From a virus (lineage: Duplodnaviria > Caudoviricetes): a stretch of 59,637 nucleotides of DNA. Made by a program: the position numbers and the translations under genes. Location: positions 1 through 59,637 of IMG/VR virus record IMGVR_UViG_3300048583_000219; one strand, given 5' to 3'. A model generated the notes under the pieces. It did not search any database. It worked only from the letters and a program-made list of their open reading frames with translations, and was not told the DNA's origin. Below, one piece after another: positions 1 to 59,637 of the stretch. Positions within the stretch are counted from its first letter, which is position 1; the number at the start of each line of letters is the position of its first letter.

Positions 1-127
1 TCGAAACCCGCGTTTTTGAATCCTACGCCATGGCGGAGGCGGTGAATCTCGATTTCAGCGGCGTGAAATCCGAATACATCCCACCGGCCTTGGGCGGAAA
101 ACTCGGCAAGGTGATGCGGTCTCTCTC
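1..127. repeat. Terminal direct repeat, copy 1 (assembly overlap of a circular genome)
   Basis: Nt 1-127 are identical to 59511-59637, and the reading frame continues through the junction. Confidence 0.97.
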
Positions 128-1643
128 GTTCCGCGCCATGACCACGGTGGACGAGTTCATCAAGTCACTCTACGCACAAATGGAAGCCGCGGCACACGCG
201 CACCGGATCGCGGCCAAAGAAGAAAAGCTGAAGGGGGCGGCCTACGATGCCCGGATCGCGGAACTGATGGAACCCGGCAGCGTGGCATGGATCCGCGCCA
301 TCGACGGCGCGAAATACATCACCTTCCAGACCGACCTGGACGGCAGCAACCCGCAACTCATCGGCCGCATCGACCAGCTTGCCGAAGCCATGAAGAAAGG
401 CCGCAACATGCCATGGCTGGGCAAGCCTCTCACGTTCTTCCTGCCGTTCATCGACACCCCCACGAACATTTTCAAGATGGGCGTGGAAATGTCGCCGCTG
501 GGCACCTTCGTTGCCTTGGTGGATGCCACCCGCGCCCTCAAGCGCCGCGTCTTCACCGGAGAACTCACCAAAGCGGAAGCCGAGCAAGAGGCGGCCAAGC
601 TGTATGATCGCGCCCGATTGGTCCGCGACCTCACCAACCAGTCGATTGCATGGATGGCGTTCTTTGCCTTGGAAGGACTCATCGAAGGCGACGACGATGA
701 TGAATTGCCAATCATCACCGGCACGGTCCCCTACAAGACCACCAAGCGCGGCGTGCGCGACAACAACTTTGCCGTCATGCCGCCTACCACCATCCGCATT
801 GGCAACTGGCAGTTCAGCTACAACCGCTTCGAGCCGTTCTCGGTGGCCTTGGCCTCGATGGTGGACCTCATGAACATCGCCCGGAAAAACGGCGGATACC
901 TCGCTCCAGGCACCATGTCGGAATGGATGTCGCGGGCCAAAGACGCCGCCAAGGACAAGACCTTCCTGCAAGGCATCTCAAGCCTGATCGATGCCGTGGA
1001 AGATCCGGACCGCTTCGCCACCCGCCTGACCTCGAACATCGTCACCGGTTTCGTGCCAAACATCATCCGCCAGCCGCTGCGCGAAGTGGATACCGTGATC
1101 CGCGATACCCGCCCGAAACAAGGCGACGGGTTCTTCACGTCCGTTGCAAAATCGGTCGGCTACTCGATCATGCCGGGCAAGGCTCCGGCCAAGCTCGACG
1201 TGTGGGGCAACGAAGTGCAGACCGTCCGCGGCGACCTGGTGGGCGGCACCCGCGCCACCGACCTTGCCTTCCGTATTTTCGACCCGTCCAACGCCCAAGT
1301 GAACCCGCAGGCGGACCCGATAGACCGCTGGATTTTCCGCTGGAACCAGCAAGCCGCGGATTCCGACGAGCAAATCAGCATCCAGCCGATTTTTGACCGC
1401 ATCACCCTCACGGTGCCCGGCGAGAAAAAGCCGCAAGTGATCCCTCTCACGCGGGACGAATGGCAGCAGGCCAACCGCGAGGCCGGCCAGATGGCGCGCA
1501 AGATGCTCGGGGATGGATGGGACCAGCGCCCGCTCGACCAGCAAACCGCGGAGATCATCAGCAAGACGGTGCGCGATGCGCAACGAACCGTGCGTGCCAA
1601 CCTGCGCGTGAAAATCCTTTCCGCGCCGGACCGGCTGGAATAA
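3..1643 (+). CDS. C-terminal part of the giant polyvalent/DarB-like protein that starts at 41573 (internal virion protein-like helical region)
   Basis: ORF 30..1643 is in frame with ATG 41573 across the circular junction (position 30 = 59540). Stop TAA at 1641-1643. Confidence 0.9.
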   Translation, partial: ETRVFESYAMAEAVNLDFSGVKSEYIPPALGGKLGKVMRSLSFRAMTTVDEFIKSLYAQMEAAAHAHRIAAKEEKLKGAAYDARIAELMEPGSVAWIRAIDGAKYITFQTDLDGSNPQLIGRIDQLAEAMKKGRNMPWLGKPLTFFLPFIDTPTNIFKMGVEMSPLGTFVALVDATRALKRRVFTGELTKAEAEQEAAKLYDRARLVRDLTNQSIAWMAFFALEGLIEGDDDDELPIITGTVPYKTTKRGVRDNNFAVMPPTTIRIGNWQFSYNRFEPFSVALASMVDLMNIARKNGGYLAPGTMSEWMSRAKDAAKDKTFLQGISSLIDAVEDPDRFATRLTSNIVTGFVPNIIRQPLREVDTVIRDTRPKQGDGFFTSVAKSVGYSIMPGKAPAKLDVWGNEVQTVRGDLVGGTRATDLAFRIFDPSNAQVNPQADPIDRWIFRWNQQAADSDEQISIQPIFDRITLTVPGEKKPQVIPLTRDEWQQANREAGQMARKMLGDGWDQRPLDQQTAEIISKTVRDAQRTVRANLRVKILSAPDRLE

Positions 1644-1644
1644 C

Positions 1645-1899
1645 TCACACCCCCAGCACACTCCGCCTGACCCGCCGCAAGTCCCGCTGGAATAGGTAGG
1701 CCACTTGCCAGCGTCGCAGCCCGTAGCGGCGGATCATCGTCCGCATCACCCAATGGCGGGCGTGGTCCGCGGCCACCATCCGCGTGTGCGCCGTGATCGC
1801 CACCGGCGGCACGTCGTAAAACTCCGCGGCTTTGAAGACCAGCACACGGCATTTTTCCATCATTTGAGGGGTCAACTGAGGCGCACAGCTTCTTGGCAT
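1645..1899 (-). CDS. Small DNA-binding protein resembling the DnaA C-terminal HTH; candidate late-gene regulator
   Basis: ARHWVMRTMIRRYGLRRWQVAYLFQRD resembles the DnaA domain IV pattern. Transcribed divergently from the portal promoter. Confidence 0.55.
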   Translation of the reverse strand: MPRSCAPQLTPQMMEKCRVLVFKAAEFYDVPPVAITAHTRMVAADHARHWVMRTMIRRYGLRRWQVAYLFQRDLRRVRRSVLGV

Positions 1900-1943
1900 G
1901 TCCGGACATTACACGAATCGGAAGCGTTTTTGCAAGCCTCTCT

Positions 1944-1982
1944 GCTGCGCCCGTTATGCCGCGCCGCATTCTCGGGCATGAT
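1944..1982 (+). promoter_or_regulatory. Phage-specific promoter, copy 1 (portal)
   Basis: GCTGCGCCCGTT, 21 nt, CATGAT, 6 nt, then GTG at 1989. Confidence 0.7.
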
Positions 1983-1988
1983 GCCCCC

Positions 1989-4064
1989 GTGAGCATCGTA
2001 AGCATCGACGAACGCCCGGAAGACCAAGCCCCCACGCAGCGTGGCGGTCTGCCGCTCAGTCTCATCGGCACGCGCACGCCCCTGGCGGCCGATCTGAACG
2101 AGATTCAGGCGACATGGCTCCTCGATCACGCCTGCGAGCAATGGGAACTCCTTTACGGCAGCACGGCAGACTGGCGCGCCGACATGGACCGGTGGGAAGA
2201 GATGTCGAAGGAGGATTACACCTCGCGCATCGGCAGGACCGACCCCAACAAGCCGGATTCCCGCCCCGACGTGTTCGCCTACCAGAACGACACGCTCGGC
2301 ATGGCCGCCGGGTTTTGGGACTTCTACAACGCCCAAGCCCGCAACGACATTTTCGGTACCGAGCCTTGGCTGTCCGCCGCCGCGGAGGGACGCGCGGATT
2401 CCACGCTGGCGGAACTCATCACCCGGCACAGTCAATGGAAGCTGCACCGCTCCAACCTGGAGGAAGTCGCCAAGGACGCCATCAACGTCGCCGGTTGGGG
2501 CGGAACCGCTTTTGTCAAAGCCCGCTGGCACCGCGAGGAAGAGACCTTCAAGCGCTTCGATGTCGTCGCGCACTCCACGGAGGGAGGAAAACCCATCATC
2601 CACCCGCAAACCGGGGATTTCATCCGCGACAAGGCCGCCATCGAAGCCCTCGGCATGGACGGCGCGGAAGTCTTCTGGAAGGGCATGACGGTCGAGGAAA
2701 CCAAGACCGTCTATGACAACACCCTCAACACCCTGCTGCATCATTCCGACGTGGCTTTTGATGCCACCGCCCCGGCGCTGGATCTGTTCCACACGGATGT
2801 GTTTGCCCGCTTCCGCATGGGCATCCTCGATGCCGCATCCCTCTACGGGCTGGAAGAGGAACAGATGAACGACCTCCGGATGTGCCTCGCCGGGACCGAC
2901 GAGCAAGCCGGCCCGCGGGCGGATGCCACCAGCGGCATCTTCGAGTTCGAGGACAACCCGATCGTTTCCCTCGTCGAGGGATTCATCCGCTGTGATCCGT
3001 TCCAGACCGGCAAGCCTATCCGCCTGCATGTCATCTTCTCGCCCGCGTATCGCATCCTCTTCAACGTCGATTACCTGGCGAACGTCACGCCGGAAGGGAT
3101 GCTGCCGGTGGTTCCTGTCCGCATCCACAAGGAGGCCGGGAAAATCTGCGGCATGGGGTGGTTCCAGAAATACGAGAACGCCAACAACGCCGTCGATCGC
3201 CAATACAACGCCGTCACGAAGCGTAATGCGGAATCCTCCTCGGTCATCTCCGGGCTGCAACCGGACGCCCTGGCGGACAAGTCGCAGGCCAAGAATTTCA
3301 AGATGGACCCCACCAAGCCGCTGACGCTGGCACCGGGTAAGACCATCACGGAAGCCCTCAGCTTCACCGCCATCCCTGACGTGAACGAGCGTTCCGTCGA
3401 TCTGATGAACCAAATGCTTCAGATGAACCAGATGCGCTCCGGCATCACCTCCGCGGCGCAAGGCGAGTTGAAGGGTGTCCCCAACGCCAGCACCGCCACC
3501 GGCGTGCGCGACCTGCAATCCCGCGGGGCCATCCTCCTCAAGAGCCAGATCGACGAAGCCACCACGGACGTGGAGCGCCTTGTCGAATACAATGTGCTCC
3601 TGATCTATGCCAACCAGGACCATGACGAGACCTTCGCATGGGGGGAGGGGACCAGCACCGAACTCTTGGAAATCAAAGCCGGCGACGTGAAGGGGCTACG
3701 CATGAATGTCACCCTCACACTGGTTCAGGCACAGAACGCCCAAAAGCTGCAAAACGCCCAGGCCGCCATCAGTCTGTTCATGCAGTGGATCCAAGTGCCG
3801 GAGCCGGAGAAACCCGCCGCGCGTGCCGCCTTCGTCCAGGCCATCGCATCCCTCGGCTTCCGCAACGCGGAAGACATCATCCGCAAGGCCGCCGTCGATC
3901 CTGCCGGCGTGCTCGCCCTCATCCCGCCGGAGATGGCCCCCATCGTCGAGCAAGCCTTTGTCAGCGCCGGCCTGATGGCAGGTCCGGAGACCCCACCACC
4001 CACCGAAACCCCGGCGGCAGCCCCGCCGGAAGCCACAACCGCAACAACACCGCCGCAAGGCTAA
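1989..4064 (+). CDS. Portal protein (P22/podovirus-like)
   Basis: ~690 aa, first gene of the structural module. The segment MRSGITSAAQGELKGVPNASTATGVRDLQ is typical of P22-like portals. GTG 1989 is preferred over 1893 because of the promoter position. Confidence 0.75.
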   Translation: MSIVSIDERPEDQAPTQRGGLPLSLIGTRTPLAADLNEIQATWLLDHACEQWELLYGSTADWRADMDRWEEMSKEDYTSRIGRTDPNKPDSRPDVFAYQNDTLGMAAGFWDFYNAQARNDIFGTEPWLSAAAEGRADSTLAELITRHSQWKLHRSNLEEVAKDAINVAGWGGTAFVKARWHREEETFKRFDVVAHSTEGGKPIIHPQTGDFIRDKAAIEALGMDGAEVFWKGMTVEETKTVYDNTLNTLLHHSDVAFDATAPALDLFHTDVFARFRMGILDAASLYGLEEEQMNDLRMCLAGTDEQAGPRADATSGIFEFEDNPIVSLVEGFIRCDPFQTGKPIRLHVIFSPAYRILFNVDYLANVTPEGMLPVVPVRIHKEAGKICGMGWFQKYENANNAVDRQYNAVTKRNAESSSVISGLQPDALADKSQAKNFKMDPTKPLTLAPGKTITEALSFTAIPDVNERSVDLMNQMLQMNQMRSGITSAAQGELKGVPNASTATGVRDLQSRGAILLKSQIDEATTDVERLVEYNVLLIYANQDHDETFAWGEGTSTELLEIKAGDVKGLRMNVTLTLVQAQNAQKLQNAQAAISLFMQWIQVPEPEKPAARAAFVQAIASLGFRNAEDIIRKAAVDPAGVLALIPPEMAPIVEQAFVSAGLMAGPETPPPTETPAAAPPEATTATTPPQG

Positions 4065-4080
4065 CGGAAAGAAAACCACC

Positions 4081-5094
4081 ATGAGCAATCCATATCACGA
4101 AATCCCGGAACCCAAGCCCTCCGCGGCCGGTCGCAACAACCGCGTCATTGCCGACAGCGTTCGACGCATCGCCTCCCTCTGGCGGCCAAAGGGTGCCAAA
4201 GAACCCAACATCTCAACCATCGCCCGCTTCGCGCATCGCGTGATGGACTCGGAAGGCAACGCCTACACCGCCGACGCACTCGGCAGCGGCACCACCGAAA
4301 CCATCCTCGACAAGCTGAAAGGCACGGAGGCCGATCCCGACCGCATTGGAGTCGAATACCTTCCGGAAGTCATCGAAGGGACGTTTGAGCTTGCTGATGC
4401 CACCGGGACGGTTATCGCAGACCAACAGATTGCAGCGGTCAACGGCCATCCGTCATATGGCGACGGGGAAACTCTTGAGGGTAATATAATGGGGTCCAGA
4501 ATTAAACGAGTTTCTGGTTCTAAAAGCGCCGTCGATTTGCAATCTAACGTATTGCAGAAACTTTTGAGCCTGCCGGTTTCCGGAGAATCACTTGCAAATC
4601 AGCGCTCACTTTATTTCGATGTTTCTGCAATTTTGGAATTCAGTAGCAATTCATTTCCACAAGCTCCGATTATTGTTGCAGCGCTGACGGACTACACCGG
4701 TTTTGTGGAATTCACTACTTCCACCGAGATAAACAATCTCGGAGTTCAAATTGCTTTCGGTGCATTTCCTGTTGCTGATAGTGTGTTTCAAGTAGTGGGG
4801 CCAGCGGCTTGTAACATTGCTTTCGTTGCTGCGAATCCGCCATTTATCACATTGGATAAATACAGACTAAGGCAGCGTGATTTGACTTATCAGGGCGCTA
4901 CACTTAACAAAATAGCGGCTGGATCAAGTCAAGCCCTTCCAATCGTAAATCTTGGGGGTGGGTCTGTTGCCACAGCCAGCAAATGTCCATCGACGGCAGA
5001 AGATTGCATGTTGTCTTTTTATCTGGTGATTCCAGCGTCTGCCGGTGAGACTCGCACACTGAAGTATTCATTAACGGTAAAAGCCGATTTTTAA
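4081..5094 (+). CDS. Putative tail/receptor-binding structural protein
   Basis: 337-aa ORF; the N-terminal ~95 codons are GC-rich and the rest is AT-richer and beta-rich. Confidence 0.45.
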   Translation: MSNPYHEIPEPKPSAAGRNNRVIADSVRRIASLWRPKGAKEPNISTIARFAHRVMDSEGNAYTADALGSGTTETILDKLKGTEADPDRIGVEYLPEVIEGTFELADATGTVIADQQIAAVNGHPSYGDGETLEGNIMGSRIKRVSGSKSAVDLQSNVLQKLLSLPVSGESLANQRSLYFDVSAILEFSSNSFPQAPIIVAALTDYTGFVEFTTSTEINNLGVQIAFGAFPVADSVFQVVGPAACNIAFVAANPPFITLDKYRLRQRDLTYQGATLNKIAAGSSQALPIVNLGGGSVATASKCPSTAEDCMLSFYLVIPASAGETRTLKYSLTVKADF

Positions 5095-6398
5095 TGCTCG
5101 TTCAAGTTACAAACAGTGGACCAGTGGTTCGTGCTTATGGCGGCGATAAGGCAATCGTTGCTGAGACGGATTACCAACCTATTGCGCTATCGCCAACAGT
5201 AGTTCAAGAAACCGAGCATAATGTGATTTTGAATAAAAACACGTCTGCCGGCGCCACTCCAAAATGGCGGCTATCGGCGGATGTTTCTGTTAAAAATCTT
5301 CAAATTACTAATCTAAATCCCGAGCAGGCTACGCTAAACAATAGCTTTCTTACCGCAGAGGTTGGGGCAACAGGACTTTGCCGGATAGTTCTATCCGCAA
5401 AAGGTCGGGCCGGGACCATGCTTACTTTTACAGTGAATCAGACAGGGGCGATTGTCACATACACTCTAAATGATTTTGTGGCCGACACTCATCCCAAAAT
5501 ATCTTGGGACAACGTGCTTTCTAAACTGATTCCTGATAAAGTTCGTCCTTATTACAACGGTAATACATACGCAGAGTGTTTGAGTCAACCCGGAGGAATT
5601 TCCAGAAATCCTGATTGTTGGGGAGCCGGGTATGATTTTTCCGGAGTGGCCGTTACTCATTTAGATGGAGGCTTTTGGGGAGGCGGGGCATTGATAACTC
5701 CAAGGCATTATGTGGTTTCCAACCATTACAGACCAAGCAACAAAGTTGGAATGGTGTTGCGATTTGTGGGAAACGATGGAAGCGTGCATACCCGTACGGT
5801 TTTAGCGCAGACCACCGGCAGCGAGATTCCAGGTTACATCGCCAACCCTCTTTACCCGATTGGTGACGTTGCGGTTTTTCTTTTAAGCGGCCCAGACTTG
5901 CCAGAAGAAGTGACCGTATATCCAATCGTTGGCGATTGGTTTGATCAATTTGCCGCAACCGGATCGTCTGGTGGCATTGTGAATTATATTATGCGATTGG
6001 GCCATGTTTTTGTGACTATCGACCAGAACCGTCACGTTGTCTATGCTACGTCCACGCGGGATTGGTTGTCTTTTCAAGCAAGTGAAACGCCCGAAATAAT
6101 CAGCGTTCGTGGTTTCACTTACACTAAAAAAGCCTTTGCAGGTTTAAAATATATTTGGGGACCGCTATATACATTGGAGACAGAAAAAAGATTTGAACCA
6201 CGAATTGGTGATTCTGGAAGTGTTCTTTTTTCTGTAAATGATAGTAACAACTTGGCAATTGCTTCGCTCTGCACAAGTACATCAGACGGTCCGTATCTGC
6301 ATCCGGGATTGCTTAATGCCTTGATTTTAGAAGTTGATGACCGCGCTGGCATCTCCACCGGACTTACTGTCACCGTTGCGCCTGATCCCACCCTTTGA
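5094..6398 (+). CDS. Trypsin-like serine protease domain protein (probably tail-associated)
   Basis: GGGALITPRHYVVSNHY (His motif), GDVAVFLL (Asp) and IGDSGS (Ser motif). TAATG overlap with the upstream gene. Confidence 0.7.
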   Translation: MLVQVTNSGPVVRAYGGDKAIVAETDYQPIALSPTVVQETEHNVILNKNTSAGATPKWRLSADVSVKNLQITNLNPEQATLNNSFLTAEVGATGLCRIVLSAKGRAGTMLTFTVNQTGAIVTYTLNDFVADTHPKISWDNVLSKLIPDKVRPYYNGNTYAECLSQPGGISRNPDCWGAGYDFSGVAVTHLDGGFWGGGALITPRHYVVSNHYRPSNKVGMVLRFVGNDGSVHTRTVLAQTTGSEIPGYIANPLYPIGDVAVFLLSGPDLPEEVTVYPIVGDWFDQFAATGSSGGIVNYIMRLGHVFVTIDQNRHVVYATSTRDWLSFQASETPEIISVRGFTYTKKAFAGLKYIWGPLYTLETEKRFEPRIGDSGSVLFSVNDSNNLAIASLCTSTSDGPYLHPGLLNALILEVDDRAGISTGLTVTVAPDPTL

Positions 6399-6422
6399 CC
6401 CACTACAAGTAGAAACCACCCA

Positions 6423-6746
6423 ATGAGCAAAGAAGAACTCCATGAATTTGCAGAATCCACCACTCCGGCTGAAATCAACGTCCCGAAAACCTGGGCTGGA
6501 TTGGCAGTTTGGGCGCTCGGCAAATGGGGAATCGGTGTCGTGTTCCTGGCCCTGCTTGTGCCGGTCTATCAAGATCTAAAAATCTCCAACTCACGGTTTT
6601 ACGAGATCATTCGGCAGAACGCGGAAATCTCGACGCAGAACGTCCGCGTCATGGAAGCACTCGCCACCAAGATCGAAGCGAGCAACACGGCGATCCAGCG
6701 GCTCAATGACGCGATTATCAGACTCGAAAACACTGCCCTGAAATGA
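6423..6746 (+). CDS. Holin-like membrane protein
   Basis: Hydrophobic segment WAGLAVWALGKWGIGVVFLALLVPV followed by a coiled coil; lies before the lysis genes. Confidence 0.45.
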   Translation: MSKEELHEFAESTTPAEINVPKTWAGLAVWALGKWGIGVVFLALLVPVYQDLKISNSRFYEIIRQNAEISTQNVRVMEALATKIEASNTAIQRLNDAIIRLENTALK

Positions 6747-7261
6747 TTGCCACCGTCCATCTCCGCGAACCCATGATCGAAGGCGAGCACTTCCGCCGCC
6801 TCTCGGTGCGCGAAGGTGGAGGCAGGTATCGGTTCGCCTTGCTCCAAGACGTTGTTTTCATCCACCCGCATTTCATCCTTCCGCTCGATCATCACGTTTC
6901 ATTCCGCGACAAGCATGGGCATGAGTGGATGGCGATGACATGCCGGACTCAGACGATCCGGAAGGATTACTGGTGGAACGGCAACACGCCGAAACGAGGA
7001 GTGATGATCCTGGGGCGTGACTTCTGGTTTGGATGCCCGGACTACCCGGAAACGATCTGCGCCTCCGGCAAGCACGATCCGGATTTCCAGTTCCGCATGA
7101 CGGAGCATTTCCCGTTCTCGTGGGAAACGGTCAATCGGCACTACCGGGAGTTGTGCGGCAATTTCAAACTCGCCAACGCATTTCACGGTGCGCTCCGGGA
7201 TTTCTCGTGGGCGGCCTGGTCCGCAAAATCCGACGATGGAACTCACTCTGTCCTGAAATGA
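6743..7261 (+). CDS. Hypothetical protein (DUF1353-like)
   Basis: ATGA-coupled on both sides; the pattern DYWWNGNT...ASGKHD resembles DUF1353. Confidence 0.45.
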   Translation: MIATVHLREPMIEGEHFRRLSVREGGGRYRFALLQDVVFIHPHFILPLDHHVSFRDKHGHEWMAMTCRTQTIRKDYWWNGNTPKRGVMILGRDFWFGCPDYPETICASGKHDPDFQFRMTEHFPFSWETVNRHYRELCGNFKLANAFHGALRDFSWAAWSAKSDDGTHSVLK

Positions 7262-8229
7262 TCTGTCCACGCTGTAAATCACCCATGCTTGGTCTGAATG
7301 GCCCGCCAATCTGCGAGCAATGCGCCCGCGAGCGGGAACGCGAGTCGCGTGAAGACGGCCCTTGCTGGCTGGGTCCGCTCTGCCTTGCGTCTTGGATCGG
7401 CATCATCGCAACGGTCGTGGCAATCATGTATGGATGCCAGCCGGCGCGGGCCGCCGATGTCAAACTGGCATGGAATGCGAATAGCGCCGCGGAAAACGTG
7501 ACGGCATATCGAATCTATCGACTCGGCACGCCGAATGTCGTGATCGCCACCGTGACAGCCCCTACCGCCACCGTGACGGCATTCCCCGGCGAGATGATCG
7601 CGGTCAGCGCGGTCAATTCCGTGGGCGAAAGCCCGCTGTCCACCGCTATCGTGGTTCCTGAGCCTGCCCCCCTTCCGCTCCCACCGATGGACCGCACTGG
7701 TTGGGCCATTCACCGAGTTTCCAGTGAAGAGATTGCACGGGAAAACACTCCGGCAGCGCGGGCGATTGATCCGGACGCGCAGACGTTCTGGCACACGCAA
7801 TGGGAAACTCTTGCTCCTCACTACATCGCGCTCAAGCTACCCAGGCCCGCACTGGTTTCCGCGTTCTACTACCTACCCCGTCAGGATGGCAGGACCAACG
7901 GACACATCACGGAGTATGACATCGAGTCCTCCGACGACGGGGAGACGTGGGAACCGTGGCTGAAAGGTCAATGGGCTAATGATGCCTCTCAGAAGGTTGT
8001 CGTACTGCCGTTGCGCCCGATCCGCTATGTCCGAGTCTGGGGGGCGGCGAGATATGCGGCGGCGGGCGACATTCATTTGGGCGGGACGTACGTGCCGGAG
8101 CCTCCCGCATCGGAGACGCGCACCATTCAACATTCGCTCGATCTGCAAACATGGACAGACATCGCCGTTCTCCCCGGCCCGCCACCAACCAAAGAATTCA
8201 TCCGCATCAAGAAAGAAACCACCCCATGA
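7258..8229 (+). CDS. Membrane-anchored protein with FN3-like and F5/8 type C (discoidin) domains
   Basis: TM segment, VKLAWNANS...YRIY...AVSAVNSVGESPLS (FN3), and AIDPDAQTFWHTQW...YLPRQDG...ITEYDIESSDDGETW (discoidin). Start ATG 7258. Confidence 0.7.
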   Translation: MICPRCKSPMLGLNGPPICEQCARERERESREDGPCWLGPLCLASWIGIIATVVAIMYGCQPARAADVKLAWNANSAAENVTAYRIYRLGTPNVVIATVTAPTATVTAFPGEMIAVSAVNSVGESPLSTAIVVPEPAPLPLPPMDRTGWAIHRVSSEEIARENTPAARAIDPDAQTFWHTQWETLAPHYIALKLPRPALVSAFYYLPRQDGRTNGHITEYDIESSDDGETWEPWLKGQWANDASQKVVVLPLRPIRYVRVWGAARYAAAGDIHLGGTYVPEPPASETRTIQHSLDLQTWTDIAVLPGPPPTKEFIRIKKETTP

Positions 8230-8399
8230 AAACCACACTACTCCTCGCCCTGCTCGCCATCGCCTCATGCGCCCCCAAAGCATATCCACCGGGAACACCA
8301 AACCCGCTGGACCGCCCACAGGATTTCCAATCCGCTTTCTCGCTGCATGAGGAAAATATGCAGGAAATCACCTCCAACCCCGGATACAGGCTGCCATGA
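8226..8399 (+). CDS. Small lipoprotein (spanin-like candidate)
   Basis: MKTTLLLALLAIASC lipobox; ATGA-coupled. Confidence 0.5.
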   Translation: MKTTLLLALLAIASCAPKAYPPGTPNPLDRPQDFQSAFSLHEENMQEITSNPGYRLP

Positions 8400-8545
8400 A
8401 AATCATCGCCTGGTCATTGCTGTCTCTGATCGCCATGTGCCTGCTGCTTGCCCTCACCGGCTGCCAACTGACCATCACCCCGGACGGGGCGAAGTCCGTC
8501 ACAGTGGACGGTGAATCGCTCGTCCGCATCCTTGCTGAAAAATGA
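8396..8545 (+). CDS. 49-aa lipoprotein missed by the ORF track (spanin-like candidate)
   Basis: MKIIAWSLLSLIAMCLLLALTGC lipobox; ATGA overlaps at both ends (8396 and 8542). Confidence 0.55.
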   Translation: MKIIAWSLLSLIAMCLLLALTGCQLTITPDGAKSVTVDGESLVRILAEK

Positions 8546-9117
8546 TCCCTTCATCCAAGCCCCGCGCACCGCGCCACGTTGTTCAAGCTGCCGCTCTTGC
8601 CGACTGGCGGAAAAACCCGCTACGCGGGCCATTTCCCGAGTTCTACGTGCTTTTTGTCCGCGGATACTACCGGGACAGCATGGGCAAGGTTGGAGTGAAT
8701 GACCGTGGAATCTACGACGATGCTGCGTTTGTCGTCGGTCCAGACACCTTCGTATCATTCCGCGGAAACGCTGATCCGAGCGTCTATAAAACCGGAGTTT
8801 CATCTTTGATGACCGGATGGGACGAGTATCGCCCCGGACTGCATCCGATTTCCCGCCCAGGCGGCTATCCGGCCTTTCGGCCGGCAACTCCCGGCGAGAG
8901 ATTGGCCGTGACCCGCGACGGTGAAAAAGGTCGCAGCAAGAGGGACGGCGAGGCCAACAACATCCACAAAGGCGGATACCGTGGAACCAGTTCGCTGGGA
9001 TGCCTCACAATCTACCCGGCGGAGTGGGATGCGTTTCATGCGCTGGTTCACATGGAGTTGAAACGCCATGGGTTGAAGAAGTTCTGGCGCGGTCTGATTG
9101 ACGGTCCAATCATCTGA
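8542..9117 (+). CDS. Putative endolysin, L,D-transpeptidase (YkuD)-like
   Basis: NIHKGGYRGTSSLGCLTI matches the His...SxGC catalytic motif; lies in the lysis cluster. Confidence 0.55.
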   Translation: MIPSSKPRAPRHVVQAAALADWRKNPLRGPFPEFYVLFVRGYYRDSMGKVGVNDRGIYDDAAFVVGPDTFVSFRGNADPSVYKTGVSSLMTGWDEYRPGLHPISRPGGYPAFRPATPGERLAVTRDGEKGRSKRDGEANNIHKGGYRGTSSLGCLTIYPAEWDAFHALVHMELKRHGLKKFWRGLIDGPII

Positions 9118-9131
9118 CATCCGCCCCCTTC

Positions 9132-9170
9132 GCTGCGCCCGTTATGGACAAGCATTTTTTCCGCTACGCT
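9132..9170 (+). promoter_or_regulatory. Phage-specific promoter, copy 2 (scaffold/capsid)
   Basis: GCTGCGCCCGTT, 21 nt, TACGCT, 7 nt, then ATG 9178. Confidence 0.75.
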
Positions 9171-9177
9171 GGCGGGG

Positions 9178-10224
9178 ATGAGTAATCCAACGCAAGACCC
9201 GCAGGGCGAACAGCCCGCGGCAGAAACGCTTGAAACCGCCGGCACCCCTCCGGTGGATACTGCTGCAATCCAGTCCGAAATCGACAACGCGAACCCCGAA
9301 GAACTCGCCAAGGCTCTCGGCTTCGACTTCACCGATACGGACACTTCCCAAGACGACGACGATCCGCCCGCACAAGGCAACCCACCTGCAGATTCCGCAC
9401 CAGGCGCACAGCCGGACGGTGAAGCAGGACAGGAAGCCGCACCGCAAACGGACCCGGACACCAAGCCGGTCTCACGCCGCCGCCTGTCCGTCGCCGGACT
9501 CCCTGACGCGGAAAAGGAACTCAATGCCAAAGCCATCGACCTCGTGCGCGAGGGCAAGGCCGCCAATCTCTTCGAGGCGATGAAGTCGCTCGTCGGGGAC
9601 GCTGGCAGCCCGGACCCTGCCAACGGAGACGATCCGCCCGCCGGCAATGATGCTCCCGACACCCGCCAAGCGGAAGCCCCGCCCACCCTGCAACAACTGG
9701 AAGACCGGTTTGAGACTGCGAGCGAAGAGCTTGCCGCCGCCATCCGCGACTTCGACCAGGAGAAGCAAATCGAACTGAACAAGGAAATCGCCATCCTCAA
9801 CCGTCAGATTCTCCGCGCCGAACAGGCCGAAGCGACGCAGAAGGTCGAGGTTTCCAACTATCAGTCCGAATACGCGGAAGCCGTGACGGAAATGGAATCG
9901 AAGTATGCCGAACTGCTCGACGACGAGAACAGCCCGTTTGCCGATTTGTTGGAAGACCGGATCGAGGCCGCAAAGGCCCGCCGTGATCCCGCTCTATCGG
10001 ACCCCCGGCACGTTCTCACCATCGCGGACGATCTGGCGGACCTTCTGAAAGTGGCGGCAGCGCCCAAGGAACGCACACCCGTAGCCGACCCGCCCCGCAG
10101 GGCACCGGTTGGCGGAGGCGTGGCACCCGCGGGCAAGGCCAAGGTGATGCTCACCACCAAGCAGGCTCAGGATTACATCGAAAAGGCTCCGACTGACGTT
10201 CTGGCCGCCGCCCTGTGGGGCTGA
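9178..10224 (+). CDS. Capsid scaffolding protein
   Basis: Acidic, Pro-rich N-terminus and coiled coils; immediately upstream of the capsid gene. Confidence 0.65.
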   Translation: MSNPTQDPQGEQPAAETLETAGTPPVDTAAIQSEIDNANPEELAKALGFDFTDTDTSQDDDDPPAQGNPPADSAPGAQPDGEAGQEAAPQTDPDTKPVSRRRLSVAGLPDAEKELNAKAIDLVREGKAANLFEAMKSLVGDAGSPDPANGDDPPAGNDAPDTRQAEAPPTLQQLEDRFETASEELAAAIRDFDQEKQIELNKEIAILNRQILRAEQAEATQKVEVSNYQSEYAEAVTEMESKYAELLDDENSPFADLLEDRIEAAKARRDPALSDPRHVLTIADDLADLLKVAAAPKERTPVADPPRRAPVGGGVAPAGKAKVMLTTKQAQDYIEKAPTDVLAAALWG

Positions 10225-10283
10225 TCCACACGTCAACCGGGGGAAAACTCCAATCCAACATTTCATAGAAAGACACCACTACC

Positions 10284-11873
10284 ATGGCTTACAATTCCGA
10301 TCCTACTCCTCTCACCTTGGCTACCGCGTTGGCCATGGATGCAGAACTCCGCCAGAATGCCGTTTCCCGGTATTTTGAGCAACAGTCCGGGCAATTCAAC
10401 GCCCTGAAAAACTTCACCAGCGTCTTCGACCCGAAAACGCAAGGTGGCGGCGGTCCCCGCTCGATCTTCTGCGAGAAAACCGACCTTTCCAAAGGCGGCG
10501 CGCAAACGGTCAACTTCAACGTCATCGGCATCCCCGGCGGTCCCGGCGTGCGCGGTGCGGATGAACTCACCGGCAACACCTCGCAAAGCCGCATGGCGAC
10601 CTACCCGGTCAACGTCGATTGGGTGCGTGACGCCTTCGAGCTGACCGAGGATGAAGTCGAGATGCTGGCCGCCGGCCGCAGCATCGAGCAAACCTCCATC
10701 GACCTGCTCTCCGAAAAGATGGGACTGGTGAAGCAGAACCAGATGCTCCGCCGCCTCATCGACGGTGCGGACGGCAATGTGATTCGCCCCAACAACCGCT
10801 CCAACACGGACGCCTTGCAAGCTGACGACGTGCTGACTCTCGATCTGACGACCGAGGCCCGCGCCCGCCTGCAAACGCAAGGTGCCAAGCCGCTCATGCG
10901 CAACTTGGCCAAGTCCGGCTGCCCGATCGACAAGTATCTGGTGTTCGGCACGCAAACCGCGATGCTCAACATCCGCAACGATTCCGACTTCCAGACGGCG
11001 GTATCCAGTGCGGACGTTCGCGGCGCGCAAAACGCCAACTTCACCGGAGAAATCCTCAACTGGCAGGGCAACCCGTTCTACGAGTTCCCCGTCACTGACC
11101 AGGATTGGGACGACTGGCTTGGCGGCCCGCTGATCCCGAAAGCGCTTATCGGTGAGTTCGTCTCGACGGTCTCGGCGGAAAACGTCAACTCAGGTGGTGC
11201 GACTCCGGTCCTGATTACCAATGCAGCCAATACCAAGAGCCTCTACTTCCAGTGGTTCGACGGCATCCCGCTGCTTTACAACCGGATCGAGGCGCTGCCG
11301 AACCTCTCGGCCAAGACCTACTACGCGTGGGCGTGCAATCCTGACGGATCGCGCTGCTTCGTGTCGTATGACGGCTTGAATGGCATTGCCGGTGCAAACC
11401 GCATCACCATCAAGAACATCCTCGCCACCGCGGCCGGCACCTCCGGCAACGGCGCGACGACCGTGGGACGCCTGACCTTTGGAACCGGCGGCAACGGCAT
11501 GACCGTTTCCGGCAACACCATCACGGCGCTTGGCACCGATGCCACCGTTCCTGCCTCCGGCGTGAATGGCGCATGGACCTACAAGACCGAGATCCAACCC
11601 GGTGCGGTCCTCATCCAAGCCAACCGCGACGGTGTTCCATACAGCCGCAGCTTCGTGCTTGGCTCCATGTCCGCCTGCTTCGCGCACGGTCGGGTCCGTA
11701 TGACCGGCATCAAACAAGAGCGTGACTATGACTTCATCCATGGTCGCGGCTTCAAGATGATCTTCGGCACCGGTGTTTGCAAAAACACCACCAAGAAGCC
11801 GAAGAACTATCTGGTCATCGAGCACGCCGTGGATCACCCCGGCTATCCGGTGCCCTCGTATGAGGCTCCGTAA
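10284..11873 (+). CDS. Major capsid protein (DUF4043/N4-gp56-like)
   Basis: KTDLSKGGAQTVNF...GPGVRGADELTGN is typical of this capsid family; strong codon bias; followed by a terminator. Confidence 0.75.
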   Translation: MAYNSDPTPLTLATALAMDAELRQNAVSRYFEQQSGQFNALKNFTSVFDPKTQGGGGPRSIFCEKTDLSKGGAQTVNFNVIGIPGGPGVRGADELTGNTSQSRMATYPVNVDWVRDAFELTEDEVEMLAAGRSIEQTSIDLLSEKMGLVKQNQMLRRLIDGADGNVIRPNNRSNTDALQADDVLTLDLTTEARARLQTQGAKPLMRNLAKSGCPIDKYLVFGTQTAMLNIRNDSDFQTAVSSADVRGAQNANFTGEILNWQGNPFYEFPVTDQDWDDWLGGPLIPKALIGEFVSTVSAENVNSGGATPVLITNAANTKSLYFQWFDGIPLLYNRIEALPNLSAKTYYAWACNPDGSRCFVSYDGLNGIAGANRITIKNILATAAGTSGNGATTVGRLTFGTGGNGMTVSGNTITALGTDATVPASGVNGAWTYKTEIQPGAVLIQANRDGVPYSRSFVLGSMSACFAHGRVRMTGIKQERDYDFIHGRGFKMIFGTGVCKNTTKKPKNYLVIEHAVDHPGYPVPSYEAP

Positions 11874-11892
11874 GCACTGACTGATACACCCT

Positions 11893-11936
11893 GGGAGCGG
11901 GGCGGCGCGCAAACCGCCGTCCCGCTCTTTCTTTTT
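11893..11936 (+). terminator. Intrinsic terminator after the capsid gene
   Basis: GAGCGGGGCGGCG...CGCCGTCCCGCTC stem followed by TTTCTTTT. Confidence 0.7.
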
Positions 11937-11958
11937 ACCCCGTTTGCACCCCACGACC

Positions 11959-12639
11959 ATGAACCTGCCATCCACCATCAGCCGCCAAGCGCTCGCCAAG
12001 CTGTCGTTTCCCGAGGAAACCCATGCCGTGCGCGTGATCCTGAAAAAAGTCGCCAACAACGCGCCTTACCTCGTGCGCGGCAAGACCCGGCGCTACCTCT
12101 TCGAGCGCAACCCGGAAGCCAAAGCCCACTGCCTCGACATCCCGGTGTCCATCTGGATGCAGGACGTGGACAAGTTCAACGGATACCGCCCCGGCACCTC
12201 GATTCCGGAAGACCTCAAGCCGACGATTTCCCTGCCCTTTATGATGCACGTCGTTCCGTGGAAGAGTGTGGCATCCGAATCGTCCGCCAATGATACCGAC
12301 CTGAATCGACTGGTCGATCTTTTGGAAACCGTGATTTTGCGCTTTGCCGGCTCTTTCGATGAGGAAAAGTGCAGAAGCCTTTTGACGGATGAATTGCGCG
12401 CCGCTTATGTGCGACCGGCCCAAGAGGTTGCTGAAGCCCTACTGCGTAAATACGGGAAGAATGCCGTGGCGGATTTCCAGAAAGCCATGTGGGACGGCAA
12501 ATCAACACGCGATGTTACCAACATCCTTGAAACCGTGAAGAAAACCCTTCCGCCCGATCCGGTCGAAAGCCCCGCCGCGGCCCGCATGCGCAAAATGCGC
12601 GAGGCCAAGGCCGCCAAGAAGCAACTCGAAACCGCCTGA
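11959..12639 (+). CDS. Hypothetical protein
   Basis: ORF with typical codon usage between the capsid and adaptor genes. Confidence 0.6.
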   Translation: MNLPSTISRQALAKLSFPEETHAVRVILKKVANNAPYLVRGKTRRYLFERNPEAKAHCLDIPVSIWMQDVDKFNGYRPGTSIPEDLKPTISLPFMMHVVPWKSVASESSANDTDLNRLVDLLETVILRFAGSFDEEKCRSLLTDELRAAYVRPAQEVAEALLRKYGKNAVADFQKAMWDGKSTRDVTNILETVKKTLPPDPVESPAAARMRKMREAKAAKKQLETA

Positions 12640-12644
12640 CCTGA

Positions 12645-13568
12645 ATGACCATTGCCGAATGCGCCAACAACCTGCTGCTGCACTTCGCGCCCGAAGAGCG
12701 GAGCGTTCCGGATAGCGTCACCTACCCCGGCCGGAACATGGCGGTTCTGGAAGCGCTCAATGGCGGCTTGCAAGAGTGCTTTGGCAATGCCTCGCCCTGG
12801 GTGCGCTGGGACGAGCGTGGTGCGCTGCTCAAGTCGCCAACCGCCATCACCCTCGACGTGACCGAGGGCAGCACCGCGGCCACCATCACCGGCTGGGAAG
12901 CATGGATGAGCGGATGCACCGTGGTCATCGAGGGGCACGACCTCGACAACCAGATCCGCAACGGCAGCGCCTCCGCAGTCCTGAAATACCCGTATGGCGG
13001 CAGCACCGGCACCGTGGGCGGCATGGTCTATCAGGATGCCATCCCGATCGGTTCCGACGTGCTTTCCATCCATGGCCCGATCCGCGTCAACGGCATGAAC
13101 ATCCACCCGCGCCCGAGTGCGGACGTGTTCAACACCCGCTACACGGAGGATTACGATTCGCACATCGATTTCGTCGAGGTGCCCGTCACTCGCCCGAGGG
13201 TCGCAGCATCCGCCGGCCGGCCGCTGTCTTACTGGCTGGAAACGTGGAGTGCATCGGACACCGCGGCTCCAGCCCTGCGGCTCCGTCTCGGTCCTGCCAA
13301 CAGTCAGACCGGCGGACTCGAGTACCGCGCCATGCTCAAGCCGCCCGTCATTTCCAGCATCGCCAGCACGTCCACGCTGCCCATCCCCTTTGGCTTCGAT
13401 CAAACCATCTTCCTGCCCATCGCGCGCCAGAAACTCACCGCCTGCCCGTTCTTCCGAGACCAGTCCGGCTTGCAGGAAATCAACCGCGCCTATCAGGAAG
13501 CCATGAGTCTTCTCGCCAGCCTCAAACCATCCAAGGATGACGGATTCACCCTCGTCCCGCGCTTCTGA
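12645..13568 (+). CDS. Putative head-tail adaptor/tail tubular protein
   Basis: Position after the capsid gene; GRPLSYW...LRLGP...YRA pattern seen in podovirus adaptors. Confidence 0.5.
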   Translation: MTIAECANNLLLHFAPEERSVPDSVTYPGRNMAVLEALNGGLQECFGNASPWVRWDERGALLKSPTAITLDVTEGSTAATITGWEAWMSGCTVVIEGHDLDNQIRNGSASAVLKYPYGGSTGTVGGMVYQDAIPIGSDVLSIHGPIRVNGMNIHPRPSADVFNTRYTEDYDSHIDFVEVPVTRPRVAASAGRPLSYWLETWSASDTAAPALRLRLGPANSQTGGLEYRAMLKPPVISSIASTSTLPIPFGFDQTIFLPIARQKLTACPFFRDQSGLQEINRAYQEAMSLLASLKPSKDDGFTLVPRF

Positions 13569-13573
13569 TCCCC

Positions 13574-14323
13574 ATGTCCGACGCATTCCGCCCCGTCACT
13601 ACCTCGCGGAGTCTGCAAACCCCGCAGGGCTACCGGATTTACACCACCACGCGGCAGGTTGCCATGGAGTTCCCGCTTCCTGTCGTGGGGGACTTGTTGA
13701 GCGCTTCGAACTTCATCGCCGGGTTCACGAATCATTACATCATGGACGTGAACGAGGTTCCGAACGGCGACCTGAAAAAAGTCACGATCACGCACGGGCC
13801 GGTGCCATCGGGCACCTATGAGGAATACGAATCAATGGCCTACACCTTCCCGGCGATCTATCCCTTCTCAACGACTCCCGAGTTTTTCCCTGGTGGATCA
13901 CGTCAGAGGGGGCGCGTGGTGCCCGCCCGCGTGCAATACGAATACCGGCTGTCACCGACTACCCCGGCGCCCAACTGGTTGACCGCCGCAACGATTTGGA
14001 ACTACTCGGATCCGACCACCGGACCCTTCGAAGTCTTGAGCTACATGCAGGAGGCCGCGGGTTCCTACTTCGAGGCGGACGATGGCACCGGCGGACTGGT
14101 CGGGGACTTCCTCAACTCCATGTTCATCGGACAGGACACCATCAACGACGAAATTGCGATTTCCGCACCGGGCGATCTGGCTTACACGATCGACCCATCT
14201 TTGCCATCGAAGACGACCTACGCCACATGGGTGGCAGGCAACACCGAAATCATGGCGAGCCGCACACTCTTCAAGTTCTACTGCTTCTACGCGCGGCGCA
14301 CCGTTTGGGTGCGCGCCCAATAA
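13574..14323 (+). CDS. Putative tail structural protein
   Basis: 249-aa ORF in the structural operon. Confidence 0.5.
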   Translation: MSDAFRPVTTSRSLQTPQGYRIYTTTRQVAMEFPLPVVGDLLSASNFIAGFTNHYIMDVNEVPNGDLKKVTITHGPVPSGTYEEYESMAYTFPAIYPFSTTPEFFPGGSRQRGRVVPARVQYEYRLSPTTPAPNWLTAATIWNYSDPTTGPFEVLSYMQEAAGSYFEADDGTGGLVGDFLNSMFIGQDTINDEIAISAPGDLAYTIDPSLPSKTTYATWVAGNTEIMASRTLFKFYCFYARRTVWVRAQ

Positions 14324-14328
14324 CCGCC

Positions 14329-14961
14329 ATGTCGAGCGAACTTCACAGATTCGGATTCAACGATGACGGCGACCACTCCCGCTGGAAGAAAGCGGTGGAA
14401 GCGCTTCTAAAAGCCATCGTCACCAATCCGCATCTGAACATAGGATCAAGCCAATCGGAGATCGTCTTTCCGGTGACACCGGGCAGTCGGAGAGGCTCCG
14501 CAGGAACCACCACGCCGGCTGAAATCAATGGAGCGTTTTTCGCTTTCTACACCGTGCCGGATGGGACCAATGCCGGAGACATCCATCTACAAGGCGGAAC
14601 GATCAATGGCGAACCCGTGGACACCACGGATTTAAAACTCTACGATCTGAGTCTGGAAGATTGGCAGTCGGCAAACGTCGATGACCATTTGTATGTGCCC
14701 GTCAGCGGGAAATTCACCGTGGTTGACAGGGTGGCGCTGCCGGGATTCGTGATTACTTCCGTTGGGACTCCGGTGATTGGCGTGCCTCCTGGCGACACTT
14801 ACCCAGCCGTGACCGGCGAGACAACCGCATCCGCGGGAACGTGTAATGTGTCCCTGGGCGTCTTTGTGGGCGAAGGGGCAAACGTGACCGGATTCATGCC
14901 TGCGCGAGCGGGAAACCGTGTCATCAGTCTTTGCATCACTCCGCCTTACTCCGGAACATGA
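14329..14961 (+). CDS. Putative tail structural protein
   Basis: True start MSSELHRF at 14329, inside track ORF 13996; ATGA-coupled to the next gene. Confidence 0.55.
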   Translation: MSSELHRFGFNDDGDHSRWKKAVEALLKAIVTNPHLNIGSSQSEIVFPVTPGSRRGSAGTTTPAEINGAFFAFYTVPDGTNAGDIHLQGGTINGEPVDTTDLKLYDLSLEDWQSANVDDHLYVPVSGKFTVVDRVALPGFVITSVGTPVIGVPPGDTYPAVTGETTASAGTCNVSLGVFVGEGANVTGFMPARAGNRVISLCITPPYSGT

Positions 14962-16640
14962 GTGCCTATCGTCCAACTATCGAAACACTGGACGATTGGA
15001 ATGAGGCAATCGGGTCTTGCGAATGCTGCTTGATGCCTGAGTGCCCGGTGCCGACGAGGGAGTGCGAGAGCATCAGCGGATATATCACCTCCCAAGGCCA
15101 CCGCGATCCCGCGGACACGGTGTGGAAGAGATACAAAAAGCAGGGCACCCAATACACGTTGTTGAATTCCGGCACGGTTTTCGCTGACGGGATACCTCGC
15201 GTGCCGCCCGCCGAAACTCCAAGCATTCTTGTTCGGTCATGGAATTCTTACGGTTCTGAGTTTGTAGGCACCTACTTTGAGCATCTTTACACCGGAGGAA
15301 TTGGGGTGGGTGTAGATTGCCCAAGTTGGCCCAATACTTCGGAGTTTCTTTGTGAAGCCTCGGGCGAATCAACGGTTTCCTATTTCGAGGAAAAAGTATG
15401 GAGTCCTGACGGCACAGAGTTCAACTACGTCCACGGTAAAAGTTCCGAGATTGTCACTACAATTTCTCCTGCCGCTGGACTTGAGACAGTCGAGTACACA
15501 GCTTGGGTTGCAATTTACACTGATGCAGACGGGTGGCAGGTAGCGCATGATGCGTGGCAAGATTCGGTGGACGCTTACACGACATGGGAAACCAATCGCG
15601 ACAACTGGCTGGCTGAAGATCCAGATCGCAACACGGAAGATTTTCCAGACGTTGAGCCTCCGCTTCCGGGGGACGAACCAGAAGCGCAACCAGAACAATT
15701 CTACGGAGATTGCTGCTGGAAAATCACCGACGAAACCACGATTTTTGCTCATTCCTTTGGATATAAGTCTGACGATGGTACTAGCCCTGCTGATCCACCC
15801 GACAACGAGGTGGTTCAAGCGTGGCTTGATGCCGGTGGTGGAGGAACGGGGCCATCGACACCCGGCACGGGATCATTGGTGTATTATGTTTGCTCGCCTT
15901 CCAGCCCCTTGAGTTCACTTTACAACGAAGGGGGAATAACCGAAGAAGAGGGATACTTCGAGCCGCAAACTTATGCCGCGTGGCTGGCCGAAGTTTCGGC
16001 CCTGCTGGACGCGGAAATGCCCGGTGTGGACGCTGCCTGTAAAGGAGTTTTGTGCGTTTCGGATTATCAGGCGACCGAACCGGAAGAAGTGACTGATGTC
16101 GCCATTCTTTCCAAAACTTCTTCACGCTTTCGCTGGGTGATTCCCGTAGTCGGAACCAAAAACGACCCGGATGCCGAACTGCCAGACCCTCCCGATCCGC
16201 TGCCAGAAGGTCAGACGGAAGAGCAATGGGAAGACGCATGGTGGGCAGACCATCAGGTGGATGTGCGCTGGGAGGGCAGCTATTTCAAGATCACTTGGGA
16301 TGTGGTTTTTTTTCCTGTTGGTCACGACGCGATGATTGACGATCCGGACTACGAGCCGCCCGAGGAAGAGCCGGAAGGAGGGTGGCCGCCAGTTCCGCAG
16401 ATTCCAGACCCGGATGCCCCTGATCCGGTAGTGATCTCAACCGACCAGACATGGACATGGGCTGGCCCCGGAGATCCAGACGATTTGGCAACATGGAAAA
16501 GCGGATGGTATGATCTGCCTGTTCCCACTGCGCCCGGAGAAAACCGAGTCGTCAACATCCGCTTCGAGTGTTACCGCTCGCCTCAATTCGGAAACAAGCC
16601 ACAAGTGACGGGAGAAGCCTATGAAATCCCTTCTCCCTGA
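14958..16640 (+). CDS. Acidic Pro/Cys-rich putative virion protein
   Basis: ~560 aa starting MSAYRPT; several Cys clusters and PDP/EPP stretches. Confidence 0.55.
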   Translation: MSAYRPTIETLDDWNEAIGSCECCLMPECPVPTRECESISGYITSQGHRDPADTVWKRYKKQGTQYTLLNSGTVFADGIPRVPPAETPSILVRSWNSYGSEFVGTYFEHLYTGGIGVGVDCPSWPNTSEFLCEASGESTVSYFEEKVWSPDGTEFNYVHGKSSEIVTTISPAAGLETVEYTAWVAIYTDADGWQVAHDAWQDSVDAYTTWETNRDNWLAEDPDRNTEDFPDVEPPLPGDEPEAQPEQFYGDCCWKITDETTIFAHSFGYKSDDGTSPADPPDNEVVQAWLDAGGGGTGPSTPGTGSLVYYVCSPSSPLSSLYNEGGITEEEGYFEPQTYAAWLAEVSALLDAEMPGVDAACKGVLCVSDYQATEPEEVTDVAILSKTSSRFRWVIPVVGTKNDPDAELPDPPDPLPEGQTEEQWEDAWWADHQVDVRWEGSYFKITWDVVFFPVGHDAMIDDPDYEPPEEEPEGGWPPVPQIPDPDAPDPVVISTDQTWTWAGPGDPDDLATWKSGWYDLPVPTAPGENRVVNIRFECYRSPQFGNKPQVTGEAYEIPSP

Positions 16641-16821
16641 TTCCACGCCCATCAAGCGAGTTTCCGCCAAGAAGTATCCCCCCAAGGATCGGGCGGCCAA
16701 AATGAGATTCCGGATCAAGGGTGAGACAGACGGACCGATTTACGAAGGCCAGAAAATCATCCTGCCATGCAAGGGTTGCGGCAAACCCGCTGCGCCCGTT
16801 ACCGGATCCGCCCGTTCTTGA
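16621..16821 (+). CDS. Small CxxC protein
   Basis: 66-aa ORF containing PCKGCG; overlaps promoter copy 3. Confidence 0.35.
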   Translation: MKSLLPDSTPIKRVSAKKYPPKDRAAKMRFRIKGETDGPIYEGQKIILPCKGCGKPAAPVTGSARS

Positions 16822-16827
16822 TACTTT
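16789..16827 (+). promoter_or_regulatory. Phage-specific promoter, copy 3
   Basis: GCTGCGCCCGTT, 21 nt, TACTTT, 6 nt, then ATG 16834. Confidence 0.7.
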
Positions 16828-16833
16828 CCCACC

Positions 16834-18000
16834 ATGCGCATCGGACCTTACGAGAACTCCCACAACCGGAACAAAACCCGGATCGACACCCGCCCGCAAA
16901 GTGATCCCGCCGTGGCGGCCGGTCTCCGCAACATCCGCCGCGACACTTCGGGACAGGTCGTGGGCGGCATCACTCCGGAAGGCCAGCGCATCGGCACCGC
17001 AAACCGCTCGTGGAGCACGTCGCCCATGGGACCGGGCGGCGGCATGCGTCCTGCGGTAGCGGGAGGCGGCAGCCTTGGCCGGCCCGCCACCCCTGGTCTC
17101 GACCGACTGGCCGCCATGCAATCGTCCGGACCTCCTACGGATTTCGGTGTCGCAAACGAAAAGCGCAAGCGCAAGGAACTCGCCGCCACCGGCGCTTTCG
17201 GCAAAGGACCGCAGAACCTCGCCCAGCGCCAGCAACTCTTCGCGGACATGAAGAGCGCCGGCAGTGGCGCGGCATCGCCGGACATAGCCAAGCGCGCCGC
17301 CGGTCTCGGTGTCACCCGCAGCCAATACGATCGCGCATGGAGCAAGGTGCCACAAGCTCCCGCATCCATCGCCGCAGCTAAGCCTACCACTCCGGCAGGA
17401 AGCATGGTGATGCGCCCGCAATCGGCCATGCCCGCGATGGCAACAGCACCTACGGGCAAAGCTCTTGCCGAGGCTAACATTGCCAAGATGGGAGTTGCCG
17501 GGGCGGCAGCGGATTACTTCAAACGCTCGGACGCTGAAAAACAGCAGAAAAGACAGCGATCGTGGAATCAGGTTGCCTCGATGCCTCAAGCAAAACCCAT
17601 GTCTCCAGCTTCCGGTTCACGCCGCACGTTTGAATCCGTGGCCGGCCTACCGGAAAAATCCAAACCCGTGGCGGCTACCGTGCCGACAATGGATTTCTCC
17701 GTTCCTCCTGTCGCTAATCCTATTTCCATTGGCGGGACACCACCGCCCGCGCCGCCACCAGCACCACCGACCGCAGCGAAACCACAACCCAAGAAGCGGG
17801 CTTGGATGGAACCAACCGGAGCAAGTTTCACTTATCCCGAAGCACGCAAGCCCGATATGTCTTCGCAACGAATCCGCGAAGCCAACGAACGACTGAAAAA
17901 ACGCAGAGCCGCCGCGTCGAGCTTCACGGACAATGCTCCCACATGGCGCAACACCTATTTCGGTGACATTATGAACTGGCTTTCCAAGCCTATGCTCTGA
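16834..18000 (+). CDS. Ala/Pro-rich low-complexity protein (possible ejection/internal virion protein)
   Basis: 388-aa ORF directly behind the conserved promoter. Confidence 0.5.
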   Translation: MRIGPYENSHNRNKTRIDTRPQSDPAVAAGLRNIRRDTSGQVVGGITPEGQRIGTANRSWSTSPMGPGGGMRPAVAGGGSLGRPATPGLDRLAAMQSSGPPTDFGVANEKRKRKELAATGAFGKGPQNLAQRQQLFADMKSAGSGAASPDIAKRAAGLGVTRSQYDRAWSKVPQAPASIAAAKPTTPAGSMVMRPQSAMPAMATAPTGKALAEANIAKMGVAGAAADYFKRSDAEKQQKRQRSWNQVASMPQAKPMSPASGSRRTFESVAGLPEKSKPVAATVPTMDFSVPPVANPISIGGTPPPAPPPAPPTAAKPQPKKRAWMEPTGASFTYPEARKPDMSSQRIREANERLKKRRAAASSFTDNAPTWRNTYFGDIMNWLSKPML

Positions 18001-18004
18001 GCGG

Positions 18005-19051
18005 CTATTTGAAGAACGCCTTACCCTGCGCCTCGTTCACCGCCCGCCGGTAGTGGCGGAACAAGGTCGAGGATCCCGCCGCATGCCCGAGCGCCTGCTT
18101 GGCGGCATCCTCCCCAAACGCCGCGAGATAGTGGCTGGCGAACGTGTGGCGCAAGACATCGTTCATGTGGCCGATGCCGGCCGTCTTGCGAATCCTCGCC
18201 CAGCGACGTTTCCAGTTTGCCGGAGCCACCGGACCGGACTTCGGATGGTCTTTCAACTCGCGGCGCAACACCGGCTTGATCGGAATCAGGCGATCCGCGC
18301 CCGTCTTGCTGGCATCCTGCGGCACATAGATTTCCGCCTTGCCGACGTTCTGCCAAAGCAAGCGCGAGATTTCCCCCGTCTCAGCGTCCGGACGGATTCC
18401 GGCATACAGTAGCAGAGCGATGGCGCGGCGCTCGTCAGCGCCCTGACAGGCGGCAAGAACCGCCTTTTGCTGGTCGGGCGTGAGAATGTGAATCGTGGTG
18501 GATTTTCGGTGACGTTCTCGGAAGCCGATAATTGCCAGCACCCGCGCCGCGCGCATATCGATCGTCGAGCGGGACAGCGTTCTGTTTTCCTGCAACGCCT
18601 CCTCGATGCGTTCACGGTCGATCACCCCGCAGGCCAGCGGCATCAGTGACGGCACCCACCGCGGCAGCTTCTCCATGTCGTTGCGATACACGTCGCGCCA
18701 GTGCATCTCCCCCCAAAGCATCGCCCGTGCGTAGCGTTCCCGAAACGTCTCCTTGCTGGCGGTAGTGGCGATTCTGGCGACTGCCAGGCGAGCCGCCTCG
18801 ACGATCGAGACACCGGAGCCTTCGAGGATGCGCGCCGCCTCCTGTGCTTGGTTGGCGAGGGCAACCGGGATCATCCCCCCGCGCATGCCGGTCTTGTGAT
18901 TCTGCCGCAGACTGGCCGCGAATTTCTCGGCCGCGGTCTTACCCGTAAAGTATTTCCGCCGGCGCTTGCCGGTGGCGGTCATGTCCTTGGGGATCGAGAC
19001 CATCCACCCGCGGGGCGTTTCGATGGCATGGAATTGAGGGGTGCGAGCCAT
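18005..19051 (-). CDS. int: Phage tyrosine integrase
   Basis: LLYAGIRP, LRHTFASH, ALGH and RHY catalytic motifs; N-terminal arm-binding segment GKRRRKYF; adjacent to attP. Confidence 0.88.
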   Translation of the reverse strand: MARTPQFHAIETPRGWMVSIPKDMTATGKRRRKYFTGKTAAEKFAASLRQNHKTGMRGGMIPVALANQAQEAARILEGSGVSIVEAARLAVARIATTASKETFRERYARAMLWGEMHWRDVYRNDMEKLPRWVPSLMPLACGVIDRERIEEALQENRTLSRSTIDMRAARVLAIIGFRERHRKSTTIHILTPDQQKAVLAACQGADERRAIALLLYAGIRPDAETGEISRLLWQNVGKAEIYVPQDASKTGADRLIPIKPVLRRELKDHPKSGPVAPANWKRRWARIRKTAGIGHMNDVLRHTFASHYLAAFGEDAAKQALGHAAGSSTLFRHYRRAVNEAQGKAFFK

Positions 19052-19059
19052 GGGGGATG

Positions 19060-19254
19060 TCGCCACAATCGCCACTTGGCGGAATATCGGCTTGCATTTG
19101 CGTGCATCCGTCCGCACGCAAAATCAAGGAAAAACCGAGCCGACTGTCAGATTTGAACTGACGACCTGATCATTACAAATGGCATTTCGTCGATTGAAAA
19201 TCAATGGTTTGCAAGGGAGACGGGTGAAATCGCCACCATATCGCCACTTGGCGG
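19060..19254. repeat. Arm-type integrase-binding repeats flanking attP
   Basis: TCGCCAC at 19060 and 19230; TCGCCACTTGGCGG at 19069-19082 and 19241-19254. Confidence 0.6.
19137..19180 (-). other. attP core: 3' half of tRNA-Thr(UGU)
   Basis: Minus strand ATTTGTAATGATCAGGTCGTCAGTTCAAATCTGACAGTCGGCTC contains the anticodon loop (TGT), the T-arm and the acceptor strand. The 5' half of the tRNA is absent. Confidence 0.85.
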
Positions 19255-19296
19255 ATTTGGGTTTATTTCCGGCCCGCACTGTGGTAGGGGTGCGGC

Positions 19297-19476
19297 ATGA
19301 GATACCTGCAAGTGATAGCAAGTCTCGCGTGCGTGCTGCTCGTGGTGATCGTGTGGCAGCTTCATGGCATGCGCCCGGTCCGGTATGGCGACATCGAATC
19401 GACGATGAAAGCCAAAGGGAATGATGCGGCTTTCGAGAAAATTCGAAACGCTCCGGTCGTGCGGATCGTGGAGTGA
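19297..19476 (+). CDS. 59-aa membrane-anchored protein (missed by the track)
   Basis: MRYLQVIASLACVLLVVIVWQLHG...RIVE*; lies between attP and the repressor. Confidence 0.45.
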   Translation: MRYLQVIASLACVLLVVIVWQLHGMRPVRYGDIESTMKAKGNDAAFEKIRNAPVVRIVE

Positions 19477-19533
19477 TTCACTGATGCCACGATTTCCAGC
19501 GGGAGGGGCAGAAACGGCACTTGAGAAAGGGGA

Positions 19534-19941
19534 TCAGGCTTGCCCTTCCAAGGGTTTCGGCTGCGTTTCCGGAGCCGGAAGGGCCGTGATCTTTGACTGT
19601 TCTGCAAGCAGTTCCCGCGCTTTCTCTAGGATCGCGTCGTGACAGAAAGCCGCGAGTGAGGGAGACCCAGCGGCGCGACTTGCTTGGTCCGCAAGATTGA
19701 TTTCCTCATCCGTGATGAAAATTTCGTTGTATCCCGGTGGGATGCTGCTGCGTCTGGATTCCTCTGCCTGAATGGCATCCGAAAGAGCCTTCTGCAACAA
19801 GTAGGTGCGTTGTTTAGGAACCGCATTCGGAGCCAAGGCGGCACGAATTGATCCAGGGGAACGGCCCGTTACTTCGGCCAACCATTTGCGGCCAAGTTTC
19901 AGAGCGTCAAGTCGTTGGTCAATTTCCTCAAAAGGGATCAC
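19534..19941 (-). CDS. Putative immunity repressor (HTH)
   Basis: RKWLAEVTGRSPGSIRAAL helix-turn-helix; divergent from the cro/xis operon. Confidence 0.6.
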   Translation of the reverse strand: MIPFEEIDQRLDALKLGRKWLAEVTGRSPGSIRAALAPNAVPKQRTYLLQKALSDAIQAEESRRSSIPPGYNEIFITDEEINLADQASRAAGSPSLAAFCHDAILEKARELLAEQSKITALPAPETQPKPLEGQA

Positions 19942-19949
19942 GGGCGAAA

Positions 19950-20039
19950 ACTAACGCCTGCGTGATAAAATCCAACACTTTTTTCGAAATTGTGATATTT
20001 TTGCATTGACTAGGCGTTATTTTATCGCACGTTCCCCGC
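19950..20039. promoter_or_regulatory. Divergent lysis/lysogeny promoter region
   Basis: AT-rich; TTGACT at 20006, 16 nt, CACGTT at 20028, then ATG 20040. GTGATA/TATCGC-like elements may be operators. Confidence 0.5.
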
Positions 20040-20264
20040 ATGACGAACTTGCACGAACCTGAATCAAGCCCGGTTCCGCATCTTGGCGGGGGCGCTCTTC
20101 GACTCTCTGCGGTTGATCTCCGAGACCTTTCCGAAGCGGAACACGCCGCACTCCGGCAAGCCGCAATACGTGACGGAATCACCCTGCCGGAATTGCTTGG
20201 CAAGGTGGTGGCAGAAGCCTCGCGCCGCATGCTCAACATGAACCAAGCCAGCCCGACCGCATGA
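20040..20264 (+). CDS. Small cro-position regulator
   Basis: First gene of the rightward early operon; ATGA-coupled. Confidence 0.5.
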   Translation: MTNLHEPESSPVPHLGGGALRLSAVDLRDLSEAEHAALRQAAIRDGITLPELLGKVVAEASRRMLNMNQASPTA

Positions 20265-20482
20265 GCGAGAAGTTGCTGACTGCCGAAGAACTGGCCGATG
20301 CGCTGCAAGTGAGCAAGCGCACGGTGAAATACTGGCTGGCTGATGGAGTGATCCCGGCGGCCATCCGCGAAGGGCAGATTCTCCGTTTCGACCTGCCGGC
20401 CGTGAAGCGGGCGCTGGCAAAGCGGGCGGCCAAGGCGACTCCGGCCGCGAAGGCTTCACCCGACATGGTTCTGACCTACTGA
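20261..20482 (+). CDS. Excisionase-like HTH protein
   Basis: LLTAEELADALQVSKRTVKYWLADGVIP...LRFD (MerR-like Xis pattern). Confidence 0.75.
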   Translation: MSEKLLTAEELADALQVSKRTVKYWLADGVIPAAIREGQILRFDLPAVKRALAKRAAKATPAAKASPDMVLTY

Positions 20483-20560
20483 AAGCCATGATCCTCAACC
20501 ACACTCCATGCTCACGCTGCGGCAGCCGGTTTCCGAACCGGGGCTGTTACGTGTGCGCGG

Positions 20561-20770
20561 ATGAACCTGCCGACCATGAACACGAACAATCCGGAAGTGT
20601 CGAGGCATCTGATGACCTACTCGGATGCCGCTCTGGAAGCGGTGTTGGAGTTCCTGACTTCCAACCGGCCGGAGGAAGGCTGGGCCGCCTCATGGTGGGA
20701 GGAACGGACGCAAGCGGTGAAGCGGGAGTTCAAGCGCAGGATCGAGGAGGACGCGGAGGGCGAGCGCTGA
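20561..20770 (+). CDS. Hypothetical protein
   Basis: Plausible ORF in the early operon. Confidence 0.45.
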   Translation: MNLPTMNTNNPEVSRHLMTYSDAALEAVLEFLTSNRPEEGWAASWWEERTQAVKREFKRRIEEDAEGER

Positions 20771-20775
20771 ACCTC

Positions 20776-20967
20776 ATGCGCGTGACGCACGCCTACGATG
20801 CGGCAGTGGTTCAAATGGAAATCGCATGGGCGAAGCTGCGGGCCGAAAGGGCGCATCCCTGCCACCCGGAAGGCTCGCGGCTGCTGCACCGCTTCCGCCG
20901 CTGCCTGCGCCGCTGCGACCGCCTGCGCGCCCAACTCTCCGAACTGATGGCAACCGGAAACCTATGA
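20776..20967 (+). CDS. Hypothetical protein
   Basis: MRVTHAYD...; ATGA-coupled to the next gene. Confidence 0.45.
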   Translation: MRVTHAYDAAVVQMEIAWAKLRAERAHPCHPEGSRLLHRFRRCLRRCDRLRAQLSELMATGNL

Positions 20968-21167
20968 CCGATGAGACCGATCCTCATATCATCCCTATGT
21001 CCGAGGTTCCGCTCGGGTATGAACCCATCGCGGAATATCACGCCGAAGAGGCGGAGGCGCTGGCGCACTGGCGCAAGGAACTTCTCAGCGACCGCAGCGT
21101 GTTGCTGGTGCGGGAGGGCCGCTGGCTCTCCCTGTGGGCGGTCCGCAATCATATCTGGCTCAGTTGA
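20964..21167 (+). CDS. Hypothetical protein
   Basis: MTDETDPH...; ATGA start. Confidence 0.5.
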   Translation: MTDETDPHIIPMSEVPLGYEPIAEYHAEEAEALAHWRKELLSDRSVLLVREGRWLSLWAVRNHIWLS

Positions 21168-21171
21168 ATCT

Positions 21172-21510
21172 ATGAAAAGCAAAGACATCGCTCGATTTTG
21201 GGAAAAGCAGAGTAATCACTGGCAAACACTGGACACATATAGCATGAAAAGATCAGAAAAGATTTACAGGAACGCGCGGCATGAACTGCTACTGGCGTTA
21301 TTGATGATCTCCGGGCATTGCGCTGCGGCGGCATGGGCGATGGTGGCTTTCCAGTCAGGGAATGTGCCGGGGGGCGCGTCCTTGGTTGTGGCGGCCACCG
21401 TCGCCCTGGTGCTGGGCATCTGCCGAGGACGTGAGTGCATCCGGCTCTGCGCACTGGCAGCGGATGAAGAGCAATACGAAATGCGCCGCGGCATCCGCCC
21501 GAGACTGTGA
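21172..21510 (+). CDS. Hypothetical membrane protein
   Basis: Two hydrophobic segments. Confidence 0.5.
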   Translation: MKSKDIARFWEKQSNHWQTLDTYSMKRSEKIYRNARHELLLALLMISGHCAAAAWAMVAFQSGNVPGGASLVVAATVALVLGICRGRECIRLCALAADEEQYEMRRGIRPRL

Positions 21511-21521
21511 TTTTCCCAACC

Positions 21522-22031
21522 ATGAAAACCTTACCTTTCACGAAACAGCTTATAGCCGATATGCGCGAGCGCATCGTTTATGATTCCGAATCGGGTCTTC
21601 TTCGGTGGAAGGATATAGGTGTAAATTCCTTTTATCGCGGAAAACCTATTCAATTCGTTAATAGTAAAGGATATGTTGCGGTAAGATTCCAAGGTAATCT
21701 TTATAAGGCGCATCGTGTGGCGTGGGCGCTACATTATGACCAAATACCCCCCCAATACCTGGACCACATCAATAGGAATAAATCTGATAACAGGATTGTC
21801 AATTTGCGGGTGGCAACTATTTCGCAAAACAATTGCAACACCAAGATACGCAAAGACAACAGAACCGGACACCGGGGAATCTATTGGCACAAGCCGTCTA
21901 AGAAGTGGTGTGCGCAAATCAAGGCGAACAAGAAGGTAATTCGTCAACTATTCAACAACATTCAAGATGCTGCCGTTTGGGCTGATCGTAAGCGCAAGGA
22001 ACTCCACGGAGAATTTGCCGCAACTGCATAA
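21522..22031 (+). CDS. HNH homing endonuclease with AP2-like C-terminus
   Basis: AHRVAW...LDHINRNKSDNRIVNLR and GHRGIYWHKPSKKWCAQI; AT-rich relative to its flanks. Confidence 0.85.
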   Translation: MKTLPFTKQLIADMRERIVYDSESGLLRWKDIGVNSFYRGKPIQFVNSKGYVAVRFQGNLYKAHRVAWALHYDQIPPQYLDHINRNKSDNRIVNLRVATISQNNCNTKIRKDNRTGHRGIYWHKPSKKWCAQIKANKKVIRQLFNNIQDAAVWADRKRKELHGEFAATA

Positions 22032-22035
22032 TCAC

Positions 22036-22836
22036 ATGAAAACTGAACCATTAGTGCTATCTGGAAATGGCTTTGAATTGGCCATAGCGCCAGAAGCCAA
22101 ACAAATTAAGGCGGAGTTGCTGCAAAGTGCCGCGACCATCACGCGGGTTTCCGGACCCGACGAAAAAGAAACCGCCAGCCAGGCTCTCAAGAGTCTAGCG
22201 AATGTCCGCATCGCAGTAGGAAAGTGCCGCGAAGCCATCAAGAAACCCGTGCTGGATATTGGCCGCACGATCGACGCGAGGGCGAAAGAGTTCCTTGCCG
22301 AGATTGAGGCCGAGGAAAACCGACTCAACAAGTTGATAGGCGATTATGCGGAACTGGTGGAAGCCGAGCGCCGCAAGGTGATGCGCGAACTCGAAGAGAA
22401 GCGGCAGGCGGAAGAGAAAGCGCGCCGGGATGCGGAGGAAGCCAGGATCAAGGCCGAGCGTGAAGCCGAGGCCGCGCGCATCGCCGCCGAGAAAGCGGAA
22501 TGGGAAGCCACCACGCCGGAAGAGGAAGCCAAGGCTGCCGCGGCGCTCAAGGAGGCGGAGGAAAAGAACCGACTGGCCGCGGAAGTGGCAGAGAAAGTTT
22601 CCGACATCGTGCAGGTCGTCGCCATCGTGCCGGCCAAGGTGGAAGGGGTGAAGTTTGAATATGACTTCGAGGTCGAGGACGTCGATGCCTTGTATCGATT
22701 CAACCCCTCACTGGTGAAGATGGAAGCCAAGCGCTCGGAAGTGCTGGACGCCATCAAGCGGCAATCTGCGGATGGCAACACGCCTGCCATTCCCGGCCTG
22801 AAAATCACGCAAAAGGCGAAGGTGTCAACTCGATAA
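22036..22836 (+). CDS. Coiled-coil phage protein (recombination-module associated)
   Basis: IKKPVLDIGRTIDA...IPGLKI pattern common next to RecT-like genes. Confidence 0.6.
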   Translation: MKTEPLVLSGNGFELAIAPEAKQIKAELLQSAATITRVSGPDEKETASQALKSLANVRIAVGKCREAIKKPVLDIGRTIDARAKEFLAEIEAEENRLNKLIGDYAELVEAERRKVMRELEEKRQAEEKARRDAEEARIKAEREAEAARIAAEKAEWEATTPEEEAKAAAALKEAEEKNRLAAEVAEKVSDIVQVVAIVPAKVEGVKFEYDFEVEDVDALYRFNPSLVKMEAKRSEVLDAIKRQSADGNTPAIPGLKITQKAKVSTR

Positions 22837-22840
22837 AACC

Positions 22841-23176
22841 ATGTTTAGATTCTTCAAAAAACGGACTGAACCGGATGATATATCCAATGCTCTTACACCG
22901 GAACAACGCGCCGCAGCGGAAATGAAGTTGATAAAACTTCAAGCCGAAGAGCAAGAGCGCTATGCCAGATATAAAGAGGTTAAACAGTTCTATCTGGAAC
23001 AATACCGGACCCTTTCTAAAGAGGATCTTTTGTGGGAATCCGTGCTTCATCTGCAATCTGATGTTTCCATGCTCATCTCATTAAAAATGAGAGGCAATGA
23101 GAACGCTCCTGCCTCGGCTCTTACGGAAGTTCTCGCGTCATATTCCAAAATTCAAAACTTCGACGACGAATCATAA
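22841..23176 (+). CDS. Hypothetical protein
   Basis: 111-aa AT-richer ORF. Confidence 0.5.
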   Translation: MFRFFKKRTEPDDISNALTPEQRAAAEMKLIKLQAEEQERYARYKEVKQFYLEQYRTLSKEDLLWESVLHLQSDVSMLISLKMRGNENAPASALTEVLASYSKIQNFDDES

Positions 23177-23264
23177 CACCTACCCCGCCGAGGCTCCCCA
23201 TACGCCGGTGCGTGGGAATCGAGTAAGGCAAGCCGCCACCGGCACACTCTCCAACCAAAAAGAC

Positions 23265-24242
23265 ATGACAACCGAATTATCCATCAGCACCGAATCGCAA
23301 GCTTTCGAGCTTGTGCAGAGACAGGCAAAACTCCTGTGCTCGTCCACCCTTGTCCCCAAAGAGTTTCAGGGGAACATGGCAAACTGCGCCATCGGCTTGA
23401 ACATCGCAAAGCGCCTTGGCGCGGACCCGTTCATGGTCCTGCAAAACATCGACGTGATTCATGGCAGACCATCATTCCGCGCCACCTTCCTGATTGCCAT
23501 GGTGAACGCCAGCGGTCGTTTCGCTCCGCTGCAATTCCGCATGACCGGCGAGGGCGCAACCCGCGCCTGCGTGGCACACACCACCGTCCTTTCATCGGGT
23601 GAATCTGTGGAAGGACCGGAAATCACGATGGCGATGGCCAAGGCGGAGGGGTGGAGCACGAAGGCTGGCAGCAAGTGGATCACAATGCCGGAGTTGATGC
23701 TACGCTACCGCGCCGCCGCGTTCTTCGCCCGCATCTACGCTCCTGACATCACGCTTGGCATGCAGACCAGTGAGGAACTGGTTGATTTGCCGGAAATGCG
23801 CAACGTGACTCCCGTTGCCCAATCCGCGCCAATGTCGAATCCGTTTTCGGATATTCCCGACTCGCGCACCGCGTCAGAAGTGAACGCTGATGAAGTGAAA
23901 CCGGCGGCCAAGACGAAAGCCAAGGGCAAGCCCGCCCCCACCGCGGAGGAAACGCCCGCCGAACCAGTGGAAGTGATCCCGCCGCGCAAGGAGATGTATC
24001 AGGCACTCAAGGACGCTTGCCGCGATGCCGAGGTTTCCCCGGCCACCGCGGAAGCACGTTTCCGCAAGGCCGGACTGATCCCCGAGGGCAAGACGCTGGC
24101 GGACACGTCCGACGAGCAACTGCACACGATCTACAAGGCCCGCTTGGAAATCCTTCCGCCGAAGGAAAAACCGGCAGAGAAGGAAGACCCGGAAGCCGAC
24201 ACCGGCGCGGACCTGATGGAGGAAGGAGGGGCCGTAGCATGA
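23265..24242 (+). CDS. RecT/Bet-like single-strand annealing protein
   Basis: LVPKEFQGNMANCAIG...VLQNIDVIHGRPS...KWITMPELMLRYRAAAFFAR. Confidence 0.75.
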   Translation: MTTELSISTESQAFELVQRQAKLLCSSTLVPKEFQGNMANCAIGLNIAKRLGADPFMVLQNIDVIHGRPSFRATFLIAMVNASGRFAPLQFRMTGEGATRACVAHTTVLSSGESVEGPEITMAMAKAEGWSTKAGSKWITMPELMLRYRAAAFFARIYAPDITLGMQTSEELVDLPEMRNVTPVAQSAPMSNPFSDIPDSRTASEVNADEVKPAAKTKAKGKPAPTAEETPAEPVEVIPPRKEMYQALKDACRDAEVSPATAEARFRKAGLIPEGKTLADTSDEQLHTIYKARLEILPPKEKPAEKEDPEADTGADLMEEGGAVA

Positions 24243-24448
24243 AACCCCAGCTTTCGAAAAATCCACGGGTGAGACGCATCCAGCTTCGAGCCGCGCGCAA
24301 GCTGGCGTTGATCGAGCGAGGCTCGATGATGGGCAAGCTCCACAAGGCGAAGCTGATGCTGCGCGACAAGGGCAGGAATGGCCGGAGCATGAATGATGCG
24401 ATGGTCGCCGGCCATGGGATTCAACGGAAAGGAGAACCGAACGCATGA
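24239..24448 (+). CDS. Hypothetical protein
   Basis: ATGA-coupled on both sides. Confidence 0.45.
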   Translation: MKPQLSKNPRVRRIQLRAARKLALIERGSMMGKLHKAKLMLRDKGRNGRSMNDAMVAGHGIQRKGEPNA

Positions 24449-24681
24449 GCGCCGATCTATGGATGGGCATTGCCATCGGCTCGCTCGGATCATGGGCGTT
24501 CCTGATCGTCGTGCTGGGCAGCCTGCAAACCGGCAGGAAGAACGCCAAGGCGCACAACGATGAAGCTCATCAACTCTTGAGCGAGCGGAACATGATAGGA
24601 CACGAGCAAGTCCGCTTGCTCGGGGAAATCTCCATGAACCTCGAACTTCTCAACGACACGTTGAAAGGGGGTAATCCATGA
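24445..24681 (+). CDS. Hypothetical membrane protein
   Basis: N-terminal TM segment; ATGA-coupled. Confidence 0.5.
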   Translation: MSADLWMGIAIGSLGSWAFLIVVLGSLQTGRKNAKAHNDEAHQLLSERNMIGHEQVRLLGEISMNLELLNDTLKGGNP

Positions 24682-24881
24682 CTGACGGACAAATAATTGC
24701 CAAGGCGATTGACGGTCTTGCCGCTGTCATAAAGCCCGCCGCCGCACCTGGAACAGACGCAACGGGTGGCCATGTTGATTGCGTGGTCGAGGCGATGATG
24801 GGCCAAACCGCGGGTCTAGTTGCCGTGGCAGACGCTATCAACAACTTAGCCGAAGCCATCAGGGAAAGGAGTGACACATGA
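24678..24881 (+). CDS. Hypothetical protein
   Basis: ATGA-coupled chain. Confidence 0.55.
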   Translation: MTDGQIIAKAIDGLAAVIKPAAAPGTDATGGHVDCVVEAMMGQTAGLVAVADAINNLAEAIRERSDT

Positions 24882-25150
24882 TCCAACAAGACCGCATGAT
24901 TGTTACAATCCAGCAAACCGGCATCTTCCATTATGACGGCCGAAGCGAAAACGGACGATTCAGCGGGACCGGTAAGATGCGCGCCATCTCCATCGATTTC
25001 CCCGAAACCGGAGCCACCGGCCGACTGGCCGAAGGTGCCGACCTCGAAGAGATTTTCGATCACTCCATCTGCCGGATCGAAACTCTCCTGAGAAACCTCA
25101 AGCGAATGAAACAAGAACACCTCGAATACCATGCAAATCCACACATTTGA
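24878..25150 (+). CDS. Hypothetical protein
   Basis: ATGA-coupled; preceded by an AGGAG RBS. Confidence 0.5.
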   Translation: MIQQDRMIVTIQQTGIFHYDGRSENGRFSGTGKMRAISIDFPETGATGRLAEGADLEEIFDHSICRIETLLRNLKRMKQEHLEYHANPHI

Positions 25151-25826
25151 CCAATACACACCCGAATGGTGGGCGGCCCGCAATGGCCGGATCACCGCAT
25201 CCGAAGTCGGTCCCTTCCTGCTCAACACCGGCAAGGTGGCTGAAACCGCCCGTCTGAAACTGATCTGCAAGAAAATCGGTGAACTGGCTGGGGAACTGGA
25301 AGAGAACTTCCCAAACGATGCCATGAAGCGTGGAACGGCCTTGGAACCCATCGCCCGCGAGGAATACGCCCGCCTGTTGGGTGTGGAAGTCGTGGAAGTG
25401 GGATTCATCGCGCATGACAACCTGCCACTTGGTTGCTCGCCGGACGGTTTGATCTATGACGGTCAGACAATCCGGCACGGGGTCGAAATCAAGGGACCGT
25501 CTGCGGCAACGCAAGTGAAGTGGCTTCTGGAAGGTGGACTTCCGGAAGAGCACAAGTTCCAGGTTCACATGTCGATGGGACTCGCCAACGTGGACCGCTG
25601 GGACTTCTTCTCGTTCTGCCCGCGAGTCACGGAATGGATCAAGACGCGCGAGGCGTGGACGGTGGCAGAGTGGGAGCATGGCAATATTCCTCCGCTGCAC
25701 GTCGAGGTCCGGCGATCGACCTTCACCGACCAACTCGAAATGTCCCTGCGCGACCTGTGCAAGCAGTATGCCGAAGTGAAGTCCCGCATGGCGCAACTCT
25801 GGAACGAAAGGAAACAAGCAGCATGA
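25131..25826 (+). CDS. YqaJ/lambda-exonuclease-family recombination nuclease
   Basis: QYTPEWWAARNGRITAS, MKRGTALEP, GCSPDG, VEIK and QV...M motifs. Confidence 0.85.
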   Translation: MQIHTFDQYTPEWWAARNGRITASEVGPFLLNTGKVAETARLKLICKKIGELAGELEENFPNDAMKRGTALEPIAREEYARLLGVEVVEVGFIAHDNLPLGCSPDGLIYDGQTIRHGVEIKGPSAATQVKWLLEGGLPEEHKFQVHMSMGLANVDRWDFFSFCPRVTEWIKTREAWTVAEWEHGNIPPLHVEVRRSTFTDQLEMSLRDLCKQYAEVKSRMAQLWNERKQAA

Positions 25827-25981
25827 CACCCGAAATCGAACAACAGTTAAAGTCCCTCGAAAGCCGCCACGCTCGTCACCAGCGCATGCTCGAAGATCAC
25901 CGCGAGGCCAGGCACCAACGACGCGAGAAACACAAGCGCCGCTGGCACCGCATGAAATGGCCGCCCATCGCTCTCATCTGA
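25823..25981 (+). CDS. Small basic hypothetical protein
   Basis: ATGA-coupled start. Confidence 0.4.
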   Translation: MTPEIEQQLKSLESRHARHQRMLEDHREARHQRREKHKRRWHRMKWPPIALI

Positions 25982-26017
25982 ACCGAAACCAACAACCAAT
26001 AGAAAACACCGACTACC

Positions 26018-26554
26018 ATGGAGTTACGATTCCTATCCATAGGCCGCAAGGCCATCAACTTCGGCATCGTCCTCAATCCGGACAATGACGATGACACCGT
26101 GGCGACCGAAGAGCGCCGAATCACCGCCCACGAGGCTCCCTTGCCGGAACTTCAAACGGCGTTCGCCAAACTCGCGCCTGTGATCTGCGAGATCATCGAG
26201 ACGGAACCAGGCTGGGCGGATGGCATGAACATCACCCGGATCGCCATCAGCTACACCAAGGCGGGCACCCGGTCCGTGCGATTCAAATGCACGCGCCAAC
26301 TCGAATGCCGGAAAGACTTCCTGTGGAAGTTCGACACGCCCATGGTACAGGTGGACAAGCCTGCCGATGGTGAGTCCGGCCAGATCGACGTTGCGGACAA
26401 GAAGCATCTGAAATTGATCTTCGACGCGATCAAGCAAGCCGAGCGCTACGCGAACGGCGAGCGGAGTCAGCAACTTCTCAACTTCGACGAGGCCAAGGCC
26501 GCCTTGCAGGCGACCGCGGACAAGGGAGCATCCCTGTTCGGAACCGATGGCTGA
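26018..26554 (+). CDS. Hypothetical protein
   Basis: 178-aa ORF with good codon usage. Confidence 0.6.
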   Translation: MELRFLSIGRKAINFGIVLNPDNDDDTVATEERRITAHEAPLPELQTAFAKLAPVICEIIETEPGWADGMNITRIAISYTKAGTRSVRFKCTRQLECRKDFLWKFDTPMVQVDKPADGESGQIDVADKKHLKLIFDAIKQAERYANGERSQQLLNFDEAKAALQATADKGASLFGTDG

Positions 26555-26572
26555 ACCTCTTTGCCGCCCGCC

Positions 26573-27118
26573 ATGGTCCCGCCATCCCTGAAAGGAAAAG
26601 AACTCGAAACGCTGATCCTCGACGCTGCGAAGCGCGAGGAAGCCAGCGGAACGATGATCCTGTTTCGCTACGGCGTGCAGGGAACCACGTTCGGAGGGAA
26701 AACGATCCTTCTCAGTTCGCTTCCAGACTTTGGGGGTGTGCTGGCCGGCGGGCGGCAATTCAACATCGAGGCGAAGTGCGCGGCAGGCGCTTCGTTTCCG
26801 CTGGCATCCGACCACTTCCGCGACCGGCAGTATTCCCACATGGCGCGATGCGCCCGCATGGGCGCGTTGTCCTTCCTGATGATCCACTTTGCGGAACGTC
26901 GCCTGATGAGCAAGACGGACCCCGGCATGACGGTGGCGGTGCCGGTGAATGAGAAGATGAGCTTCTGGCGCTTCTACGAGGCCGGAGATGCCCGCTCGCT
27001 GTCCCGTGAGGAGGCTCTGTCACTTGGCTGCATCGTCCCCTGGGTGGTGCCTCCACGCTGCCGCAAGCCCCTGCCGGACCTGCTCTCATTTCTGGAACGA
27101 TACAACGCCCCGTTCTGA
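26573..27118 (+). CDS. RecU-like Holliday junction resolvase
   Basis: GKELE...SLPDFGGVLAGGRQFNIEAK...Q matches the RecU-type PD-(D/E)xK pattern. Confidence 0.7.
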   Translation: MVPPSLKGKELETLILDAAKREEASGTMILFRYGVQGTTFGGKTILLSSLPDFGGVLAGGRQFNIEAKCAAGASFPLASDHFRDRQYSHMARCARMGALSFLMIHFAERRLMSKTDPGMTVAVPVNEKMSFWRFYEAGDARSLSREEALSLGCIVPWVVPPRCRKPLPDLLSFLERYNAPF

Positions 27119-27125
27119 TTCCTCC

Positions 27126-27164
27126 GCTGCGCCCGTTATCGAGACCCCATTTCCATGACACTAT
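27126..27164 (+). promoter_or_regulatory. Phage-specific promoter, copy 4 (replication leader)
   Basis: GCTGCGCCCGTT, 21 nt, CACTAT. Confidence 0.65.
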
Positions 27165-27170
27165 CCCACC

Positions 27171-27307
27171 AGTTCCGACCACGCCGCTTGAGACCGGCCG
27201 GAATCGATTACATGAAGATTGAACCGAAACACCCTTCCGATAGCCTGCCACGCCGCGTTTATCATGTCCGCGGGTCTCAACGTGGCGGGCTGTCGGAGGG
27301 GTTTTTT
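27171..27307 (+). promoter_or_regulatory. Structured leader: intrinsic terminator with an alternative antiterminator
   Basis: Stem 27232-27252 pairs with 27281-27300 and is followed by a T6 run. Upstream CCACG-ccgc-TTGAGACC (27179-27195) is complementary to GGTCTCAACGTGG (27273-27285). Confidence 0.6.
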
Positions 27308-27337
27308 GCGCCCAAATCACACTCCGAATTTCCAACT

Positions 27338-28078
27338 ATGAAATCACCCGCTTTCCAGTTTTACGCCGCCGATTTCCTGATCGGTGTGATGGGCATGTCT
27401 GACGAGGAAATCGGCATCTACATCAAGATGCTGGCGCTCCAATGGGAACGCGGATCGCTGCCAAATGATCGGAAAACGATCAAAAAACTCATCAATTCCC
27501 GAAAGATTCCGAGCGAAATGGTGATGCACAAGTTTGCGATTTGCGATGATGGTTTTTTGAGAAATACGCGCCTCGAAAAAGAGCGCGAAAAACAGACAAG
27601 TTTCAGAGAATCAAGGGCTAAGAACGCACAAAAGCGGTGGAAAAAGGAAAATGCCGACGATGCACTAGCATCAACGGTGCATCCTTCTAGCACATGCGAA
27701 ACCGATGCTCTTCTATCTTCATCTTCATCTTCTCTTAGAGATATAGATAAAACCCGCGTGGCTGATGGTTCGTGGGCAGACGATGAACCGGATACTCCCT
27801 CAAAGCCAAACGGGAGTCGAAGACCCACCTTGGCAGAAGCATTGAGCTACGGAGCCACCATTGGAGTCCTGCCCGAGACCGTCGAGACATGGTTTGCCAA
27901 CCGGACCCGTGACGAGTGGATGATTCACGGCACCAACGGACACGCCCGCCCGGTGCGCAACTGGCAGCATGACCTTGCGGCGGCGAAGTCATGGCGAAGC
28001 AACCAATCGCCTGCCAACGGGCAAAGCGGATCGTCTCCGAAGCGCCGCGAACTGACCAGCAACGACGTGACCCTTTGA
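27338..28078 (+). CDS. Replication initiator, YdaU/DUF1376-like
   Basis: MKSPAFQFYAADFL...MSDEEIGIYIKML...LRNTRLEKE; directly upstream of dnaB. Confidence 0.75.
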   Translation: MKSPAFQFYAADFLIGVMGMSDEEIGIYIKMLALQWERGSLPNDRKTIKKLINSRKIPSEMVMHKFAICDDGFLRNTRLEKEREKQTSFRESRAKNAQKRWKKENADDALASTVHPSSTCETDALLSSSSSSLRDIDKTRVADGSWADDEPDTPSKPNGSRRPTLAEALSYGATIGVLPETVETWFANRTRDEWMIHGTNGHARPVRNWQHDLAAAKSWRSNQSPANGQSGSSPKRRELTSNDVTL

Positions 28079-28082
28079 CCCT

Positions 28083-29339
28083 ATGACCGATACCGTCCAA
28101 GCTCTGCCGCATGCACCGATGGCCGAAAAAGCCATCCTGTCCCTGATGATGGATCAACCCGAGACCTTCATGCGCCGCGCACTCGGTGAAGGGTTGCGGG
28201 CCGAAATGTTCCACCTTCACGGGCACATTTTCACGGCGCTTGTGGCGCATCACAAGGAACACGGCGGATTCGACCTGACCGCCTTCATTCAAGGGATGAG
28301 CCTTGCCGGCGTGCTCGACCGGATAGGCGGAGCCTCCGTAGTATCGGAAATCTACACCTATGCGGTGGGCAATGGCCAAGGCTGGACGATCTATTGCCAG
28401 CAACTCCGCGAGACCTATGCGATGCGCCTGGCGATTCTGCGCGCCCAAAAACTGACTGAGGCCGAGGACAGCGACGAGGCGATCCGCGAGACGGAAAGCG
28501 CCTTGGCTGCGCTCAGGGATGCCGTGAGAGGGCCGCGGCGGAGTGTGGGAAGCAAGGCGGCGACCGAAGAGTTTCTGGCCCGCACACAGGCCGCGATGGA
28601 TGCCGGCCCCATCCCCGGCGCATCGACCGGGATACAACCGATTGATTTCGTTTCCGGAGGGATGAAACCGGGAGAGTTTTGGGTGATTGGCGGCAAGCCA
28701 TCCCGCGGCAAGTCGGTCCTGATGCTACAAATCGCCTGCGCCTTCTTGCATCGAGCGGAACCGGTGGCGGTTTTCAGCCTGGAAATGATGCGCCATGAAA
28801 TCATTGGCCGGATGGTTTCCACGATGGGCAAGGTGGATTATTCGAAGATCACGCAGCCGAAGAAGCTGGAAGCGAATCTGGACCTGATCCATATCCGCAA
28901 CGCTGTGGGGCAGATTGCGGCCGCGCCGCTCTGGATCGACGACAGCGCCAACCAGACGACCGACAGCATCCTCAACGAGGCTGTCAGGCTGCGCGACGCG
29001 CACGGCTCGCTTTCTCTCGTCGTGGTCGATTACTTGCAACTTATCCGCGGCAACCGGCAGCGTGGAGAATCCCGCGAGGAGGAAGTAGCGCGCGTGTCGG
29101 GCGGATTGAAGCAACTCGCCAAGGAACTGCAATGCCCGGTCATCTCCGCCACCCAACTCAACGAGGCCGGACAATCGCGCGAGTCCCGCGCTATCGAACA
29201 GGATGCGGACGCGGCGCTCTGGATCGTCGAGGACGGCATCAAGGTGATGAAGCTCCGCAACGGAGTGAGAAACGACCTGCTACCGCTCTACCTCGAAGGC
29301 AGTTACCAACGATTTACCCATACCCAACCCACAAAATGA
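28083..29339 (+). CDS. dnaB: Replicative DNA helicase (DnaB family)
   Basis: LPHAPMAEKAIL N-terminus, Walker A GKPSRGKS, FSLEM, VVDYLQL and SRAIEQDAD. Confidence 0.92.
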   Translation: MTDTVQALPHAPMAEKAILSLMMDQPETFMRRALGEGLRAEMFHLHGHIFTALVAHHKEHGGFDLTAFIQGMSLAGVLDRIGGASVVSEIYTYAVGNGQGWTIYCQQLRETYAMRLAILRAQKLTEAEDSDEAIRETESALAALRDAVRGPRRSVGSKAATEEFLARTQAAMDAGPIPGASTGIQPIDFVSGGMKPGEFWVIGGKPSRGKSVLMLQIACAFLHRAEPVAVFSLEMMRHEIIGRMVSTMGKVDYSKITQPKKLEANLDLIHIRNAVGQIAAAPLWIDDSANQTTDSILNEAVRLRDAHGSLSLVVVDYLQLIRGNRQRGESREEEVARVSGGLKQLAKELQCPVISATQLNEAGQSRESRAIEQDADAALWIVEDGIKVMKLRNGVRNDLLPLYLEGSYQRFTHTQPTK

Positions 29340-29340
29340 C

Positions 29341-29604
29341 ATGAATCCGGAACTCTACGATCTTCTAACCAAACTATCCGCTATTCAAAAATCCAGGCAA
29401 TACAACTGGAAAAACGGCGATCCAGCCAGCTTGGATCTTGAGGCTGCGCACCAGTTGGAACTTACCGGACTGCGCAAGCGACTCGAAGCATTCTCCCCGA
29501 CCGGACGGGTGGCCGGAACCGAGGAAACCCCCACCGATGGAGCATCAAGCATTAACCGGTGTGGGAGTGCCCCATCGGTGGGATCAACCCTTTGCATGGC
29601 ATGA
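29341..29604 (+). CDS. Hypothetical protein
   Basis: Follows dnaB; ATGA-coupled to the next gene. Confidence 0.45.
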   Translation: MNPELYDLLTKLSAIQKSRQYNWKNGDPASLDLEAAHQLELTGLRKRLEAFSPTGRVAGTEETPTDGASSINRCGSAPSVGSTLCMA

Positions 29605-30041
29605 AACAGACGGTGACATATTTGAGGGAGGGCAGAAAGCTCCGCGCGACCGGCGTGATGGTGGCAAACGCTCCGAAGCAAGGTTTGGTGAAAGTGAAAC
29701 CCCACCGCGAAGATTGGGGGCATGTATGGATCACGCGCGAGGAAATCGCCGCAGGCCAAGGCAAGCCACTGGTTCAATCGCGCAAGCCCGCAAGCGAAAA
29801 CCCAAAGAAAACGCGCAAGCCGCGCGCCAAGAAACAGCCCCCGAAGCCACGCTGGCAACAGTTGATCCATGAGGTGAGAACGCTCGAAATCGAGCACGTT
29901 CCGGATGGGTGGCCGTGCGTGCGGATGCGGACACTCACCGAGCTTGCCAACGAACTCGAAGCGGCGCGGGCCAAACTGGCTGAGTTTCTTCCAGTCAACG
30001 CAGAGCTCTGGCACCGCCGGAGACGGCACACAAATCTATGA
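29601..30041 (+). CDS. Hypothetical protein bordering the cassette array; its C-terminus is encoded by attC1
   Basis: Reads through AGTCAAC as ...LPVN and stops at the ATGA inside attC1. Confidence 0.6.
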   Translation: MKQTVTYLREGRKLRATGVMVANAPKQGLVKVKPHREDWGHVWITREEIAAGQGKPLVQSRKPASENPKKTRKPRAKKQPPKPRWQQLIHEVRTLEIEHVPDGWPCVRMRTLTELANELEAARAKLAEFLPVNAELWHRRRRHTNL

Positions 30042-30122
30042 AACAAGAACCAAACACCGAGGCGGCGGAAACCGTCCAAACCACGAGCGTCCCGGCGGTT
30101 GTCCAGGAGCGACTTGTTGTGC
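29993..30122 (-). other. attC1 (distal end of the array)
   Basis: Plus strand AGTCAAC-gcaga-GCTCTGGCACCGCCGG...CCGGCGGTTGTCCAGGAGC-gactt-GTTGTGC. Confidence 0.8.
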
Positions 30123-30466
30123 CTCTTCCGTGTCCGTTTTGCGGCTATGAAGGAGTGCGAGTGCTGGAGTGCATCCGACTGAGCGTGTCTTGCGACCTGT
30201 GCCGCGGAATCGGGCCTGCTGCCGCCACCAGCCCCGAAGCTATCGAAAAATGGAACCAACGCCCCGCCGAAACGCTCATGTCTATCGACCGCACGCAAAT
30301 GCAGTCCGCGCTTCGAAAACTCGCAACGGCGGAATCGACCGGTGACTGGGGGAAAGATCTTGGGTGCATGCGAGAAATCGCACGCTTGGGGCTTTCTTGG
30401 CACAACGCAATAGGTATGGCAGCGGGAGCCGATGGATCGCCATCGTCAGCCAATGAAAAGCCTTAA
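30038..30466 (+). CDS. Cassette 1: Lar-family restriction-alleviation-like Zn-finger protein
   Basis: LPCPFCG...VSCDLCRGIGP...EAIEKWNQR. Starts in attC1 and stops in attC2. Confidence 0.65.
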   Translation: MKQEPNTEAAETVQTTSVPAVVQERLVVPLPCPFCGYEGVRVLECIRLSVSCDLCRGIGPAAATSPEAIEKWNQRPAETLMSIDRTQMQSALRKLATAESTGDWGKDLGCMREIARLGLSWHNAIGMAAGADGSPSSANEKP

Positions 30467-30494
30467 CCCGATTGCCATCACTCCCTTGTTATGC
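30400..30494 (-). other. attC2
   Basis: GCACAAC...GTTATGC with ATGGCAGCGGG/CCCGATTGCCAT arms. GCACAAC complements the GTTGTGC of attC1. Confidence 0.85.
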
Positions 30495-30517
30495 CTCTTC
30501 CGAATTACCAAACGACT

Positions 30518-30706
30518 ATGAAACCAACGCCAATGACTGCCGAAAGATACCTCGCAATTATCAATGATCTAATCCCGAAAGGCTGGATGCCGATTGGCCA
30601 GTTCGGGTCGATGACGTTCCGCCGAAACGGGAAAAACTACGACCTGTCCGCTGCGGATCTAGGTCAACTCGACCGCATCGAACGCGAGGGATTATTTTTG
30701 GCATAA
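30518..30706 (+). CDS. Cassette 2: small hypothetical protein
   Basis: MKPTPMTAERY...; its stop TAA lies within the GCATAAC core. Confidence 0.55.
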   Translation: MKPTPMTAERYLAIINDLIPKGWMPIGQFGSMTFRRNGKNYDLSAADLGQLDRIEREGLFLA

Positions 30707-30802
30707 CGCTGGGGGTATGGCGCGGGAACTAGCCGCGCAGGACTCAGAATCACCAAACCGCGACAACGGCTAGTTCCCGTTGCCATGACTCCCTTGTTAG
30801 CC
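30701..30802 (-). other. attC3
   Basis: GCATAAC...GGGAACTAGCCG/CGGCTAGTTCCC...GTTAGCC. Confidence 0.88.
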
Positions 30803-30813
30803 TTCTTTGAATT

Positions 30814-31101
30814 ATGACCGACGCACAAATAGCCTTAAAATTCTCGGACGATTACCCCTACGAAATCGACGAAGACACCAACCCTGGAGCGGACCTAAAG
30901 CCCGCCGACTGGGCACATCGTGCCGCCCGTGGAATAATGGCCGACATGAACGACAGGCGCGGGATCAAATGGGAAATCCAAAAGGTCGATATAGACACCC
31001 GGAAGGACATTGTGGCCGCGCTGGCTGCGATTATCCGCTTAGCGCATTCTGAGGCTAACGCAAAAAGTCCATCCGTGGACGAGAAAGGAACGAAACCATG
31101 A
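30814..31101 (+). CDS. Cassette 3: hypothetical phage protein
   Basis: DWAHRAARGIMADMNDRRGIKWE; tail and stop lie in attC4. Confidence 0.65.
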   Translation: MTDAQIALKFSDDYPYEIDEDTNPGADLKPADWAHRAARGIMADMNDRRGIKWEIQKVDIDTRKDIVAALAAIIRLAHSEANAKSPSVDEKGTKP

Positions 31102-31207
31102 AAGGCTGCATACGGTGTCACGGCCCGACCGACCACAAAGGCGACTGCGAGCGGTGCGACCGCGAAAGAACAGCGTCAGGGCCATCGGATGCGACGGCTT
31201 GTTCTCC
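31053..31207 (-). other. attC4 (long; its loop holds an RBS and start codon)
   Basis: GGCTAAC...GTCCATCCGTGG/CCAtCGGATGcGAC...GTTCTCC, with two extrahelical bases. Confidence 0.75.
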
Positions 31208-31403
31208 GTCTTATTCCGCTAGATTTCGACTCGGTCAAGACGCGGTGGAAATCCGCGTGCCGACTGGCGACATGGATAATCCGCACTGCTGGCACGGCCT
31301 CGATCTGCATACCGCAAAACAACTGCGGGACGATCTGTGCAAAGCCATCGACACCCTCGAAGCATTCCAAAATCTGCGCAAAGAGAATCCGGAGAACGCA
31401 TAA
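31098..31403 (+). CDS. Cassette 4: hypothetical protein with a CxxC...CxxC N-terminus encoded in the attC4 loop
   Basis: AAAGGA RBS and ATG 31098 inside attC4; ends ...ENA* in attC5. Confidence 0.55.
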   Translation: MKGCIRCHGPTDHKGDCERCDRERTASGPSDATACSPSYSARFRLGQDAVEIRVPTGDMDNPHCWHGLDLHTAKQLRDDLCKAIDTLEAFQNLRKENPENA

Positions 31404-31478
31404 GCTCATGGACGCCGACCTATTCACTCCGATTCAAGATGGACGCTCCTCGGCGTTCCATGCAGCGCCTGGTTCGGC
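31391..31478 (-). other. attC5
   Basis: GGAGAAC...GCTCATGGACGCCGA/TCGGCGtTCCATGcAGC...GTTCGGC. Confidence 0.85.
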
Positions 31479-32037
31479 GTTGGTGTGCGACGACACTGCT
31501 CCCGGCAAGCCCTATCTGGTGCCAATGACTCTGCGCAAAGCCAATGATTTCGTGGCCGCCCATCATCGCCACAACGGACGCACCGCCCGCAACGGCGGCA
31601 AGTGGTCCGCTGGCGTGGCCGTGGATGGAAAGCTCGTAGGCGTGGCTATCGTCGGAAACCCGCTGTCCGCGACACTGATGGACGGATGGACGGCCGAAGT
31701 GTTGCGCGTCTGCACCATCGAAGACGCACCGAAGGGAACCTGCTCGATGCTGTATCAAGCCTGCTGGCGGGCGTGGCGGGCAATGGGCGGTCGCCGCCTC
31801 ATCACCTACACGCTGCAATCCGAATCCGGCGCAAGCCTGCGAGGTGCCGATTGGCGAGTCGTCGGGCAGACAAAGCCAGTGAAGGACGGATGGCGGAAAA
31901 ACGACCATCTCAACGGAACCCGCACGCACTCGCCCGTCATGCTGGAGGTGAAGAACCGCTGGCAGCAAGATGACGGCTCTTATTCTTCGCCGAACGCAGA
32001 GGTGAGGCACGGCGCGAAGGACCCCGACCTCGACTAG
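31408..32037 (+). CDS. Cassette 5: XF1762/Mom-like GNAT-fold protein (possible DNA modification)
   Basis: ANDFVAAHHRH...GVAIVGNP...AEVLRVC...CSMLY...RAMGGRRLITYTLQSESGASLRGADW. Confidence 0.65.
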   Translation: MDADLFTPIQDGRSSAFHAAPGSALVCDDTAPGKPYLVPMTLRKANDFVAAHHRHNGRTARNGGKWSAGVAVDGKLVGVAIVGNPLSATLMDGWTAEVLRVCTIEDAPKGTCSMLYQACWRAWRAMGGRRLITYTLQSESGASLRGADWRVVGQTKPVKDGWRKNDHLNGTRTHSPVMLEVKNRWQQDDGSYSSPNAEVRHGAKDPDLD

Positions 32038-32074
32038 AAACTTTCCCGCCGTTGCCTCGACCGACTTGTTAGCC
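31989..32074 (-). other. attC6
   Basis: GCCGAAC...GGTGAGGCACGG/CCGtTGCCTCgACC...GTTAGCC, with canonical extrahelical T and G on the plus strand. Confidence 0.9.
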
Positions 32075-32110
32075 GTTCGGGGGACGCGGAAACACCAAAC
32101 AAATACGCAT

Positions 32111-32401
32111 ATGACACCAACCGAAGCCGCTACGGCGGACACAAAACAATGGAGAAAAGACCTCGACGGCGTGCTGCAAAGCATCAAGCGGGGGAGTGAC
32201 ACGAAGCGCGAAGTCCTCACCAGTGAGGATCACCCACGGGCAAGCCGTGAACGCTCGCTGGCCGTGACGAAACTCCAAGAAGCAATCATGTGGCTTGGAA
32301 TGGACCTCAAGGACATCGGGGAAACGCCGAACCCATACCCGCACAGCTACGACCCCGCGTCTCCGGTGATTGAACCGACGGCGGACGGATTGAAGCTGTA
32401 A
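32111..32401 (+). CDS. Cassette 6: Acb2/Tad1-like helical hairpin protein (candidate signalling-nucleotide sponge)
   Basis: SRERSLAVTKLQEAIMWL resembles the Acb2/Tad1-family RExSLAxTKLEEAxxW motif. Confidence 0.6.
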   Translation: MTPTEAATADTKQWRKDLDGVLQSIKRGSDTKREVLTSEDHPRASRERSLAVTKLQEAIMWLGMDLKDIGETPNPYPHSYDPASPVIEPTADGLKL

Positions 32402-32411
32402 ACACCAACCA

Positions 32412-32442
32412 AGCCGGAGAGTGGGTCTTCCATTCTCCGGCT
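32412..32442 (+). other. RNA hairpin after the cassette 6 gene, overlapping the attC7 core
   Basis: AGCCGGAGAGTGG-GTCTT-CCATTCTCCGGCT (13-bp stem, one G-U pair). Confidence 0.55.
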
Positions 32443-32525
32443 AACGCAATAGGTGAGGCACGGCGAGATAAGACGCCGCCTCACGAATAAACTTTCCCGC
32501 CGTTGCCTCGACCGTCTTGTTAGCC
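32439..32525 (-). other. attC7
   Basis: GGCTAAC...GGTGAGGCACGGCG/CGCCGtTGCCTCgACC...GTTAGCC. Confidence 0.9.
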
Positions 32526-32564
32526 GTTCGGGGGACGCGGAAACCACAACAAACCAGAACCAAA

Positions 32565-32771
32565 ATGCAACCATACCTAGACAAAGTATTCGATGAGTTC
32601 CGTGACTTGGAAAACAAGCTGAACGAACTCAGGGACTTCATGGAAAATCCCGAGCAGTGGAGAACAGTGAGTCCTGACAACCAAGAGCGGATGGAAATGC
32701 AGGCGAACGTCATGACGCTGTATCTGCACATCCTGAACAACCGCATCAAAACTTACAGCCCGACCGCATGA
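32565..32771 (+). CDS. Cassette 7 gene A: crAss001_48-like coiled-coil protein
   Basis: LENKLNELRDF...QANVMTLYLHILNNRI pattern. Confidence 0.55.
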   Translation: MQPYLDKVFDEFRDLENKLNELRDFMENPEQWRTVSPDNQERMEMQANVMTLYLHILNNRIKTYSPTA

Positions 32772-32831
32772 AATAATACCGGACCATGTTGGTGACGCCA
32801 CCGATATGGTCCGGGCAACCGCAAAACACCC

Positions 32832-33428
32832 ATGGAAAAAGAAATACAGACTCACGAAAAGAAAACCGATATTCCCGAAGACATGTGGGAAGCCGTCGGC
32901 GCATTACGCGGCGCACTCGCGGACAATCCCTGCGTCATTCTGGACGAGGCCGACCCGGAAGACGGCGACCGGCACTACTTCTTCTCAGACCCCGACTTGT
33001 ATGGGGCCATTCAGGACGTTGTAGAGAACCTGCCGGGGAAAACATTCCAAGGACACAGCTACGTGTCACTCGCGTATGCGCTGATGAAGCATGGAGTAGT
33101 ATGCGAAGCGGCAATCGAAGATTCAACGGCATTCGACAACGGGAAAACGCTGACCGGAATCTGCCGTGCATTCTGCGACCTCCAAGAAGACTCACCCGCA
33201 AAAAACATAATCACCGATAAAGAACGCATGGACTTCCTCGAATCGCTCGGGGATGCGCCTACTGACACCGACCTCCATATTCACCCGGAATGTGTCGCGT
33301 CCTTCAATATCTACCTTCGCGGGAACCGTCACAAGCCGGGCTTGGAGAATAACATTGCAGCACGGCAACACCACGGAATCACCTTCCGGGCGATGATCGA
33401 CGATGCAATTTTTTCGGCTAACCACTGA
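32832..33428 (+). CDS. Cassette 7 gene B: hypothetical protein; stop supplied by attI
   Basis: Ends ...FSANH* through GGCTAAC-CAC-TGA; contains a DKERMDFLE motif. Confidence 0.6.
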   Translation: MEKEIQTHEKKTDIPEDMWEAVGALRGALADNPCVILDEADPEDGDRHYFFSDPDLYGAIQDVVENLPGKTFQGHSYVSLAYALMKHGVVCEAAIEDSTAFDNGKTLTGICRAFCDLQEDSPAKNIITDKERMDFLESLGDAPTDTDLHIHPECVASFNIYLRGNRHKPGLENNIAARQHHGITFRAMIDDAIFSANH

Positions 33429-33450
33429 TTCAACCGCGTGCGCGGTTTTA
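33416..33450 (-). other. attI-like site
   Basis: Minus strand ...GGTTGAATCAGTG-GTTAGCC is a core with no attC hairpin, just upstream of intI. A second GTTRRRY (GTTGAAT) and the palindrome AACCGCG-TG-CGCGGTT lie nearby. Confidence 0.7.
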
Positions 33451-33468
33451 TTCCAAACCCTCAAATTT

Positions 33469-34443
33469 ATGACCAGAACCGAAACCCTCGCCAAATTCGA
33501 TATGATCGCTCGCCGCCGGATTGCTCTGACAACAGAGCGCTCTTATCGGTCATGGATCGTGAAATATCTGTCATTCCTCGGGACGGAAAAGGCCAAGGCA
33601 GCGACGACTTCCGAAGCGAAGATGGAAGTTTTCCTAAGCTCCATGGCTCACGAGGACTATTCGAGTGTCAGCCAGAATCAGGCGTTCAACGCACTTCTGT
33701 TCCTTTACCGCCATGTTCTCAAAATCGAAATTGGAGACGTTTCGGCTTTGCGCTGTCGCAAGAAGCAGAAGGAACGCTATATCCCGACACAGGCGGAAAT
33801 CTCCGCAATGTTCGAGCACCTGAAAAACACTCCGACTTACAACGTCCGCTTGCTGGCGGCTTTGCTCTATGCGTGCGGCTTGCGGGTGCAATCCGGATGC
33901 GAACTTCGCATCAAGGATTTCGACTTGGAACGGATGGTTCTGACAATCCATGAAGACAAGGGGGACAAGGACCGCCAAGTTTCGATTCCGGAATTATTGT
34001 TGCCAGCGCTTCGCCGCCAGATTTCCCGCGCATCGGCCCTTGCCGAAATCGACATTGCAGCGCTGCAACCGGTGCAACTTCCTGGACGTCTCGACCGGAA
34101 ATACCCAGCCAAACAGTTCGAAGTCGGTTGGCACTTCCTGTTTCCGTCTCCTGCACCGTGCGCTCATCCAAGAACCAAGAAAATGGTCCGCTGGTGCATG
34201 GGACCAGACGTGATTCAGCGGGCAATCAAGGATGCGGCAAAACGTGCGGGCATTCCCGGCAAGGTGACTCCTCATTGCCTGCGCCATTCGTTTTGCAGCG
34301 ATCTGTTGGATTCAGGCCACAACCCGCGCCGGGTGCAAGAGGCTATGGGACACGCGGACATTAGGACCACGATGGGATACGCCCGGAAAGACTGCCTGAG
34401 CCTGCCAAGCCCGATTGAAACCATGAAACTTCGTTCCGCATGA
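33469..34443 (+). CDS. intI: Integron integrase
   Basis: SQNQAFNALLFLYRHVL, LLYACGLR, KGDKDR, the IntI-specific insertion VQLPGRLDRKYP...WHFLFPS...HPRT, VTPHCLRHSF, MGHADIRTTMGY and a C-terminal SP. Confidence 0.92.
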   Translation: MTRTETLAKFDMIARRRIALTTERSYRSWIVKYLSFLGTEKAKAATTSEAKMEVFLSSMAHEDYSSVSQNQAFNALLFLYRHVLKIEIGDVSALRCRKKQKERYIPTQAEISAMFEHLKNTPTYNVRLLAALLYACGLRVQSGCELRIKDFDLERMVLTIHEDKGDKDRQVSIPELLLPALRRQISRASALAEIDIAALQPVQLPGRLDRKYPAKQFEVGWHFLFPSPAPCAHPRTKKMVRWCMGPDVIQRAIKDAAKRAGIPGKVTPHCLRHSFCSDLLDSGHNPRRVQEAMGHADIRTTMGYARKDCLSLPSPIETMKLRSA

Positions 34444-34784
34444 AGGCAGAGCGCACCAACGACAAGTGGACCGAATACGAAGCTCCGTGGGTTTCGGAAG
34501 TGGAGGGCGAGCCGTTCACCTACCGGGTGCAGTCGCGGTCTGAATCAGGCATGGCGCACACGGTTGATCTGACACAGCGCGGCGGGCATGGTGCCTGCAC
34601 ATGCACCTTCTTTCAAATTCGCGCCAATTCGAACTTCCGCCGGCATGGTCAACACATTCCATACGCCCCGAAGCGGGAAGGGGTGAGTGAGTGCATACAC
34701 ATCAGGTCCGCCCTCGATTTCTTCCATGTCAACGTCACTATCCCCATGCTCGCCTCATTCAAAAACGGAATCTCGAAACCATGA
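34440..34784 (+). CDS. SWIM-type zinc-finger protein
   Basis: YRVQSRS...HTVDL...CTCTFF...ECIHI; ATGA-coupled to intI. Confidence 0.55.
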   Translation: MKAERTNDKWTEYEAPWVSEVEGEPFTYRVQSRSESGMAHTVDLTQRGGHGACTCTFFQIRANSNFRRHGQHIPYAPKREGVSECIHIRSALDFFHVNVTIPMLASFKNGISKP

Positions 34785-34954
34785 TTTCATTCCCCTACGT
34801 CTGGACATGGAAAGCCCGACTGCCGGAGCGCCGCGGCCAAATGCTGCGCGTGATATGCCGCGGTAAACTCAACTCCTGCATGGTGGAGTTTCAAGACGGA
34901 TGCCGATACATCACATCACGGAACGCCCTTAGAAAATCTAAACCAACACCCTGA
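34781..34954 (+). CDS. Small hypothetical protein
   Basis: MISFPYVWTW...RGKLNSCMVEFQDG...TSRNALRK; ATGA start. Confidence 0.55.
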   Translation: MISFPYVWTWKARLPERRGQMLRVICRGKLNSCMVEFQDGCRYITSRNALRKSKPTP

Positions 34955-34957
34955 ATC

Positions 34958-35770
34958 ATGGCTGAAACAACTGAAATCTCGTGGTGCGATGCCACAATCA
35001 ATCTCTGGTGGGGATGTTCCAAAGTCTCCCCAGGCTGCGCCAACTGCTATGCCGACAGCTTCTCGAAGCGATGGGGCAAGGACATTTGGGGCAAAGGCAA
35101 GCCGCGTGAGGATCACCGGGCCGGCGCGATCAAGACGGCGATGAAGCTGAATCGCCAAGCGGAGAAGGAAGCAAAGCGCCTGCGCGTGTTCTCAGCCTCT
35201 ATGTCGGACTGGCTGGATGACGAGGTGCCGAAAGAGTGGCAAAACGACCTGCTGCGACTTATCGAAGCCACGCCTCATCTTGATTGGCTTCTCCTTACCA
35301 AACGTCCGGAAAATTGGGAGGGCGTGATGACAAACGCCCTGCTCGATGGTGTGGATATGGTGCATGAGTGGGTCAACGGCAGGCCGCCTGCAAACGTCTG
35401 GATCGGCACCACCGTCGAGGACCAGGCGCGCGCCGACGAACGGATTCCGCTGCTGTTGGACATCCCGGCCATGGTGCGCTTCCTCTCGTGCGAACCTCTT
35501 TTGGAAGCCGTGGACGTGGCATGCCATTTCCGCTGCCACTTCACCGCAAACGGCAGATGGCCCGGACTGAACTGGATCATCTGCGGCGGCGAGTCCGGTC
35601 CCGGCTTCCGACCATTCAATCCCGATTGGGCGAGAAGCCTGCGCGACCAGTGTAAGGCCGCCGGAGTGGCGTTCCACATGAAGCAGATGGGCGGAATGCG
35701 CCCAAACACGATGCCGCCAATACCGGACGACCTGATGATCCGTGAATATCCAACCAGCACAATCCCATGA
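34958..35770 (+). CDS. Phage Gp37/Gp68 (DUF5131) radical-SAM-like protein
   Basis: GCSKVSPGCANCYA, SMSDW, LLTKRPE, FLSCEPLL and WIICGGESG. Confidence 0.88.
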   Translation: MAETTEISWCDATINLWWGCSKVSPGCANCYADSFSKRWGKDIWGKGKPREDHRAGAIKTAMKLNRQAEKEAKRLRVFSASMSDWLDDEVPKEWQNDLLRLIEATPHLDWLLLTKRPENWEGVMTNALLDGVDMVHEWVNGRPPANVWIGTTVEDQARADERIPLLLDIPAMVRFLSCEPLLEAVDVACHFRCHFTANGRWPGLNWIICGGESGPGFRPFNPDWARSLRDQCKAAGVAFHMKQMGGMRPNTMPPIPDDLMIREYPTSTIP

Positions 35771-36048
35771 CCGCACTCCAAGCACTCACCCACGCGCGCA
35801 AGCACGGCATCACGCCGGCAGCGCTGCACCCACTCCTGGCACTCGTCGAGGACAGCCCGCTTGGGCCGTCCGAACTCAGCCGGCGGATCGGAAGCAGTCG
35901 CGCCAACATGACAGGACTGATCGACCGTCTTGTGCGTGATGGATGGATCGAAAGAACAGAGAACAAGCAGGACCGTCGCCAATTCGTTTTGATCCCAACG
36001 GAGCGCGCCTTCGAGATCCTGACACCCGCCATCGAGGAAGACTTATGA
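35767..36048 (+). CDS. MarR-family winged-helix regulator
   Basis: SELSRRIGSSRANMTGLIDRLVRDGWIER...DRR. Confidence 0.8.
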   Translation: MTALQALTHARKHGITPAALHPLLALVEDSPLGPSELSRRIGSSRANMTGLIDRLVRDGWIERTENKQDRRQFVLIPTERAFEILTPAIEEDL

Positions 36049-36257
36049 AAGCCCCTATCCGAAACTGCGAGAAGTGCATCCACTTCGTGCAACTGCCCGA
36101 GAAGAAACGCGCCCACTGCGCACGCGGGAAGAAGCTCCACTTCATTTTCCCGAAGCTGTCGGGGTTACAGCATCCCGACACATGGGGATACCGGACAAGC
36201 TGCAACCTGTTCGTCAAAGCTTCTCAGCCCAAGCCTGCACCAACTCACCCGGCGTGA
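36045..36257 (+). CDS. Small Cys-rich protein
   Basis: RNCEKCIHF...C...C; ATGA-coupled. Confidence 0.45.
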   Translation: MKAPIRNCEKCIHFVQLPEKKRAHCARGKKLHFIFPKLSGLQHPDTWGYRTSCNLFVKASQPKPAPTHPA

Positions 36258-36423
36258 TTCTCCGCGCTTCCGCGGTGCCCTCGACCTTGGCCTTGGCCTC
36301 ATCGGAGACACGGACAGACAGCAAGGCACGGCGCGAGCCTTCGATAGGTTTGCGGCCGGATCCGGGCCGCTTGCCTCCGCGGCCTGGCCCCTTTTTCTTG
36401 GCGATCTTTTTCTTGGCACTCAT
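36214..36423 (-). CDS. Small DNA-binding protein (GGxRxGxGRK plus RHH-like)
   Basis: RGGKRPGSGRKP...LSVRVSDE. Confidence 0.6.
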   Translation of the reverse strand: MSAKKKIAKKKGPGRGGKRPGSGRKPIEGSRRALLSVRVSDEAKAKVEGTAEARRITPGELVQAWAEKL

Positions 36424-36602
36424 GGTTGATCTTGATCCGGGTTATGGCGGAGTCTCGTCGGATGCGGCGCACTACCTTCCATCGAGTCGATCGCATCGGT
36501 GAGTTCTCGCATCTGGAAGACGAGTTCACGGATCGTCTTTTCCATCAGGGTGATTTTGGCGGTTTGCGCTTCGAGCAGGCGCTTCAATTTCTTGCGTTTC
36601 AT
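36420..36602 (-). CDS. Hypothetical protein
   Basis: MKRKKLKRLL...; ATGA-coupled chain. Confidence 0.45.
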   Translation of the reverse strand: MKRKKLKRLLEAQTAKITLMEKTIRELVFQMRELTDAIDSMEGSAPHPTRLRHNPDQDQP

Positions 36603-36904
36603 GCTGCTTTGAAGGGGATGATGTTGGTGGGGTTGGCGATTGGTTCCGAAACCTCGGGAATCGCGCGTTCCTTGGCGCGGAAGCTCGGTGCCATCGAGTA
36701 GCGTCCATAGGGATAGAAATACTCGGCACCGGTGTAGGAGTCGATCAGCAGACCGCGGCGGACGATCCCACGAGACCCGCCCAAGTCCACGAGAACGGAC
36801 TTGGCGGTTCTGGAAATGATGCGGGCGGTGTAAATGCAATCATGGTCGCACAGCGAGCGGGTGGTCAGGACATCTTCCGGGGCGAATCTGGCGTTGGTTT
36901 TCAT
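36599..36904 (-). CDS. Hypothetical protein
   Basis: TRSLCDHDCIY...RTAKSV pattern of small phage early proteins. Confidence 0.6.
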   Translation of the reverse strand: MKTNARFAPEDVLTTRSLCDHDCIYTARIISRTAKSVLVDLGGSRGIVRRGLLIDSYTGAEYFYPYGRYSMAPSFRAKERAIPEVSEPIANPTNIIPFKAA

Positions 36905-37260
36905 GGATTAAGAAAGTGATGGGCTTGGTTAGCCACAATGCGGCATATTTCGACGTGTTTGCTGAGTTTGGCATCGCCGGTCGGGGTAAGGTGGTGGCGG
37001 AGTGATTCCAACCAATCGATTGACCCGTTCAGGACTTCTTCAAGGCTTTCAACCAATGCAGCCGGCTCAGGGTTAAGCCAGTGGGTTGTATCTCCGATTC
37101 TCCATCCAATCAGAATCGATTCCTGCCCCCAAAGAGCGACGATGCGCTGTCCGGATTCATCCTCCCATGCGTGGGTTCCGTGGTGTTTTGGAAGGCGTTT
37201 CAGGGCCGATGGCTTTCCGGAAAAACGGGCATAAGCTTGTTCTGCGATTTTAGTTGTCAT
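36901..37260 (-). CDS. Hypothetical protein
   Basis: Member of the tightly packed leftward operon. Confidence 0.5.
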   Translation of the reverse strand: MTTKIAEQAYARFSGKPSALKRLPKHHGTHAWEDESGQRIVALWGQESILIGWRIGDTTHWLNPEPAALVESLEEVLNGSIDWLESLRHHLTPTGDAKLSKHVEICRIVANQAHHFLNP

Positions 37261-37264
37261 AGTT

Positions 37265-37570
37265 TCAGTTGGTTGAGAATTGCAGGATGTTGGATGGTGT
37301 GTGGTCGAAGCTCACATCGCCCGCAATCAAATCACGGGCAGCCTCGATGATCGCTTTCATTTCCGCGGACTTGTAGCCGGCCAAGGCTTCGGGGAATCCC
37401 CCGTGGAACGTCCGGCCATAGATGGAACGCAAGCCGCGCGTGGTGGTGTGGACCGTGACGTGTTTCCCGCCTTTGTAGGCGCACACGGTGGCGGACATCT
37501 TCCCGCAGGTCGCGCCGACAGCGCTGGTGCCTTCAAGGTTGATTTCGGAATAGGTGATGAGCGTGTCCAT
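37265..37570 (-). CDS. Hypothetical protein
   Basis: Member of the leftward operon. Confidence 0.55.
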   Translation of the reverse strand: MDTLITYSEINLEGTSAVGATCGKMSATVCAYKGGKHVTVHTTTRGLRSIYGRTFHGGFPEALAGYKSAEMKAIIEAARDLIAGDVSFDHTPSNILQFSTN

Positions 37571-37574
37571 GGTT

Positions 37575-37883
37575 TCAGGCGGCTGGGGTTTCGGCTTTCT
37601 TCAAGACTTCCTCGATGCGGGGAAGCAGTTCGTTGACAGGCTTGCCAAACTTCGTGGCAACGCGCACGGCGTTCAAGACGCCATAGAGTTCAGTGTTGAT
37701 CGTGGCGGCATTTAAGACTTTGGAGGCGGCAGCAAGCGCCATCTTCCGGGCAATTGCAGAATCGCCCCTCAAGATCGCGCAAACGGCAGGGGTTTCCGAC
37801 CCCGTGTGTTGCACGGGTTGATCGAGTGCGGCGGCAATGAAGTTGAGGGAATCGAGGATTTCGTTTTGGCGGGCTGTGTTCAT
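37575..37883 (-). CDS. Hypothetical protein
   Basis: Member of the leftward operon. Confidence 0.55.
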   Translation of the reverse strand: MNTARQNEILDSLNFIAAALDQPVQHTGSETPAVCAILRGDSAIARKMALAAASKVLNAATINTELYGVLNAVRVATKFGKPVNELLPRIEEVLKKAETPAA

Positions 37884-37908
37884 GGTGTTGGCTGTGTGGG
37901 GTTGGAGA

Positions 37909-38187
37909 TTAGGAAGGGATGCCGAAGCGATCGAAATACCGATCCGCGATGGCTGAGAAGCGGGATAGGTCGTGGCCAGTGTTGGCCGCGCGGCAAAGGA
38001 CGTGGCGGAATGCCCGCTTCCTTGATTCGAAAGCGATCGATCCGTAAGACATCGATGGGGATTCGTAGGTCATTACCTCGAAGCCATTGGCTACCGGATA
38101 AATCCGGATGGCTCCGGCCTTGAGAAGAGAGAGCATGCGCTTGGCTTTCCTGCGGGCGGCTGCGGTGTAGGGCGTGGAAGGTTTCAT
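37909..38187 (-). CDS. Hypothetical protein
   Basis: Starts MKPSTPY. Confidence 0.5.
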   Translation of the reverse strand: MKPSTPYTAAARRKAKRMLSLLKAGAIRIYPVANGFEVMTYESPSMSYGSIAFESRKRAFRHVLCRAANTGHDLSRFSAIADRYFDRFGIPS

Positions 38188-38200
38188 GGTCGTGGTGGGG

Positions 38201-38557
38201 TTAGCGGAGAAAATAGGGCAGGAAGTCCTTGGCAGTTTCACGGTCGAGGATGATCGGGAACGAGTCGTCCGGGAGTTCCTTCACGAAACCAACGAAGTCC
38301 CCGAGGTTATAGCAGGCGAACGCTTCACGCTTCCGACCCGTCGAGCGGTAGAATGTCCCGTTTTTCAAAGACTCCTTCCCGTAAGCGTAATACGTGTTCT
38401 TCGGGGGAAGCGGCTTGAAATCGGGGAGATCCGTGCAGCAGGTTCCACCGGGGAGGCGGAGCACGTAGAGGTTTTCACAGTAGTGGCTCACGATGGTGGC
38501 GGGATAGGTGCCGTAGTAACCGGTCGTGCCGGGGGCGAGTAGTGATTCAGTTTTCAT
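38201..38557 (-). CDS. Hypothetical protein
   Basis: Member of the leftward operon. Confidence 0.55.
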   Translation of the reverse strand: MKTESLLAPGTTGYYGTYPATIVSHYCENLYVLRLPGGTCCTDLPDFKPLPPKNTYYAYGKESLKNGTFYRSTGRKREAFACYNLGDFVGFVKELPDDSFPIILDRETAKDFLPYFLR

Positions 38558-38575
38558 TGGTTCGTGGGGTTGGGG

Positions 38576-38965
38576 TTAGGAAAGGGACTTGCCAATCACG
38601 TCCAGCGCTTGAAGGCGCGACTCGTGAACCGACATCGGATATTCATCCTCGGTGAAATCACGCCGGCCTTTCAGCACGTCCAAGCGGACGTAACTCAGAT
38701 CCTCAAGGGACTTGATCGGTTCACCCAAGGTGACATCAGCAAGCAGGGCAATCGCTTCTTCAACGGTCATGGCGGGGGCCGGAGGAAGACCATGGATCAG
38801 CCTCACGTTCGTGAAATCGTGGTGATAGTCCATGCAATCGCTTTCGGTTCCCTCGCACATTTTCTCGCCCGCAGCGTTCATCAAAACGAAGTCGGTCGAG
38901 TCGGGATCAGGACGATAGAGGTAGTGGGGAGTGGGAGTCGGTTTCATGGTCAGTTCCTTTCTCAT
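38576..38965 (-). CDS. Hypothetical protein (first gene of the leftward operon)
   Basis: Start at 38965 or 38947 (AAAGGA RBS before the latter). Confidence 0.55.
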   Translation of the reverse strand: MRKELTMKPTPTPHYLYRPDPDSTDFVLMNAAGEKMCEGTESDCMDYHHDFTNVRLIHGLPPAPAMTVEEAIALLADVTLGEPIKSLEDLSYVRLDVLKGRRDFTEDEYPMSVHESRLQALDVIGKSLS

Positions 38966-38973
38966 TGCGACTC

Positions 38974-39002
38974 TATTTACCCCCTTTTCTGATTCACGTC
39001 AA
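38974..39002 (-). promoter_or_regulatory. Sigma70-like promoter of the leftward operon
   Basis: TTGACG, 17 nt, TAAATA on the minus strand. Confidence 0.55.
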
Positions 39003-39059
39003 CAGAAATCATACGCTCAATCAAAAATAATTCATTTTTCTTCCTCAACCCACCCCTCC

Positions 39060-39099
39060 GCTGCGCCCGTTCACAAAAGCTCGCCAGCCTGATTAAAAT
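39060..39099 (+). promoter_or_regulatory. Phage-specific promoter, copy 5 (terminase)
   Basis: GCTGCGCCCGTT, 22 nt, TAAAAT. Confidence 0.7.
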
Positions 39100-39135
39100 G
39101 TAGACGTCCGACGACGCGAACAGCACTCGACACCT

Positions 39136-39609
39136 ATGAAGAAGAAGACTCCAACGAAGCTCCCTCCGAAGCGGGGAAAGTGCCCACCCAAACCCCGACC
39201 GCTCAACGTAAGGCAAGAGCGATTCTGCGAATTAGTGGCAGGTGGGGAATCAGGAACCGAAGCATGGTTGAAGGCCGGGTACAAGGTAACTAGAGAGGTT
39301 GCGCGCACAAATGCCGCAGAGTCCCTAGCAAATCCTCGCATCAAGGCCCGCGTCGAGGAACTACGCAAGCCGCAGACCAAGGCATTGCTTCTCACGCGCG
39401 ACCGGAAGCGCGAAATCCTGCGGGAAATCGTGGAGGACAGAACCGCGCCACTGGACGCCCGGATTCGATCCATGGCGGAGGATTCCCGCATGGCCGGCCA
39501 TTACGAGCCGGACCGGACGGAAATCGATGTAGGGCAGAGAACGCTGCAATCCATCCGCGAGCGTGCGGCGCAAGTCGGGTTCGCCCTGGCATCGCATTAT
39601 TCCCCATGA
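39136..39609 (+). CDS. terS: Terminase small subunit
   Basis: LNVRQERFCE...GTEAWLKAGY...AAESLANPRIKARVEEL. Confidence 0.85.
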   Translation: MKKKTPTKLPPKRGKCPPKPRPLNVRQERFCELVAGGESGTEAWLKAGYKVTREVARTNAAESLANPRIKARVEELRKPQTKALLLTRDRKREILREIVEDRTAPLDARIRSMAEDSRMAGHYEPDRTEIDVGQRTLQSIRERAAQVGFALASHYSP

Positions 39610-41405
39610 GTGCCGAACCGGCCATCGTCTCCAAGTTTCGGCAATCCCTCGACGGCAAGACCGACGAGGAGCTTGAAGCCCTGGCTTACAACTCGCCTGC
39701 GGTCCACTTCTCCCTGTTCATGGAGATCAAGGACAAGAACGGGAAATGGATCCGCCCATACGCCAATGTCCTGCAACTGCGTGTGTCCGAAGTGATCGAG
39801 CAACTGCGGGCGGAATGCCCCGGCCTGCGCATCCGGATCGTGGCAGTGAAACCGCGGCGGGCGGGTCTTTCCACCTTCTCCCTGTTCTGTGGCTACCACG
39901 AGGCCATGCGGCGGGAAATCGAGGGGATCACCATTGCGGACTGCAAGGACAACTCGGAAATGCTCACCGAGAAGCTGACGGAATACTCGACGCATGACAG
40001 TTTCCCGTGGGGAGTGCGCCAAACACAGGATGCCACCGGAGAAAAGGCATGGAGCAACGGCAGCCGGTGGGTGGTGGACACCGCGGAAAACCCGGATGCG
40101 GGCGTGGGCGGCACCCGCCACTTCGGACACTTCTCGGAGGTCGCCAAGTTCCCGCAAACGCGGGTGAAGAACGACGTGAAGACGATGACCGCGGCGCTTC
40201 CGTCCCTCGATGGTGACGAGACGATCGCCATCGCGGAGTCCACGCCAGAAATGGCTTCCGGGTGGTTTCACAACACCTTCACCGAGTCCGGCATGTGGCT
40301 GGAAGACTTCCTCAAGAAGTGGCGCAACGAGGGATACCGGCCCGGTGAACAGTGGATCAAGGTATTCGCCGCCTGGTGGGAGTTTGCGGACTACCGCCGC
40401 CAGCATCCCGTGGGAGAAGTGGAGCGGCAGGAGATCGACGAGACACTGACGCAGATCGAGCGGGAGGAACGGCAGAAATACAAGCTGACATACGAGCAAC
40501 TGGCGTGGCGGCGCGACACGATCCGTGACGTTTGCAACGGCGATGCGAAGATTTTCGCGTTCTACTACCCATCGGACCCGGTATCGTGCTGGGTGGCCGG
40601 TGGTGCACCGCGGTTCGACATGCAGCGATTGGCGGAATGGGAAGTGAGGGCGAAAGTTGCCATGCCGGAAACCGGGTATCTGGTGAAGCAGGACCGCGGA
40701 AACGTGACGTTCTCCCCGCAACACGACGGCACCGGCGACATCCTGATTTATGAGCGCCCGCTACCAGGCTGCAAATACTGCGTGGCGATCGACCCGGCGG
40801 AGTCGAAAAGCCAGACCATCGGTGCGGACACCGACCCGCACAGCCTCACGGTGTGGCGGAATGCCTACCATGATACGAACCTTGACCGGTGGATGAAATC
40901 GAAGTTGGTCGCCAGGCTGCGCCCGCCGTTCCGCGGGGAGGAAGACGAACTGGCAAAACACGCCATCCGCCTCAGCGTCTATTACGGACGCGCCCTCATC
41001 GCTCCGGAGACCAACAAGGGATTCCACACCCTGCGCGTGCTCCAAGAGGCTGGCATGCCGATCTACAAGCGCCGCCCGATTTCCCACCGCACCGGCAAGG
41101 TCGAAGAGCAATACGGCTTCAAGACCGACGAACAGAACCGCGAGGCGATCATTTCCGGACTGGCGAGCGCCATCACCTACGATCAACTCGACATCCTGTG
41201 TCCGCACATGATCGGGGAAATGAAAACATTCATCCGCGGGCCGAAGCGGGCGGAAGCCGCGCCAAACAAGCATGATGACGACGTGATGGGCGCTGCGATC
41301 GCATGGGAAGTCCTGCCAAGCGCCACGGAATACATGCGCCACGAGGCCCGCCACGAAGACCCGCCCGACGATCAAAGCTGGAAGTCGGCGGCGTGGAAGT
41401 GGTGA
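39606..41405 (+). CDS. terL: Terminase large subunit
   Basis: KPRRAGLST (Walker A-like), HFSEVA (Walker B), AESTP coupling motif, AIDPA nuclease motif and HDDDVMG. Confidence 0.85.
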   Translation: MSAEPAIVSKFRQSLDGKTDEELEALAYNSPAVHFSLFMEIKDKNGKWIRPYANVLQLRVSEVIEQLRAECPGLRIRIVAVKPRRAGLSTFSLFCGYHEAMRREIEGITIADCKDNSEMLTEKLTEYSTHDSFPWGVRQTQDATGEKAWSNGSRWVVDTAENPDAGVGGTRHFGHFSEVAKFPQTRVKNDVKTMTAALPSLDGDETIAIAESTPEMASGWFHNTFTESGMWLEDFLKKWRNEGYRPGEQWIKVFAAWWEFADYRRQHPVGEVERQEIDETLTQIEREERQKYKLTYEQLAWRRDTIRDVCNGDAKIFAFYYPSDPVSCWVAGGAPRFDMQRLAEWEVRAKVAMPETGYLVKQDRGNVTFSPQHDGTGDILIYERPLPGCKYCVAIDPAESKSQTIGADTDPHSLTVWRNAYHDTNLDRWMKSKLVARLRPPFRGEEDELAKHAIRLSVYYGRALIAPETNKGFHTLRVLQEAGMPIYKRRPISHRTGKVEEQYGFKTDEQNREAIISGLASAITYDQLDILCPHMIGEMKTFIRGPKRAEAAPNKHDDDVMGAAIAWEVLPSATEYMRHEARHEDPPDDQSWKSAAWKW

Positions 41406-41450
41406 AGCATTTCCGCGGCCGGAGTTAGGGACAGCCCCGGTCGCCATCCT

Positions 41451-41499
41451 GAGAGTCCCGCGGTTTCCTGGCTGGTTGTCCGCGGGACTCTCTCATTTT
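41451..41499 (+). terminator. Intrinsic terminator after terL
   Basis: GAGAGTCCCGCGG...CCGCGGGACTCTC followed by TCATTTT. Confidence 0.65.
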
Positions 41500-41526
41500 G
41501 GACGGTAGGACCAACCGTCCGATTTC

Positions 41527-41565
41527 GCTGCGCCCGTTATCCGTCGACCGCGGTTGTGGCATTCT
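41527..41565 (+). promoter_or_regulatory. Phage-specific promoter, copy 6 (giant gene)
   Basis: GCTGCGCCCGTT, 21 nt, CATTCT, 7 nt, then ATG 41573. Confidence 0.75.
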
Positions 41566-41572
41566 CCCCGGC

Positions 41573-44500
41573 ATGCCAAAATACAACCGGAGCTTGCCCG
41601 AGGATGAAATTGCTTCCTACCTCGCCCAGGCCAGACAAGGAACCGCCGGGGTCAACCCTCGCGCGCAAACGCTCGCCCGTTCGTCCAGCAACCGCCGCGC
41701 CCAGCGTTTCGGACAGGACATGATGGCGGACCAGATGGAGCAAAACGCCCGGAATGCGGAGGACATCGCGCGGGACCAGGATCGAGCGGCCAAAGAGGCG
41801 GAAGCCGCGGCGAAAGCCCAAGCCACAGAGCAAGCCAAGGCAGAGCGAGCCGCGCATTACCGCAATGTCAGGGAGGCCGAAGCCCAAGGGGCGAAGATTG
41901 TCACCGATATTCCGACCGGCAGGCGGACGGTGGCGACACATCCGGATGGTGGCACGATGTTTGAGAAAGGCGAGGTAGGAGAGCCATTCATCCAACCCAC
42001 TGCGGAAGCTGCCATTTCCAGCGTGCCGGGGATTGGCGACATGATGCGACTCACGCGGCCAGCGGACAAGCAGACACTCGACCAGACAACCGAGGTGGCG
42101 CAAAAGTTCCGGGATGACCGCGGGCGCGAAACGATCGCGCCGTTGCCATCGGACACCGACCCCAAGACCGGAGAAATCACCGGCAAGCTGAAAGACACGT
42201 TTGGTCAGACGGTCCCCGTGAAGCTCGGAACGGATCAACGCATTGCTGCGAGCAACCAGCGGGAAGCCGCCATCAAGGCCGAGAAACAAAAGTTGGACCT
42301 TCGGGAAAACCAGTTGAACCAAGCCAAAGCGCTCTTTGACCCGCAGTGGGCACCGGTGAAGAAGGAGTTCGATGCGCTCGGCAAGGAGTTGAACAGCTTC
42401 CCGAAGACGTTCCGCAAAAACCAAACAACCGGCAAGTGGGAGAAGATCGACCCGAAGACCGATAGCGGCATCCCATACGACCCGCGGGAATTGACAGTGT
42501 GGCAGAAAGAGCGCGATGCCCTTCAAACCCGGTATGAGGCCGCCAAGGCGAAGCACGACCAGATGCTTCCCGCCGCGGAGAACTTCAACCGGAACGAGCG
42601 GGAGATTTCACAGAAGCGCCTCAAACTCGAAGCGGAGCGGCTGAAACTGGCAAGCGGACGCCCCCTTGACGAGGATCTGGCGCAACTACTCGCGGACAAG
42701 CCAGAAAGCGTAAAGCCCGAGGACGTGGCAGCGTTTGGAGACAATCAGCCCCCGGCCAATTCATCCGAACAGCCTGTTGGCGCGAATAACGCACCCGCAG
42801 GAGAGAGCCGCCTGCCGCGAGTCTTGGACGCAATGGACGCCGCCGAAGCTCGGATTCGCCGCGATGCGGCCATCGGAGACATTGACCCGGCGACAGCGGA
42901 GCGCAAGACGCAAGCCCTCGCCGCCCTTAAGCAACAAACGGTAGAACAGGCGAAAACCGAAGCCGCGGCGCAACTTGAAGCGCAAGGCAGGGAAATCGCC
43001 TCGCAGTTCATCGGCACTGGCGTTCGCTCGCAAGAACTGACCGGCGCGAAGCCTGGCAACTATGCCGGCATCAAGAACGAGATTTCCGAGATGGGCGCGT
43101 TCATCATGGGCAAGGACAACACGCCCGAGAAGTCCGCGCAAATGTTCCGCTTGGCGGGCAATGACCTCGATGGAGCCATCAAGCTCGCGGAGGGCGAGAC
43201 GAAAAAGAACCTCACGGCCATGAAAGCCGCCTTCGACAAGGCGGGAATCAAGCCGGAGGATCGCACGCGCATCATTCAGGACGCCGCCAAGTCGCAGGCA
43301 TGGACCGAGAAGGACAAAGACAACCTGCGCAAGCTCTCCACCGGCGATCTGGTCATCAATCCGGGACGGGTGTTCGGCCAGAAAGACGCGATGATTGCCG
43401 AAATCAACGCTTCAGACGCCACACCGGAGGCCAAAGCGGCAGCGGTCGAGCGGCTGGATGCCATGCGTGAAGCCATGGAGGGCAAGCTATTCCGCGCCAC
43501 GGTGGCGGCGGATGATGATTTCGAGGACTTCGCCAATTCCCAATTCAAGGCCGGAAACCGCGACAAGTCTGCCATTCTCGACCAGTGGGCGGAGCAACAG
43601 AAAGCCCGCGGATGGGTCTTCAAGGCCACCGATGCGGTCACAGAAGGCGTGAAAACAGGCTCGGTCGGCGTGGTGAAAACGCTCGTCGGCGGGGCAGCGG
43701 GCGTAAGTGCGCTCGTCGGTGCGGACGGCGCTGCGAAGTCCTTGGGACAGGCGGCTTCCGACATGGGCAACGTGATCCAAAGCGAGAAAGAAGCGGCCAA
43801 GCTCCGCGGAATGACTGGCTCTTTCGGTATCGCAAGCGACCTCACCGACACGGTGGTTCAGATGGCTCCGATGATCGCAGGCGGAACGGTTGCCGGCGGG
43901 CTGAAAGGCATGTCTGCCATCGCCACCCGAGGGATGTCCGCCTACGGATGGGCGGGGGCGCAAGGCTACGAATCCAAGCTGGCGGATGCGGTTTCCATTG
44001 CGGAACAGCAAAAAGGCTCTGCCCTCACCGGCGAGGAAATCGCCGCAGTGCTTGGACGCACGGATACCCAGGTTGCGGCATTCCTCAACGGCGCACAGAC
44101 GGCCATTCTCGCCGCGGCCATGCCGAAAGGTGCGGAACGTGTGGCGCTCGGCGTGAAGTCCGGCAGCATGACGGTTTCTGATTTCCTGCGCCAAGGCGGC
44201 ATGCGGGCCATCAAGGATGGCACGCTTCGCACGGAATTGAAGGCGATGGGCAAGACGATCTTCGCGGATGCCACCGATGAAGCGCTCGAAGAGTTCTCTA
44301 ACCAAGTCCTAGACGGCATGATTTCCGTCGCTGCGCTGGATCAGGAATTGAAGCTCGGGGATCTACTGGAAGAGTCATTCAAGGCCGGCGCGCTCGGCGG
44401 ACTGGTTGGCGGCGGTCTCCCGCAGGTTTATCGAGGCGAAACCAAGGCAGACAAGCACAAGCAGATGGTCGCCGCCCTGCAACAACAGACGCTTGGCACG

Positions 44501-47500
44501 CCCCCGCCCCGGATGGTTTCCACGGCGCTTGCCACCCTCGACCCGCAGGCCAAGGCACCGGACCCCGCGGAAGTCGCAGCCGCCCGCAAGCTCGTCGCGC
44601 CAAGCGTGGCACCGCTCAAGGCAATCGAAACCCTGCGCACGGATCACGAAGCCGCCATCAAGGCAAAGGACTACACCGGAGCGGCCAAGATCGACGAGGA
44701 AATCAACAGGACTTTCACCGAAGCACAAACAGCGGATGCGAAGGATGCCGCGGAAGCAGTGCTTCTCACCCGCGAGCTTGCCGGACTCGAAGAACAGGCC
44801 GCAAGCGACGTTTGGCAGGCGAATCAAGACCTCAACGCCGCCCGCGCCACTGGCGACAAGCAGGCGATCGCAGCGGCGGAAGTCGCGCTTGAACAGGTCC
44901 AGCAAGCCGCCCCGAACGTGCCGCTTGCCCGTGCTGCCGTGAAACTCGCCACGGGTCTAAGCCCTGCCGCTCTTACCGATGCGGAACTCCGCGCCGTGGG
45001 CTACAAACCCAGCGAGGGAGGTCCGCCCGTGCCGATGAGTCCGAAGGAACTGGCAGACAGTGGACTTACCAAGCCGCTGGTCCGCTTCGATTCGGCGGAC
45101 GGATCGCCAATCCTTCTCGACGAGGCCCGCGCCCAGGTCGCGCAAACCTCCGCCTTGGCCGGAAACCGCATCAAGCTCGGTGAACAGGCTGCCATGGAGG
45201 CCGCGCAAGCCCGCGTCGATGCTGCCCAACCCTCACCCACCGCACCCAATGAGCAAGACCCGCAAGGAACACACGGACCGCAAGCCACTCCGCAAGATTC
45301 ACAACCCGCACCCGCCAACCCGAACGCACCGGGTGGAGGATATGGAACTGACCAACGAACCGCTACGTCCGGAACCGAGGCGAAGAAACGGAAAGTTGGA
45401 GAGGGAGGCACGACGGGCAGCACGGCAGGAGCGTCCGGGGCTGCCGTAGAGGCTGGCATTTACGAGTCCGCCCGCGCCGTGGATCCGTCCTTGCCGGAAA
45501 TTCCTGCCCGAGTGGCGGCAGCGTTCCAAGCTGGCGAACCGGTTTCCGTCTCGATGCAGAAAGCCAGCGGGATCGACGTGCCGGAGGGCTACACGCGCCA
45601 AGGGAACGTGTGGACCCCTCCGGACGGACAAACCGTGTCCAAACCCGGACAAACCGTGTCGGAAGCGCCTGCTGGACTCGCACAAGCCGCCAAGGTGGCG
45701 GAATCCGTCAAGGCTGCCGTCATCAAGGCCATGCCCGCCCTGAAAGGCCGGATCGAGATTTCCCAAACGGGCGAGGACGGCGGCGGCGCGGACCTGCTCA
45801 TTGAGTCCGGAGTCATCCGCCTGAACATCCCAGCCATCCAGCGGGCGATCACCCGCGCCGGCGGGGACGTGGCTGCGGTCACGGAATATCTGGAAACCAT
45901 CGTGGCGAGGCATGAGGCGGTTCACGTTGTGCAGACGGAAGCCATCCGCGAGGAATGGAAAGCCGCGGGAAGCCCCGGCGAGTTCATGGACTTCTACCGG
46001 TCCTTCTATGAAGACCTCGCGGGGGAACTGCTCACCCCGGAAGCGGTCAAAGCCGCCCGCCGCATCTACGGCAAGGACAAGAAGACCGGAGAATGGCACT
46101 TCGACAAGATCCCGACCGACTACCAGAAAGCCGCGGAGTTCACGCGGATGCTCGTCGAGGCCAAACTTGACGGCAACACCGAGGCATTCTCGGAACTGTT
46201 CCGCGCCGTCAAGACCCAGGGGGCACGTTCGAAGCTCGCCAAGCTCATCCGCAAGGCGGTCGAGATCCTGACCGGCATGAAGCTCTCGCCCGCGGCGGAA
46301 GCGCACGTTGCCAAGCTCAAGGAACTGTATGCGGAACTCAGCGCCCCGGCAGAAAATGCACAAAAACCGCAAGGAAAGGCCGAATCTGCGGAAAAACCTG
46401 CAATTTCCGGCCTCCGCATCGAAACCAGCGGCAAAACCGCCCGCGTTCTCAACGGGACGGAAGTCCTGTGGGAAGGTCCGGCGGATCAGGCGCAAGCCGA
46501 GCTTGCCAGCCTCAAAGCGGCTCAAGCCTCCCCTATGTTCCTCACCGGGACCGCCATCAAGTCCGCTTTGGAGCGCTTCCCGCGCCTCGGCGGCAAGCTC
46601 CGCGCCGAACTCGAAGCCGCGGCGGATGAAGTCACGGACGCGATCGAAGCCCTGCCCGCCGGTGAACGTGCCCAGGCAGCCGAACAGGCAATTGCGGACC
46701 GGATCAACCTGATCGCGGACAGGGAAGGGGAGCGCACCGGCAAGAAGCGGGAGGAAATCATCGAGGGATTCCGCGCCGTGGCAGGCAAGCGGGCCGCCAA
46801 GCAGGCCGCCAGCATCGAGCAAGCGGTGATCGGCAGCGAAGCCCCGGAAGTTCCCGCGGGCAAGCCAGAGCGCCGCGACACGCCCAATTCCGAAATGACC
46901 GTTGATGTCGTATCAACGTATCTTGATATTTCCCAACTCGTCGGATCGTCGGACCCGCTCTTTCCCGGTGGGGCACTGCAACCGCGCAACCGCGCCGGAC
47001 AGGCCAGCCAGAACCAGCGGGAGGAAATGGTTCAGAACATCCGCGACAAGGACAACCAACATCGGCGCTACATCGAGGGTGCAACCACGGATTCAGGCCG
47101 GATGGTCGTCGCGCCGCTCTTCGGGGCGGACGGCAAGCACATGACCAACGAGGCGGGCAAGCCGATGTTCTACGTCCTGTCCGGCAATGGCCGGCGCAAT
47201 GCGCTCCAAGAAGCCGCTACGCGAAAAGTAGCTGCCAAGGTCACTGCCGGTTTCCGCGAGACTGCCGCGGCCGAAGGGATCGACGTGGAGGGCATGACCC
47301 TGCCGGTTCCAGTGTCCGTCTTCGTGCCGAAGAGCGCCAAGGAGGCGATCGATCTGGCGGAATACTCGAACCGTGACGCGCAACTCTCTGTTTCGAACAC
47401 CGAACAGGCCAACCGGGACGCTGCCAGCATCGAAAAGGCCAAGATTCTCAAGTTGTGGGAGCCGGACGCCACCGGAGACGCTGGAGCGGCCTCCAACCGG

Positions 47501-50500
47501 GACTTCGTGAAAGCCTTTGCCCGTGCCGTGGGCGACGAGGGGATCATCGACAACCGCGGGGCGCTCACCGACGAGGGCGCGAAGCGGATCGAGCGGGCCA
47601 TGGTGGCGATGCTGCTCGGTCCCGAACAGGCTCCGCTCTTGGACATGCTCTTCAACCGGTCCGGTGCCCTCGGGCTGCGCGCCATTCTCGGCGGTGTGGC
47701 ATCGGAAAGCGGTTCCCTGCTCAAACTGGCGGCATCGAAGCCGGATTTCGACCTGTCACCGGTCTTGGCGGATGCCCTACGCACGGCGGTCGAGGCCAAG
47801 CAATCGCTCGCCAACGGGGAAATCCGCGACGTGGGCGAGTTCTTCGACCAGGGGAATCTATTCGAAACAACCGAAATGACACCGGAGCGGCAGCTTGCCC
47901 GCGCCATTGTGGAAAGCCGGAGCCGCAGGGCCATCCGCGACATTCTCGGTGCATACCGTCGCGGCGCGGAAGCGGTGGACACCGGCACCATGTCGATGTT
48001 TGCGGAAGCGGAGACCACCCGCGAGGATCTGATTCTAAAAGCGCTCGAAGCGCGACCCATCGAGCAAGTGATTGCGGAAGTGGAAGCGGAGTTCGGGAAT
48101 CAGTCGGATTTAGCCCGGAAGCTGAAAGTCGGCGTGCCGGCCATCAAGAAGCTGGACCCAGGCCAGCGGCGCGAGTTCGTGGCGGCCGTCAACGCAGAGG
48201 TTGACCGGCTGCGCTCCGGCTCCGTGTCCGCGGAAGAGTGGCAGAAGCTCAATCCGGATGCCCTGAGCGCCAAGGCGGCGCTCTTCCAGCGCTTCCTCGA
48301 TTCACACACGGCGGACACCATCGCCAGCGGCTTCAACCGCCTGCTGTCCCGCCCGGTGCAAGCGGTGTTGGGATCGAGTCCGGCGACCGCACAGGACTAT
48401 CTCGACGCTTTCAAAACCCTGTTCTATGAGAAGTTGCCCAAAGCGGACCTGAAAGACGTTCCAGAAATCAGCGCCAACCCGATCGAACTGCTGCGGGAAA
48501 TCAAGCATCTGGTCGGTGTCACCTTCAACGGGCTGCAAGCCGACCGGCCGGCGGAGACGCTTGGATCATCACCCGCCGCGTCCGTCGTCCCCGATGACTT
48601 CCAGATGTTCCAGCCGGAGTCTGGAACGCTCGGCATCCCGCGCAAGAACATGCCGCAGATCAAGATGCGCAACCGCGAGGCGTTCATGGAATACCTCGAC
48701 GAGAAGGGGATTTCCCATCGAAGCGAAAGCGTGTCCCCGGACAGCATTAAGCCGGTGCAAGCGGAGTTCTCACCGTTCCTTGCCAACCGCGCGAAAGGCA
48801 TCGACTTCCATCGCGCCCTGTTCATTTCCTCGGACAATCATCTTCTCGACGGACATCACCAGTGGCTTGCACAGGCGGACCGCCCCACGGTGGACGTGAT
48901 CCGGATCGACGCGCCGGCCCGCAAGGCATTGGGGCTGATGTTCCAATTCCCGCTCGTGGAGAAATCCGCAGGATCGGCCACCTTGGGATCAAGCCCCGCG
49001 GAAGACCTTCAAGCCGCGGCGAAAGAGTTTGAGGAAGTGCTTGCGAAATACAAACGCGAGGCAGGCCCGCAGGAGTCAGAGCAACAGGTGTTCGACCGTT
49101 TGCGCGACCAGTTCGGAAACGAGAAGGTCGAGGCCACCATTGCCAAGTATGAAGAGCGCTTTGCAAAGCTGGCACCCTTCAAAGAGTCATTCGATGATAC
49201 TCTCCGAGAAATCTCAAAAAACCACGGGGCGGAACCATTGCTTGCACCATTGAAAGGCCGCAAGCGTGGTGTCGAAAAGGCTTTGATTGAATACGGCGGA
49301 CGAGTCTCGCGCATGGGCGACATCGTGCGCGGTTCCATCGTGGCAGATACCATTTATGAAGTGGATGCCATCGCGCAGGAGATTCACCGCCGATGGGAAG
49401 GCAAGATCAAGAAGTTTGAAAACCGGTTCACTCCGCCTCTGCCAAGTGGTTATTCCGATATGATATTCCATGTGGAAATCGCGGACGGTGTGGTTGCAGA
49501 GGTGCAGATTCACATACCGGAAATGCTGCGCGCCAAGGAAGAGGCGGGGCACTTGCTGTATGAGGAATATCGCCGCATCAAGAAAGACCCTGCGAAAAAA
49601 GAGCGCACCATCGAACTCAGCGAACAAATGCTGGAGGTTTATTCGTCAGCGGCAAAGCTGGCAATCGCCCGCGCCAATGCCTTGTCGAAGTCGGCGGGGG
49701 AAACCTCCCTTTCGTATGCCAACTTCATCGCAGTCTTCTCCGACACCGGAACAGGCTTGCCGGTGAAGAGTCCCACGGGGGGGGCATTGGGAGGATCGGC
49801 AATAGGCACGTCTTCCACATCGAAGAACTTGGTGCCTGGTGGGAAATCGGAAGCTCTCATTACGCTTCCTAATACAAAAATCGGTGGTTCAGATCAAGAC
49901 ATTTCTGGTAATTCTAAAAAAATTCTTGGGTCTTCGACCGCCCCGGAGGCGTATGTTCGACTGACCAAAGGCGACAACGGCAACGACCTACTCACTCCCA
50001 CCACGTCCCAAGAGTTTTGGGCGAAACGGAATCCAAAGGCCGCGGCAGCACTCCGCAAGGTGATCGACCGCCATGCGACGGAGAAAGGCTATTTGGCGGA
50101 CAAGTATCTGCACGGCACACCAGGCAACAACCAAGCTATCGCGGACGAATCAGAGAAGAATGATCCCAACATGATCCGGGGCTATGAAGGCACAGCCCCC
50201 GGCGACTTCGATGTTTTCGACTCCGCCAAAACCAAGGGCGGCATGGGACTGCATTTTTTCACAAAGGAAAAGGCGTGGGCAGAATACTTCACGGGGCTCG
50301 AAGACACCAACAACCGCGCGCCAGGCGGCTATCGCTTCATTCCTGCATATCTTCGGATTCGTAAGGCGTGGGACATTGCCAACCCTGAACATCGGCAGTT
50401 GATCGAGGATTTGATTCCGGAAAATCAACGCGGCGAAGTCTTGGCGGGGCAATATGGTTGGATGCCGGTGGAGACACCGGATGTCATTGCCCGAATCAAA

Positions 50501-53500
50501 AGCCTTGGATTCGACGCAGTTCGCCTCAAGGAAGCCGACACGGAAGGGTGGGACGCGGAGGGCTATGACACTGTGGCGGTGTTTGACTCCCGCCAGATCA
50601 AAGACGCCTCGCTTGTGACCTTCGATGCTGCCGGCAACATCATCCCGCCCGCGCAACGATTTAACGATTCCAATCCGTCGATTCTCTATTCCTCCCCGGT
50701 CGCGGAACTCGACCTGTTCGGAGCCGTCGAAGAACGCATTTCCGGCCCGCGCGCCAAGGTGAAGCGCAACGCCGCGGAAACGCTCCGCAAGGCACCGGAG
50801 GCCGCCAAGCAGAACGTCGCCAAAGCCATCGCCAAAGCGGAAGGACTGGCGGACCTCGACCTGTTCGCAGCCGCAGCGGTTTCCAATCTTGACGCGAAGC
50901 CTCGCCGGGGTGAGAGTGTGCCAGATGCAAGCGACCTTCTCGGCGGAACTCGTGGCACCGGCACTCGCAGGGCTGACGGAAACGCAGCTTCGCAACCTGG
51001 TCGATCAAAAGACGTTCGGGACGTGGCTGGAGAAGATGACGACCTCTTCGGATTTGCCGGGAATCGCCCCGGACTCTCCGGAGGCGGGCGAGGCGGCAAC
51101 AGCAACGGCCAACTCGGAACAGACGGCAGCGGACTTGCTGGCGACACTGACGGAGGAACAGCGGGAGGAAGCGGCGAGGCTGGCGTATCTGGCAATCGGC
51201 CCGTCCGCGGAGAACGAGATTCTGGCGCTGACGTAATCGAGCTTGGCTCCGATGGACTGCCGGCGGAAGTGCCGGTTCCGGAGAATGAAGCGGACCGCAA
51301 TGCGCGGATCGACCCGCGGGAAAACCTCGCGCCGAAAGGGCAGGCTTCCAAGATCAAGGCCAACTTCGAGGTGATCGAATTGTTGCGCCTGCTGCAAGCG
51401 GAAGGCCGCAACCCGACCGAAGCCGAAAAGCGCACACTGCTGACTTATTCCGGCTGGGGACACTCGAAAGGCGCTTTCGACGACGCCAAGGCGGAAGCCT
51501 TCGCCCGAGTTTCCGACAACGGCGATCCTGATGCCTACTACAACCGCATGTGGCGGACGATGCCGCGCGACCAGTTCAAGCGGAACTACAACACCCGATC
51601 AAAAGACCGCCAAGGCAACGAGTCGCCTTCCATTTTCGAACTCTACTCGTGGAATGAGAAGTGGGGCGAAACTCACCGGGAACTGAAAGAGCGCCTGAGC
51701 GAGGCGGAATACAAGGCCGCCAACCGTTCAATCCTAAACGCCCACTACACCACGCCGGAAATCATCGATGCGCAATGGCGCATGGTCGAAAAGCTCGGGT
51801 TCAAGGGCGGGCGCGTACTCGAGCCGGGAGCCGGCATCGGTCACTACATCGGCACTCAGCCGGAGCGCCTGGCAGCCCGGTCGATCTGGTCCGCGGTGGA
51901 ACTCGACAAGGTGACATCGCAGATTCTCGCCCTGCTGTATCCGCAAGTGCGGGTGAACTCTGTATCCTCCGCGGAAGGTCGGGAAGTGACCGGCCAAGGC
52001 TTCGAGGAAGCGCTGATTCCGAACAACTCGCAAGACCTCGTGATTTCCAACGTGCCGTTCCACGAGAAAGGCCCGTGGCAGTCGCAGAAGGAATACAAGC
52101 AGGAGTTAAACCTTCACAACTACTTCTTCGCCCGCGCCCTGGACAAGGTGAAGCCGGGGGGATTGATCTGCTTCATCACCTCGTCCTCGACGATGGAGAA
52201 CAACGCCCGCCAGCGGGCATTCCTCGCATCAAAGGGCGATCTGGTCGCCGCGGTGCGCCTGCCGAACAATGCCTTCAAGGAAAATGCCGGCACGGAAGTC
52301 ACCACCGACATCATCATCATGCGCAAGCCGGATGGCCGCAAGGTGGAGTCTCATGCGTGGATGGAGACCCGCACGGTCGGACGCGACAAGGTGCGCTTGG
52401 AACGCGGGGATCAAACCGCCGTCCAATACCTCAAGGGGATTCATCCGGAAACGACATGGCTGGATGCAACCTTGGATGCCGCGCGCGCCGCATGGGTGGA
52501 AGCCCGCCGGGAGCGCGAGGCTATCAAGGACGGCAAGGAGCTTGCCGCGGAACGAAAAGCCGCGGATGAAGTGACATCGGCCGCATGGAAATCCTACGTC
52601 GCTGCCTTCGAGCGTGCCGAACAGGCCGCCCCGTCGTGGAAACTGGAAGCGGAGGTTCCCATCCGCGTGAACGAATACTTCGCCAACAACCCGGCGAATG
52701 CCTTCGGCAAGCACTCGCTGGCCGGATCGATGTATCGGGCGGACGAATACACGCTGGAACCGGACCCGGAGGGCGGCACGCTCACCGAGCGCTTCGAGGC
52801 TGTGATTGAAAGCCTTCCGGAAAACATCACCGGCCAGGGCAGCACGATCAAGCTCGCCACCGCGAAGGACATGGAGCGCGGAGACAAGCCTTTCTCGTTC
52901 GTCGAGCGGGATGGGAAGTTCTGGCAAGTGATGAAAGACCGCCTCGAACCGGTCGAGTGGTCGAGTCAGGAAATCATGGTGTTCCGGTCATGGGCAGGCG
53001 TGCGGAATGCCGTGCGCGAACTGGTCGCCGCCGAACTGGACCCGACCGCCGCCACCGATGAACTTGCGGACCTGCGCAAGGCACTCAACGAGGCATACGG
53101 TCGCCACATCGGCCTTTACGGACCGATTTCCAAGACGGGCCGCGGCGCGAAGCACGATCACCTTGCCGAAGACCCGGATTTTCCTCTCACGCTCGCCTTG
53201 GAGACGGAAGAGCGGTACACCGACAAGAAGGGCAAGCCCGCCGTGCGCTACCTCAAGGCGGACATTTTCCGCACGCGCATGAACAAGCCGCTGATTCCCC
53301 CGACCACGGCGGAAACCACGGAAGAGGCGCTTACCAACTCGCTCGTCTGGATCGGCTATCCAAACGTGCCCTACATGGCGAAACTGCTCGGCAAGCCGGT
53401 GGAACAGGTCGAGGCGGATCTGGTCGAATCGGAACTGGCGTTCATGGACCCGGTGAGCGGGCAATACTCCATCCGTGATTCCTACCTGTCCGGATTCGTG

Positions 53501-56500
53501 CAAGGGAAGCTCGATACCGCCCGCGAGGCTGCGAAAGAAGACCCGGCTTTCAACCGCAACGTGAAAGCGCTGGAAGCCGCCCTGCCGGAGCGCAAGGGCA
53601 TTGCCGCCATCGGCGTGTCGATGAATGCGCCGTGGCTGCCGCGGGAAGTTCTCGCCGGATACCTCGAAAGCATCGGACTGGCGGAGGCGAAGGTTGAATA
53701 CAACGCCGCTGCAAATATCTGGTCGGTCTTCGGTGTGGGCAATTCGGATAGGTTCATGCTCAACGGTGGCACTACCGACGACGGAATCAGTTACAAGGGA
53801 ATTGCTACGGTCGAACTGGTTCAGCACGCCTTGGAAATGACGGACCCGGATGTGACCGGGACCATCGGCACCGGCAAGGACAAGCGCACGGTTCCTTATC
53901 CGGCTGGCAACGCCTTGGCAAAGACCAAGATGAACCAGATGAAGGAGGATTTCGTCAAGTGGGTCAAAACCACGGACGCGATGATCGGGGATCAGGCGGT
54001 TCAGGACATCGTGGTGAACTCCTTCAACGAAAAGGCCAACGGGCACGTCCCTCCTTCTTTCGAGGGTAAGCACATCACGCTTCCCGGTGCGTCGGAGGAA
54101 GTCTATCGCACGGGCATCCGCCGCGGGGCCATCGCCCGCATGCTGGATCAAGGCGCGGGCATGATCGCGCACGGGGTTGGTTTCGGGAAGACTTACACGC
54201 TCATTGGACTGGCGATGGAGTTGAAGCGCCTCGGCAAGGCCAACCGGCCGATGATTACCGTCGAGAACGCCACCCTCCAACAGTTCGCCGCCTCGTTCCG
54301 CGTGGCATATCCGCAGGCGAAACTCTTGGTTGCGGATTCCAAGTCATTCGAGGGCAAGAACCGCCGGCGCTTCATCGCCCGCATCGCTACCGGGGATTAC
54401 GATGCGATTGTGATGGCACACTCGCAGTTCAACCTCATCGCCAATCATCCGGACGTGGTGAACAGCTACATTGACGAACAGGTTGCGGAACTTGAAGCCG
54501 CCCGCGCCCTCACGGATTCCGCAGACCGCCGCGCGGTGGCCGCCTTGGAAACCGCCAAGATCAACTTGGAGAACTCCCGCAAGAAGATGCTCGATAGCCT
54601 GGCGAAGCGCCAAGACCTCGGCCTTTATTGGGAGAATTTGGGAGTCGATGCCCTGCTGGTGGACGAAGCCCACCGGTTCAAGAACGCGCCCATCATCACG
54701 CGCATGCGCAATCTCAAGAACCTGCCCACCGGCACGCCGTCACAACGCGCGATCGGCATGGTTCTCAAGACCCGCTCGGTGCAGAACCGGATGGCCGGCC
54801 GCGGCGTGTATTTCGCCACCGGCACGCCGATTTCCAACTCCATCGCGGAATCATACATCATGATCCGCTACACGAATCCCAACCTGCTCCTGGAGCAAGG
54901 GATTGAGAACTTCGACCAGTTCGCCGCGCAATACTGCACGAGCACCACGCAGGTAGAATCCAACTGGAAGGGCAAGATTTCCTCGGAAACCCGGTTCTCA
55001 CGCTACATCAACGGCGATGCACTGATGAACCTCGTGGCTTCCTCGTGGGACATCAAGATTGATCCGGATCTTGCGGGCATCAAGCGCCCCACCGTTAAGG
55101 GCGGCGGACCGGAATCCATCCTTGTCGAGCCGGGTCCGGCCAATCAGGCGTTCAACGCATGGGTGACGAACACCATCGCCGCGCAATGGGACGATCCGGC
55201 GTACTGGCAAAGCCTTGGCGGACGCAAGCAGGCACTCGAAGACGATCCATGGCTTTCCGCCGTGCCGATTATGACGATGCAGGCCGGCATTGCCGCGGCG
55301 CTCGATGTCCGCATGGTGGACCCGAACGCGCCGGACTTCGAGAATAGCAAGGTCAACACCGCGGTCCGCAAGACGGTGGAACTCTACAAGGAGTCCAACG
55401 ACCGCCTTGGAGCGCAAGCGGTGTTTGTCGATCTGCAAGGGGATTTCTCCATGGATCACCTTTTAACCTTCGCCGGAGACCCCGGCTTGTCCGAAAAGGG
55501 ACTGGAACCGCCCGAACTCGATAGCGAGGGCAATGCAGTGCATGAGAAGAAGGGCAAGAAAAAGCGCCAGTTCGACATTTACAACGACATCCGGGACAAG
55601 CTCGTGGCGGCCAAGATTCCCAAGTCGGAAATCGGCATGGTCCGCGCCGGAATGTCCAAGGACGCACGCGCCGAACTCTTCGAGAAGGTCAACGCCGGCC
55701 AAGTCCGCATTATCATCGGATCATCCGATACGATGGGCGTTGGCGTGAACATCCAAGAGCGCCTTTTTGCCGCGCATCACCTCATGCCGCCGCGGGACTT
55801 CAAGCCATCGGCCATGGAACAGCGCAATGGTCGTATCCTGCGCCAAGGCAACCAGCATTACGATTTGGAAGTGGAGGCGTTCGTGGAAACCGCGGAGCGC
55901 GAGACCGGCCAGAAATTCCGCAAGGAAAGCCGGGGCCGCCAAGTGCCGGACCTCGATGCGGCGAAAGCCGCCCTCGAAGGCAATGCGGACGCTCTTGCCA
56001 AGGCGGAAGCCGCCGCGGAGAAGTATCACATCCGCATCCTCGAATACGGCATGGAAAAGTCCATCGACTCCGCCATGTATTCGATGATGGTCGCCAAGCT
56101 GCTCGGCTTCAACCAAGTGCTCACCGGCAACGGCGGCAACTCGTTTGAAGATCCCTCGGACGCGATCACGATGAACATGGCGGAAATGGCCGCCCGCACC
56201 ATCGGAGACCCGCTCTTGATCCGCCTCGTGGAACTGGAACGCGATGTTCGCTCGCTGGAACTGGAATATCGCGGTTGGCAGGACGATGTTTCGAGCGCCC
56301 GCGAGACACTTCGCCGCACCCGCAGCGACATCCGTTGGTATGAAACCCGCATGGAGGAAACCGAGCGTTATGCCGAAGTAGTCGGCAAGGTGGATTCCAA
56401 TGATGAAGCCTTCGCCGTGTGGGAGTTTGGCGGCAAGACGATCGACCGCAACAAGCCGAAGGATGCTCCGAAAGGCTGGCAACAGCCGAAGATCACCGAA

Positions 56501-59500
56501 GCCCTCGACCTGTTCCTTGCGGAAGAGAACTCGAAGCTGAAGAACTCGGACCGGAAAAAGTCCACGGTGGAAATCAAGGTGGATGGCGTGCCGTTCGCGG
56601 TGGAACTCCACCAGCAACTCACGCAGGAACATTCCGCGGTCGGATACGTCCAGTGGGGCGGCATGAACGGCATGAAGGACGTGCCATACAAGAGTTTCAG
56701 CGGTGCCGGATCACTGCTTTCCGCCATTCCCGGCCTTGCCAAGCAGGCGCGCAACATGCCAGCGGAGTACAGGGGGACGATTGATTACATGACGAAGAAA
56801 ATCCCCGCCTTGGAGCGCTCGGCGGAAACCGTCTTCGAGCGGGATGCCGAATTGCGCGCGCTCTACGCGGAACAGGATCGGGTGAAGGAAGCGCTTGCCG
56901 CCGCGGCAGCGCCCACCCCGCCGCCGACTCCGGCCGCGCCCAAGCGGAAGAAACCCGCGGACCTTCCGCCCATGGTGCCCGCAGATCCCAAGCTGATGAC
57001 CGCGGAAGTCCGCGCCATCCTCGAACGCGCCACCATCCAGGATGACGTGCTCACCCTGCCGGAAGAACTCCCGCGCAAGGTGTATGAGCGGGTAAACAAA
57101 ACGCTTGAATCCGCCGGCGGCCAATGGGACCGCGCCGCCAAGGGGCACGTCTTCGCCGGAGACCCGAGGGAAGTGCTCGGACTCGCCAAAGCGGAGACCG
57201 CCACACCGGAGCAAGTCTCCCGTGTGGAATCCCTGCTTCGCTCTGAAGGCCCGGAGACCTACCCCGGCAAAGGACTTGCGCCGGCGCTGGCGACTTTGGG
57301 GAGCTCGCCGGCTTCATGGGGCGATTACTCCGCCCAACCCGGTCCGCACAAGTCAGGCTTCGAGATTCGAGCCCGCAACATCGTGGAAGGTTTCATGTCG
57401 CCCGACTTCAAGTATCGGGTTGGCAACGATTTCCGAGTTCCAGAAGGGCGCAAGCTCATCGCTTCCAACTTCGCGGAATACAAAGAAGGCAAATACAAGC
57501 TCGGGCTGTATCGCCTGCTGCTGCTGGAAAACGCTCAAGGACAGCGATACGTCGAAGTCGAAAAAGGCATCGGCTACAACGGCGGAACGACTGGCGAAAC
57601 GCTTGAGTTTGAGCGCATCTCGAATGATGCAATCGACCGTAATTCCGCACTTTCCGAGCGCTCGCGCAAACTGTGGGAAGCTCATCCTGCGGGGCAACAA
57701 CAAGCCTCGTTGTTCTCCTCACCCGCGCCCGAGCAATCCTCCGCGGTGCAGGAAGCGCTTGCCATGATGCCGGAAGTGTATCGCCAAGTCTTCGAGGGCA
57801 TCGAGGGCGGCGCTTCCGTCACGGAAGTGACCGGCAAGTTCAACATCACGCCGCGCGCGGTGGACAACATCCTCAACCAAGTGCGGGCGAGAATCCACGT
57901 CGCAATAAGAGCTGCAAGTGCGGAGGGATTGCAACCCGCAATGAAAGGCGACAGATTTGCTGGTGGGCGACCCGATCTTGCCCTTGGCGGGCGTCCAGAA
58001 ATGGCGGCAATTCATCAAATCCGCAACGAGTCTGGAGTCCCAGACGTGCGCAAATGGGCAGAAGTGGATGCCGCTGCGCGCGACATGCTCAAACAAGATT
58101 ATCAAGGCACATACGATGCGCTGCTTGAAAAAGCGAAAGCCCTGCAACCAATGACGGATTTGGAAGTCTCGGCGACGAAGATGATTCTGGCCCGAGAGAC
58201 GTTGAGTGGAAAGCTCATGGACCCGACGGAACGCGTGAAACTTGCCATGTTGGAATATGGCCACACGGAAATAGGTTCCGAAACCGCGCGAGCACTCGCA
58301 ATTCGCCGCGATCCAGAAATGACACCGGCGGAACGTCACGCCAGAACCATTGCATCGGCCATGCTGCATCCCGATCCGCAAACACGAGCGAGGATGAGAA
58401 AAAACCCACAACTTCATGCCGAAATCCTTGCCGGATGGATGCAGCGGGTGGACCGCATCAAAGCGGACCTGCTTGCCCAGGGGATCGATCTGGACGCCTC
58501 GCTGGCCGCCTTCCGGGCCTCGCAGGATGCCAAGGCGCAAGCCGCGGACGAGAGCCCGCAAACCACCCGCATCATTGACGAGCAAATCCGCAAGCTCAAC
58601 CGCCGCGAAAAAGGCGTGATCGAAGCCATCCGCGGCGGCGCTCTCGTCTCCAAGGCGGCCTTCATCACCGGCCTCTCCACCGATGAAGTGAAAGCGATCT
58701 ACGGGCGCTTCCTCACCGACATCCGCGCCGCCATGGCGGAAAGCGCCAAACGCTACCTTGCCGGTGCCCTCGGATCGTCGCCCGCAGACATGATGGGCAG
58801 CATTCTCGAAAACCTCGGCTTGCCGGATATTTCTGCCATCGACGATACGGTGAAGGGATTTGTGGACCGCCGCGGCGAGAAACCTCGCGCCCCGCGCAAG
58901 CCCCGCAAGGCCAAGACCAAGGCGGAAGCCCCGGAAGCCCCGGAGGCTCCAGAGGCACCGGCGGTCCCCGAGCTCACTCCGGAGCAACAAGCCCGCCTGG
59001 ATCAAGAGTGGCAGCGCTTCTTGAATTCCCCGCTGTCCACCTGGAAGGCGTTTTCGCAGGAAATGGGCTGGCTGTCTTGGACTCAGGAGCAAGCCGACGC
59101 TTTCCTTGAGAAAGCCGAAGCCATCAAGAAAGACTGGACCAAGCAAAAAGACCTCATCGACGCACGCGAGGGGATCAACGAAACGAATGGCACCTTCGAC
59201 ATTCACGACCCGGCCAGCGTCAAGGAAGTCATCGATGCCTTCGCCGTCGCCCGCGGTTCTTTCCCGGATGCGCTCATGGAGTTCTGGCGCGCATCGATCC
59301 TGACGGGCCCGCAAACGCATGTGGTCAACACCTCGTCCAACGTCATCAACGCGGCGTGGAATTTGCTGCCGCGCCGCGGCGTCGAGGCGGCCATCAATAC
59401 GATCATCGGAGACCCGAAGAGCGCCACTTTTGCGGAGTTCGTGCCGATTGCGAAAAACCTCCGCAAAGGAGTCCAACTCGCCGCCCGCAACGCCCTGCGG

Positions 59501-59637
59501 GCATGGCAGATCGAAACCCGCGTTTTTGAATCCTACGCCATGGCGGAGGCGGTGAATCTCGATTTCAGCGGCGTGAAATCCGAATACATCCCACCGGCCT
59601 TGGGCGGAAAACTCGGCAAGGTGATGCGGTCTCTCTC
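41573..59637 (+). CDS. Giant DarB-like polyvalent protein, ~6,526 aa, continuing across the origin to 1643. Domains: HExxH metallopeptidase, DdrB-like ParB, ParB-like, RelA/SpoT, ADP-ribosyltransferase, N6-adenine MTase, SNF2 helicase, sigma4-like HTH
   Basis: The track lists no stop-terminated ORF in this frame after 41573, so the frame is open to the end. Motifs translated by hand: HEAVH (45911), LQPRNR...SGNGR, LDGHHQW, GYSD...EVQIH, YLHGT...VAVFDSRQIK, LEPGAGIG/SNVPF, HGVGFGKT/DEAH/QRNGRILRQGN. Confidence 0.9.
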   Translation, partial: MPKYNRSLPEDEIASYLAQARQGTAGVNPRAQTLARSSSNRRAQRFGQDMMADQMEQNARNAEDIARDQDRAAKEAEAAAKAQATEQAKAERAAHYRNVREAEAQGAKIVTDIPTGRRTVATHPDGGTMFEKGEVGEPFIQPTAEAAISSVPGIGDMMRLTRPADKQTLDQTTEVAQKFRDDRGRETIAPLPSDTDPKTGEITGKLKDTFGQTVPVKLGTDQRIAASNQREAAIKAEKQKLDLRENQLNQAKALFDPQWAPVKKEFDALGKELNSFPKTFRKNQTTGKWEKIDPKTDSGIPYDPRELTVWQKERDALQTRYEAAKAKHDQMLPAAENFNRNEREISQKRLKLEAERLKLASGRPLDEDLAQLLADKPESVKPEDVAAFGDNQPPANSSEQPVGANNAPAGESRLPRVLDAMDAAEARIRRDAAIGDIDPATAERKTQALAALKQQTVEQAKTEAAAQLEAQGREIASQFIGTGVRSQELTGAKPGNYAGIKNEISEMGAFIMGKDNTPEKSAQMFRLAGNDLDGAIKLAEGETKKNLTAMKAAFDKAGIKPEDRTRIIQDAAKSQAWTEKDKDNLRKLSTGDLVINPGRVFGQKDAMIAEINASDATPEAKAAAVERLDAMREAMEGKLFRATVAADDDFEDFANSQFKAGNRDKSAILDQWAEQQKARGWVFKATDAVTEGVKTGSVGVVKTLVGGAAGVSALVGADGAAKSLGQAASDMGNVIQSEKEAAKLRGMTGSFGIASDLTDTVVQMAPMIAGGTVAGGLKGMSAIATRGMSAYGWAGAQGYESKLADAVSIAEQQKGSALTGEEIAAVLGRTDTQVAAFLNGAQTAILAAAMPKGAERVALGVKSGSMTVSDFLRQGGMRAIKDGTLRTELKAMGKTIFADATDEALEEFSNQVLDGMISVAALDQELKLGDLLEESFKAGALGGLVGGGLPQVYRGETKADKHKQMVAALQQQTLGTPPPRMVSTALATLDPQAKAPDPAEVAAARKLVAPSVAPLKAIETLRTDHEAAIKAKDYTGAAKIDEEINRTFTEAQTADAKDAAEAVLLTRELAGLEEQAASDVWQANQDLNAARATGDKQAIAAAEVALEQVQQAAPNVPLARAAVKLATGLSPAALTDAELRAVGYKPSEGGPPVPMSPKELADSGLTKPLVRFDSADGSPILLDEARAQVAQTSALAGNRIKLGEQAAMEAAQARVDAAQPSPTAPNEQDPQGTHGPQATPQDSQPAPANPNAPGGGYGTDQRTATSGTEAKKRKVGEGGTTGSTAGASGAAVEAGIYESARAVDPSLPEIPARVAAAFQAGEPVSVSMQKASGIDVPEGYTRQGNVWTPPDGQTVSKPGQTVSEAPAGLAQAAKVAESVKAAVIKAMPALKGRIEISQTGEDGGGADLLIESGVIRLNIPAIQRAITRAGGDVAAVTEYLETIVARHEAVHVVQTEAIREEWKAAGSPGEFMDFYRSFYEDLAGELLTPEAVKAARRIYGKDKKTGEWHFDKIPTDYQKAAEFTRMLVEAKLDGNTEAFSELFRAVKTQGARSKLAKLIRKAVEILTGMKLSPAAEAHVAKLKELYAELSAPAENAQKPQGKAESAEKPAISGLRIETSGKTARVLNGTEVLWEGPADQAQAELASLKAAQASPMFLTGTAIKSALERFPRLGGKLRAELEAAADEVTDAIEALPAGERAQAAEQAIADRINLIADREGERTGKKREEIIEGFRAVAGKRAAKQAASIEQAVIGSEAPEVPAGKPERRDTPNSEMTVDVVSTYLDISQLVGSSDPLFPGGALQPRNRAGQASQNQREEMVQNIRDKDNQHRRYIEGATTDSGRMVVAPLFGADGKHMTNEAGKPMFYVLSGNGRRNALQEAATRKVAAKVTAGFRETAAAEGIDVEGMTLPVPVSVFVPKSAKEAIDLAEYSNRDAQLSVSNTEQANRDAASIEKAKILKLWEPDATGDAGAASNRDFVKAFARAVGDEGIIDNRGALTDEGAKRIERAMVAMLLGPEQAPLLDMLFNRSGALGLRAILGGVASESGSLLKLAASKPDFDLSPVLADALRTAVEAKQSLANGEIRDVGEFFDQGNLFETTEMTPERQLARAIVESRSRRAIRDILGAYRRGAEAVDTGTMSMFAEAETTREDLILKALEARPIEQVIAEVEAEFGNQSDLARKLKVGVPAIKKLDPGQRREFVAAVNAEVDRLRSGSVSAEEWQKLNPDALSAKAALFQRFLDSHTADTIASGFNRLLSRPVQAVLGSSPATAQDYLDAFKTLFYEKLPKADLKDVPEISANPIELLREIKHLVGVTFNGLQADRPAETLGSSPAASVVPDDFQMFQPESGTLGIPRKNMPQIKMRNREAFMEYLDEKGISHRSESVSPDSIKPVQAEFSPFLANRAKGIDFHRALFISSDNHLLDGHHQWLAQADRPTVDVIRIDAPARKALGLMFQFPLVEKSAGSATLGSSPAEDLQAAAKEFEEVLAKYKREAGPQESEQQVFDRLRDQFGNEKVEATIAKYEERFAKLAPFKESFDDTLREISKNHGAEPLLAPLKGRKRGVEKALIEYGGRVSRMGDIVRGSIVADTIYEVDAIAQEIHRRWEGKIKKFENRFTPPLPSGYSDMIFHVEIADGVVAEVQIHIPEMLRAKEEAGHLLYEEYRRIKKDPAKKERTIELSEQMLEVYSSAAKLAIARANALSKSAGETSLSYANFIAVFSDTGTGLPVKSPTGGALGGSAIGTSSTSKNLVPGGKSEALITLPNTKIGGSDQDISGNSKKILGSSTAPEAYVRLTKGDNGNDLLTPTTSQEFWAKRNPKAAAALRKVIDRHATEKGYLADKYLHGTPGNNQAIADESEKNDPNMIRGYEGTAPGDFDVFDSAKTKGGMGLHFFTKEKAWAEYFTGLEDTNNRAPGGYRFIPAYLRIRKAWDIANPEHRQLIEDLIPENQRGEVLAGQYGWMPVETPDVIARIKSLGFDAVRLKEADTEGWDAEGYDTVAVFDSRQIKDASLVTFDAAGNIIPPAQRFNDSNPSILYSSPVAELDLFGAVEERISGPRAKVKRNAAETLRKAPEAAKQNVAKAIAKAEGLADLDLFAAAAVSNLDAKPRRGESVPDASDLLGGTRGTGTRRADGNAASQPGRSKDVRDVAGEDDDLFGFAGNRPGLSGGGRGGNSNGQLGTDGSGLAGDTDGGTAGGSGEAGVSGNRPVRGERDSGADVIELGSDGLPAEVPVPENEADRNARIDPRENLAPKGQASKIKANFEVIELLRLLQAEGRNPTEAEKRTLLTYSGWGHSKGAFDDAKAEAFARVSDNGDPDAYYNRMWRTMPRDQFKRNYNTRSKDRQGNESPSIFELYSWNEKWGETHRELKERLSEAEYKAANRSILNAHYTTPEIIDAQWRMVEKLGFKGGRVLEPGAGIGHYIGTQPERLAARSIWSAVELDKVTSQILALLYPQVRVNSVSSAEGREVTGQGFEEALIPNNSQDLVISNVPFHEKGPWQSQKEYKQELNLHNYFFARALDKVKPGGLICFITSSSTMENNARQRAFLASKGDLVAAVRLPNNAFKENAGTEVTTDIIIMRKPDGRKVESHAWMETRTVGRDKVRLERGDQTAVQYLKGIHPETTWLDATLDAARAAWVEARREREAIKDGKELAAERKAADEVTSAAWKSYVAAFERAEQAAPSWKLEAEVPIRVNEYFANNPANAFGKHSLAGSMYRADEYTLEPDPEGGTLTERFEAVIESLPENITGQGSTIKLATAKDMERGDKPFSFVERDGKFWQVMKDRLEPVEWSSQEIMVFRSWAGVRNAVRELVAAELDPTAATDELADLRKALNEAYGRHIGLYGPISKTGRGAKHDHLAEDPDFPLTLALETEERYTDKKGKPAVRYLKADIFRTRMNKPLIPPTTAETTEEALTNSLVWIGYPNVPYMAKLLGKPVEQVEADLVESELAFMDPVSGQYSIRDSYLSGFVQGKLDTAREAAKEDPAFNRNVKALEAALPERKGIAAIGVSMNAPWLPREVLAGYLESIGLAEAKVEYNAAANIWSVFGVGNSDRFMLNGGTTDDGISYKGIATVELVQHALEMTDPDVTGTIGTGKDKRTVPYPAGNALAKTKMNQMKEDFVKWVKTTDAMIGDQAVQDIVVNSFNEKANGHVPPSFEGKHITLPGASEEVYRTGIRRGAIARMLDQGAGMIAHGVGFGKTYTLIGLAMELKRLGKANRPMITVENATLQQFAASFRVAYPQAKLLVADSKSFEGKNRRRFIARIATGDYDAIVMAHSQFNLIANHPDVVNSYIDEQVAELEAARALTDSADRRAVAALETAKINLENSRKKMLDSLAKRQDLGLYWENLGVDALLVDEAHRFKNAPIITRMRNLKNLPTGTPSQRAIGMVLKTRSVQNRMAGRGVYFATGTPISNSIAESYIMIRYTNPNLLLEQGIENFDQFAAQYCTSTTQVESNWKGKISSETRFSRYINGDALMNLVASSWDIKIDPDLAGIKRPTVKGGGPESILVEPGPANQAFNAWVTNTIAAQWDDPAYWQSLGGRKQALEDDPWLSAVPIMTMQAGIAAALDVRMVDPNAPDFENSKVNTAVRKTVELYKESNDRLGAQAVFVDLQGDFSMDHLLTFAGDPGLSEKGLEPPELDSEGNAVHEKKGKKKRQFDIYNDIRDKLVAAKIPKSEIGMVRAGMSKDARAELFEKVNAGQVRIIIGSSDTMGVGVNIQERLFAAHHLMPPRDFKPSAMEQRNGRILRQGNQHYDLEVEAFVETAERETGQKFRKESRGRQVPDLDAAKAALEGNADALAKAEAAAEKYHIRILEYGMEKSIDSAMYSMMVAKLLGFNQVLTGNGGNSFEDPSDAITMNMAEMAARTIGDPLLIRLVELERDVRSLELEYRGWQDDVSSARETLRRTRSDIRWYETRMEETERYAEVVGKVDSNDEAFAVWEFGGKTIDRNKPKDAPKGWQQPKITEALDLFLAEENSKLKNSDRKKSTVEIKVDGVPFAVELHQQLTQEHSAVGYVQWGGMNGMKDVPYKSFSGAGSLLSAIPGLAKQARNMPAEYRGTIDYMTKKIPALERSAETVFERDAELRALYAEQDRVKEALAAAAAPTPPPTPAAPKRKKPADLPPMVPADPKLMTAEVRAILERATIQDDVLTLPEELPRKVYERVNKTLESAGGQWDRAAKGHVFAGDPREVLGLAKAETATPEQVSRVESLLRSEGPETYPGKGLAPALATLGSSPASWGDYSAQPGPHKSGFEIRARNIVEGFMSPDFKYRVGNDFRVPEGRKLIASNFAEYKEGKYKLGLYRLLLLENAQGQRYVEVEKGIGYNGGTTGETLEFERISNDAIDRNSALSERSRKLWEAHPAGQQQASLFSSPAPEQSSAVQEALAMMPEVYRQVFEGIEGGASVTEVTGKFNITPRAVDNILNQVRARIHVAIRAASAEGLQPAMKGDRFAGGRPDLALGGRPEMAAIHQIRNESGVPDVRKWAEVDAAARDMLKQDYQGTYDALLEKAKALQPMTDLEVSATKMILARETLSGKLMDPTERVKLAMLEYGHTEIGSETARALAIRRDPEMTPAERHARTIASAMLHPDPQTRARMRKNPQLHAEILAGWMQRVDRIKADLLAQGIDLDASLAAFRASQDAKAQAADESPQTTRIIDEQIRKLNRREKGVIEAIRGGALVSKAAFITGLSTDEVKAIYGRFLTDIRAAMAESAKRYLAGALGSSPADMMGSILENLGLPDISAIDDTVKGFVDRRGEKPRAPRKPRKAKTKAEAPEAPEAPEAPAVPELTPEQQARLDQEWQRFLNSPLSTWKAFSQEMGWLSWTQEQADAFLEKAEAIKKDWTKQKDLIDAREGINETNGTFDIHDPASVKEVIDAFAVARGSFPDALMEFWRASILTGPQTHVVNTSSNVINAAWNLLPRRGVEAAINTIIGDPKSATFAEFVPIAKNLRKGVQLAARNALRAWQIETRVFESYAMAEAVNLDFSGVKSEYIPPALGGKLGKVMRSL
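49639..49860 (-). CDS. Nested antisense gene (73 aa); candidate antitoxin for the RelA/SpoT domain
   Basis: Protein-like sequence with its own TTGATC-17-TATTAG promoter 8 nt before the ATG; the host frame here is S/T/G-rich linker. Confidence 0.55.
   Translation of the reverse strand: MRASDFPPGTKFFDVEDVPIADPPNAPPVGLFTGKPVPVSEKTAMKLAYEREVSPADFDKALARAIASFAADE
50925..51236 (+). CDS. Nested same-strand, alternative-frame gene (103 aa; weakly TnpV-like)
   Basis: TTGACG-17-GAGAGT, 7 nt, ATG; helical sequence; the host frame is G/R/D-rich linker. Confidence 0.45.
   Translation: MQATFSAELVAPALAGLTETQLRNLVDQKTFGTWLEKMTTSSDLPGIAPDSPEAGEAATATANSEQTAADLLATLTEEQREEAARLAYLAIGPSAENEILALT
59511..59637. 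repeat. Terminal direct repeat, copy 2
   Basis: Identical to nt 1-127. Confidence 0.97.

What the first reader, a model, noticed from the sequence alone, without database searches (positions are those of the whole stretch)
29993..34443. A temperate phage carrying its own complete integron (IntI, attI and 7 attC cassettes)
Seen: 33469-34443 has the tyrosine-recombinase catalytic residues plus the IntI-specific insertion (LPGRLDRKYP...WHFLFPS). Next to it are an attI-like core (33416-33422) and seven hairpins bounded by NNNNAAC...GTTNNNN. Every cassette is flanked by exactly complementary cores: GTTGTGC 30116/GCACAAC 30400; GTTATGC 30488/GCATAAC 30701; GTTAGCC 30796/GGCTAAC 31053; GTTCTCC 31201/GGAGAAC 31391; GTTCGGC 31472/GCCGAAC 31989; GTTAGCC 32068/GGCTAAC 32439; GTTAGCC 32519/GGCTAAC 33416. 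Established: this is the footprint of cassettes inserted as circles, and integrons are known mainly from bacterial chromosomes, plasmids and transposons. Inference: this is a native phage gene-shuffling platform rather than a passenger, because the cargo is phage-type and intI is ATGA-coupled to the next phage gene.
Basis: partly seen in the sequence, partly recalled or inferred. Interest (0 to 1): 0.97.

Follow-up and report, generated by a model that had tools for sequence, protein, structure and literature searches.

The report
Phage-owned integron with reversed cassettes
A complete phage genome carries its own working-type integron (a gene-capture system normally found in bacteria) whose seven captured genes, several of them likely counter-defence genes, face the opposite way from textbook cassettes so that the phage's own operon reads them.

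Summary
The window is a complete circular phage genome (127-b terminal repeat; portal, capsid and terminase genes; a separate phage integrase). The gene at 33469-34443 is an IntI-family integrase. A conserved attI lies just upstream of it. Seven attC sites (29993-32525) score with a covariance model trained only on attC sites from other integrons. All 7 cassettes are flanked by exactly complementary 7-mers.

Relative to intI, attI and the attC sites are arranged as in classical integrons. The cassette genes, however, lie on intI's strand and point toward it. This is neither the classical layout nor the Treponema "reverse" layout.

This IntI forms its own clade (57-90% identity) with one invariant attI. 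It occurs in several unrelated phage backbones and in only 4 of 401 host-family genomes. One relative holds the same cassette, 100% identical, at two attI copies. Cargo includes Lar-like, Mom-like and Acb2/Tad1-like genes.

Integrons in phages are already in print (Qi et al. 2023), but as captured passengers, so I call this a new variant of a known kind. Earlier notes of this scan describe similar phage integrons on other DNA (e1-6081982, e1-6083154). Recombination activity is inferred, not shown.

The parts
27126..27137 (+). Nearest upstream copy of a 12-mer that occurs 6 times, all on the + strand. Candidate phage promoter element of the operon that holds the array and intI.
   Evidence: exact copies at 1944, 9132, 16789, 27126, 39060, 41527 and none on the minus strand. 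Function inferred (lead from note e1-6285728).
29993..30122 (+). attC 0, the distal end of the array. The + strand is the bulged (bottom, recombining) strand. The long loop holds the stop of ORF 29601-30041 and the ATG of the Lar-like gene.
   Evidence: 30.6 bits, E 2.2e-5, full model. Manual pairing.
30038..30466 (+). Cassette gene: Lar-like restriction alleviation protein.
   Evidence: PF14354, 34.2 bits (cut-off 28.6).: phrog_599, E 4.2e-8.
30400..30494 (+). attC 1.
   Evidence: 31.6 bits, E 1.2e-5.: 11 of 12 pairs, bulges C and T.: a 750-nt contig of run X1 matches 30400-30709 with 0 differences and differs to the left of 30400.
30491..30706 (+). Cassette gene, 71 aa, unknown function. ATG lies inside GTTATGC and the stop inside GCATAAC.
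   Evidence: No Pfam or PHROG hit.
30701..30802 (+). attC 2.
   Evidence: 31.0 bits, E 1.8e-5.: DNA fold z -5.41.: run X7 record 26 matches 30705-30799 with unlike sequence before it.
30814..31101 (+). Cassette gene, 95 aa, unknown function. Ends inside attC 3 and is ATGA-coupled to the next gene.
31053..31207 (+). attC 3, with a terminal loop of about 100 nt that holds the start of ORF 31098.
   Evidence: 12 of 12 pairs, bulges C and T.: only a partial match, 31066-31200, 17.3 bits, E 0.044.: whole-site fold not better than shuffles (z -0.07).
31098..31403 (+). Cassette gene, 101 aa, unknown function.
31391..31478 (+). attC 4.
   Evidence: 42.0 bits, E 3.2e-8.: 12 of 12 pairs.
31408..32037 (+). 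Cassette gene: Mom-like DNA modification protein. The start codon is uncertain (31408 or about 31480).
   Evidence: phrog_1384, E 1.4e-31.: about 86% identical copies covering 31471-31985 in runs X1 and X7, flanked by other attC sequence.
31989..32074 (+). attC 5.
   Evidence: 56.8 bits, E 6.9e-12 on the + strand, against 16.4 bits on the minus strand.
32111..32401 (+). Cassette gene: Acb2/Tad1-hairpin family protein, a candidate signal-sponge counter-defence protein.
   Evidence: PF24729, 29.4 bits (cut-off 27).: Tad1 8KBB, E 0.0011, over a 28-residue motif.: 2308 relatives.: relatives sit behind an attC in 12 viral loci.
32439..32525 (+). attC 6.
   Evidence: 54.9 bits, E 2.1e-11 on the + strand, against 17.5 bits on the minus strand.
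32565..32771 (+). Gene in the attI-proximal cassette: crAss001_48-related, function unknown.
   Evidence: PF21825, 53.3 bits.: phrog_774.
32832..33428 (+). Second gene of the attI-proximal cassette, 198 aa, unknown function. Its stop lies in attI.
   Evidence: contigs of runs X2 and X4 end their match at 33422.
33416..33468 (+). attI. The junction is GGCTAAC followed by a conserved core (33420-33437) and a GCGGTTT block, about 45 nt before the intI ATG.
   Evidence: core invariant in 10 of 10 clade loci, with unrelated sequence to the left of AAC..
33469..34443 (+). intI, the integron integrase, 324 aa.
34440..34784 (+). Next phage ORF, ATGA-coupled to intI. No family hit.
36362..36387 (+). 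The strongest + strand terminator-like hairpin scanned (9 pairs, 8 G-C; weaker 5-pair matches lie earlier, e.g. 29969, 33846, 34590). Candidate end of the transcription unit.
   Evidence: 9 pairs, 8 G-C, followed by a T run. A consensus match only.

Best explanation
This is a genuine integron that belongs to a lineage of temperate phages of Verrucomicrobiota. IntI (33469-34443) recombines folded attC hairpins with the attI site just upstream of its own gene. The position and polarity of attI and the attC sites relative to intI are the classical ones: the array lies upstream of intI, and the bulged 'bottom' strand of each attC is intI's sense strand.

Each cassette carries its gene in the opposite sense to textbook cassettes. 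On intI's strand the order is attC, then gene. All seven cassettes, intI and the following phage genes therefore form one co-directional unit inside the phage replication/early operon. That unit is read from a phage promoter, not from an integron Pc promoter. Genes start inside or just after one site and mostly end inside the next.

New cassettes enter at attI and leave by attC x attC recombination, so the phage can swap small accessory genes. The identifiable cargo suggests counter-defence: Lar-like, Mom-like and Acb2/Tad1-like proteins.

Shown: the anatomy, the family placement, the strand polarity, the cassette footprints and the turnover among relatives. Inferred: activity of this particular IntI, the transcription pattern and the function of the cargo.
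For: Phage. The window equals its whole record and has an exact 127-b terminal repeat. It carries portal, capsid, terminase small and large subunits, RecT and a separate integrase.

IntI. The catalytic R, K, H, R, H, Y residues and the W of the IntI insertion are invariant in 31 clade sequences. In a 40-row tree the window sits in a 10-row clade (100/100) within a 24-row group (97/94) that holds proteins named integron integrase. Salmonella XerD groups elsewhere.

attC sites.

Polarity controls. In a class 1 integron turned so that intI1 is on the + strand, dfrA5 lies on the minus strand. Its attC has C and T bulges on the 3' arm of the + strand (sequence printed, paired by eye). In a Vibrio plasmid integron the three VCR-like sites hit on the + strand and the cassette genes are on the minus strand. 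Across the 32 related loci scanned with the window (33 rows), nearly all hits lie on intI's strand upstream of intI. The window's cassette genes on the + strand are real genes (family hits).

attI.

Footprints.
- 7 of 7 flanking 7-mers are exact complements.
- Relative L004 has a 290-nt, 100% identical cassette (attC plus a 65-aa ORF) in its array and again beside a second attI copy between terminase and portal. Both ends fall at AAC.
- In Logan contigs of four other samples, cassette pieces stop at the predicted junctions (30400-30709 with 0 differences; 32799-33422 followed by another attC). Depth peaks on the attC sites.

Turnover. No ORF of the window's array has a hit in 9 clade loci. Those loci hold 26 attC hits, all on the + strand.

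Same unit elsewhere. 15 of 80 viral loci encoding relatives of the Acb2/Tad1-like gene have attC hits. All 60 of 60 hits are on the gene's strand. In 12 loci an attC ends 39-81 nt before the gene. Three of these loci have a co-directional IntI-like gene downstream.

Sporadic in hosts. 4 of 401 family genomes have this IntI.
Against: - No experiment or read-level evidence shows that this IntI recombines these sites. No excised circle and no empty attI junction appeared, which held only contigs of runs sharing 0.14 or less of the sampled words.
- The TIGR02249 score is 4.7 bits below NCBI's cut-off.
- attC 3 is weak under the covariance model.
- The covariance model was trained on sites that my own geometry scan had picked next to IntI genes, so it inherits that geometry. 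Its E-values are rough.
- Transcription from a phage promoter is inferred. No RNA run was available.
- Cargo functions rest on family hits, two of them marginal. The fold search for the Acb2/Tad1-like protein gave nothing specific.
- The context of most clade members (short metagenome contigs) is unknown, so chromosomal, non-phage members cannot be excluded.
Confidence: 0.78

Rival explanations
1. Passenger integron. A piece of a host chromosomal integron was picked up recently by the phage, as reported for Vibrio anguillarum prophages, and has no role for the phage.
For: This is the published precedent (PMC9892861). Verrucomicrobial chromosomes do carry IntI genes: P0101 of Roseibacillus lies on a 5.5-Mb contig. 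Contexts of most close homologues are unknown.
Against: - The nearest named chromosomal IntI is only 45% identical.
- The clade has its own invariant attI.
- It sits in at least four different phage backbones.
- It is found in only 4 of 401 host-family genomes.
- The genes are co-directional and start/stop-coupled with the flanking phage genes.
- The cargo is phage-type.
Confidence: 0.1
2. Fossil array. The structure is a real integron by descent, but it no longer moves cassettes. IntI is kept for another job or is decaying.
For: No direct sign of recombination was seen in this genome. The score lies just under the family cut-off. The HH pair of VchIntIA after the insertion is WC here.
Against: - The ORF is intact and all catalytic residues are invariant across 31 clade members.
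- 7 of 7 flanking cores are exactly complementary.
- A cassette is 100% identical in another context in run X1.
- Relative L004 has a 100% identical cassette at two attI sites.
- Cassette sets are entirely different among relatives.
Confidence: 0.09
3. Not an integron. The recombinase is the phage's integration or dimer-resolution enzyme, and the hairpins are terminators or regulatory repeats.
For: Pfam alone sees only a 'phage integrase' domain. The hairpins sit between genes, as terminators do.
Against: - A separate phage integrase exists.
- The hairpins lack T runs; the terminator scan listed none at the seven sites.
- They carry start codons and coding sequence.
- They score as attC with the correct polarity.
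- The IntI insertion is present.
- The L004 duplication joins an attC-bounded unit to attI exactly at AAC.
Confidence: 0.03

Closest known systems
Classical integrons (class 1; Vibrio cholerae chromosomal integron with VchIntIA, PDB 2A3V)
   Same: - An IntI with the family-specific insertion.
- attI directly upstream of intI.
- attC hairpins with an R box, an unpaired spacer, 3 bp, a bulge, 6 bp and a bulged T.
- The bulged strand is intI's sense strand.
- Cassettes are flanked by exactly complementary cores.

   Different: - Cassette genes lie on intI's strand and read toward attI and intI, not away from a Pc promoter.
- Genes begin inside or just after 'their' attC and end in the next site.
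- The whole unit is embedded in a phage operon.
- The host is a phage.
- The cargo is phage accessory genes.
Treponema-type 'reverse' (inverted integrase) integrons
   Same: intI and the cassette genes point the same way.
   Different: In Treponema, intI is transcribed toward attI and the array lies downstream (passage of PMC3607928). Here intI reads away from attI and the array lies upstream. A GenBank phage record, Virus Rctr41k, shows the Treponema-type layout instead: 5 scanner hits and 4 covariance-model hits, all on the minus strand downstream of its IntI-like gene.
Integrons and CALINs reported in phage genomes (Qi, Rajabal, Ghaly, Tetu, Gillings 2023, PMC9892861)
   Same: Integron parts inside phage genomes. 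DNA methyltransferase genes occur among phage-borne cassettes.
   Different: The three complete cases and the one In0 in that paper are described as fragments of a host chromosomal integron, a class 1 mosaic on P1, and an inactive Shewanella prophage. The Shewanella one has the classical gene orientation. No phage-specific IntI clade, conserved phage attI or reversed cassettes are described in the sections I read (abstract, section 9 part 1, passages). The supplements were not seen.
Integron cassettes as anti-phage defence stores in bacteria (bioRxiv 10.1101/2024.07.02.601686; abstract seen only in the listings)
   Same: Cassette arrays used as libraries of small genes in the phage-host conflict.
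   Different: Those arrays are bacterial and hold defence systems. This one is on the phage side and holds likely counter-defence genes.

Membership tests
Integron (IntI + attI + attC cassettes) | Tyrosine recombinase of the IntI family with the additional domain between patches II and III | tested here: met
   ungapped alignment to VchIntIA across the insertion.: groups with named integron integrases and not with XerD.: insertion residues invariant in the clade.
Integron (IntI + attI + attC cassettes) | Score above NCBIfam TIGR02249 curated cut-off | tested here: not met
   260.3 bits against a cut-off of 265, a miss of 4.7 bits. The score is still about twice that of the XerC/XerD models.
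Integron (IntI + attI + attC cassettes) | attI site next to intI, conserved on the intI side and variable on the cassette side of the crossover | tested here: met
   10 of 10 clade loci.: the 12-mer core occurs only in clade loci.
Integron (IntI + attI + attC cassettes) | attC sites: imperfect hairpins with R and L boxes and extrahelical bases on one strand | tested here: met
   6 full-length hits plus 1 partial hit, with strong strand asymmetry.: the geometry scan. IntegronFinder's own model could not be run.
Integron (IntI + attI + attC cassettes) | Cassettes behave as discrete units bounded at the G/TT (AA/C) crossover | tested here: met
   7 of 7 exact complements.: duplicated cassette at a second attI in L004.: contig pieces end at the junctions.
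Integron (IntI + attI + attC cassettes) | Pc promoter at the intI/attI end that drives cassette genes outward | tested here: not met
   Cassette genes are on the opposite strand to the one a Pc would read. The scan found no sigma-70-like site on the minus strand near attI; that scan is crude.
Integron (IntI + attI + attC cassettes) | IntI-catalysed attI x attC and attC x attC recombination | not testable with these tools
   Only sequence footprints are available.
Treponema-type reverse integron | intI transcribed toward attI, with the array downstream of intI | tested here: not met
   The array and attI lie upstream of intI. The definition is taken from PMC3607928.
CALIN (attC cluster lacking an integrase) | No intI nearby | tested here: not met
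   An intact intI lies 47 nt from the array end.

The most novel reading that the evidence does not exclude
Phages own a distinct and widespread class of integron. In it, several divergent IntI lineages sit in phage operons, cassettes are built as 'attC then gene' on the integrase's strand so that phage transcription reads straight through them, extra attI docking sites exist in late operons (between terminase and portal), and the cassette pool is a shared library of counter-defence genes traded between co-infecting phages. This would mirror the bacterial integrons that store defence systems.
Probability: 0.55. Interest if true: 0.9.

Novelty: new variant of a known kind. Interest (0 to 1): 0.8.

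Why it matters
Integrons are the textbook bacterial gene-capture device. In phages they have been reported only as rare captured passengers. A phage-specific IntI clade with its own attI, reversed cassettes read from phage operons, and Lar-, Mom- and Tad1/Acb2-like cargo would mean that phages use site-specific cassette exchange to shuffle counter-defence genes.

This gives a concrete mechanism for the fast turnover of phage accessory regions. It gives a way to find new anti-defence genes: anything sitting behind a phage attC. It also offers a natural test of how attC strand choice and gene orientation can be uncoupled.

Two cultured hosts with relatives of the element (Haloferula luteola, Luteolibacter marinus) make it testable.

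Tried and rejected
- Whole-site DNA folds are only partly informative. 2 of 6 full sites beat shuffles clearly (z -5.41 and -3.04). attC 3, cut to 148 nt, gave z -0.07. The defined geometry and the covariance model were more telling.
- The structure of the Acb2/Tad1-like protein (pLDDT 67.5) matched only generic helical hairpins in the PDB, with no match at E 0.001 or better. This gives no structural support for the Tad1/Acb2 assignment.
- PDB sequence searches gave nothing meaningful for the Mom-like protein and nothing for the 198-aa protein. The protein atlas gave only sub-0.9 leads to viral hypothetical clusters.
- Sequencing runs: no RNA holder was listed. All holders share 0.14 or less of the sampled words and are contigs. 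No empty-junction or circle joint was listed. Several short-sided joints (30408/30793, 31206/31392 and others, sides of 21-43 nt) were set aside as probable cross-matches between similar attC sites.
- phrog_2 terminase was found on the records of L090 and L097 in 0 of 2 cases, and at weak E-values in three MAG genomes. I did not pursue whether the more distant co-directional arrays are all in phages.
- Literature searches for a described phage-native integron or for reversed cassettes found only PMC9892861 and papers citing it. Subscription journals are not covered, and the supplements of PMC9892861 (the tables listing the 17 CALINs) were not seen.
- A 3-mismatch attI-like match at 29764 was judged to be chance: 3 of 100 shuffles gave at least 2 matches.
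- I first wondered whether the layout equals the 'inverted integrase' group. This was rejected after reading PMC3607928.

Full report
WHAT THE WINDOW IS. The 59,637-base window is the whole record. It ends in an exact 127-base terminal repeat, so it is a complete, circularly closed genome. It encodes an SU10-type portal, a capsid protein, small and large terminase subunits, RecT, an exonuclease, DnaB, a DUF1376 replication protein and a phrog_1 integrase on the minus strand at 18005-19117. It is therefore a phage with its own integration enzyme, separate from the gene in question. The closest relatives of the integrase discussed here lie in Luteolibacter marinus and Haloferula luteola, so the host is probably a member of the Verrucomicrobiota.

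THE INTEGRASE. ORF 33469-34443 scores 260.3 bits (E 2.5e-77) on NCBIfam TIGR02249 'integron integrase'. This is just under the curated cut-off of 265 and about twice its scores on the XerC/XerD models. In an alignment of 31 clade members, the catalytic Arg, Lys, His-x-x-Arg, His and Tyr and the Trp/Phe/Pro of the insertion are invariant. About 100 protein clusters are 57-90% identical to it. Identity then drops to 45% with proteins named integron integrase. In a 40-row maximum-likelihood tree it lies in a 10-row clade (100/100) inside a 24-row group (97/94) that contains those named IntIs. Salmonella XerD groups with Bacteroidota and archaeal Xer-like proteins (99/99).

THE attC SITES. The 7-mers that flank each cassette are exact reverse complements in 7 of 7 cases. 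The two R boxes within one attC agree at only 4-7 of 7 positions. That contrast is the expected footprint of cassettes that once closed into circles.

Each site folds as R box, unpaired spacer, 3 bp, one bulged base (G or C), 6 bp, a bulged T, then a stem and a variable loop. A script that looks for exactly this geometry found six sites in the array, all on the + strand, and none on the minus strand there. It found 11 other hits in the rest of the window, against a mean of 7.25 in 20 shuffles.

I then built a covariance model (R1) from 16 attC sites of other integrons that are not in this IntI clade, including the dfrA5 attC of a class 1 integron and sites next to Burkholderiaceae and Planctomycetota IntI genes. 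The seventh, with a roughly 100-nt terminal loop, matched only partly (17.3 bits, E 0.044). The same sites score 16-17 bits on the minus strand. The best hit elsewhere in the window is 16.4 bits. One caveat: the training sites were chosen by my geometry scan, and the E-values are rough.

POLARITY. Which strand carries the bulges decides the direction of insertion. As controls I took a class 1 integron turned so that intI1 is on the + strand. There the dfrA5 gene is on the minus strand, and its attC shows 3 bp, C, 6 bp, T on the 3' arm of the + strand (sequence printed, paired by eye; my scanner skipped it because of its R-box filter). In a Vibrio plasmid integron the three VCR-like sites also hit on the + strand and the cassette genes are on the minus strand. 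Across the 32 related loci scanned with the window, the hits lie almost always on intI's strand and upstream of intI.

The window has this same polarity: bulges on intI's strand, and the array upstream of intI. So intI, attI and the attC sites are arranged classically. What differs is the genes. The Lar-like, Mom-like, Acb2/Tad1-like and crAss001_48-like ORFs are all on the + strand. They point toward attI and intI, so each mobile unit reads 'attC, then gene' on intI's strand. This is not the Treponema 'reverse' integron, in which intI is transcribed toward attI and the array lies downstream (PMC3607928, passage read).

attI. Aligning the 100 bases before the intI start codon in 10 clade loci shows an invariant block beginning right after an AAC, followed by a GCGGTTT block about 45 nt before the ATG. 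Everything to the left of the AAC is unrelated between loci. The 12-mer core occurs in those 10 loci only, among the 150 loci held at that time, and once in the window.

DIRECT FOOTPRINTS OF CASSETTE MOVEMENT.
(a) Relative L004 (IntI 79% identical) has a second copy of the attI core at 15318, between its terminase and its portal-like gene. The unit next to it (15027-15316: attC plus a 65-aa ORF) is a 290-nt, 100% identical copy of a cassette in its main array (7809-8098). In the array the unit is followed by the next attC, and at the second site by attI. Both ends fall at AAC. This also confirms that the attC travels with the gene downstream of it on intI's strand.
(b) I laid Logan contigs of four runs from four studies on 29500-34500. 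A 750-nt contig matches 30400-30709 with no difference and then continues with unrelated sequence to the left. Other contigs match 30393-30708, 30705-30799 and 33078-33422. One matches 32799-33422 and then continues into an attC resembling attC 0 instead of attI. In a viral metagenome the depth peaks on attC 1, 2, 4, 5 and 6 (69-663) and is mostly near zero between them. These runs share 0.14 or less of the sampled words and are contigs, so they show presence in other contexts and nothing more.
(c) attC 5 and attC 6 resemble each other through the site and on into the leader of the following gene, as expected if the attC and the downstream gene form one unit.

RELATIVES. The clade IntI lies next to phage genes of different kinds:
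- terminase plus phrog_332 connector (L004, L087);
- Dda-like helicase and primase (L002);
- tape measure protein (L003, identical to a Haloferula luteola genome locus);
- phrog_310 transposase (L007, L008).

Of the ORFs in 9 clade loci, only IntI, a Gp37/68-like protein, a small-terminase-like protein and an exonuclease hit window ORFs. No cassette ORF of the window has a hit. Model R1 finds 26 sites in 7 of the 10 clade loci searched, all on intI's strand. There are none at E 0.01 or better in L001, L003 and L009, two of which have almost no upstream sequence. Among 20 cassette ORFs of relatives, 4 have Pfam hits: two methyltransferase-like proteins, a pol-beta-like nucleotidyltransferase and a weak DUF6782 match. 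The clade IntI was found in 4 of 401 genomes sampled from the family of Luteolibacter marinus. That is sporadic, as expected for a mobile element.

THE SAME UNIT IN OTHER PHAGES. The Acb2/Tad1-like gene belongs to a family of 2308 proteins. It has 237 matches in IMG/VR, of which 80 loci were kept. Model R1 hits 15 of those 80 loci. All 60 of 60 hits lie on the gene's strand. In 12 loci an attC ends 39-81 nt before the matched start, as in the window. Two loci hold 14 and 11 sites within about 6 kb. Three loci (two of them near-identical) also have a full-length IntI-like gene, 31-32% identical to the window's, downstream on the same strand. The co-directional layout is therefore not confined to one IntI clade.

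HOW IT PROBABLY WORKS. An exact 12-mer occurs six times, always on the + strand. One copy lies at 27126 and the next at 39060. The strongest + strand terminator-like hairpin between them is at 36362-36387. I infer one transcription unit running from the replication genes through the array, intI and the ATGA-coupled next gene.

Genes are packed into the sites. Four start codons lie inside an attC. Seven of eight ORFs that precede a site end inside it. Two junctions are ATGA overlaps. IntI would insert new cassettes at attI, at the promoter-distal end of the array, and excise them by attC x attC recombination.

Here the bulged strand is the non-template strand of this operon, which might favour folding during transcription or phage replication. 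This last point is speculation.

Cargo. The Lar-like gene (PF14354, phrog_599) and the Mom-like gene (phrog_1384, E 1.4e-31) point to escape from restriction. The Acb2/Tad1-hairpin protein (PF24729 at 29.4 bits against a cut-off of 27; Tad1 8KBB, E 0.0011, over 28 residues) points to a signal sponge, but the fold search did not confirm this. Four cassette ORFs have no family hit, and a fifth (crAss001_48-like) matches only families of unknown function.

WHAT IS KNOWN. Qi et al. 2023 (PMC9892861; abstract, first part of the results and passages read; supplements not seen) screened 10,705 phage genomes. They reported three complete integrons, one In0 and 17 CALINs. They describe the complete ones as fragments of a host chromosomal integron, a class 1 mosaic on P1 and an inactive Shewanella prophage. 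My searches found no description of a phage-specific IntI clade, a conserved phage attI, reversed cassettes or counter-defence cargo. Subscription journals are not covered. Earlier AI notes of this scan report similar elements on other DNA (e1-6081982, e1-6083154 and others). I did not test those. The terminase-portal docking site in L004, and the attC sites between terminase and portal in L087 and L088, fit e1-6083154.

VERDICT. It is a real integron by every sequence criterion I could test, apart from a near-miss on one curated score and the absence of a Pc-type arrangement. It belongs to a phage lineage rather than being a recent passenger, and its cassettes are reversed. I call it a new variant of a known kind, with interest 0.8. 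Recombination activity, expression and cargo function remain to be shown.

Noticed in passing
window 41573-59637 continuing to 30-1643 across the circular junction: One + strand frame is open for 6,526 codons with no stop, about a third of the genome (first-reader note e1-6285724). The minus-strand ORFs that a greedy ORF picker lists there are probably spurious.
   Followed up: partly
window 1944, 9132, 16789, 27126, 39060, 41527: An exact 12-mer occurs six times, all on the + strand, in front of the portal, capsid, replication, terminase and giant-gene blocks. It is a candidate phage-specific promoter or regulator site (note e1-6285728).
   Followed up: partly
L004 15027-15360: A second attI copy with one inserted cassette lies between the terminase large subunit and the portal-like gene of a related phage. 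The cassette is a 100% duplicate of one in the main array.
   Followed up: yes
L087 7077-7159 and L088 7009-7091: An attC hit (29.8 bits) lies between terminase and portal-like genes, about 5.6 kb downstream of intI, in two further relatives. No copy of the attI 12-mer core is found there.
   Followed up: no
L149 (GenBank KX853513, Virus Rctr41k) 4680-10101: A published phage record has an IntI-like gene annotated 'xerD' (39% identical over the tblastn match to the window's IntI). attC hits lie on the minus strand downstream of it: five by the geometry scan (12 of 12 pairs) and four by model R1. They separate + strand genes that include two methyltransferases. This is a Treponema-type reverse integron in a phage, and it is not among the four records in Table 1 of Qi et al. 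2023.
   Followed up: partly
L171 984-5580 and L185 830-5918: Two IMG/VR contigs hold 14 and 11 attC hits within about 5 kb, all on the strand of the Acb2/Tad1-like gene. These are large co-directional arrays in viral contigs.
   Followed up: no
L161/L162 3733-4701 and L168 3371-4309: IntI-like genes only 31-32% identical to the window's sit downstream of co-directional attC arrays that include an Acb2/Tad1-like cassette. This is the same layout in another IntI lineage.
   Followed up: partly
window 32776-32815: A 9-bp-stem hairpin lies between the two genes of the attI-proximal cassette. It has no AAC/GTT boxes. Contigs of run X2 break at 32799-32814, as they would at a repeated element. It may be a remnant site.
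   Followed up: no
L012 496-4926: A Limisphaerales MAG locus has attC-geometry hits on intI's strand both upstream and downstream of intI.
   Followed up: no

What the first reader, a model, noticed from the sequence alone, without database searches (positions are those of the whole stretch)
29993..33450. All cassette genes are inverted, so the array reads from the phage early operon rather than from a Pc promoter
Seen: the extrahelical T and G (e.g. CCGtTGCCTCgACC in attC6 and attC7) lie on the plus strand, making plus the attC bottom strand. The array therefore runs leftwards from attI in canonical geometry, yet all eight cassette ORFs are on plus, pointing towards attI and intI and co-directional with dnaB. 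Established: cassette ORFs normally point away from attI and are driven by Pc. Inference: expression and shuffling are tied to phage early transcription (intI starts 40 nt after the last cassette stop), and the newest cassette is promoter-distal, reversing the usual expression gradient.
Basis: partly seen in the sequence, partly recalled or inferred. Interest (0 to 1): 0.88.

Follow-up and report, generated by a model that had tools for sequence, protein, structure and literature searches.

The report
Phage integron with backwards-facing gene cassettes
A complete phage genome carries an integron whose captured genes all face the opposite way from normal, towards the integrase, so they would be read with the phage's replication genes; several look like tools against bacterial immunity.

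Summary
The window is a complete phage genome with direct terminal repeats. Between dnaB and an integron-type integrase (33469-34443, +) lie six clear attC hairpins and one weak one, then an attI site.

Four independent lines make the + strand the recombined (bottom) strand:
- The unpaired bases sit opposite the AAC triplet, G at position 16 and T at 23, as in class 1 control sites.
- A covariance model built only from class 1 sites scores 32.8 bits on + and 4.5 bits on - at the same site.
- Conservation upstream of intI in relatives starts exactly at AAC.
- A duplicated cassette in a relative, and contigs from other metagenomes, break at AAC.

All eight cassette ORFs are on +. Five have family hits: Lar, Mom-like, Tad1/Acb2-like and crAss001_48-like, so they are reversed relative to canonical cassettes.

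Translated comparison shows the same arrangement in 21 of 21 related viral loci that have data.

Transcription from the phage operon is inferred, not shown; no RNA data were found. I rate it a new variant of a known kind.

The parts
28083..29339 (+). dnaB-type replicative helicase. It belongs to the rightward replication and recombination gene block upstream of the array.
   Evidence: TIGR00665 E 2.3e-62 and TIGR03600 E 5.1e-56.
29559..30041 (+). Last backbone ORF before the array. Its tail runs into the 5' arm of attC1.
   Evidence: ORF list. Best codon-usage frame is the + ORF frame. No family hit.
29994..30122 (+). attC1, the leftmost (oldest) site, with three bulged bases on the 3' arm.
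   Evidence: R1 11.5 bits. R2 39.2 bits. Fold.
30119..30466 (+). Cassette 1 ORF: Lar-like restriction alleviation protein. The GTG start lies inside the GTT box of attC1, and the last 20 codons lie in attC2.
   Evidence: TIGR03655 E 1.7e-9. PF14354 E 3e-8. phrog_599 E 3.4e-8.
30400..30494 (+). attC2, a weaker site with C at position 16.
   Evidence: R1 7.5 bits. R2 19.4 bits. Contigs of other runs begin here.
30491..30706 (+). Cassette 2 ORF, 71 aa, unknown function. The ATG lies inside the GTT box and the stop overlaps the next AAC.
   Evidence: Codon usage best in this frame. The whole unit 30400-30709 was found with 0 mismatches in another context in run X1.
30701..30802 (+). attC3, with G16 and T23.
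   Evidence: R1 21.3 bits. R2 22.6 bits. Fold bulges at (16,0,1) and (22,0,1).
30814..31101 (+). Cassette 3 ORF, 95 aa, unknown function.
   Evidence: Codon usage best in this frame. No family hit.
31053..31207 (+). Possible attC4, weak, with a long variable loop and C at position 16.
   Evidence: R2 22.2 bits, E 0.06. Not reported by R1 at E up to 10.
31098..31403 (+). ORF of 101 aa, unknown function. Its true start is uncertain if attC4 is real.
   Evidence: Codon usage only marginally best in this frame.
31391..31478 (+). attC5, with C16 and T23.
   Evidence: R1 17.5 bits. R2 41.7 bits. Fold bulges at (16,0,1) and (22,0,1).
31519..32037 (+). Cassette ORF: XF1762 family, Mom-like DNA modification protein. 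Its last 13 codons lie in attC6.
   Evidence: NF045478 E 6.1e-46. phrog_1384 E 1.7e-31.
31989..32074 (+). attC6, with G16 and T23.
   Evidence: R1 23.8 bits. R2 54.6 bits. Fold.
32111..32401 (+). Cassette ORF with an Acb2/Tad1 hairpin domain, a candidate sponge for bacterial immune signal molecules.
   Evidence: PF24729 29.2 bits against a cut-off of 27. PDB Thoeris anti-defense 1 (8kbb), E 0.001.
32439..32525 (+). attC7, with G16 and T23. It is 85% identical to attC6, including about 30 nt beyond the GTT box.
   Evidence: R1 32.8 bits on + against 4.5 bits on -. R2 52.5 bits. Repeat D1 and blastn.
32565..32771 (+). Cassette ORF: crAss001_48-related protein.
   Evidence: PF21825 E 4.7e-14. phrog_774 E 7.3e-14.
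32832..33428 (+). Last ORF, 198 aa, unknown function. Its final two codons and the TGA stop lie inside attI.
   Evidence: Contigs in runs X2 and X4 end exactly at 33422.
33420..33456 (+). attI. The AAC crossover triplet is at 33420-33422, followed by a conserved element that contains a 6-bp stem with a variable 4-nt loop.
   Evidence: Conservation among 5 distinct sequences starts exactly at AAC. A 38-nt identical second copy in L004 is joined to a cassette at the AAC.
33469..34443 (+). intI, an integron-type tyrosine recombinase of 324 aa.
   Evidence: TIGR02249 260 bits against a cut-off of 265. Full-length alignment to IntI1 at 36% identity, with no gap through the IntI-specific segment.
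36362..36387 (+). Strongest terminator-like hairpin on +. It may mark the end of the rightward gene block.
   Evidence: 9 pairs, 8 of them G-C, then a T run. This is a consensus match only.

Best explanation
This is a genuine, recently active integron that forms part of a temperate phage genome of a Verrucomicrobiota-type host. It consists of IntI, an attI site 45 nt upstream of the intI start codon, and 6-7 cassettes.

The platform has the canonical geometry. The attC bottom strands and the AA|C crossover of attI lie on the intI-coding strand, as in class 1 integrons. The cassettes, however, are built the other way round: each ORF is encoded on the bottom strand.

In its integrated form a cassette therefore reads attC hairpin, short leader, ORF, and ends at the next AA|C. 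All ORFs point towards attI and intI.

The array sits in a single block of + strand genes that includes the YqaJ, RecU-like, DUF1376, dnaB, intI and DUF5131 genes. The cassettes are therefore most likely transcribed by read-through from upstream phage promoters, together with intI. A Pc promoter firing out of the platform is unlikely.

New cassettes enter at attI, which is the promoter-distal end, next to intI.

The cargo is enriched in counter-defence functions: Lar, a Mom-like DNA modifier and a Tad1/Acb2-like protein here, and DNA methyltransferases in relatives.

Shown: site structure, strand, crossover position, ORF strand, cassette mosaicism between samples, and the same arrangement across the clade. 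Inferred: the transcript structure, the expression gradient, and the counter-defence role.
For: Integrase. The best family is TIGR02249, integron integrase, at 260 bits; Xer families reach at most 138 bits. It aligns to IntI1 over its full length without a gap in the IntI-specific segment. The columns that carry the tyrosine-recombinase catalytic residues, as I recall them, are invariant.

Strand.
- Bulges occur only on the arm opposite the AAC triplet, with G16 and T23. That is the published bottom-strand rule (PMC5027507).
- The attC of aadA1, read on the intI1-coding strand, shows the same pattern.
- R1, built from class 1 sites, gives 32.8 bits on + and 4.5 bits on -.
- R2, built from 25 viral sites, hits class 1 attCs it was not trained on, on the intI1-coding strand, with aadA1 at 58 bits.

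Crossover position.
- Conservation upstream of intI starts at AAC in 5 distinct sequences.
- L004 5809-6098 is duplicated at 100% identity, bounded by GAAC on both sides, and is joined at the AAC to a second attI copy.
- Contigs of other metagenomes end at the predicted boundaries: X1 30400-30709 and X1 32326-32445, both with 0 mismatches, then running on unlike; X2 and X4 ending at 33422. In X2 the last cassette is joined at the AAC to an attC1-like site.

ORF strand.
- Family hits on +.
- Codon usage favours the + ORF frame for 8 of 8 ORFs.
- In controls, all annotated class 1 cassette genes lie on the strand opposite intI1.

Clade.
- 163 of 164 R2 hits are on the intI strand.
- Translated comparison of arrays gives 105 best-frame blocks on + against 10 on -, and + dominates in 21 of 21 loci with data.

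Covariation. 92.6% of cells are paired, 11 of 14 pairs change on both sides, and 0 of 500 shuffles reach this.
Against: - No transcription data exist. No RNA run holds the stretch.
- The sigma-70 promoter scan found no more sites than shuffled sequence (6 against 6.5 expected), and Verrucomicrobial promoters may differ.
- The integrase scores 5 bits below the curated TIGR02249 cut-off.
- Several ORF tails cross the AA|C boundary: Lar by 20 codons, the Mom-like ORF by 13. A moved cassette would therefore change its C-terminus. This is unusual, although L004 shows it happening.
- Two sites are weak: attC2 at 7.5 and 19.4 bits, and attC4 found by R2 only.
- I built R1 from only 8 sites with a hand-drawn partial structure. 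The alignment behind R2 and the covariation count was fitted to that model.
- The Tad1/Acb2 assignment rests on a 24-28 residue stretch.
Confidence: 0.75

Rival explanations
1. The cassettes are co-oriented with the phage operon, but each is expressed from its own promoter in the attC-leader region, or the attC hairpins terminate transcription. Under this reading the array is not one early transcript and there is no reversed gradient.
For: attC6 and attC7 share a conserved leader of about 30 nt beyond the GTT box. Two sigma-70-like matches lie inside the array at 30814 and 30910. The literature notes that attC hairpins may act as weak terminators (PMC8876359, passage read).
Against: Promoter-like matches are at chance level. 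Gene spacing is operon-like, and some start codons sit inside the GTT box. No strong terminator-like site was found on + inside the array.
Confidence: 0.17
2. This integrase clade recombines the other strand. Cassettes would then be canonical units of ORF plus downstream attC, cut at G|TT on +, and attI would lie at the left end of the array.
For: ORF tails run into the attC that follows them, as in canonical cassettes.
Against: The leftmost element is a complete hairpin, not an attI. Conservation next to intI starts at AAC. The duplicated L004 unit runs from AAC to AAC and is fused to attI at the AAC. Contigs from other samples break at AAC, not at GTT. The unpaired bases match the bottom-strand rule.
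Confidence: 0.03
3. The real genes are on the minus strand and are driven by a Pc-like promoter near attI or intI. Under this reading the + ORFs are spurious.
For: The high G+C content gives long antisense ORFs, for example 31420-32220 on -, 266 aa.
Against: Family hits are on + only: Lar, XF1762/Mom-like, Acb2/Tad1 and crAss001_48. The 266-aa minus ORF has none. Codon usage favours + frames for 8 of 8 ORFs. Cross-locus protein conservation is on +.
Confidence: 0.02
4. The array is an inactive relic, with sites decayed or captured once. Under this reading its orientation has no functional meaning.
For: attC2 and attC4 are weak. One inter-ORF hairpin (32779-32814) is not attC-like.
Against: The intI frame is intact, and its closest relatives are 78-86% identical. 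L004 holds a 100% identical duplicated cassette at a second attI. Cassettes occur in different contexts in four metagenome runs. Homologous cassettes are shared among phages whose integrases are only 32-43% identical to this one.
Confidence: 0.03

Closest known systems
Class 1 mobile integron (In2 of Tn21 on plasmid R100, and other plasmid arrays used here as controls)
   Same: It has an IntI-type recombinase. attI lies directly 5' of intI. attC hairpins have the AAC triplet on the 5' arm and bulged bases at positions 16 and 23 on the intI-coding strand. The crossover is at AA|C.
   Different: In class 1 integrons every cassette ORF is on the strand opposite intI1 and reads away from attI, driven by Pc (PMC5027507 abstract). 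Here all ORFs are on the intI strand and read towards attI. The attI-to-intI distance is only 45 nt. The host replicon is a phage, and the cargo is not antibiotic resistance.
Treponema-type 'inverted integrase' integrons
   Same: intI and the cassette genes are transcribed in the same direction.
   Different: In the Treponema type, intI is transcribed towards attI and the cassettes lie downstream of it (PMC3607928, passage read). [quoted passage not shown] Here attI is upstream of intI, the attC orientation relative to intI is the normal one, and it is the ORFs inside the cassettes that are reversed.
Integrons and attC clusters reported in deposited phage genomes (Qi et al. 2023, PMC9892861)
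   Same: Integron components carried on phage genomes.
   Different: That survey found 3 complete integrons, 1 integrase without cassettes and 17 attC clusters without an integrase among 10,705 genomes. The complete ones are a class 1 integron on a P1 phage-plasmid, chromosomal-integron fragments in Vibrio prophages, and a Shewanella prophage (abstract and passages read). A tblastn search of GenBank phage records finds only those and three others, all under 60% identical to this IntI. The clade described here has its own integrase lineage and reversed cassettes.
Sedentary chromosomal integrons as banks of anti-phage defence genes (bioRxiv 10.1101/2024.07.02.601686; abstract seen in a search listing)
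   Same: An integron used as a store of small immunity-conflict genes.
   Different: This is the mirror image. The store is on the phage, and the cargo looks like counter-defence: Lar, a Mom-like modifier, a Tad1/Acb2-like protein and methyltransferases.

Membership tests
Integron (IntI + attI + attC cassettes) | Tyrosine recombinase of the IntI type with the IntI-specific extra segment | tested here: met
   TIGR02249 is the best family, at 260 bits. That is 5 bits under the curated cut-off of 265, and the next unrelated family reaches 138 bits. The protein aligns to IntI1 with no gap through columns 215-260, and the columns I recall as catalytic are invariant. The IntegronFinder intI_Cterm profile was not available.
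Integron (IntI + attC + attI) | attC sites: imperfect hairpins with AAC and GTT boxes, an unpaired spacer, bulged bases at positions 16 and 23-24, and a variable loop | tested here: met
   Folds. R1, built from class 1 sites, hits 6 sites. R2 hits 7. Covariation is seen in 11 of 14 pairs. The rule comes from PMC5027507.
Integron (IntI + attI + attC cassettes) | attI next to intI, sharing the crossover triplet | tested here: met
   Conservation starts at AAC, 45 nt upstream of the ATG, in 5 distinct sequences. A similar AAC..TGATT motif occurs in 8 distant loci. IntI binding was not tested.
Integron (IntI + attI + attC cassettes) | Cassettes are discrete mobile units bounded by the crossover points | tested here: met
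   L004 duplication from AAC to AAC at a second attI. Contigs of four runs break at the boundaries. Homologous cassettes are shared between loci.
Integron (IntI + attI + attC cassettes) | Promoterless ORFs on the top strand, reading away from attI and expressed from Pc | tested here: not met
   All 8 ORFs are on the bottom strand and read towards attI. The presence or absence of a Pc promoter could not be tested.
Inverted-integrase (Treponema-type) integrons | [quoted passage not shown] | tested here: not met
   The attC bottom strand is on the intI-coding strand, as in class 1, and attI lies 5' of intI.
attC clusters lacking an integrase (CALIN) | attC cluster with no neighbouring intI | tested here: not met
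   An intact intI starts 40 nt after the last cassette stop codon.

The most novel reading that the evidence does not exclude
A distinct, phage-native class of integrons exists, seen here in at least 39 viral or prophage loci. Its cassettes are built in reverse polarity, so the recombinogenic bottom strand is also the coding, non-template strand of the phage early operon. Early transcription and replication would then expose the attC hairpins. That would couple excision and reshuffling of a bank of counter-defence genes to each infection or induction, and would express intI as the last gene of the same transcript.
Probability: 0.25. Interest if true: 0.9.

Novelty: new variant of a known kind. 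Interest (0 to 1): 0.8.

Why it matters
Integron theory holds that strand selection at attC exists to place promoterless genes the right way round behind Pc (PMC5027507). Here the recombination machinery and its strand choice are kept, but the coding polarity of every cassette is flipped and the array is embedded in a phage operon.

That separates two things usually treated as one: recombination polarity and expression polarity. An inversion of the array cannot flip an ORF relative to its own attC, so these cassettes must be generated, or selected, in the reverse sense. This bears on the open question of how cassettes arise.

It also points to phages keeping an exchangeable store of counter-defence genes, the mirror image of bacterial integrons that store defence genes. 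Two cultured bacteria, Luteolibacter marinus NBU1238 and Haloferula luteola YC6886, carry related prophage integrons, so the idea can be tested.

Tried and rejected
- Rfam at gathering thresholds gave no match in the window. I recall no attC family in Rfam, so this says nothing.
- The promoter and terminator consensus scan of 19000-37000 found 6 promoter-like sites against 6.5 expected, and 30 terminator-like sites against 22.5 +/- 5.0 expected. It is not informative.
- RNA evidence: no RNA holder is listed for 28000-34500, so expression could not be examined.
- Codon-usage strand calls for regions upstream of intI and for intervals between attC sites in distant loci were rejected. They miscall the window's own cassettes that have family hits, and they disagree with cross-locus protein conservation.
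- Pfam on 10 long ORFs from distant loci gave one hit only, a GNAT on + in L065. The five minus-strand candidates gave none.
- Pfam on genes around the presumed lysogeny switch gave no HTH hit. The label 'early operon' therefore rests on the replication and recombination genes only.
- Joints in table 5 (skips and go-backs with short sides, at likeness 88) were not used as evidence, because attC repeats can create them. I used only long pieces and the one joint that has letters between its sides.
- A first MAFFT alignment of 20 family sites (A2) was too irregular for a model and was dropped. A5 was dropped because it included one minus-strand mirror hit.
- Supplementary files of the papers were not opened. 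The supplementary tables of Qi et al. 2023 and Cury et al. 2016 may list orientations that I could not see.
- That reversed-cassette or phage-native counter-defence integrons are not in print rests on searches of the held library only.

Full report
What the window is. Bases 1-127 repeat exactly at 59511-59637. The record is a virus record with direct terminal repeats, rated 100% complete. It encodes:
- a portal (1893-4064) and a capsid protein (10284-11873);
- a separate phage-type tyrosine integrase on the minus strand (18005-19117);
- small and putative large terminase subunits (39136-41405);
- a rightward block holding a YqaJ exonuclease, a RecU-like protein, a DUF1376 protein and a DnaB helicase.

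The finding lies in that rightward block, between dnaB (28083-29339) and an integron-type integrase.

The integrase. The ORF 33469-34443 (324 aa) scores 260 bits against TIGR02249 'integron integrase'. The curated cut-off is 265, and the best Xer-type model reaches 138 bits. It aligns with IntI1 of plasmid R100 over its full length at 36% identity. There is no gap through the segment that distinguishes integron integrases. The columns that I recall as the catalytic Arg, Lys, His, Arg, His and Tyr are invariant.

The sites and their strand. On the + strand there are hairpins that begin with a box ending in AAC and end with a box beginning with GTT.

Folded with DNA parameters, their single-base bulges lie only on the 3' arm, at the 16th and 22nd positions of the helix walk. 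These are the same positions as in the attC of aadA1 read on the intI1-coding strand of R100. Bulges also fall on the 3' arm, at similar positions, in the aac(6')-Ib, catB3, aadA5 and dfrA17 sites of three other plasmids.

Counted from the 3' end, attC3, attC6 and attC7 have G at position 16 and T at 23 with a 6-bp stem between them. Nivina et al. 2016 (abstract and passages read) define the recombined bottom strand in exactly these terms. The AAC triplet is in the 5' box, the extrahelical bases are on the opposite arm, and G16 and T23/24 are separated by a 6-bp stem.

A covariance model (R1) was built only from eight class 1 sites, taken on the intI1-coding strand. With filters off over 28500-35500 it scores:

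| Site | Strand | Bits |
|---|---|---|
| 32439-32525 | + | 32.8 |
| 31989-32074 | + | 23.8 |
| 30701-30802 | + | 21.3 |
| 31391-31478 | + | 17.5 |
| 29994-30122 | + | 11.5 |
| 30400-30494 | + | 7.5 |
| 32439-32525 | - | 4.5 |

The last row is the mirror image of the best site.

The reciprocal model R2 was built from 25 viral sites. It hits class 1 sites it never saw, on the intI1-coding strand, with aadA1 as its top hit at 58 bits. In the whole window it finds seven sites, all on + and all between 29994 and 32525.

On the 25-site alignment, 92.6% of cells are paired and 11 of 14 pairs change on both sides. No shuffle out of 500 reaches these values, and slid controls fall to 23-44% paired. The alignment is fitted to the model, which favours the structure.

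Where recombination happens. Strand polarity predicts that cassettes are cut at AA|C on the + strand. Three independent observations agree.
1. Upstream of intI, the window and its relatives (L001/L002, L004, L005, L006; 78-86% identical integrases) share a sequence that begins exactly at AAC. They are unrelated to the left of it. This is the signature of an attI with cassettes of different content beside it. The triplet is at 33420-33422, 45 nt before the intI ATG. A related AAC..TGATT motif sits upstream of intI in eight distant loci.
2. In L004 a 290-nt unit (5809-6098) is repeated at 100% identity at 13027-13316. It is bounded by GAAC on both sides. In the second place it is fused at the AAC to a 38-nt identical copy of attI that is not followed by intI. 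The unit consists of an attC followed by an ORF. The ORF has different last codons in the two places, because the boundary falls inside its tail.
3. Contigs from four other metagenome runs carry pieces of the array that stop at the predicted boundaries:
   - 30400-30709 with no mismatch, inside a 750-nt contig that goes on unlike (X1);
   - 30393-30708 (X7);
   - 32326-32445 with no mismatch, followed by 121 unlike letters (X1);
   - 32799-33422 (X2) and 33078-33422 (X4), both ending on the C of the attI triplet.

   In X2 the contig continues, after five other letters, into an attC1-like site instead of attI.

None of these breaks lies at a GTT box. The rival idea that this integrase cuts the other strand is therefore contradicted.

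Which way the genes face. The eight ORFs between 30119 and 33428 are all on +. The ones with family hits are:
- Lar restriction alleviation (TIGR03655, PF14354, phrog_599);
- XF1762 family, Mom-like DNA modification (NF045478 E 6e-46, phrog_1384 E 2e-31);
- Acb2/Tad1 hairpin domain (PF24729, 29.2 bits against a cut-off of 27; PDB Thoeris anti-defense 1, E 0.001);
- crAss001_48-related (PF21825 E 5e-14).

The longest antisense ORF (31420-32220) has no hit. With a codon table trained on 16 long genes of the window, the + ORF frame is the best of six for 8 of 8 ORFs, one only marginally.

In the class 1 controls every annotated cassette gene lies on the strand opposite intI1. The window's cassettes are thus reversed relative to their own attC. 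An integrated unit reads attC, leader, ORF. Two start codons lie inside the GTT box, and several ORF tails cross the next AA|C. Inverting the array as a whole cannot produce this, because ORF and attC would turn together. The reversal is a property of each cassette.

How general it is. A profile of the five close integrases retrieves 55 viral loci, most of them full-length relatives at 32-43% identity.
- R1 on 53 sources gives 38 hits outside the five class 1 control loci. Of these, 36 are on the intI strand and 2 are on the other strand; both of those are weaker mirror images of + hits.
- R2 on 45 viral or prophage sources plus 5 controls gives 164 hits at E up to 1, 163 of them on the intI strand. 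Of the 45 sources, 39 have at least one hit, and nearly all hits lie upstream of intI.

My codon-based strand calls in these loci were unreliable and are rejected. Translated comparison of the arrays against each other is more telling. For each homologous block I kept the best-scoring frame and dropped blocks above 90% identity. That gave 105 blocks on + and 10 on -, with each pair counted from both sides, and + dominates in 21 of 21 loci that have any block. Examples lie between attC hits: L064 3483-4046 against L038 5115-5678 (63% over 188 aa), and L032 4784-5479 against L031 1133-1828 (65% over 232 aa).

Relatives also carry a C-5 and an N-6 DNA methyltransferase (L002), a polymerase-beta-like nucleotidyltransferase (L004), DUF5131 (L006, just left of its two attC hits rather than between them) and a GNAT (L065), all on the intI strand. 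The window itself had no cross-locus block, so its own evidence is the family hits.

How it most likely works. The shown parts are the platform, the strand, the crossover, the reversed ORFs and the natural mosaicism.

The inferred part is expression. All genes from about 20488 to about 36400 are on +. The spacing is operon-like. The strongest terminator-like hairpin on + is at 36362-36387. Cassettes and intI are therefore most simply read from upstream phage promoters. Under that reading a cassette newly inserted at attI becomes the promoter-distal one, directly before intI.

A phage organised in long one-way operons cannot easily host a divergent module. One solution is the Treponema-type layout, intI then attI then cassettes. 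Virus Rctr41k may use it, since it shows weak attC-like hits on the minus strand downstream of its integrase. The clade described here uses the other solution, reversed cassettes.

One consequence is worth testing. The recombinogenic strand is now the non-template strand of transcription, so it may be freer to fold.

Comparison with what is known. The element meets the structural definition of an integron but fails the canonical expression feature. It is not a member of the 'inverted integrase' group as defined.

Phage-borne integrons have been reported (Qi et al. 2023; abstract and passages read). A tblastn search of GenBank phage records finds only those records and three others, all below 60% identity to this integrase.

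Five full-text searches, and passages read in eight papers, gave no description of arrays with reversed cassettes or of phage integrons carrying counter-defence genes. Subscription journals and supplements were not visible.

Verdict. The structural interpretation is supported. The transcriptional interpretation is plausible but untested. I rate it a new variant of a known kind, of high interest.

Noticed in passing
window 41498-59637 continuing through 1-1643: A single open frame runs from 41498 through the 127-nt terminal repeat to 1643. By frame arithmetic that is about 6551 codons. It has a ddrB-like ParB domain near residue 1800-1939 of the part scanned. It looks like a giant polyvalent-type phage protein.
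   Followed up: partly
L004 13027-13350: A second, orphan copy of attI (38 nt, 100% identical) lies 4.3 kb downstream of intI. A duplicated cassette is joined to it, and an unrelated ORF follows. The phage therefore has two integration points.
   Followed up: partly
window 33433-33448 and the same place in L001, L004, L005, L006: Inside attI there is a 6-bp stem that is conserved while its 4-nt loop differs in every lineage, followed by a T-rich run. It could be an integrase binding element, or a weak attenuator in front of intI. The scan did not call it a terminator.
   Followed up: no
window 32075-32105 and 32526-32556: About 30 nt beyond the GTT box are conserved between attC6 and attC7, although the ORFs that follow are unrelated. 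This may be a shared leader belonging to the cassette's 5' end.
   Followed up: no
window 33420-33428: The conserved attI sequence supplies the stop codon of the last cassette ORF when AAC is read as a codon. The same happens at the second attI of L004. In one other frame there is no stop before the intI ATG, and that frame is in phase with intI.
   Followed up: partly
window 32779-32814: A 16-bp imperfect hairpin lies between the two ORFs of the last cassette (I11). Neither attC model recognises it.
   Followed up: partly
L075 (Virus Rctr41k, KX853513) 6641-8813: Four weak attC-like hits (17.6 to 9.5 bits) lie on the minus strand in the gaps between + strand genes downstream of an integrase-like gene. 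This would be the Treponema-type layout on a phage.
   Followed up: partly
window 32100-32404, runs X2 and X4: Contigs in two runs appear to skip 300-303 nt covering the Tad1/Acb2-like ORF while keeping its attC and leader (table 5). The sides of the joints are short (39-43 nt) and likeness was set to 88, so this may be an artefact of repeats.
   Followed up: no
window 34958-35770 and L006 5640-6653: A DUF5131 (phage Gp37/Gp68-type) gene lies just downstream of intI in the window, and just upstream of the array in the Haloferula prophage.
   Followed up: no
window 18005-19117 (-): A second tyrosine recombinase of the phage-integrase family (PF00589, E 3e-8) lies next to the divergent region at about 19100-20500. 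It is presumably the lysogeny integrase and is separate from IntI.
   Followed up: no

Follow-up and report, generated by a model that had tools for sequence, protein, structure and literature searches.

The usual description of an integron cassette is that of a self-contained unit, made up of a promoterless gene and then its own recombination site. Mobile and sedentary chromosomal integrons have in common an IntI-type integrase adjoining attI, attC hairpins in which AAC/GTT cores are combined with a spacer, with bulged bases and with a loop of variable length and sequence, crossover in the AAC of the bottom strand, a circular-permutation signature, and cargo that is wholly different between related platforms; the phage locus described below shows the same features, with a probable IntI-type integrase.

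Translation across a crossover has been reported for ORF-11/ORF-18 of attI1 in class 1 integrons, where translational coupling by ribosome transfer to the next start was proposed (PMC8876359, accessible in part). ORF-11, a single short leader ORF within attI, relies on an in-phase stop from the unit beyond, located in the core of the inserted cassette. The accessible text of the same paper puts forward the idea that translation of short ORFs inside attC into the hairpin opens it and aids the next cassette, and translation of an upstream cassette has been reported to raise downstream expression (PMC11511950, extracts). These reports deal with distinct small ORFs or with polar effects of a general kind among forward cassettes, whereas the locus studied here has a fixed phase common to its cassette genes. 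In phages, Qi et al. 2023 (PMC9892861, sections available) described attC sites and integron integrases, with methyltransferases among the cargo; the finds are host-integron fragments, class 1 integrons and integrase-less clusters, and the available sections of that paper mention no reversed genes, reading-frame rule or borrowed stops. A rule by which cassette genes cross into a neighbouring unit in the Asn frame and borrow its stop was not found in the literature searched.

The window analysed here is a stretch of 59,637 nucleotides of phage DNA. Its positions 29993-34443 probably constitute a phage-borne integron with an integrase, attI and seven cassettes, in which the genes are reversed and follow a phase convention that would hold across the cassette pool; we put the probability of this reading at roughly 80%. 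Like the phages of Qi et al., the window combines attC sites with an integron-type integrase. It differs from mobile and sedentary chromosomal integrons as follows. It belongs to a phage or prophage of Verrucomicrobiota; the majority of its cassette genes carry no stop themselves and run through the crossover in one phase; and all eight cassette genes lie on the recombining strand. The last of these reverses the usual layout, in which cassette genes read outward from attI under the platform promoter Pc: here they read toward attI and the integrase gene, all on the + strand, so that a promoter at the platform would be unable to drive them. In the literature searched, ORF-11 of attI1 is the closest precedent in print. 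The combination seen there, namely an ORF spanning the crossover, an in-phase stop from another unit and a start close by, is present here too, but in real cassette genes and at every junction, with the stop placed either in attI or in the following attC, within its loop or an arm.

Table 1. Features of the putative phage integron. Positions refer to the window; a slash marks the crossover.
Feature	Position	Strand	Remarks
Backbone gene, distal end of array	29601..30041	+	Crosses AAC 29997 as ...LPVN; ends at TGA 30039 in attC1
attC1	29993..30122	+	AAC 29997, GTT 30116; Asn-frame TGA 30039 overlaps next gene's ATG 30038; arm fold -30.8, bulges on 3' arm; inner core GTTGTGC pairs with own cassette's end GCACAAC at 30404
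Cassette 1 gene, Lar-like	30038..30466	+	Crosses AAC 30404 as SWHN; stop TAA 30464 in attC2; PF14354, 34.2 bits (cut-off 28.6)
attC2	30400..30494	+	AAC 30404, GTT 30488; Asn-frame TAA 30464
Cassette 2 gene	30518..30706	+	Own TAA formed by core GGCATAA/C
attC3	30701..30802	+	AAC 30705, GTT 30796; Asn-frame TAG 30771, currently unused; DNA fold z -5.41
Cassette 3 gene	30814..31101	+	Crosses AAC 31057 as SEAN; stop TGA 31099
attC4, long site	31053..31207	+	AAC 31057, GTT 31201; TGA 31099 overlaps ATG 31098; loop codes for N-terminus of next gene (31098)
Cassette 4 gene, CxxC...CxxC motif	31098..31403	+	Crosses AAC 31395 as PEN; stop TAA 31401
attC5	31391..31478	+	AAC 31395, GTT 31472; TAA 31401 lies 7 nt ahead of ATG 31408; arm energy -28.0
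Cassette 5 gene, XF1762 family	31408..32037	+	Crosses AAC 31993 as SPN; NF045478, 156.8 bits
attC6	31989..32074	+	AAC 31993, GTT 32068; Asn-frame stop TAG 32035
Cassette 6 gene	32111..32401	+	Acb2/Tad1 hairpin-domain match (PF24729, 29.4 bits, cut-off 27); own stop 42 nt short of crossover
attC7	32439..32525	+	AAC 32443, GTT 32519; Asn-frame TAA 32488, currently unused; DNA fold z -3.04; 83% identity to attC6
Cassette 7, two genes	32565..33428	+	32565-32771 crAss001_48-like; 32832-33428
Cassette 7 second gene	32832..33428	+	Crosses AAC 33420 as FSAN; stop is attI TGA 33426
attI	33416..33460	+	Crossover GGCTAA/C at AAC 33420; conserved right half with GC-rich palindrome; TGA 33426 two codons past Asn
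Integron-type tyrosine recombinase gene	33469..34443	+	Downstream of cassette array, co-directional

In a profile search the integrase scored 260.3 bits against TIGR02249, 4.7 bits under the curated cut-off of 265. One unbroken alignment over the full length pairs its residues 13-305 with residues 13-303 of PDB 2a3v (E 5e-43), the chain of which is named site-specific recombinase IntI4 in the PDB, and the alignment takes in the stretch around RKYP...W.FLFPS, which we take to be the integron-specific extra segment of IntI. Among the matches listed, relatives run from 91% down to 57% identity and are followed at 45% by integron integrases named as such in their source; the protein forms a clade of its own. 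The best match in the phage collection lies below 60% identity, and none of the phages of Qi et al. is a close relative of this one.

The initial annotation had placed one stop in each of the eight sites, and all eight coordinates proved correct, each being the first stop in the frame that reads the crossover AAC as Asn. It had also described six genes that translate this AAC to Asn and carry no stop themselves, which is borne out by their translated ends: LPVN/A.. (start 29601), SWHN/A.. (30038), SEAN/A.. (30814), PEN/A-stop (31098), SPN/A.. (31408) and FSAN/H-stop (32832). As noted there, attC3 and attC7 carry an Asn-frame stop although their upstream genes (30518-30706 and 32111-32401) terminate by themselves and thus leave it unused, and the ending LPVN-H-stop given for gene 29601 at the reconstructed empty site follows directly from the sequence. 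Internal stops occur in the Asn frame of 7/7 attC sites of the window, in frame 1 of 2/7 and in frame 2 of 4/7.

This Asn-frame stop pattern is confirmed as real and lies far beyond chance. A set of 54 attC sites, hand-curated from a structure filter, was assembled from the window and 11 related arrays. Counting stops between AAC and GTT, 52 of the 54 contain one in the Asn frame, compared with 28 and 24 in the other frames, which is chance level; dinucleotide-preserving shuffles gave 29.9±3.5 sites (maximum 41), and 0/2000 reached 52. The exceptions are two: L093 10226, and L026 7425 with a frame that runs on for 123 codons. Many of the sites are paralogous, with 18 clusters at 70% identity, and the stop is found in 17 of these clusters at positions that differ within a cluster. 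It is also kept in 8/9 sites that have no current Asn-frame gene. Among ORFs of 50 codons or more that run up to an attC crossover, 42/49 arrive in the Asn phase (binomial p = 5e-14), and at attI 8/8 do; just three of the seven other-phase ORFs at attC end in TAA/C.

The proposal that any cassette order terminates and that shuffling swaps C-terminal tails is supported by this enrichment and by the divergence of homologues, since the members of two protein families of the window resemble each other as far as the Asn and continue from there into unrelated tails. In the backbone-gene family ...KLAEFLPxxN is kept and is followed by 8 different tails of 1-18 residues, among them a plain N-D ending of the kind expected from an attI-type junction. 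The family of gene 32832 keeps ...SPAN and then shows at least 7 different tails. One of these, of the type AEVRHGAKDxDLD, is the type that attC6 gives to an unrelated protein of the window. The cassette 5 protein receives its tail AEVRHGAKDPDLD and its stop TAG 32035 from attC6, and two unrelated proteins, P0134 and P0137, end in a tail of this type as well.

An ordinary compact operon, that is, a static row of genes with their own stops in which the AAC phase reflects common descent of duplicated junctions, would be one alternative. Phage genes in such operons normally end just ahead of or over the next start, as the ATGA at 30038 and 31098 do, many attC sites are paralogous (18 clusters from 54 sites), and the evidence for recombination of the array is indirect, every sequencing run listed being of DNA or of a guessed type. 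We nevertheless regard this explanation as improbable. The upstream genes are mutually unrelated yet have the phase in common, the stop lies at many different positions inside one attC cluster and persists in unused sites, and homologues switch tail exactly at the Asn. Contigs of other samples also break at AAC: pieces from four metagenome runs begin at 29997, 30705, 31057, 31393-31396, 31990-31993 and 32443, with some spanning 31993-32074 (attC6) and 32443-32524 (attC7). In run X1, cassette 2 (30400-30709) is intact at 100% identity with unlike DNA on both flanks, and a further piece spans 31057-31206, breaking at 31057. In a contig of run X2, cassette 7 is joined at 33422 to a different, attC1-like site in place of attI. 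Finally, the cassettes show the circular-permutation signature, in which the core at one end of a unit matches an inverse core within it. At 4/4 positions the inner core can pair with the cassette's own far 3' end in 47/52 cassettes and with the adjacent core in 3/52 (34/37 and 2/37 in a smaller, earlier set), and the observed mean was reached by 0/5000 permutations.

The complementarity rule is strand-symmetric, and by reasoning the same chain fits equally well if the array is read in canonical orientation, with the crossover at G/TT of the + strand 3' core. Each gene would then have its own attC behind it, and its stop would lie inside its own cassette. In ordinary cassettes attC commonly overlaps the stop codon, according to the extracts of PMC11511950. 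This orientation is very unlikely. The integrase and a conserved attI half stand at the right end of the array: the right half of attI, starting at AAC, is kept beside the integrase gene in 12 loci, conservation breaks at AA/C, and the sequence to the left is unrelated and cassette-specific across the 12 loci. The other, left half of attI coincides with the backbone gene's conserved end. The unit seen elsewhere in run X1 consists of attC2 and the gene that follows it, and homologues diverge right after the Asn, not past the hairpin. All 54 sites have the attC architecture (5-6 nt spacer, 6-bp stem between two bulges), and in 50 of them unpaired bases are commoner on the 3' arm, most often 0 versus 2, which matches the bottom-strand geometry in the accessible part of PMC5027507, from which the attC definition was taken. 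Placement of the crossover at AA/C is based on the two halves of attI, the asymmetric bulges, the points at which contigs break and the divergent tails. Whole-site fold z-scores of the window's attC sites range from -5.4 to -0.14. As whole sites, attC1 (z -0.24) and attC4 (z -0.14) fold no better than shuffles, and their support comes from arm architecture, core complementarity and contig breakpoints; attC4 has arms of 3 bp, bulge, 6 bp, bulge and 3 bp with an energy of -18.1, within background, and its core chain is intact on both sides. Equally hard to credit is a phase bias that is a by-product of core constraints and stop avoidance in xxxxAAC, with no selection for termination or coupling: a T ahead of AAC does make TAA in one phase, which three genes use, and the G that always follows AAC in attC sites means that the next codon is never a stop, but most cores have G before AAC, which leaves two phases equally open although phase 2 is taken by 2/49 ORFs and phase 0 by 42/49, and a stop enrichment limited to phase 0 is left unexplained by core constraints.

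For the reversed phage integron we propose the following mechanism. Recombination geometry would be canonical, with the + strand of the window acting as the folding bottom strand, on which AAC would be cleaved as AA/C. The cassette genes would then lie on the recombining strand itself, the reverse of ordinary cassettes, and the mobile unit would therefore be an attC hairpin and then a gene whose 3' end lies directly at the crossover. The final 6 nt of such a unit would serve both as coding sequence and as the outer core of the attC at its head. In most genes AA/C would be read as Asn in one fixed phase and translation would run on into the next unit, where the following attC or attI would contribute 1-22 residues and a stop; TAA inside the core (xTAA/C) would be the sole common alternative ending. 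Since a stop in phase is present in all attI sites and in almost all attC sites of the pool, any cassette order would give terminated proteins, and reordering would alter only a short C-terminal tail. We infer that recombination still occurs in this phage and that the arrangement has been selected for translation, not merely tolerated.

Expression could be coupled in the same way. The array is proposed to form one polycistronic message from upstream phage promoters; promoter-like sites between 27000 and 35000 (2 vs 3.2±2.0 in shuffles) show no excess over chance. Ribosomes entering the 5' arm of the next hairpin may unfold it and pass to the following start codon, which overlaps or abuts the stop at about half of the sites. 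Asn-phase stops lie near an ATG (-6 to +12 nt, opening at least 40 codons) in 26/54 sites, compared with 10.4±3.0 at random positions (maximum 18 in 500). This proximity is not specific to the phase, as it is also seen for first stops of the other phases at 13/29 and 9/25 sites.

None of the cassettes are common to the arrays at the 9 loci compared, the integrases of which are 65-93% identical to that of the window. The same layout accompanies distant integrases, with Asn-phase stops in 11/12 sites of L025 (43% identity), 6/7 beside the L028 integrase (38%) and 4/4 of L033 (32%). We tentatively suggest, at slightly less than even odds, a large, phage-specific cassette pool with one translational grammar, in which the hairpin comes first, readout is via AA/C as Asn, and the stop and often the start lie in the next hairpin. 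Any phage, across integrases from 93% to about 32% identity, could then plug any cassette into a single early operon, and the hairpin in the mRNA would act as a stop-restart coupler. If this is true, many of the plugged-in cassettes would be counter-defence genes, which is what the cassette genes of the window look like, and the expression of each cassette would depend on translation of the preceding one.

In this array coding sequence overlaps the recombination core, and the stop codon is part of a different mobile unit, which would be workable only if the whole cassette pool obeys one frame rule. The C-terminal tails of cassette proteins would be context-dependent, and software for gene calling or integron detection will put the cassette ends of such arrays in the wrong place. 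The frame rule yields simple predictions that are testable with reporter constructs and recombination assays. It would represent a rare case of a sequence convention common to independently moving genes, and suggests a route by which phages may keep shuffling accessory genes expressed in one operon.

Each of the eight stops by which, according to the initial annotation, the att sites terminate incoming genes proved to be the first stop in the frame that reads the crossover AAC as Asn, and six genes (starting at 29601, 30038, 30814, 31098, 31408 and 32832) do cross AAC in this frame without an earlier stop. An Asn-frame stop is also present in attC3 and attC7, where it is currently unused because the upstream genes 30518-30706 and 32111-32401 stop on their own: the former is terminated by the TAA of its core GGCATAA/C (the slash marks the crossover cut), and the latter ends 42 nt before the crossover. 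These data confirm the stop and frame observation in the window. Gene 32832-33428 (198 residues) matches the homologous proteins P0133-P0145 (about 120-170 residues) over its first ~118 residues only; around 33195-33230 it reads SPAKN where most of these homologues end in ...SPAN, and about 75 residues more follow. This suggests a fusion of two cassettes following loss of an attC. AACGCA is also present at position 33223, inside the gene.

The predicted enrichment of Asn-frame stops was evident in the 54 curated attC sites of the window and 11 related arrays. A stop lies between AAC and GTT in 52 of the 54, a count reached by none of 2000 dinucleotide-preserving shuffles of the site interiors (expectation 29.9±3.5 sites, maximum 41), and the other two frames contain a stop in 28 and 24 sites, as chance predicts. 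The first 37 sites alone gave 36/37, and sites unused by any Asn-frame gene retain the stop in eight of nine cases. Grouping at 70% identity yielded 18 clusters, 17 of which have the stop; within the largest cluster its position ranges from +6 to +60, and it is therefore not one inherited codon. Open stretches of at least 50 codons reach the attC crossover in the Asn phase at 42 of 49 sites (p = 5e-14), in phase 1 at five (three of them ending TAA/C) and in phase 2 at two, and the attI crossover in the Asn phase at 8/8; this count leaves out sites with no long ORF (two attC, two attI) or at a contig edge (three attC, two attI). The interpretation of the att sites as frame-locked translation modules is supported by these results.

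Two related loci deserve separate mention. An attC in L026 7425-7953 (same record as L004 5425-5953) has no stop in the Asn frame, which continues uninterrupted over 123 codons into the last cassette; on the opposite strand, an ORF of 119 residues spans attI. This locus could encode a fusion protein; alternatively, the gene of this cassette may lie on the opposite strand. In L020 (1257-1312), a 16-codon ORF, read by eye, directly follows the stop of a cytosine-methylase-like gene, runs over the crossover in Asn phase and terminates two codons further on, which could reflect a mini-ORF carrying ribosomes into the hairpin, or chance.

It had also been predicted that homologues would diverge exactly after the Asn, and this holds for many members of two families. 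In the backbone-gene family (12 members), ...KLAEFLP followed by one or two residues and N is kept in eight, and the tails after N vary in both sequence and length, the shortest being a single D and the longest 18 residues. In the family of gene 32832, ...SPAN is kept in 8 of 14 homologues and is followed by differing tails, two of which belong to the AEVRHGAKDxDLD type, also supplied by attC6 to window protein 31408-32037, which is unrelated. Swapping would predict such a pattern, with a tail shared by unrelated proteins and a single protein occurring with different tails. Tails were compared via protein homologues because no cassettes common to several arrays were found by blastn or tblastx, similarity being limited to the attC sites.

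Unit borders at AA/C receive independent support from the attI halves, the backbone-gene end, contig breaks and two metagenomic junctions. The sequence starting at AAC is conserved beside the integrase gene in 12 loci, with unrelated DNA to its left, and the other attI half coincides with the end of the backbone gene, itself conserved. In four metagenome runs, contig pieces begin at 29997, 30705, 31057, 31393-31396, 31990-31993 and 32443, each preceded by unlike sequence, and extend through the 3' core. The unit 30400-30709 (attC2 and the gene after it) recurs at 100% identity in run X1 with unlike flanks on both sides, and a contig of run X2 joins 33422 to an attC1-like site, not attI. Units that were inserted as circles classically show complementarity between the inner core and their own end. 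At 4/4 variable positions, the inner core is complementary to the far 3' end of its own unit in 34 of 37 cassettes (47/52 in the enlarged set), and to the physically adjacent core in only 2/37 and 3/52; being symmetric, this complementarity cannot pick the strand. At L021 6694-7942, another related locus, the first site has an inner core that matches the end beside attI, 1.25 kb off, and not the next predicted site; one internal pair, with about 190 nt between its members, forms a perfect inverted repeat of 18 bp. Possibly this region is a single cassette of several genes whose internal sites have decayed.

In a search by arm folding, every AAC in the window could be paired with a GTT, with one architecture common to all: AAC, an unpaired spacer of 5-6 nt, about 3 bp, 6 bp and at least 5 bp, with single unpaired bases on the 3' arm only. 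Across the curated set, the 3' arm has more unpaired bases than the 5' arm in 50/54 sites. In the sections available of PMC5027507, the folded bottom strand is cut between A and C of AAC on the arm opposite the extrahelical bases, which are a 6-bp stem apart, and the spacer is 5-6 nt. The window geometry corresponds to that bottom-strand geometry as described there, which indicates that the + strand recombines and that the unit borders lie at AA/C. Of the integron features examined, the window platform displays the attC sites, the attI site and the circular permutation, whereas its integrase scores narrowly below the curated cut-off. A site finder using whole-region folding energy returned over-long partners, and arm-only folding was used instead. 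Whole-site folding of attC1 (z -0.24) and attC4 (z -0.14) is no better than that of shuffles; such z-scores are weak for the long sites and were not taken as the site criterion. For attC4, the arm energy (-18.1) also falls inside the background range (mean -15.4, 5th percentile -26.1).

The sequence shows that each mobile unit consists of a hairpin and, after it, a gene whose last 6 nt also form the outer core. The C of the next unit completes the Asn codon, and that unit supplies the tail and stop. In the mechanism proposed, the array would form one transcript, and translation into the 5' arm would open the mRNA hairpin for the next start. Promoter-like sites in 27000-35000 were not above chance, and no + strand terminator-like sites were found within the array (29993-33428). 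The median Asn-phase stop is at +42 nt, past the arm, and for 26 of 54 Asn-phase stops the distance to an ATG that opens 40 codons or more falls between -6 and +12 nt (random positions, 10.4±3.0), nine of these junctions being ATGA overlaps. Such proximity is also seen in the other phases (13/29 and 9/25) and is thus not Asn-phase-specific, so ribosome hand-over between cassettes is put forward as a hypothesis.

Two reports offer precedents for this mechanism. The accessible portion of PMC8876359 describes ORF-11 of attI1, whose in-phase stop is taken from the inserted cassette, and short ORFs in attC proposed to relieve the hairpin barrier; that of PMC11511950 describes downstream expression raised by translation of upstream cassettes. 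The window platform does not have the canonical integron expression layout, in which genes point away from attI and a platform promoter is present. Integrons and attC clusters in phages were reported by Qi et al. 2023 (PMC9892861); the portion of that paper available to us mentions neither reversed genes nor a frame rule. Its phage sites are listed in supplementary files, which may be relevant to gene orientation. Full-text literature searches returned no description of reversed, frame-locked cassettes.

All genes in 29601-34443 lie on the + strand.

Features of the window array and its integrase gene
Feature	Position	Strand	Remarks
Integron-type tyrosine recombinase gene	33469-34443	+	last gene of region; TIGR02249, 260.3 bits (curated cut-off 265 bits)
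Eight AAC-core junctions upstream of integrase	29997, 30404, 30705, 31057, 31395, 31993, 32443, 33420	+	
Lar-like protein	array cargo	+	PF14354 match
XF1762-family protein	array cargo	+	NF045478 match
Protein with Acb2/Tad1 hairpin-domain match	array cargo	+	PF24729
crAss001_48-like protein	array cargo	+	PF21825

Residues 13-305 of the window integrase align in one stretch with residues 13-303 of 2a3v (E 5e-43), a chain named site-specific recombinase IntI4 in the PDB. The cargo in 30038-32771, with its Lar restriction-alleviation match, XF1762-family protein and an Acb2/Tad1 match barely over the cut-off, looks like counter-defence; a family profile search gave no matches for four other cassette proteins and the backbone-gene product. 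In the right half of attI (33434-33455 in the window, and in 12 loci), a conserved GC-rich palindrome and then a T run directly precede the integrase gene. This palindrome was not among the hits of a simple terminator scan; it may serve to bind the integrase or to attenuate read-through into its gene. An Rfam search gave a single below-threshold match, attributed to chance.

The window integrase belongs to a distinct clade: among the relatives listed, identity falls from 91% to 57% and then drops to 45%, at proteins named integron integrase by their sources. The relatives come from viral contigs and from Luteolibacter and Haloferula genomes. A search of 401 genomes of the Luteolibacter/Haloferula family detected the integrase in 4, one of them a new genome without upstream DNA, and a phage collection yielded no close relative (seven records, all below 60% identity). 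The backbone gene as query gave three further arrays. Nine loci compared, whose integrases are 65-93% identical to that of the window, have no cassette in common. Two site clusters obey the same rules (L091 11062-14815, eight sites; L093 9340-12549, seven sites), with neither an integrase match nor an attI motif within the retrieved DNA; either they are integrase-less or the integrase lies beyond the retrieved stretch. At L089 2378-3797 and L090 6968-8387, a backbone-gene homologue with its own stop and no array behind it directly follows an integrase-like gene (33% identical), so that these two genes are arranged differently there. Three distant phage integrons, L025, L028 and L033 (integrases 43%, 38% and 32% identical), have the same layout, with an Asn-frame stop in 11/12, 6/7 and 4/4 sites, respectively. 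From its sequence organization, the window array probably represents a variant, phage-borne form of integron.
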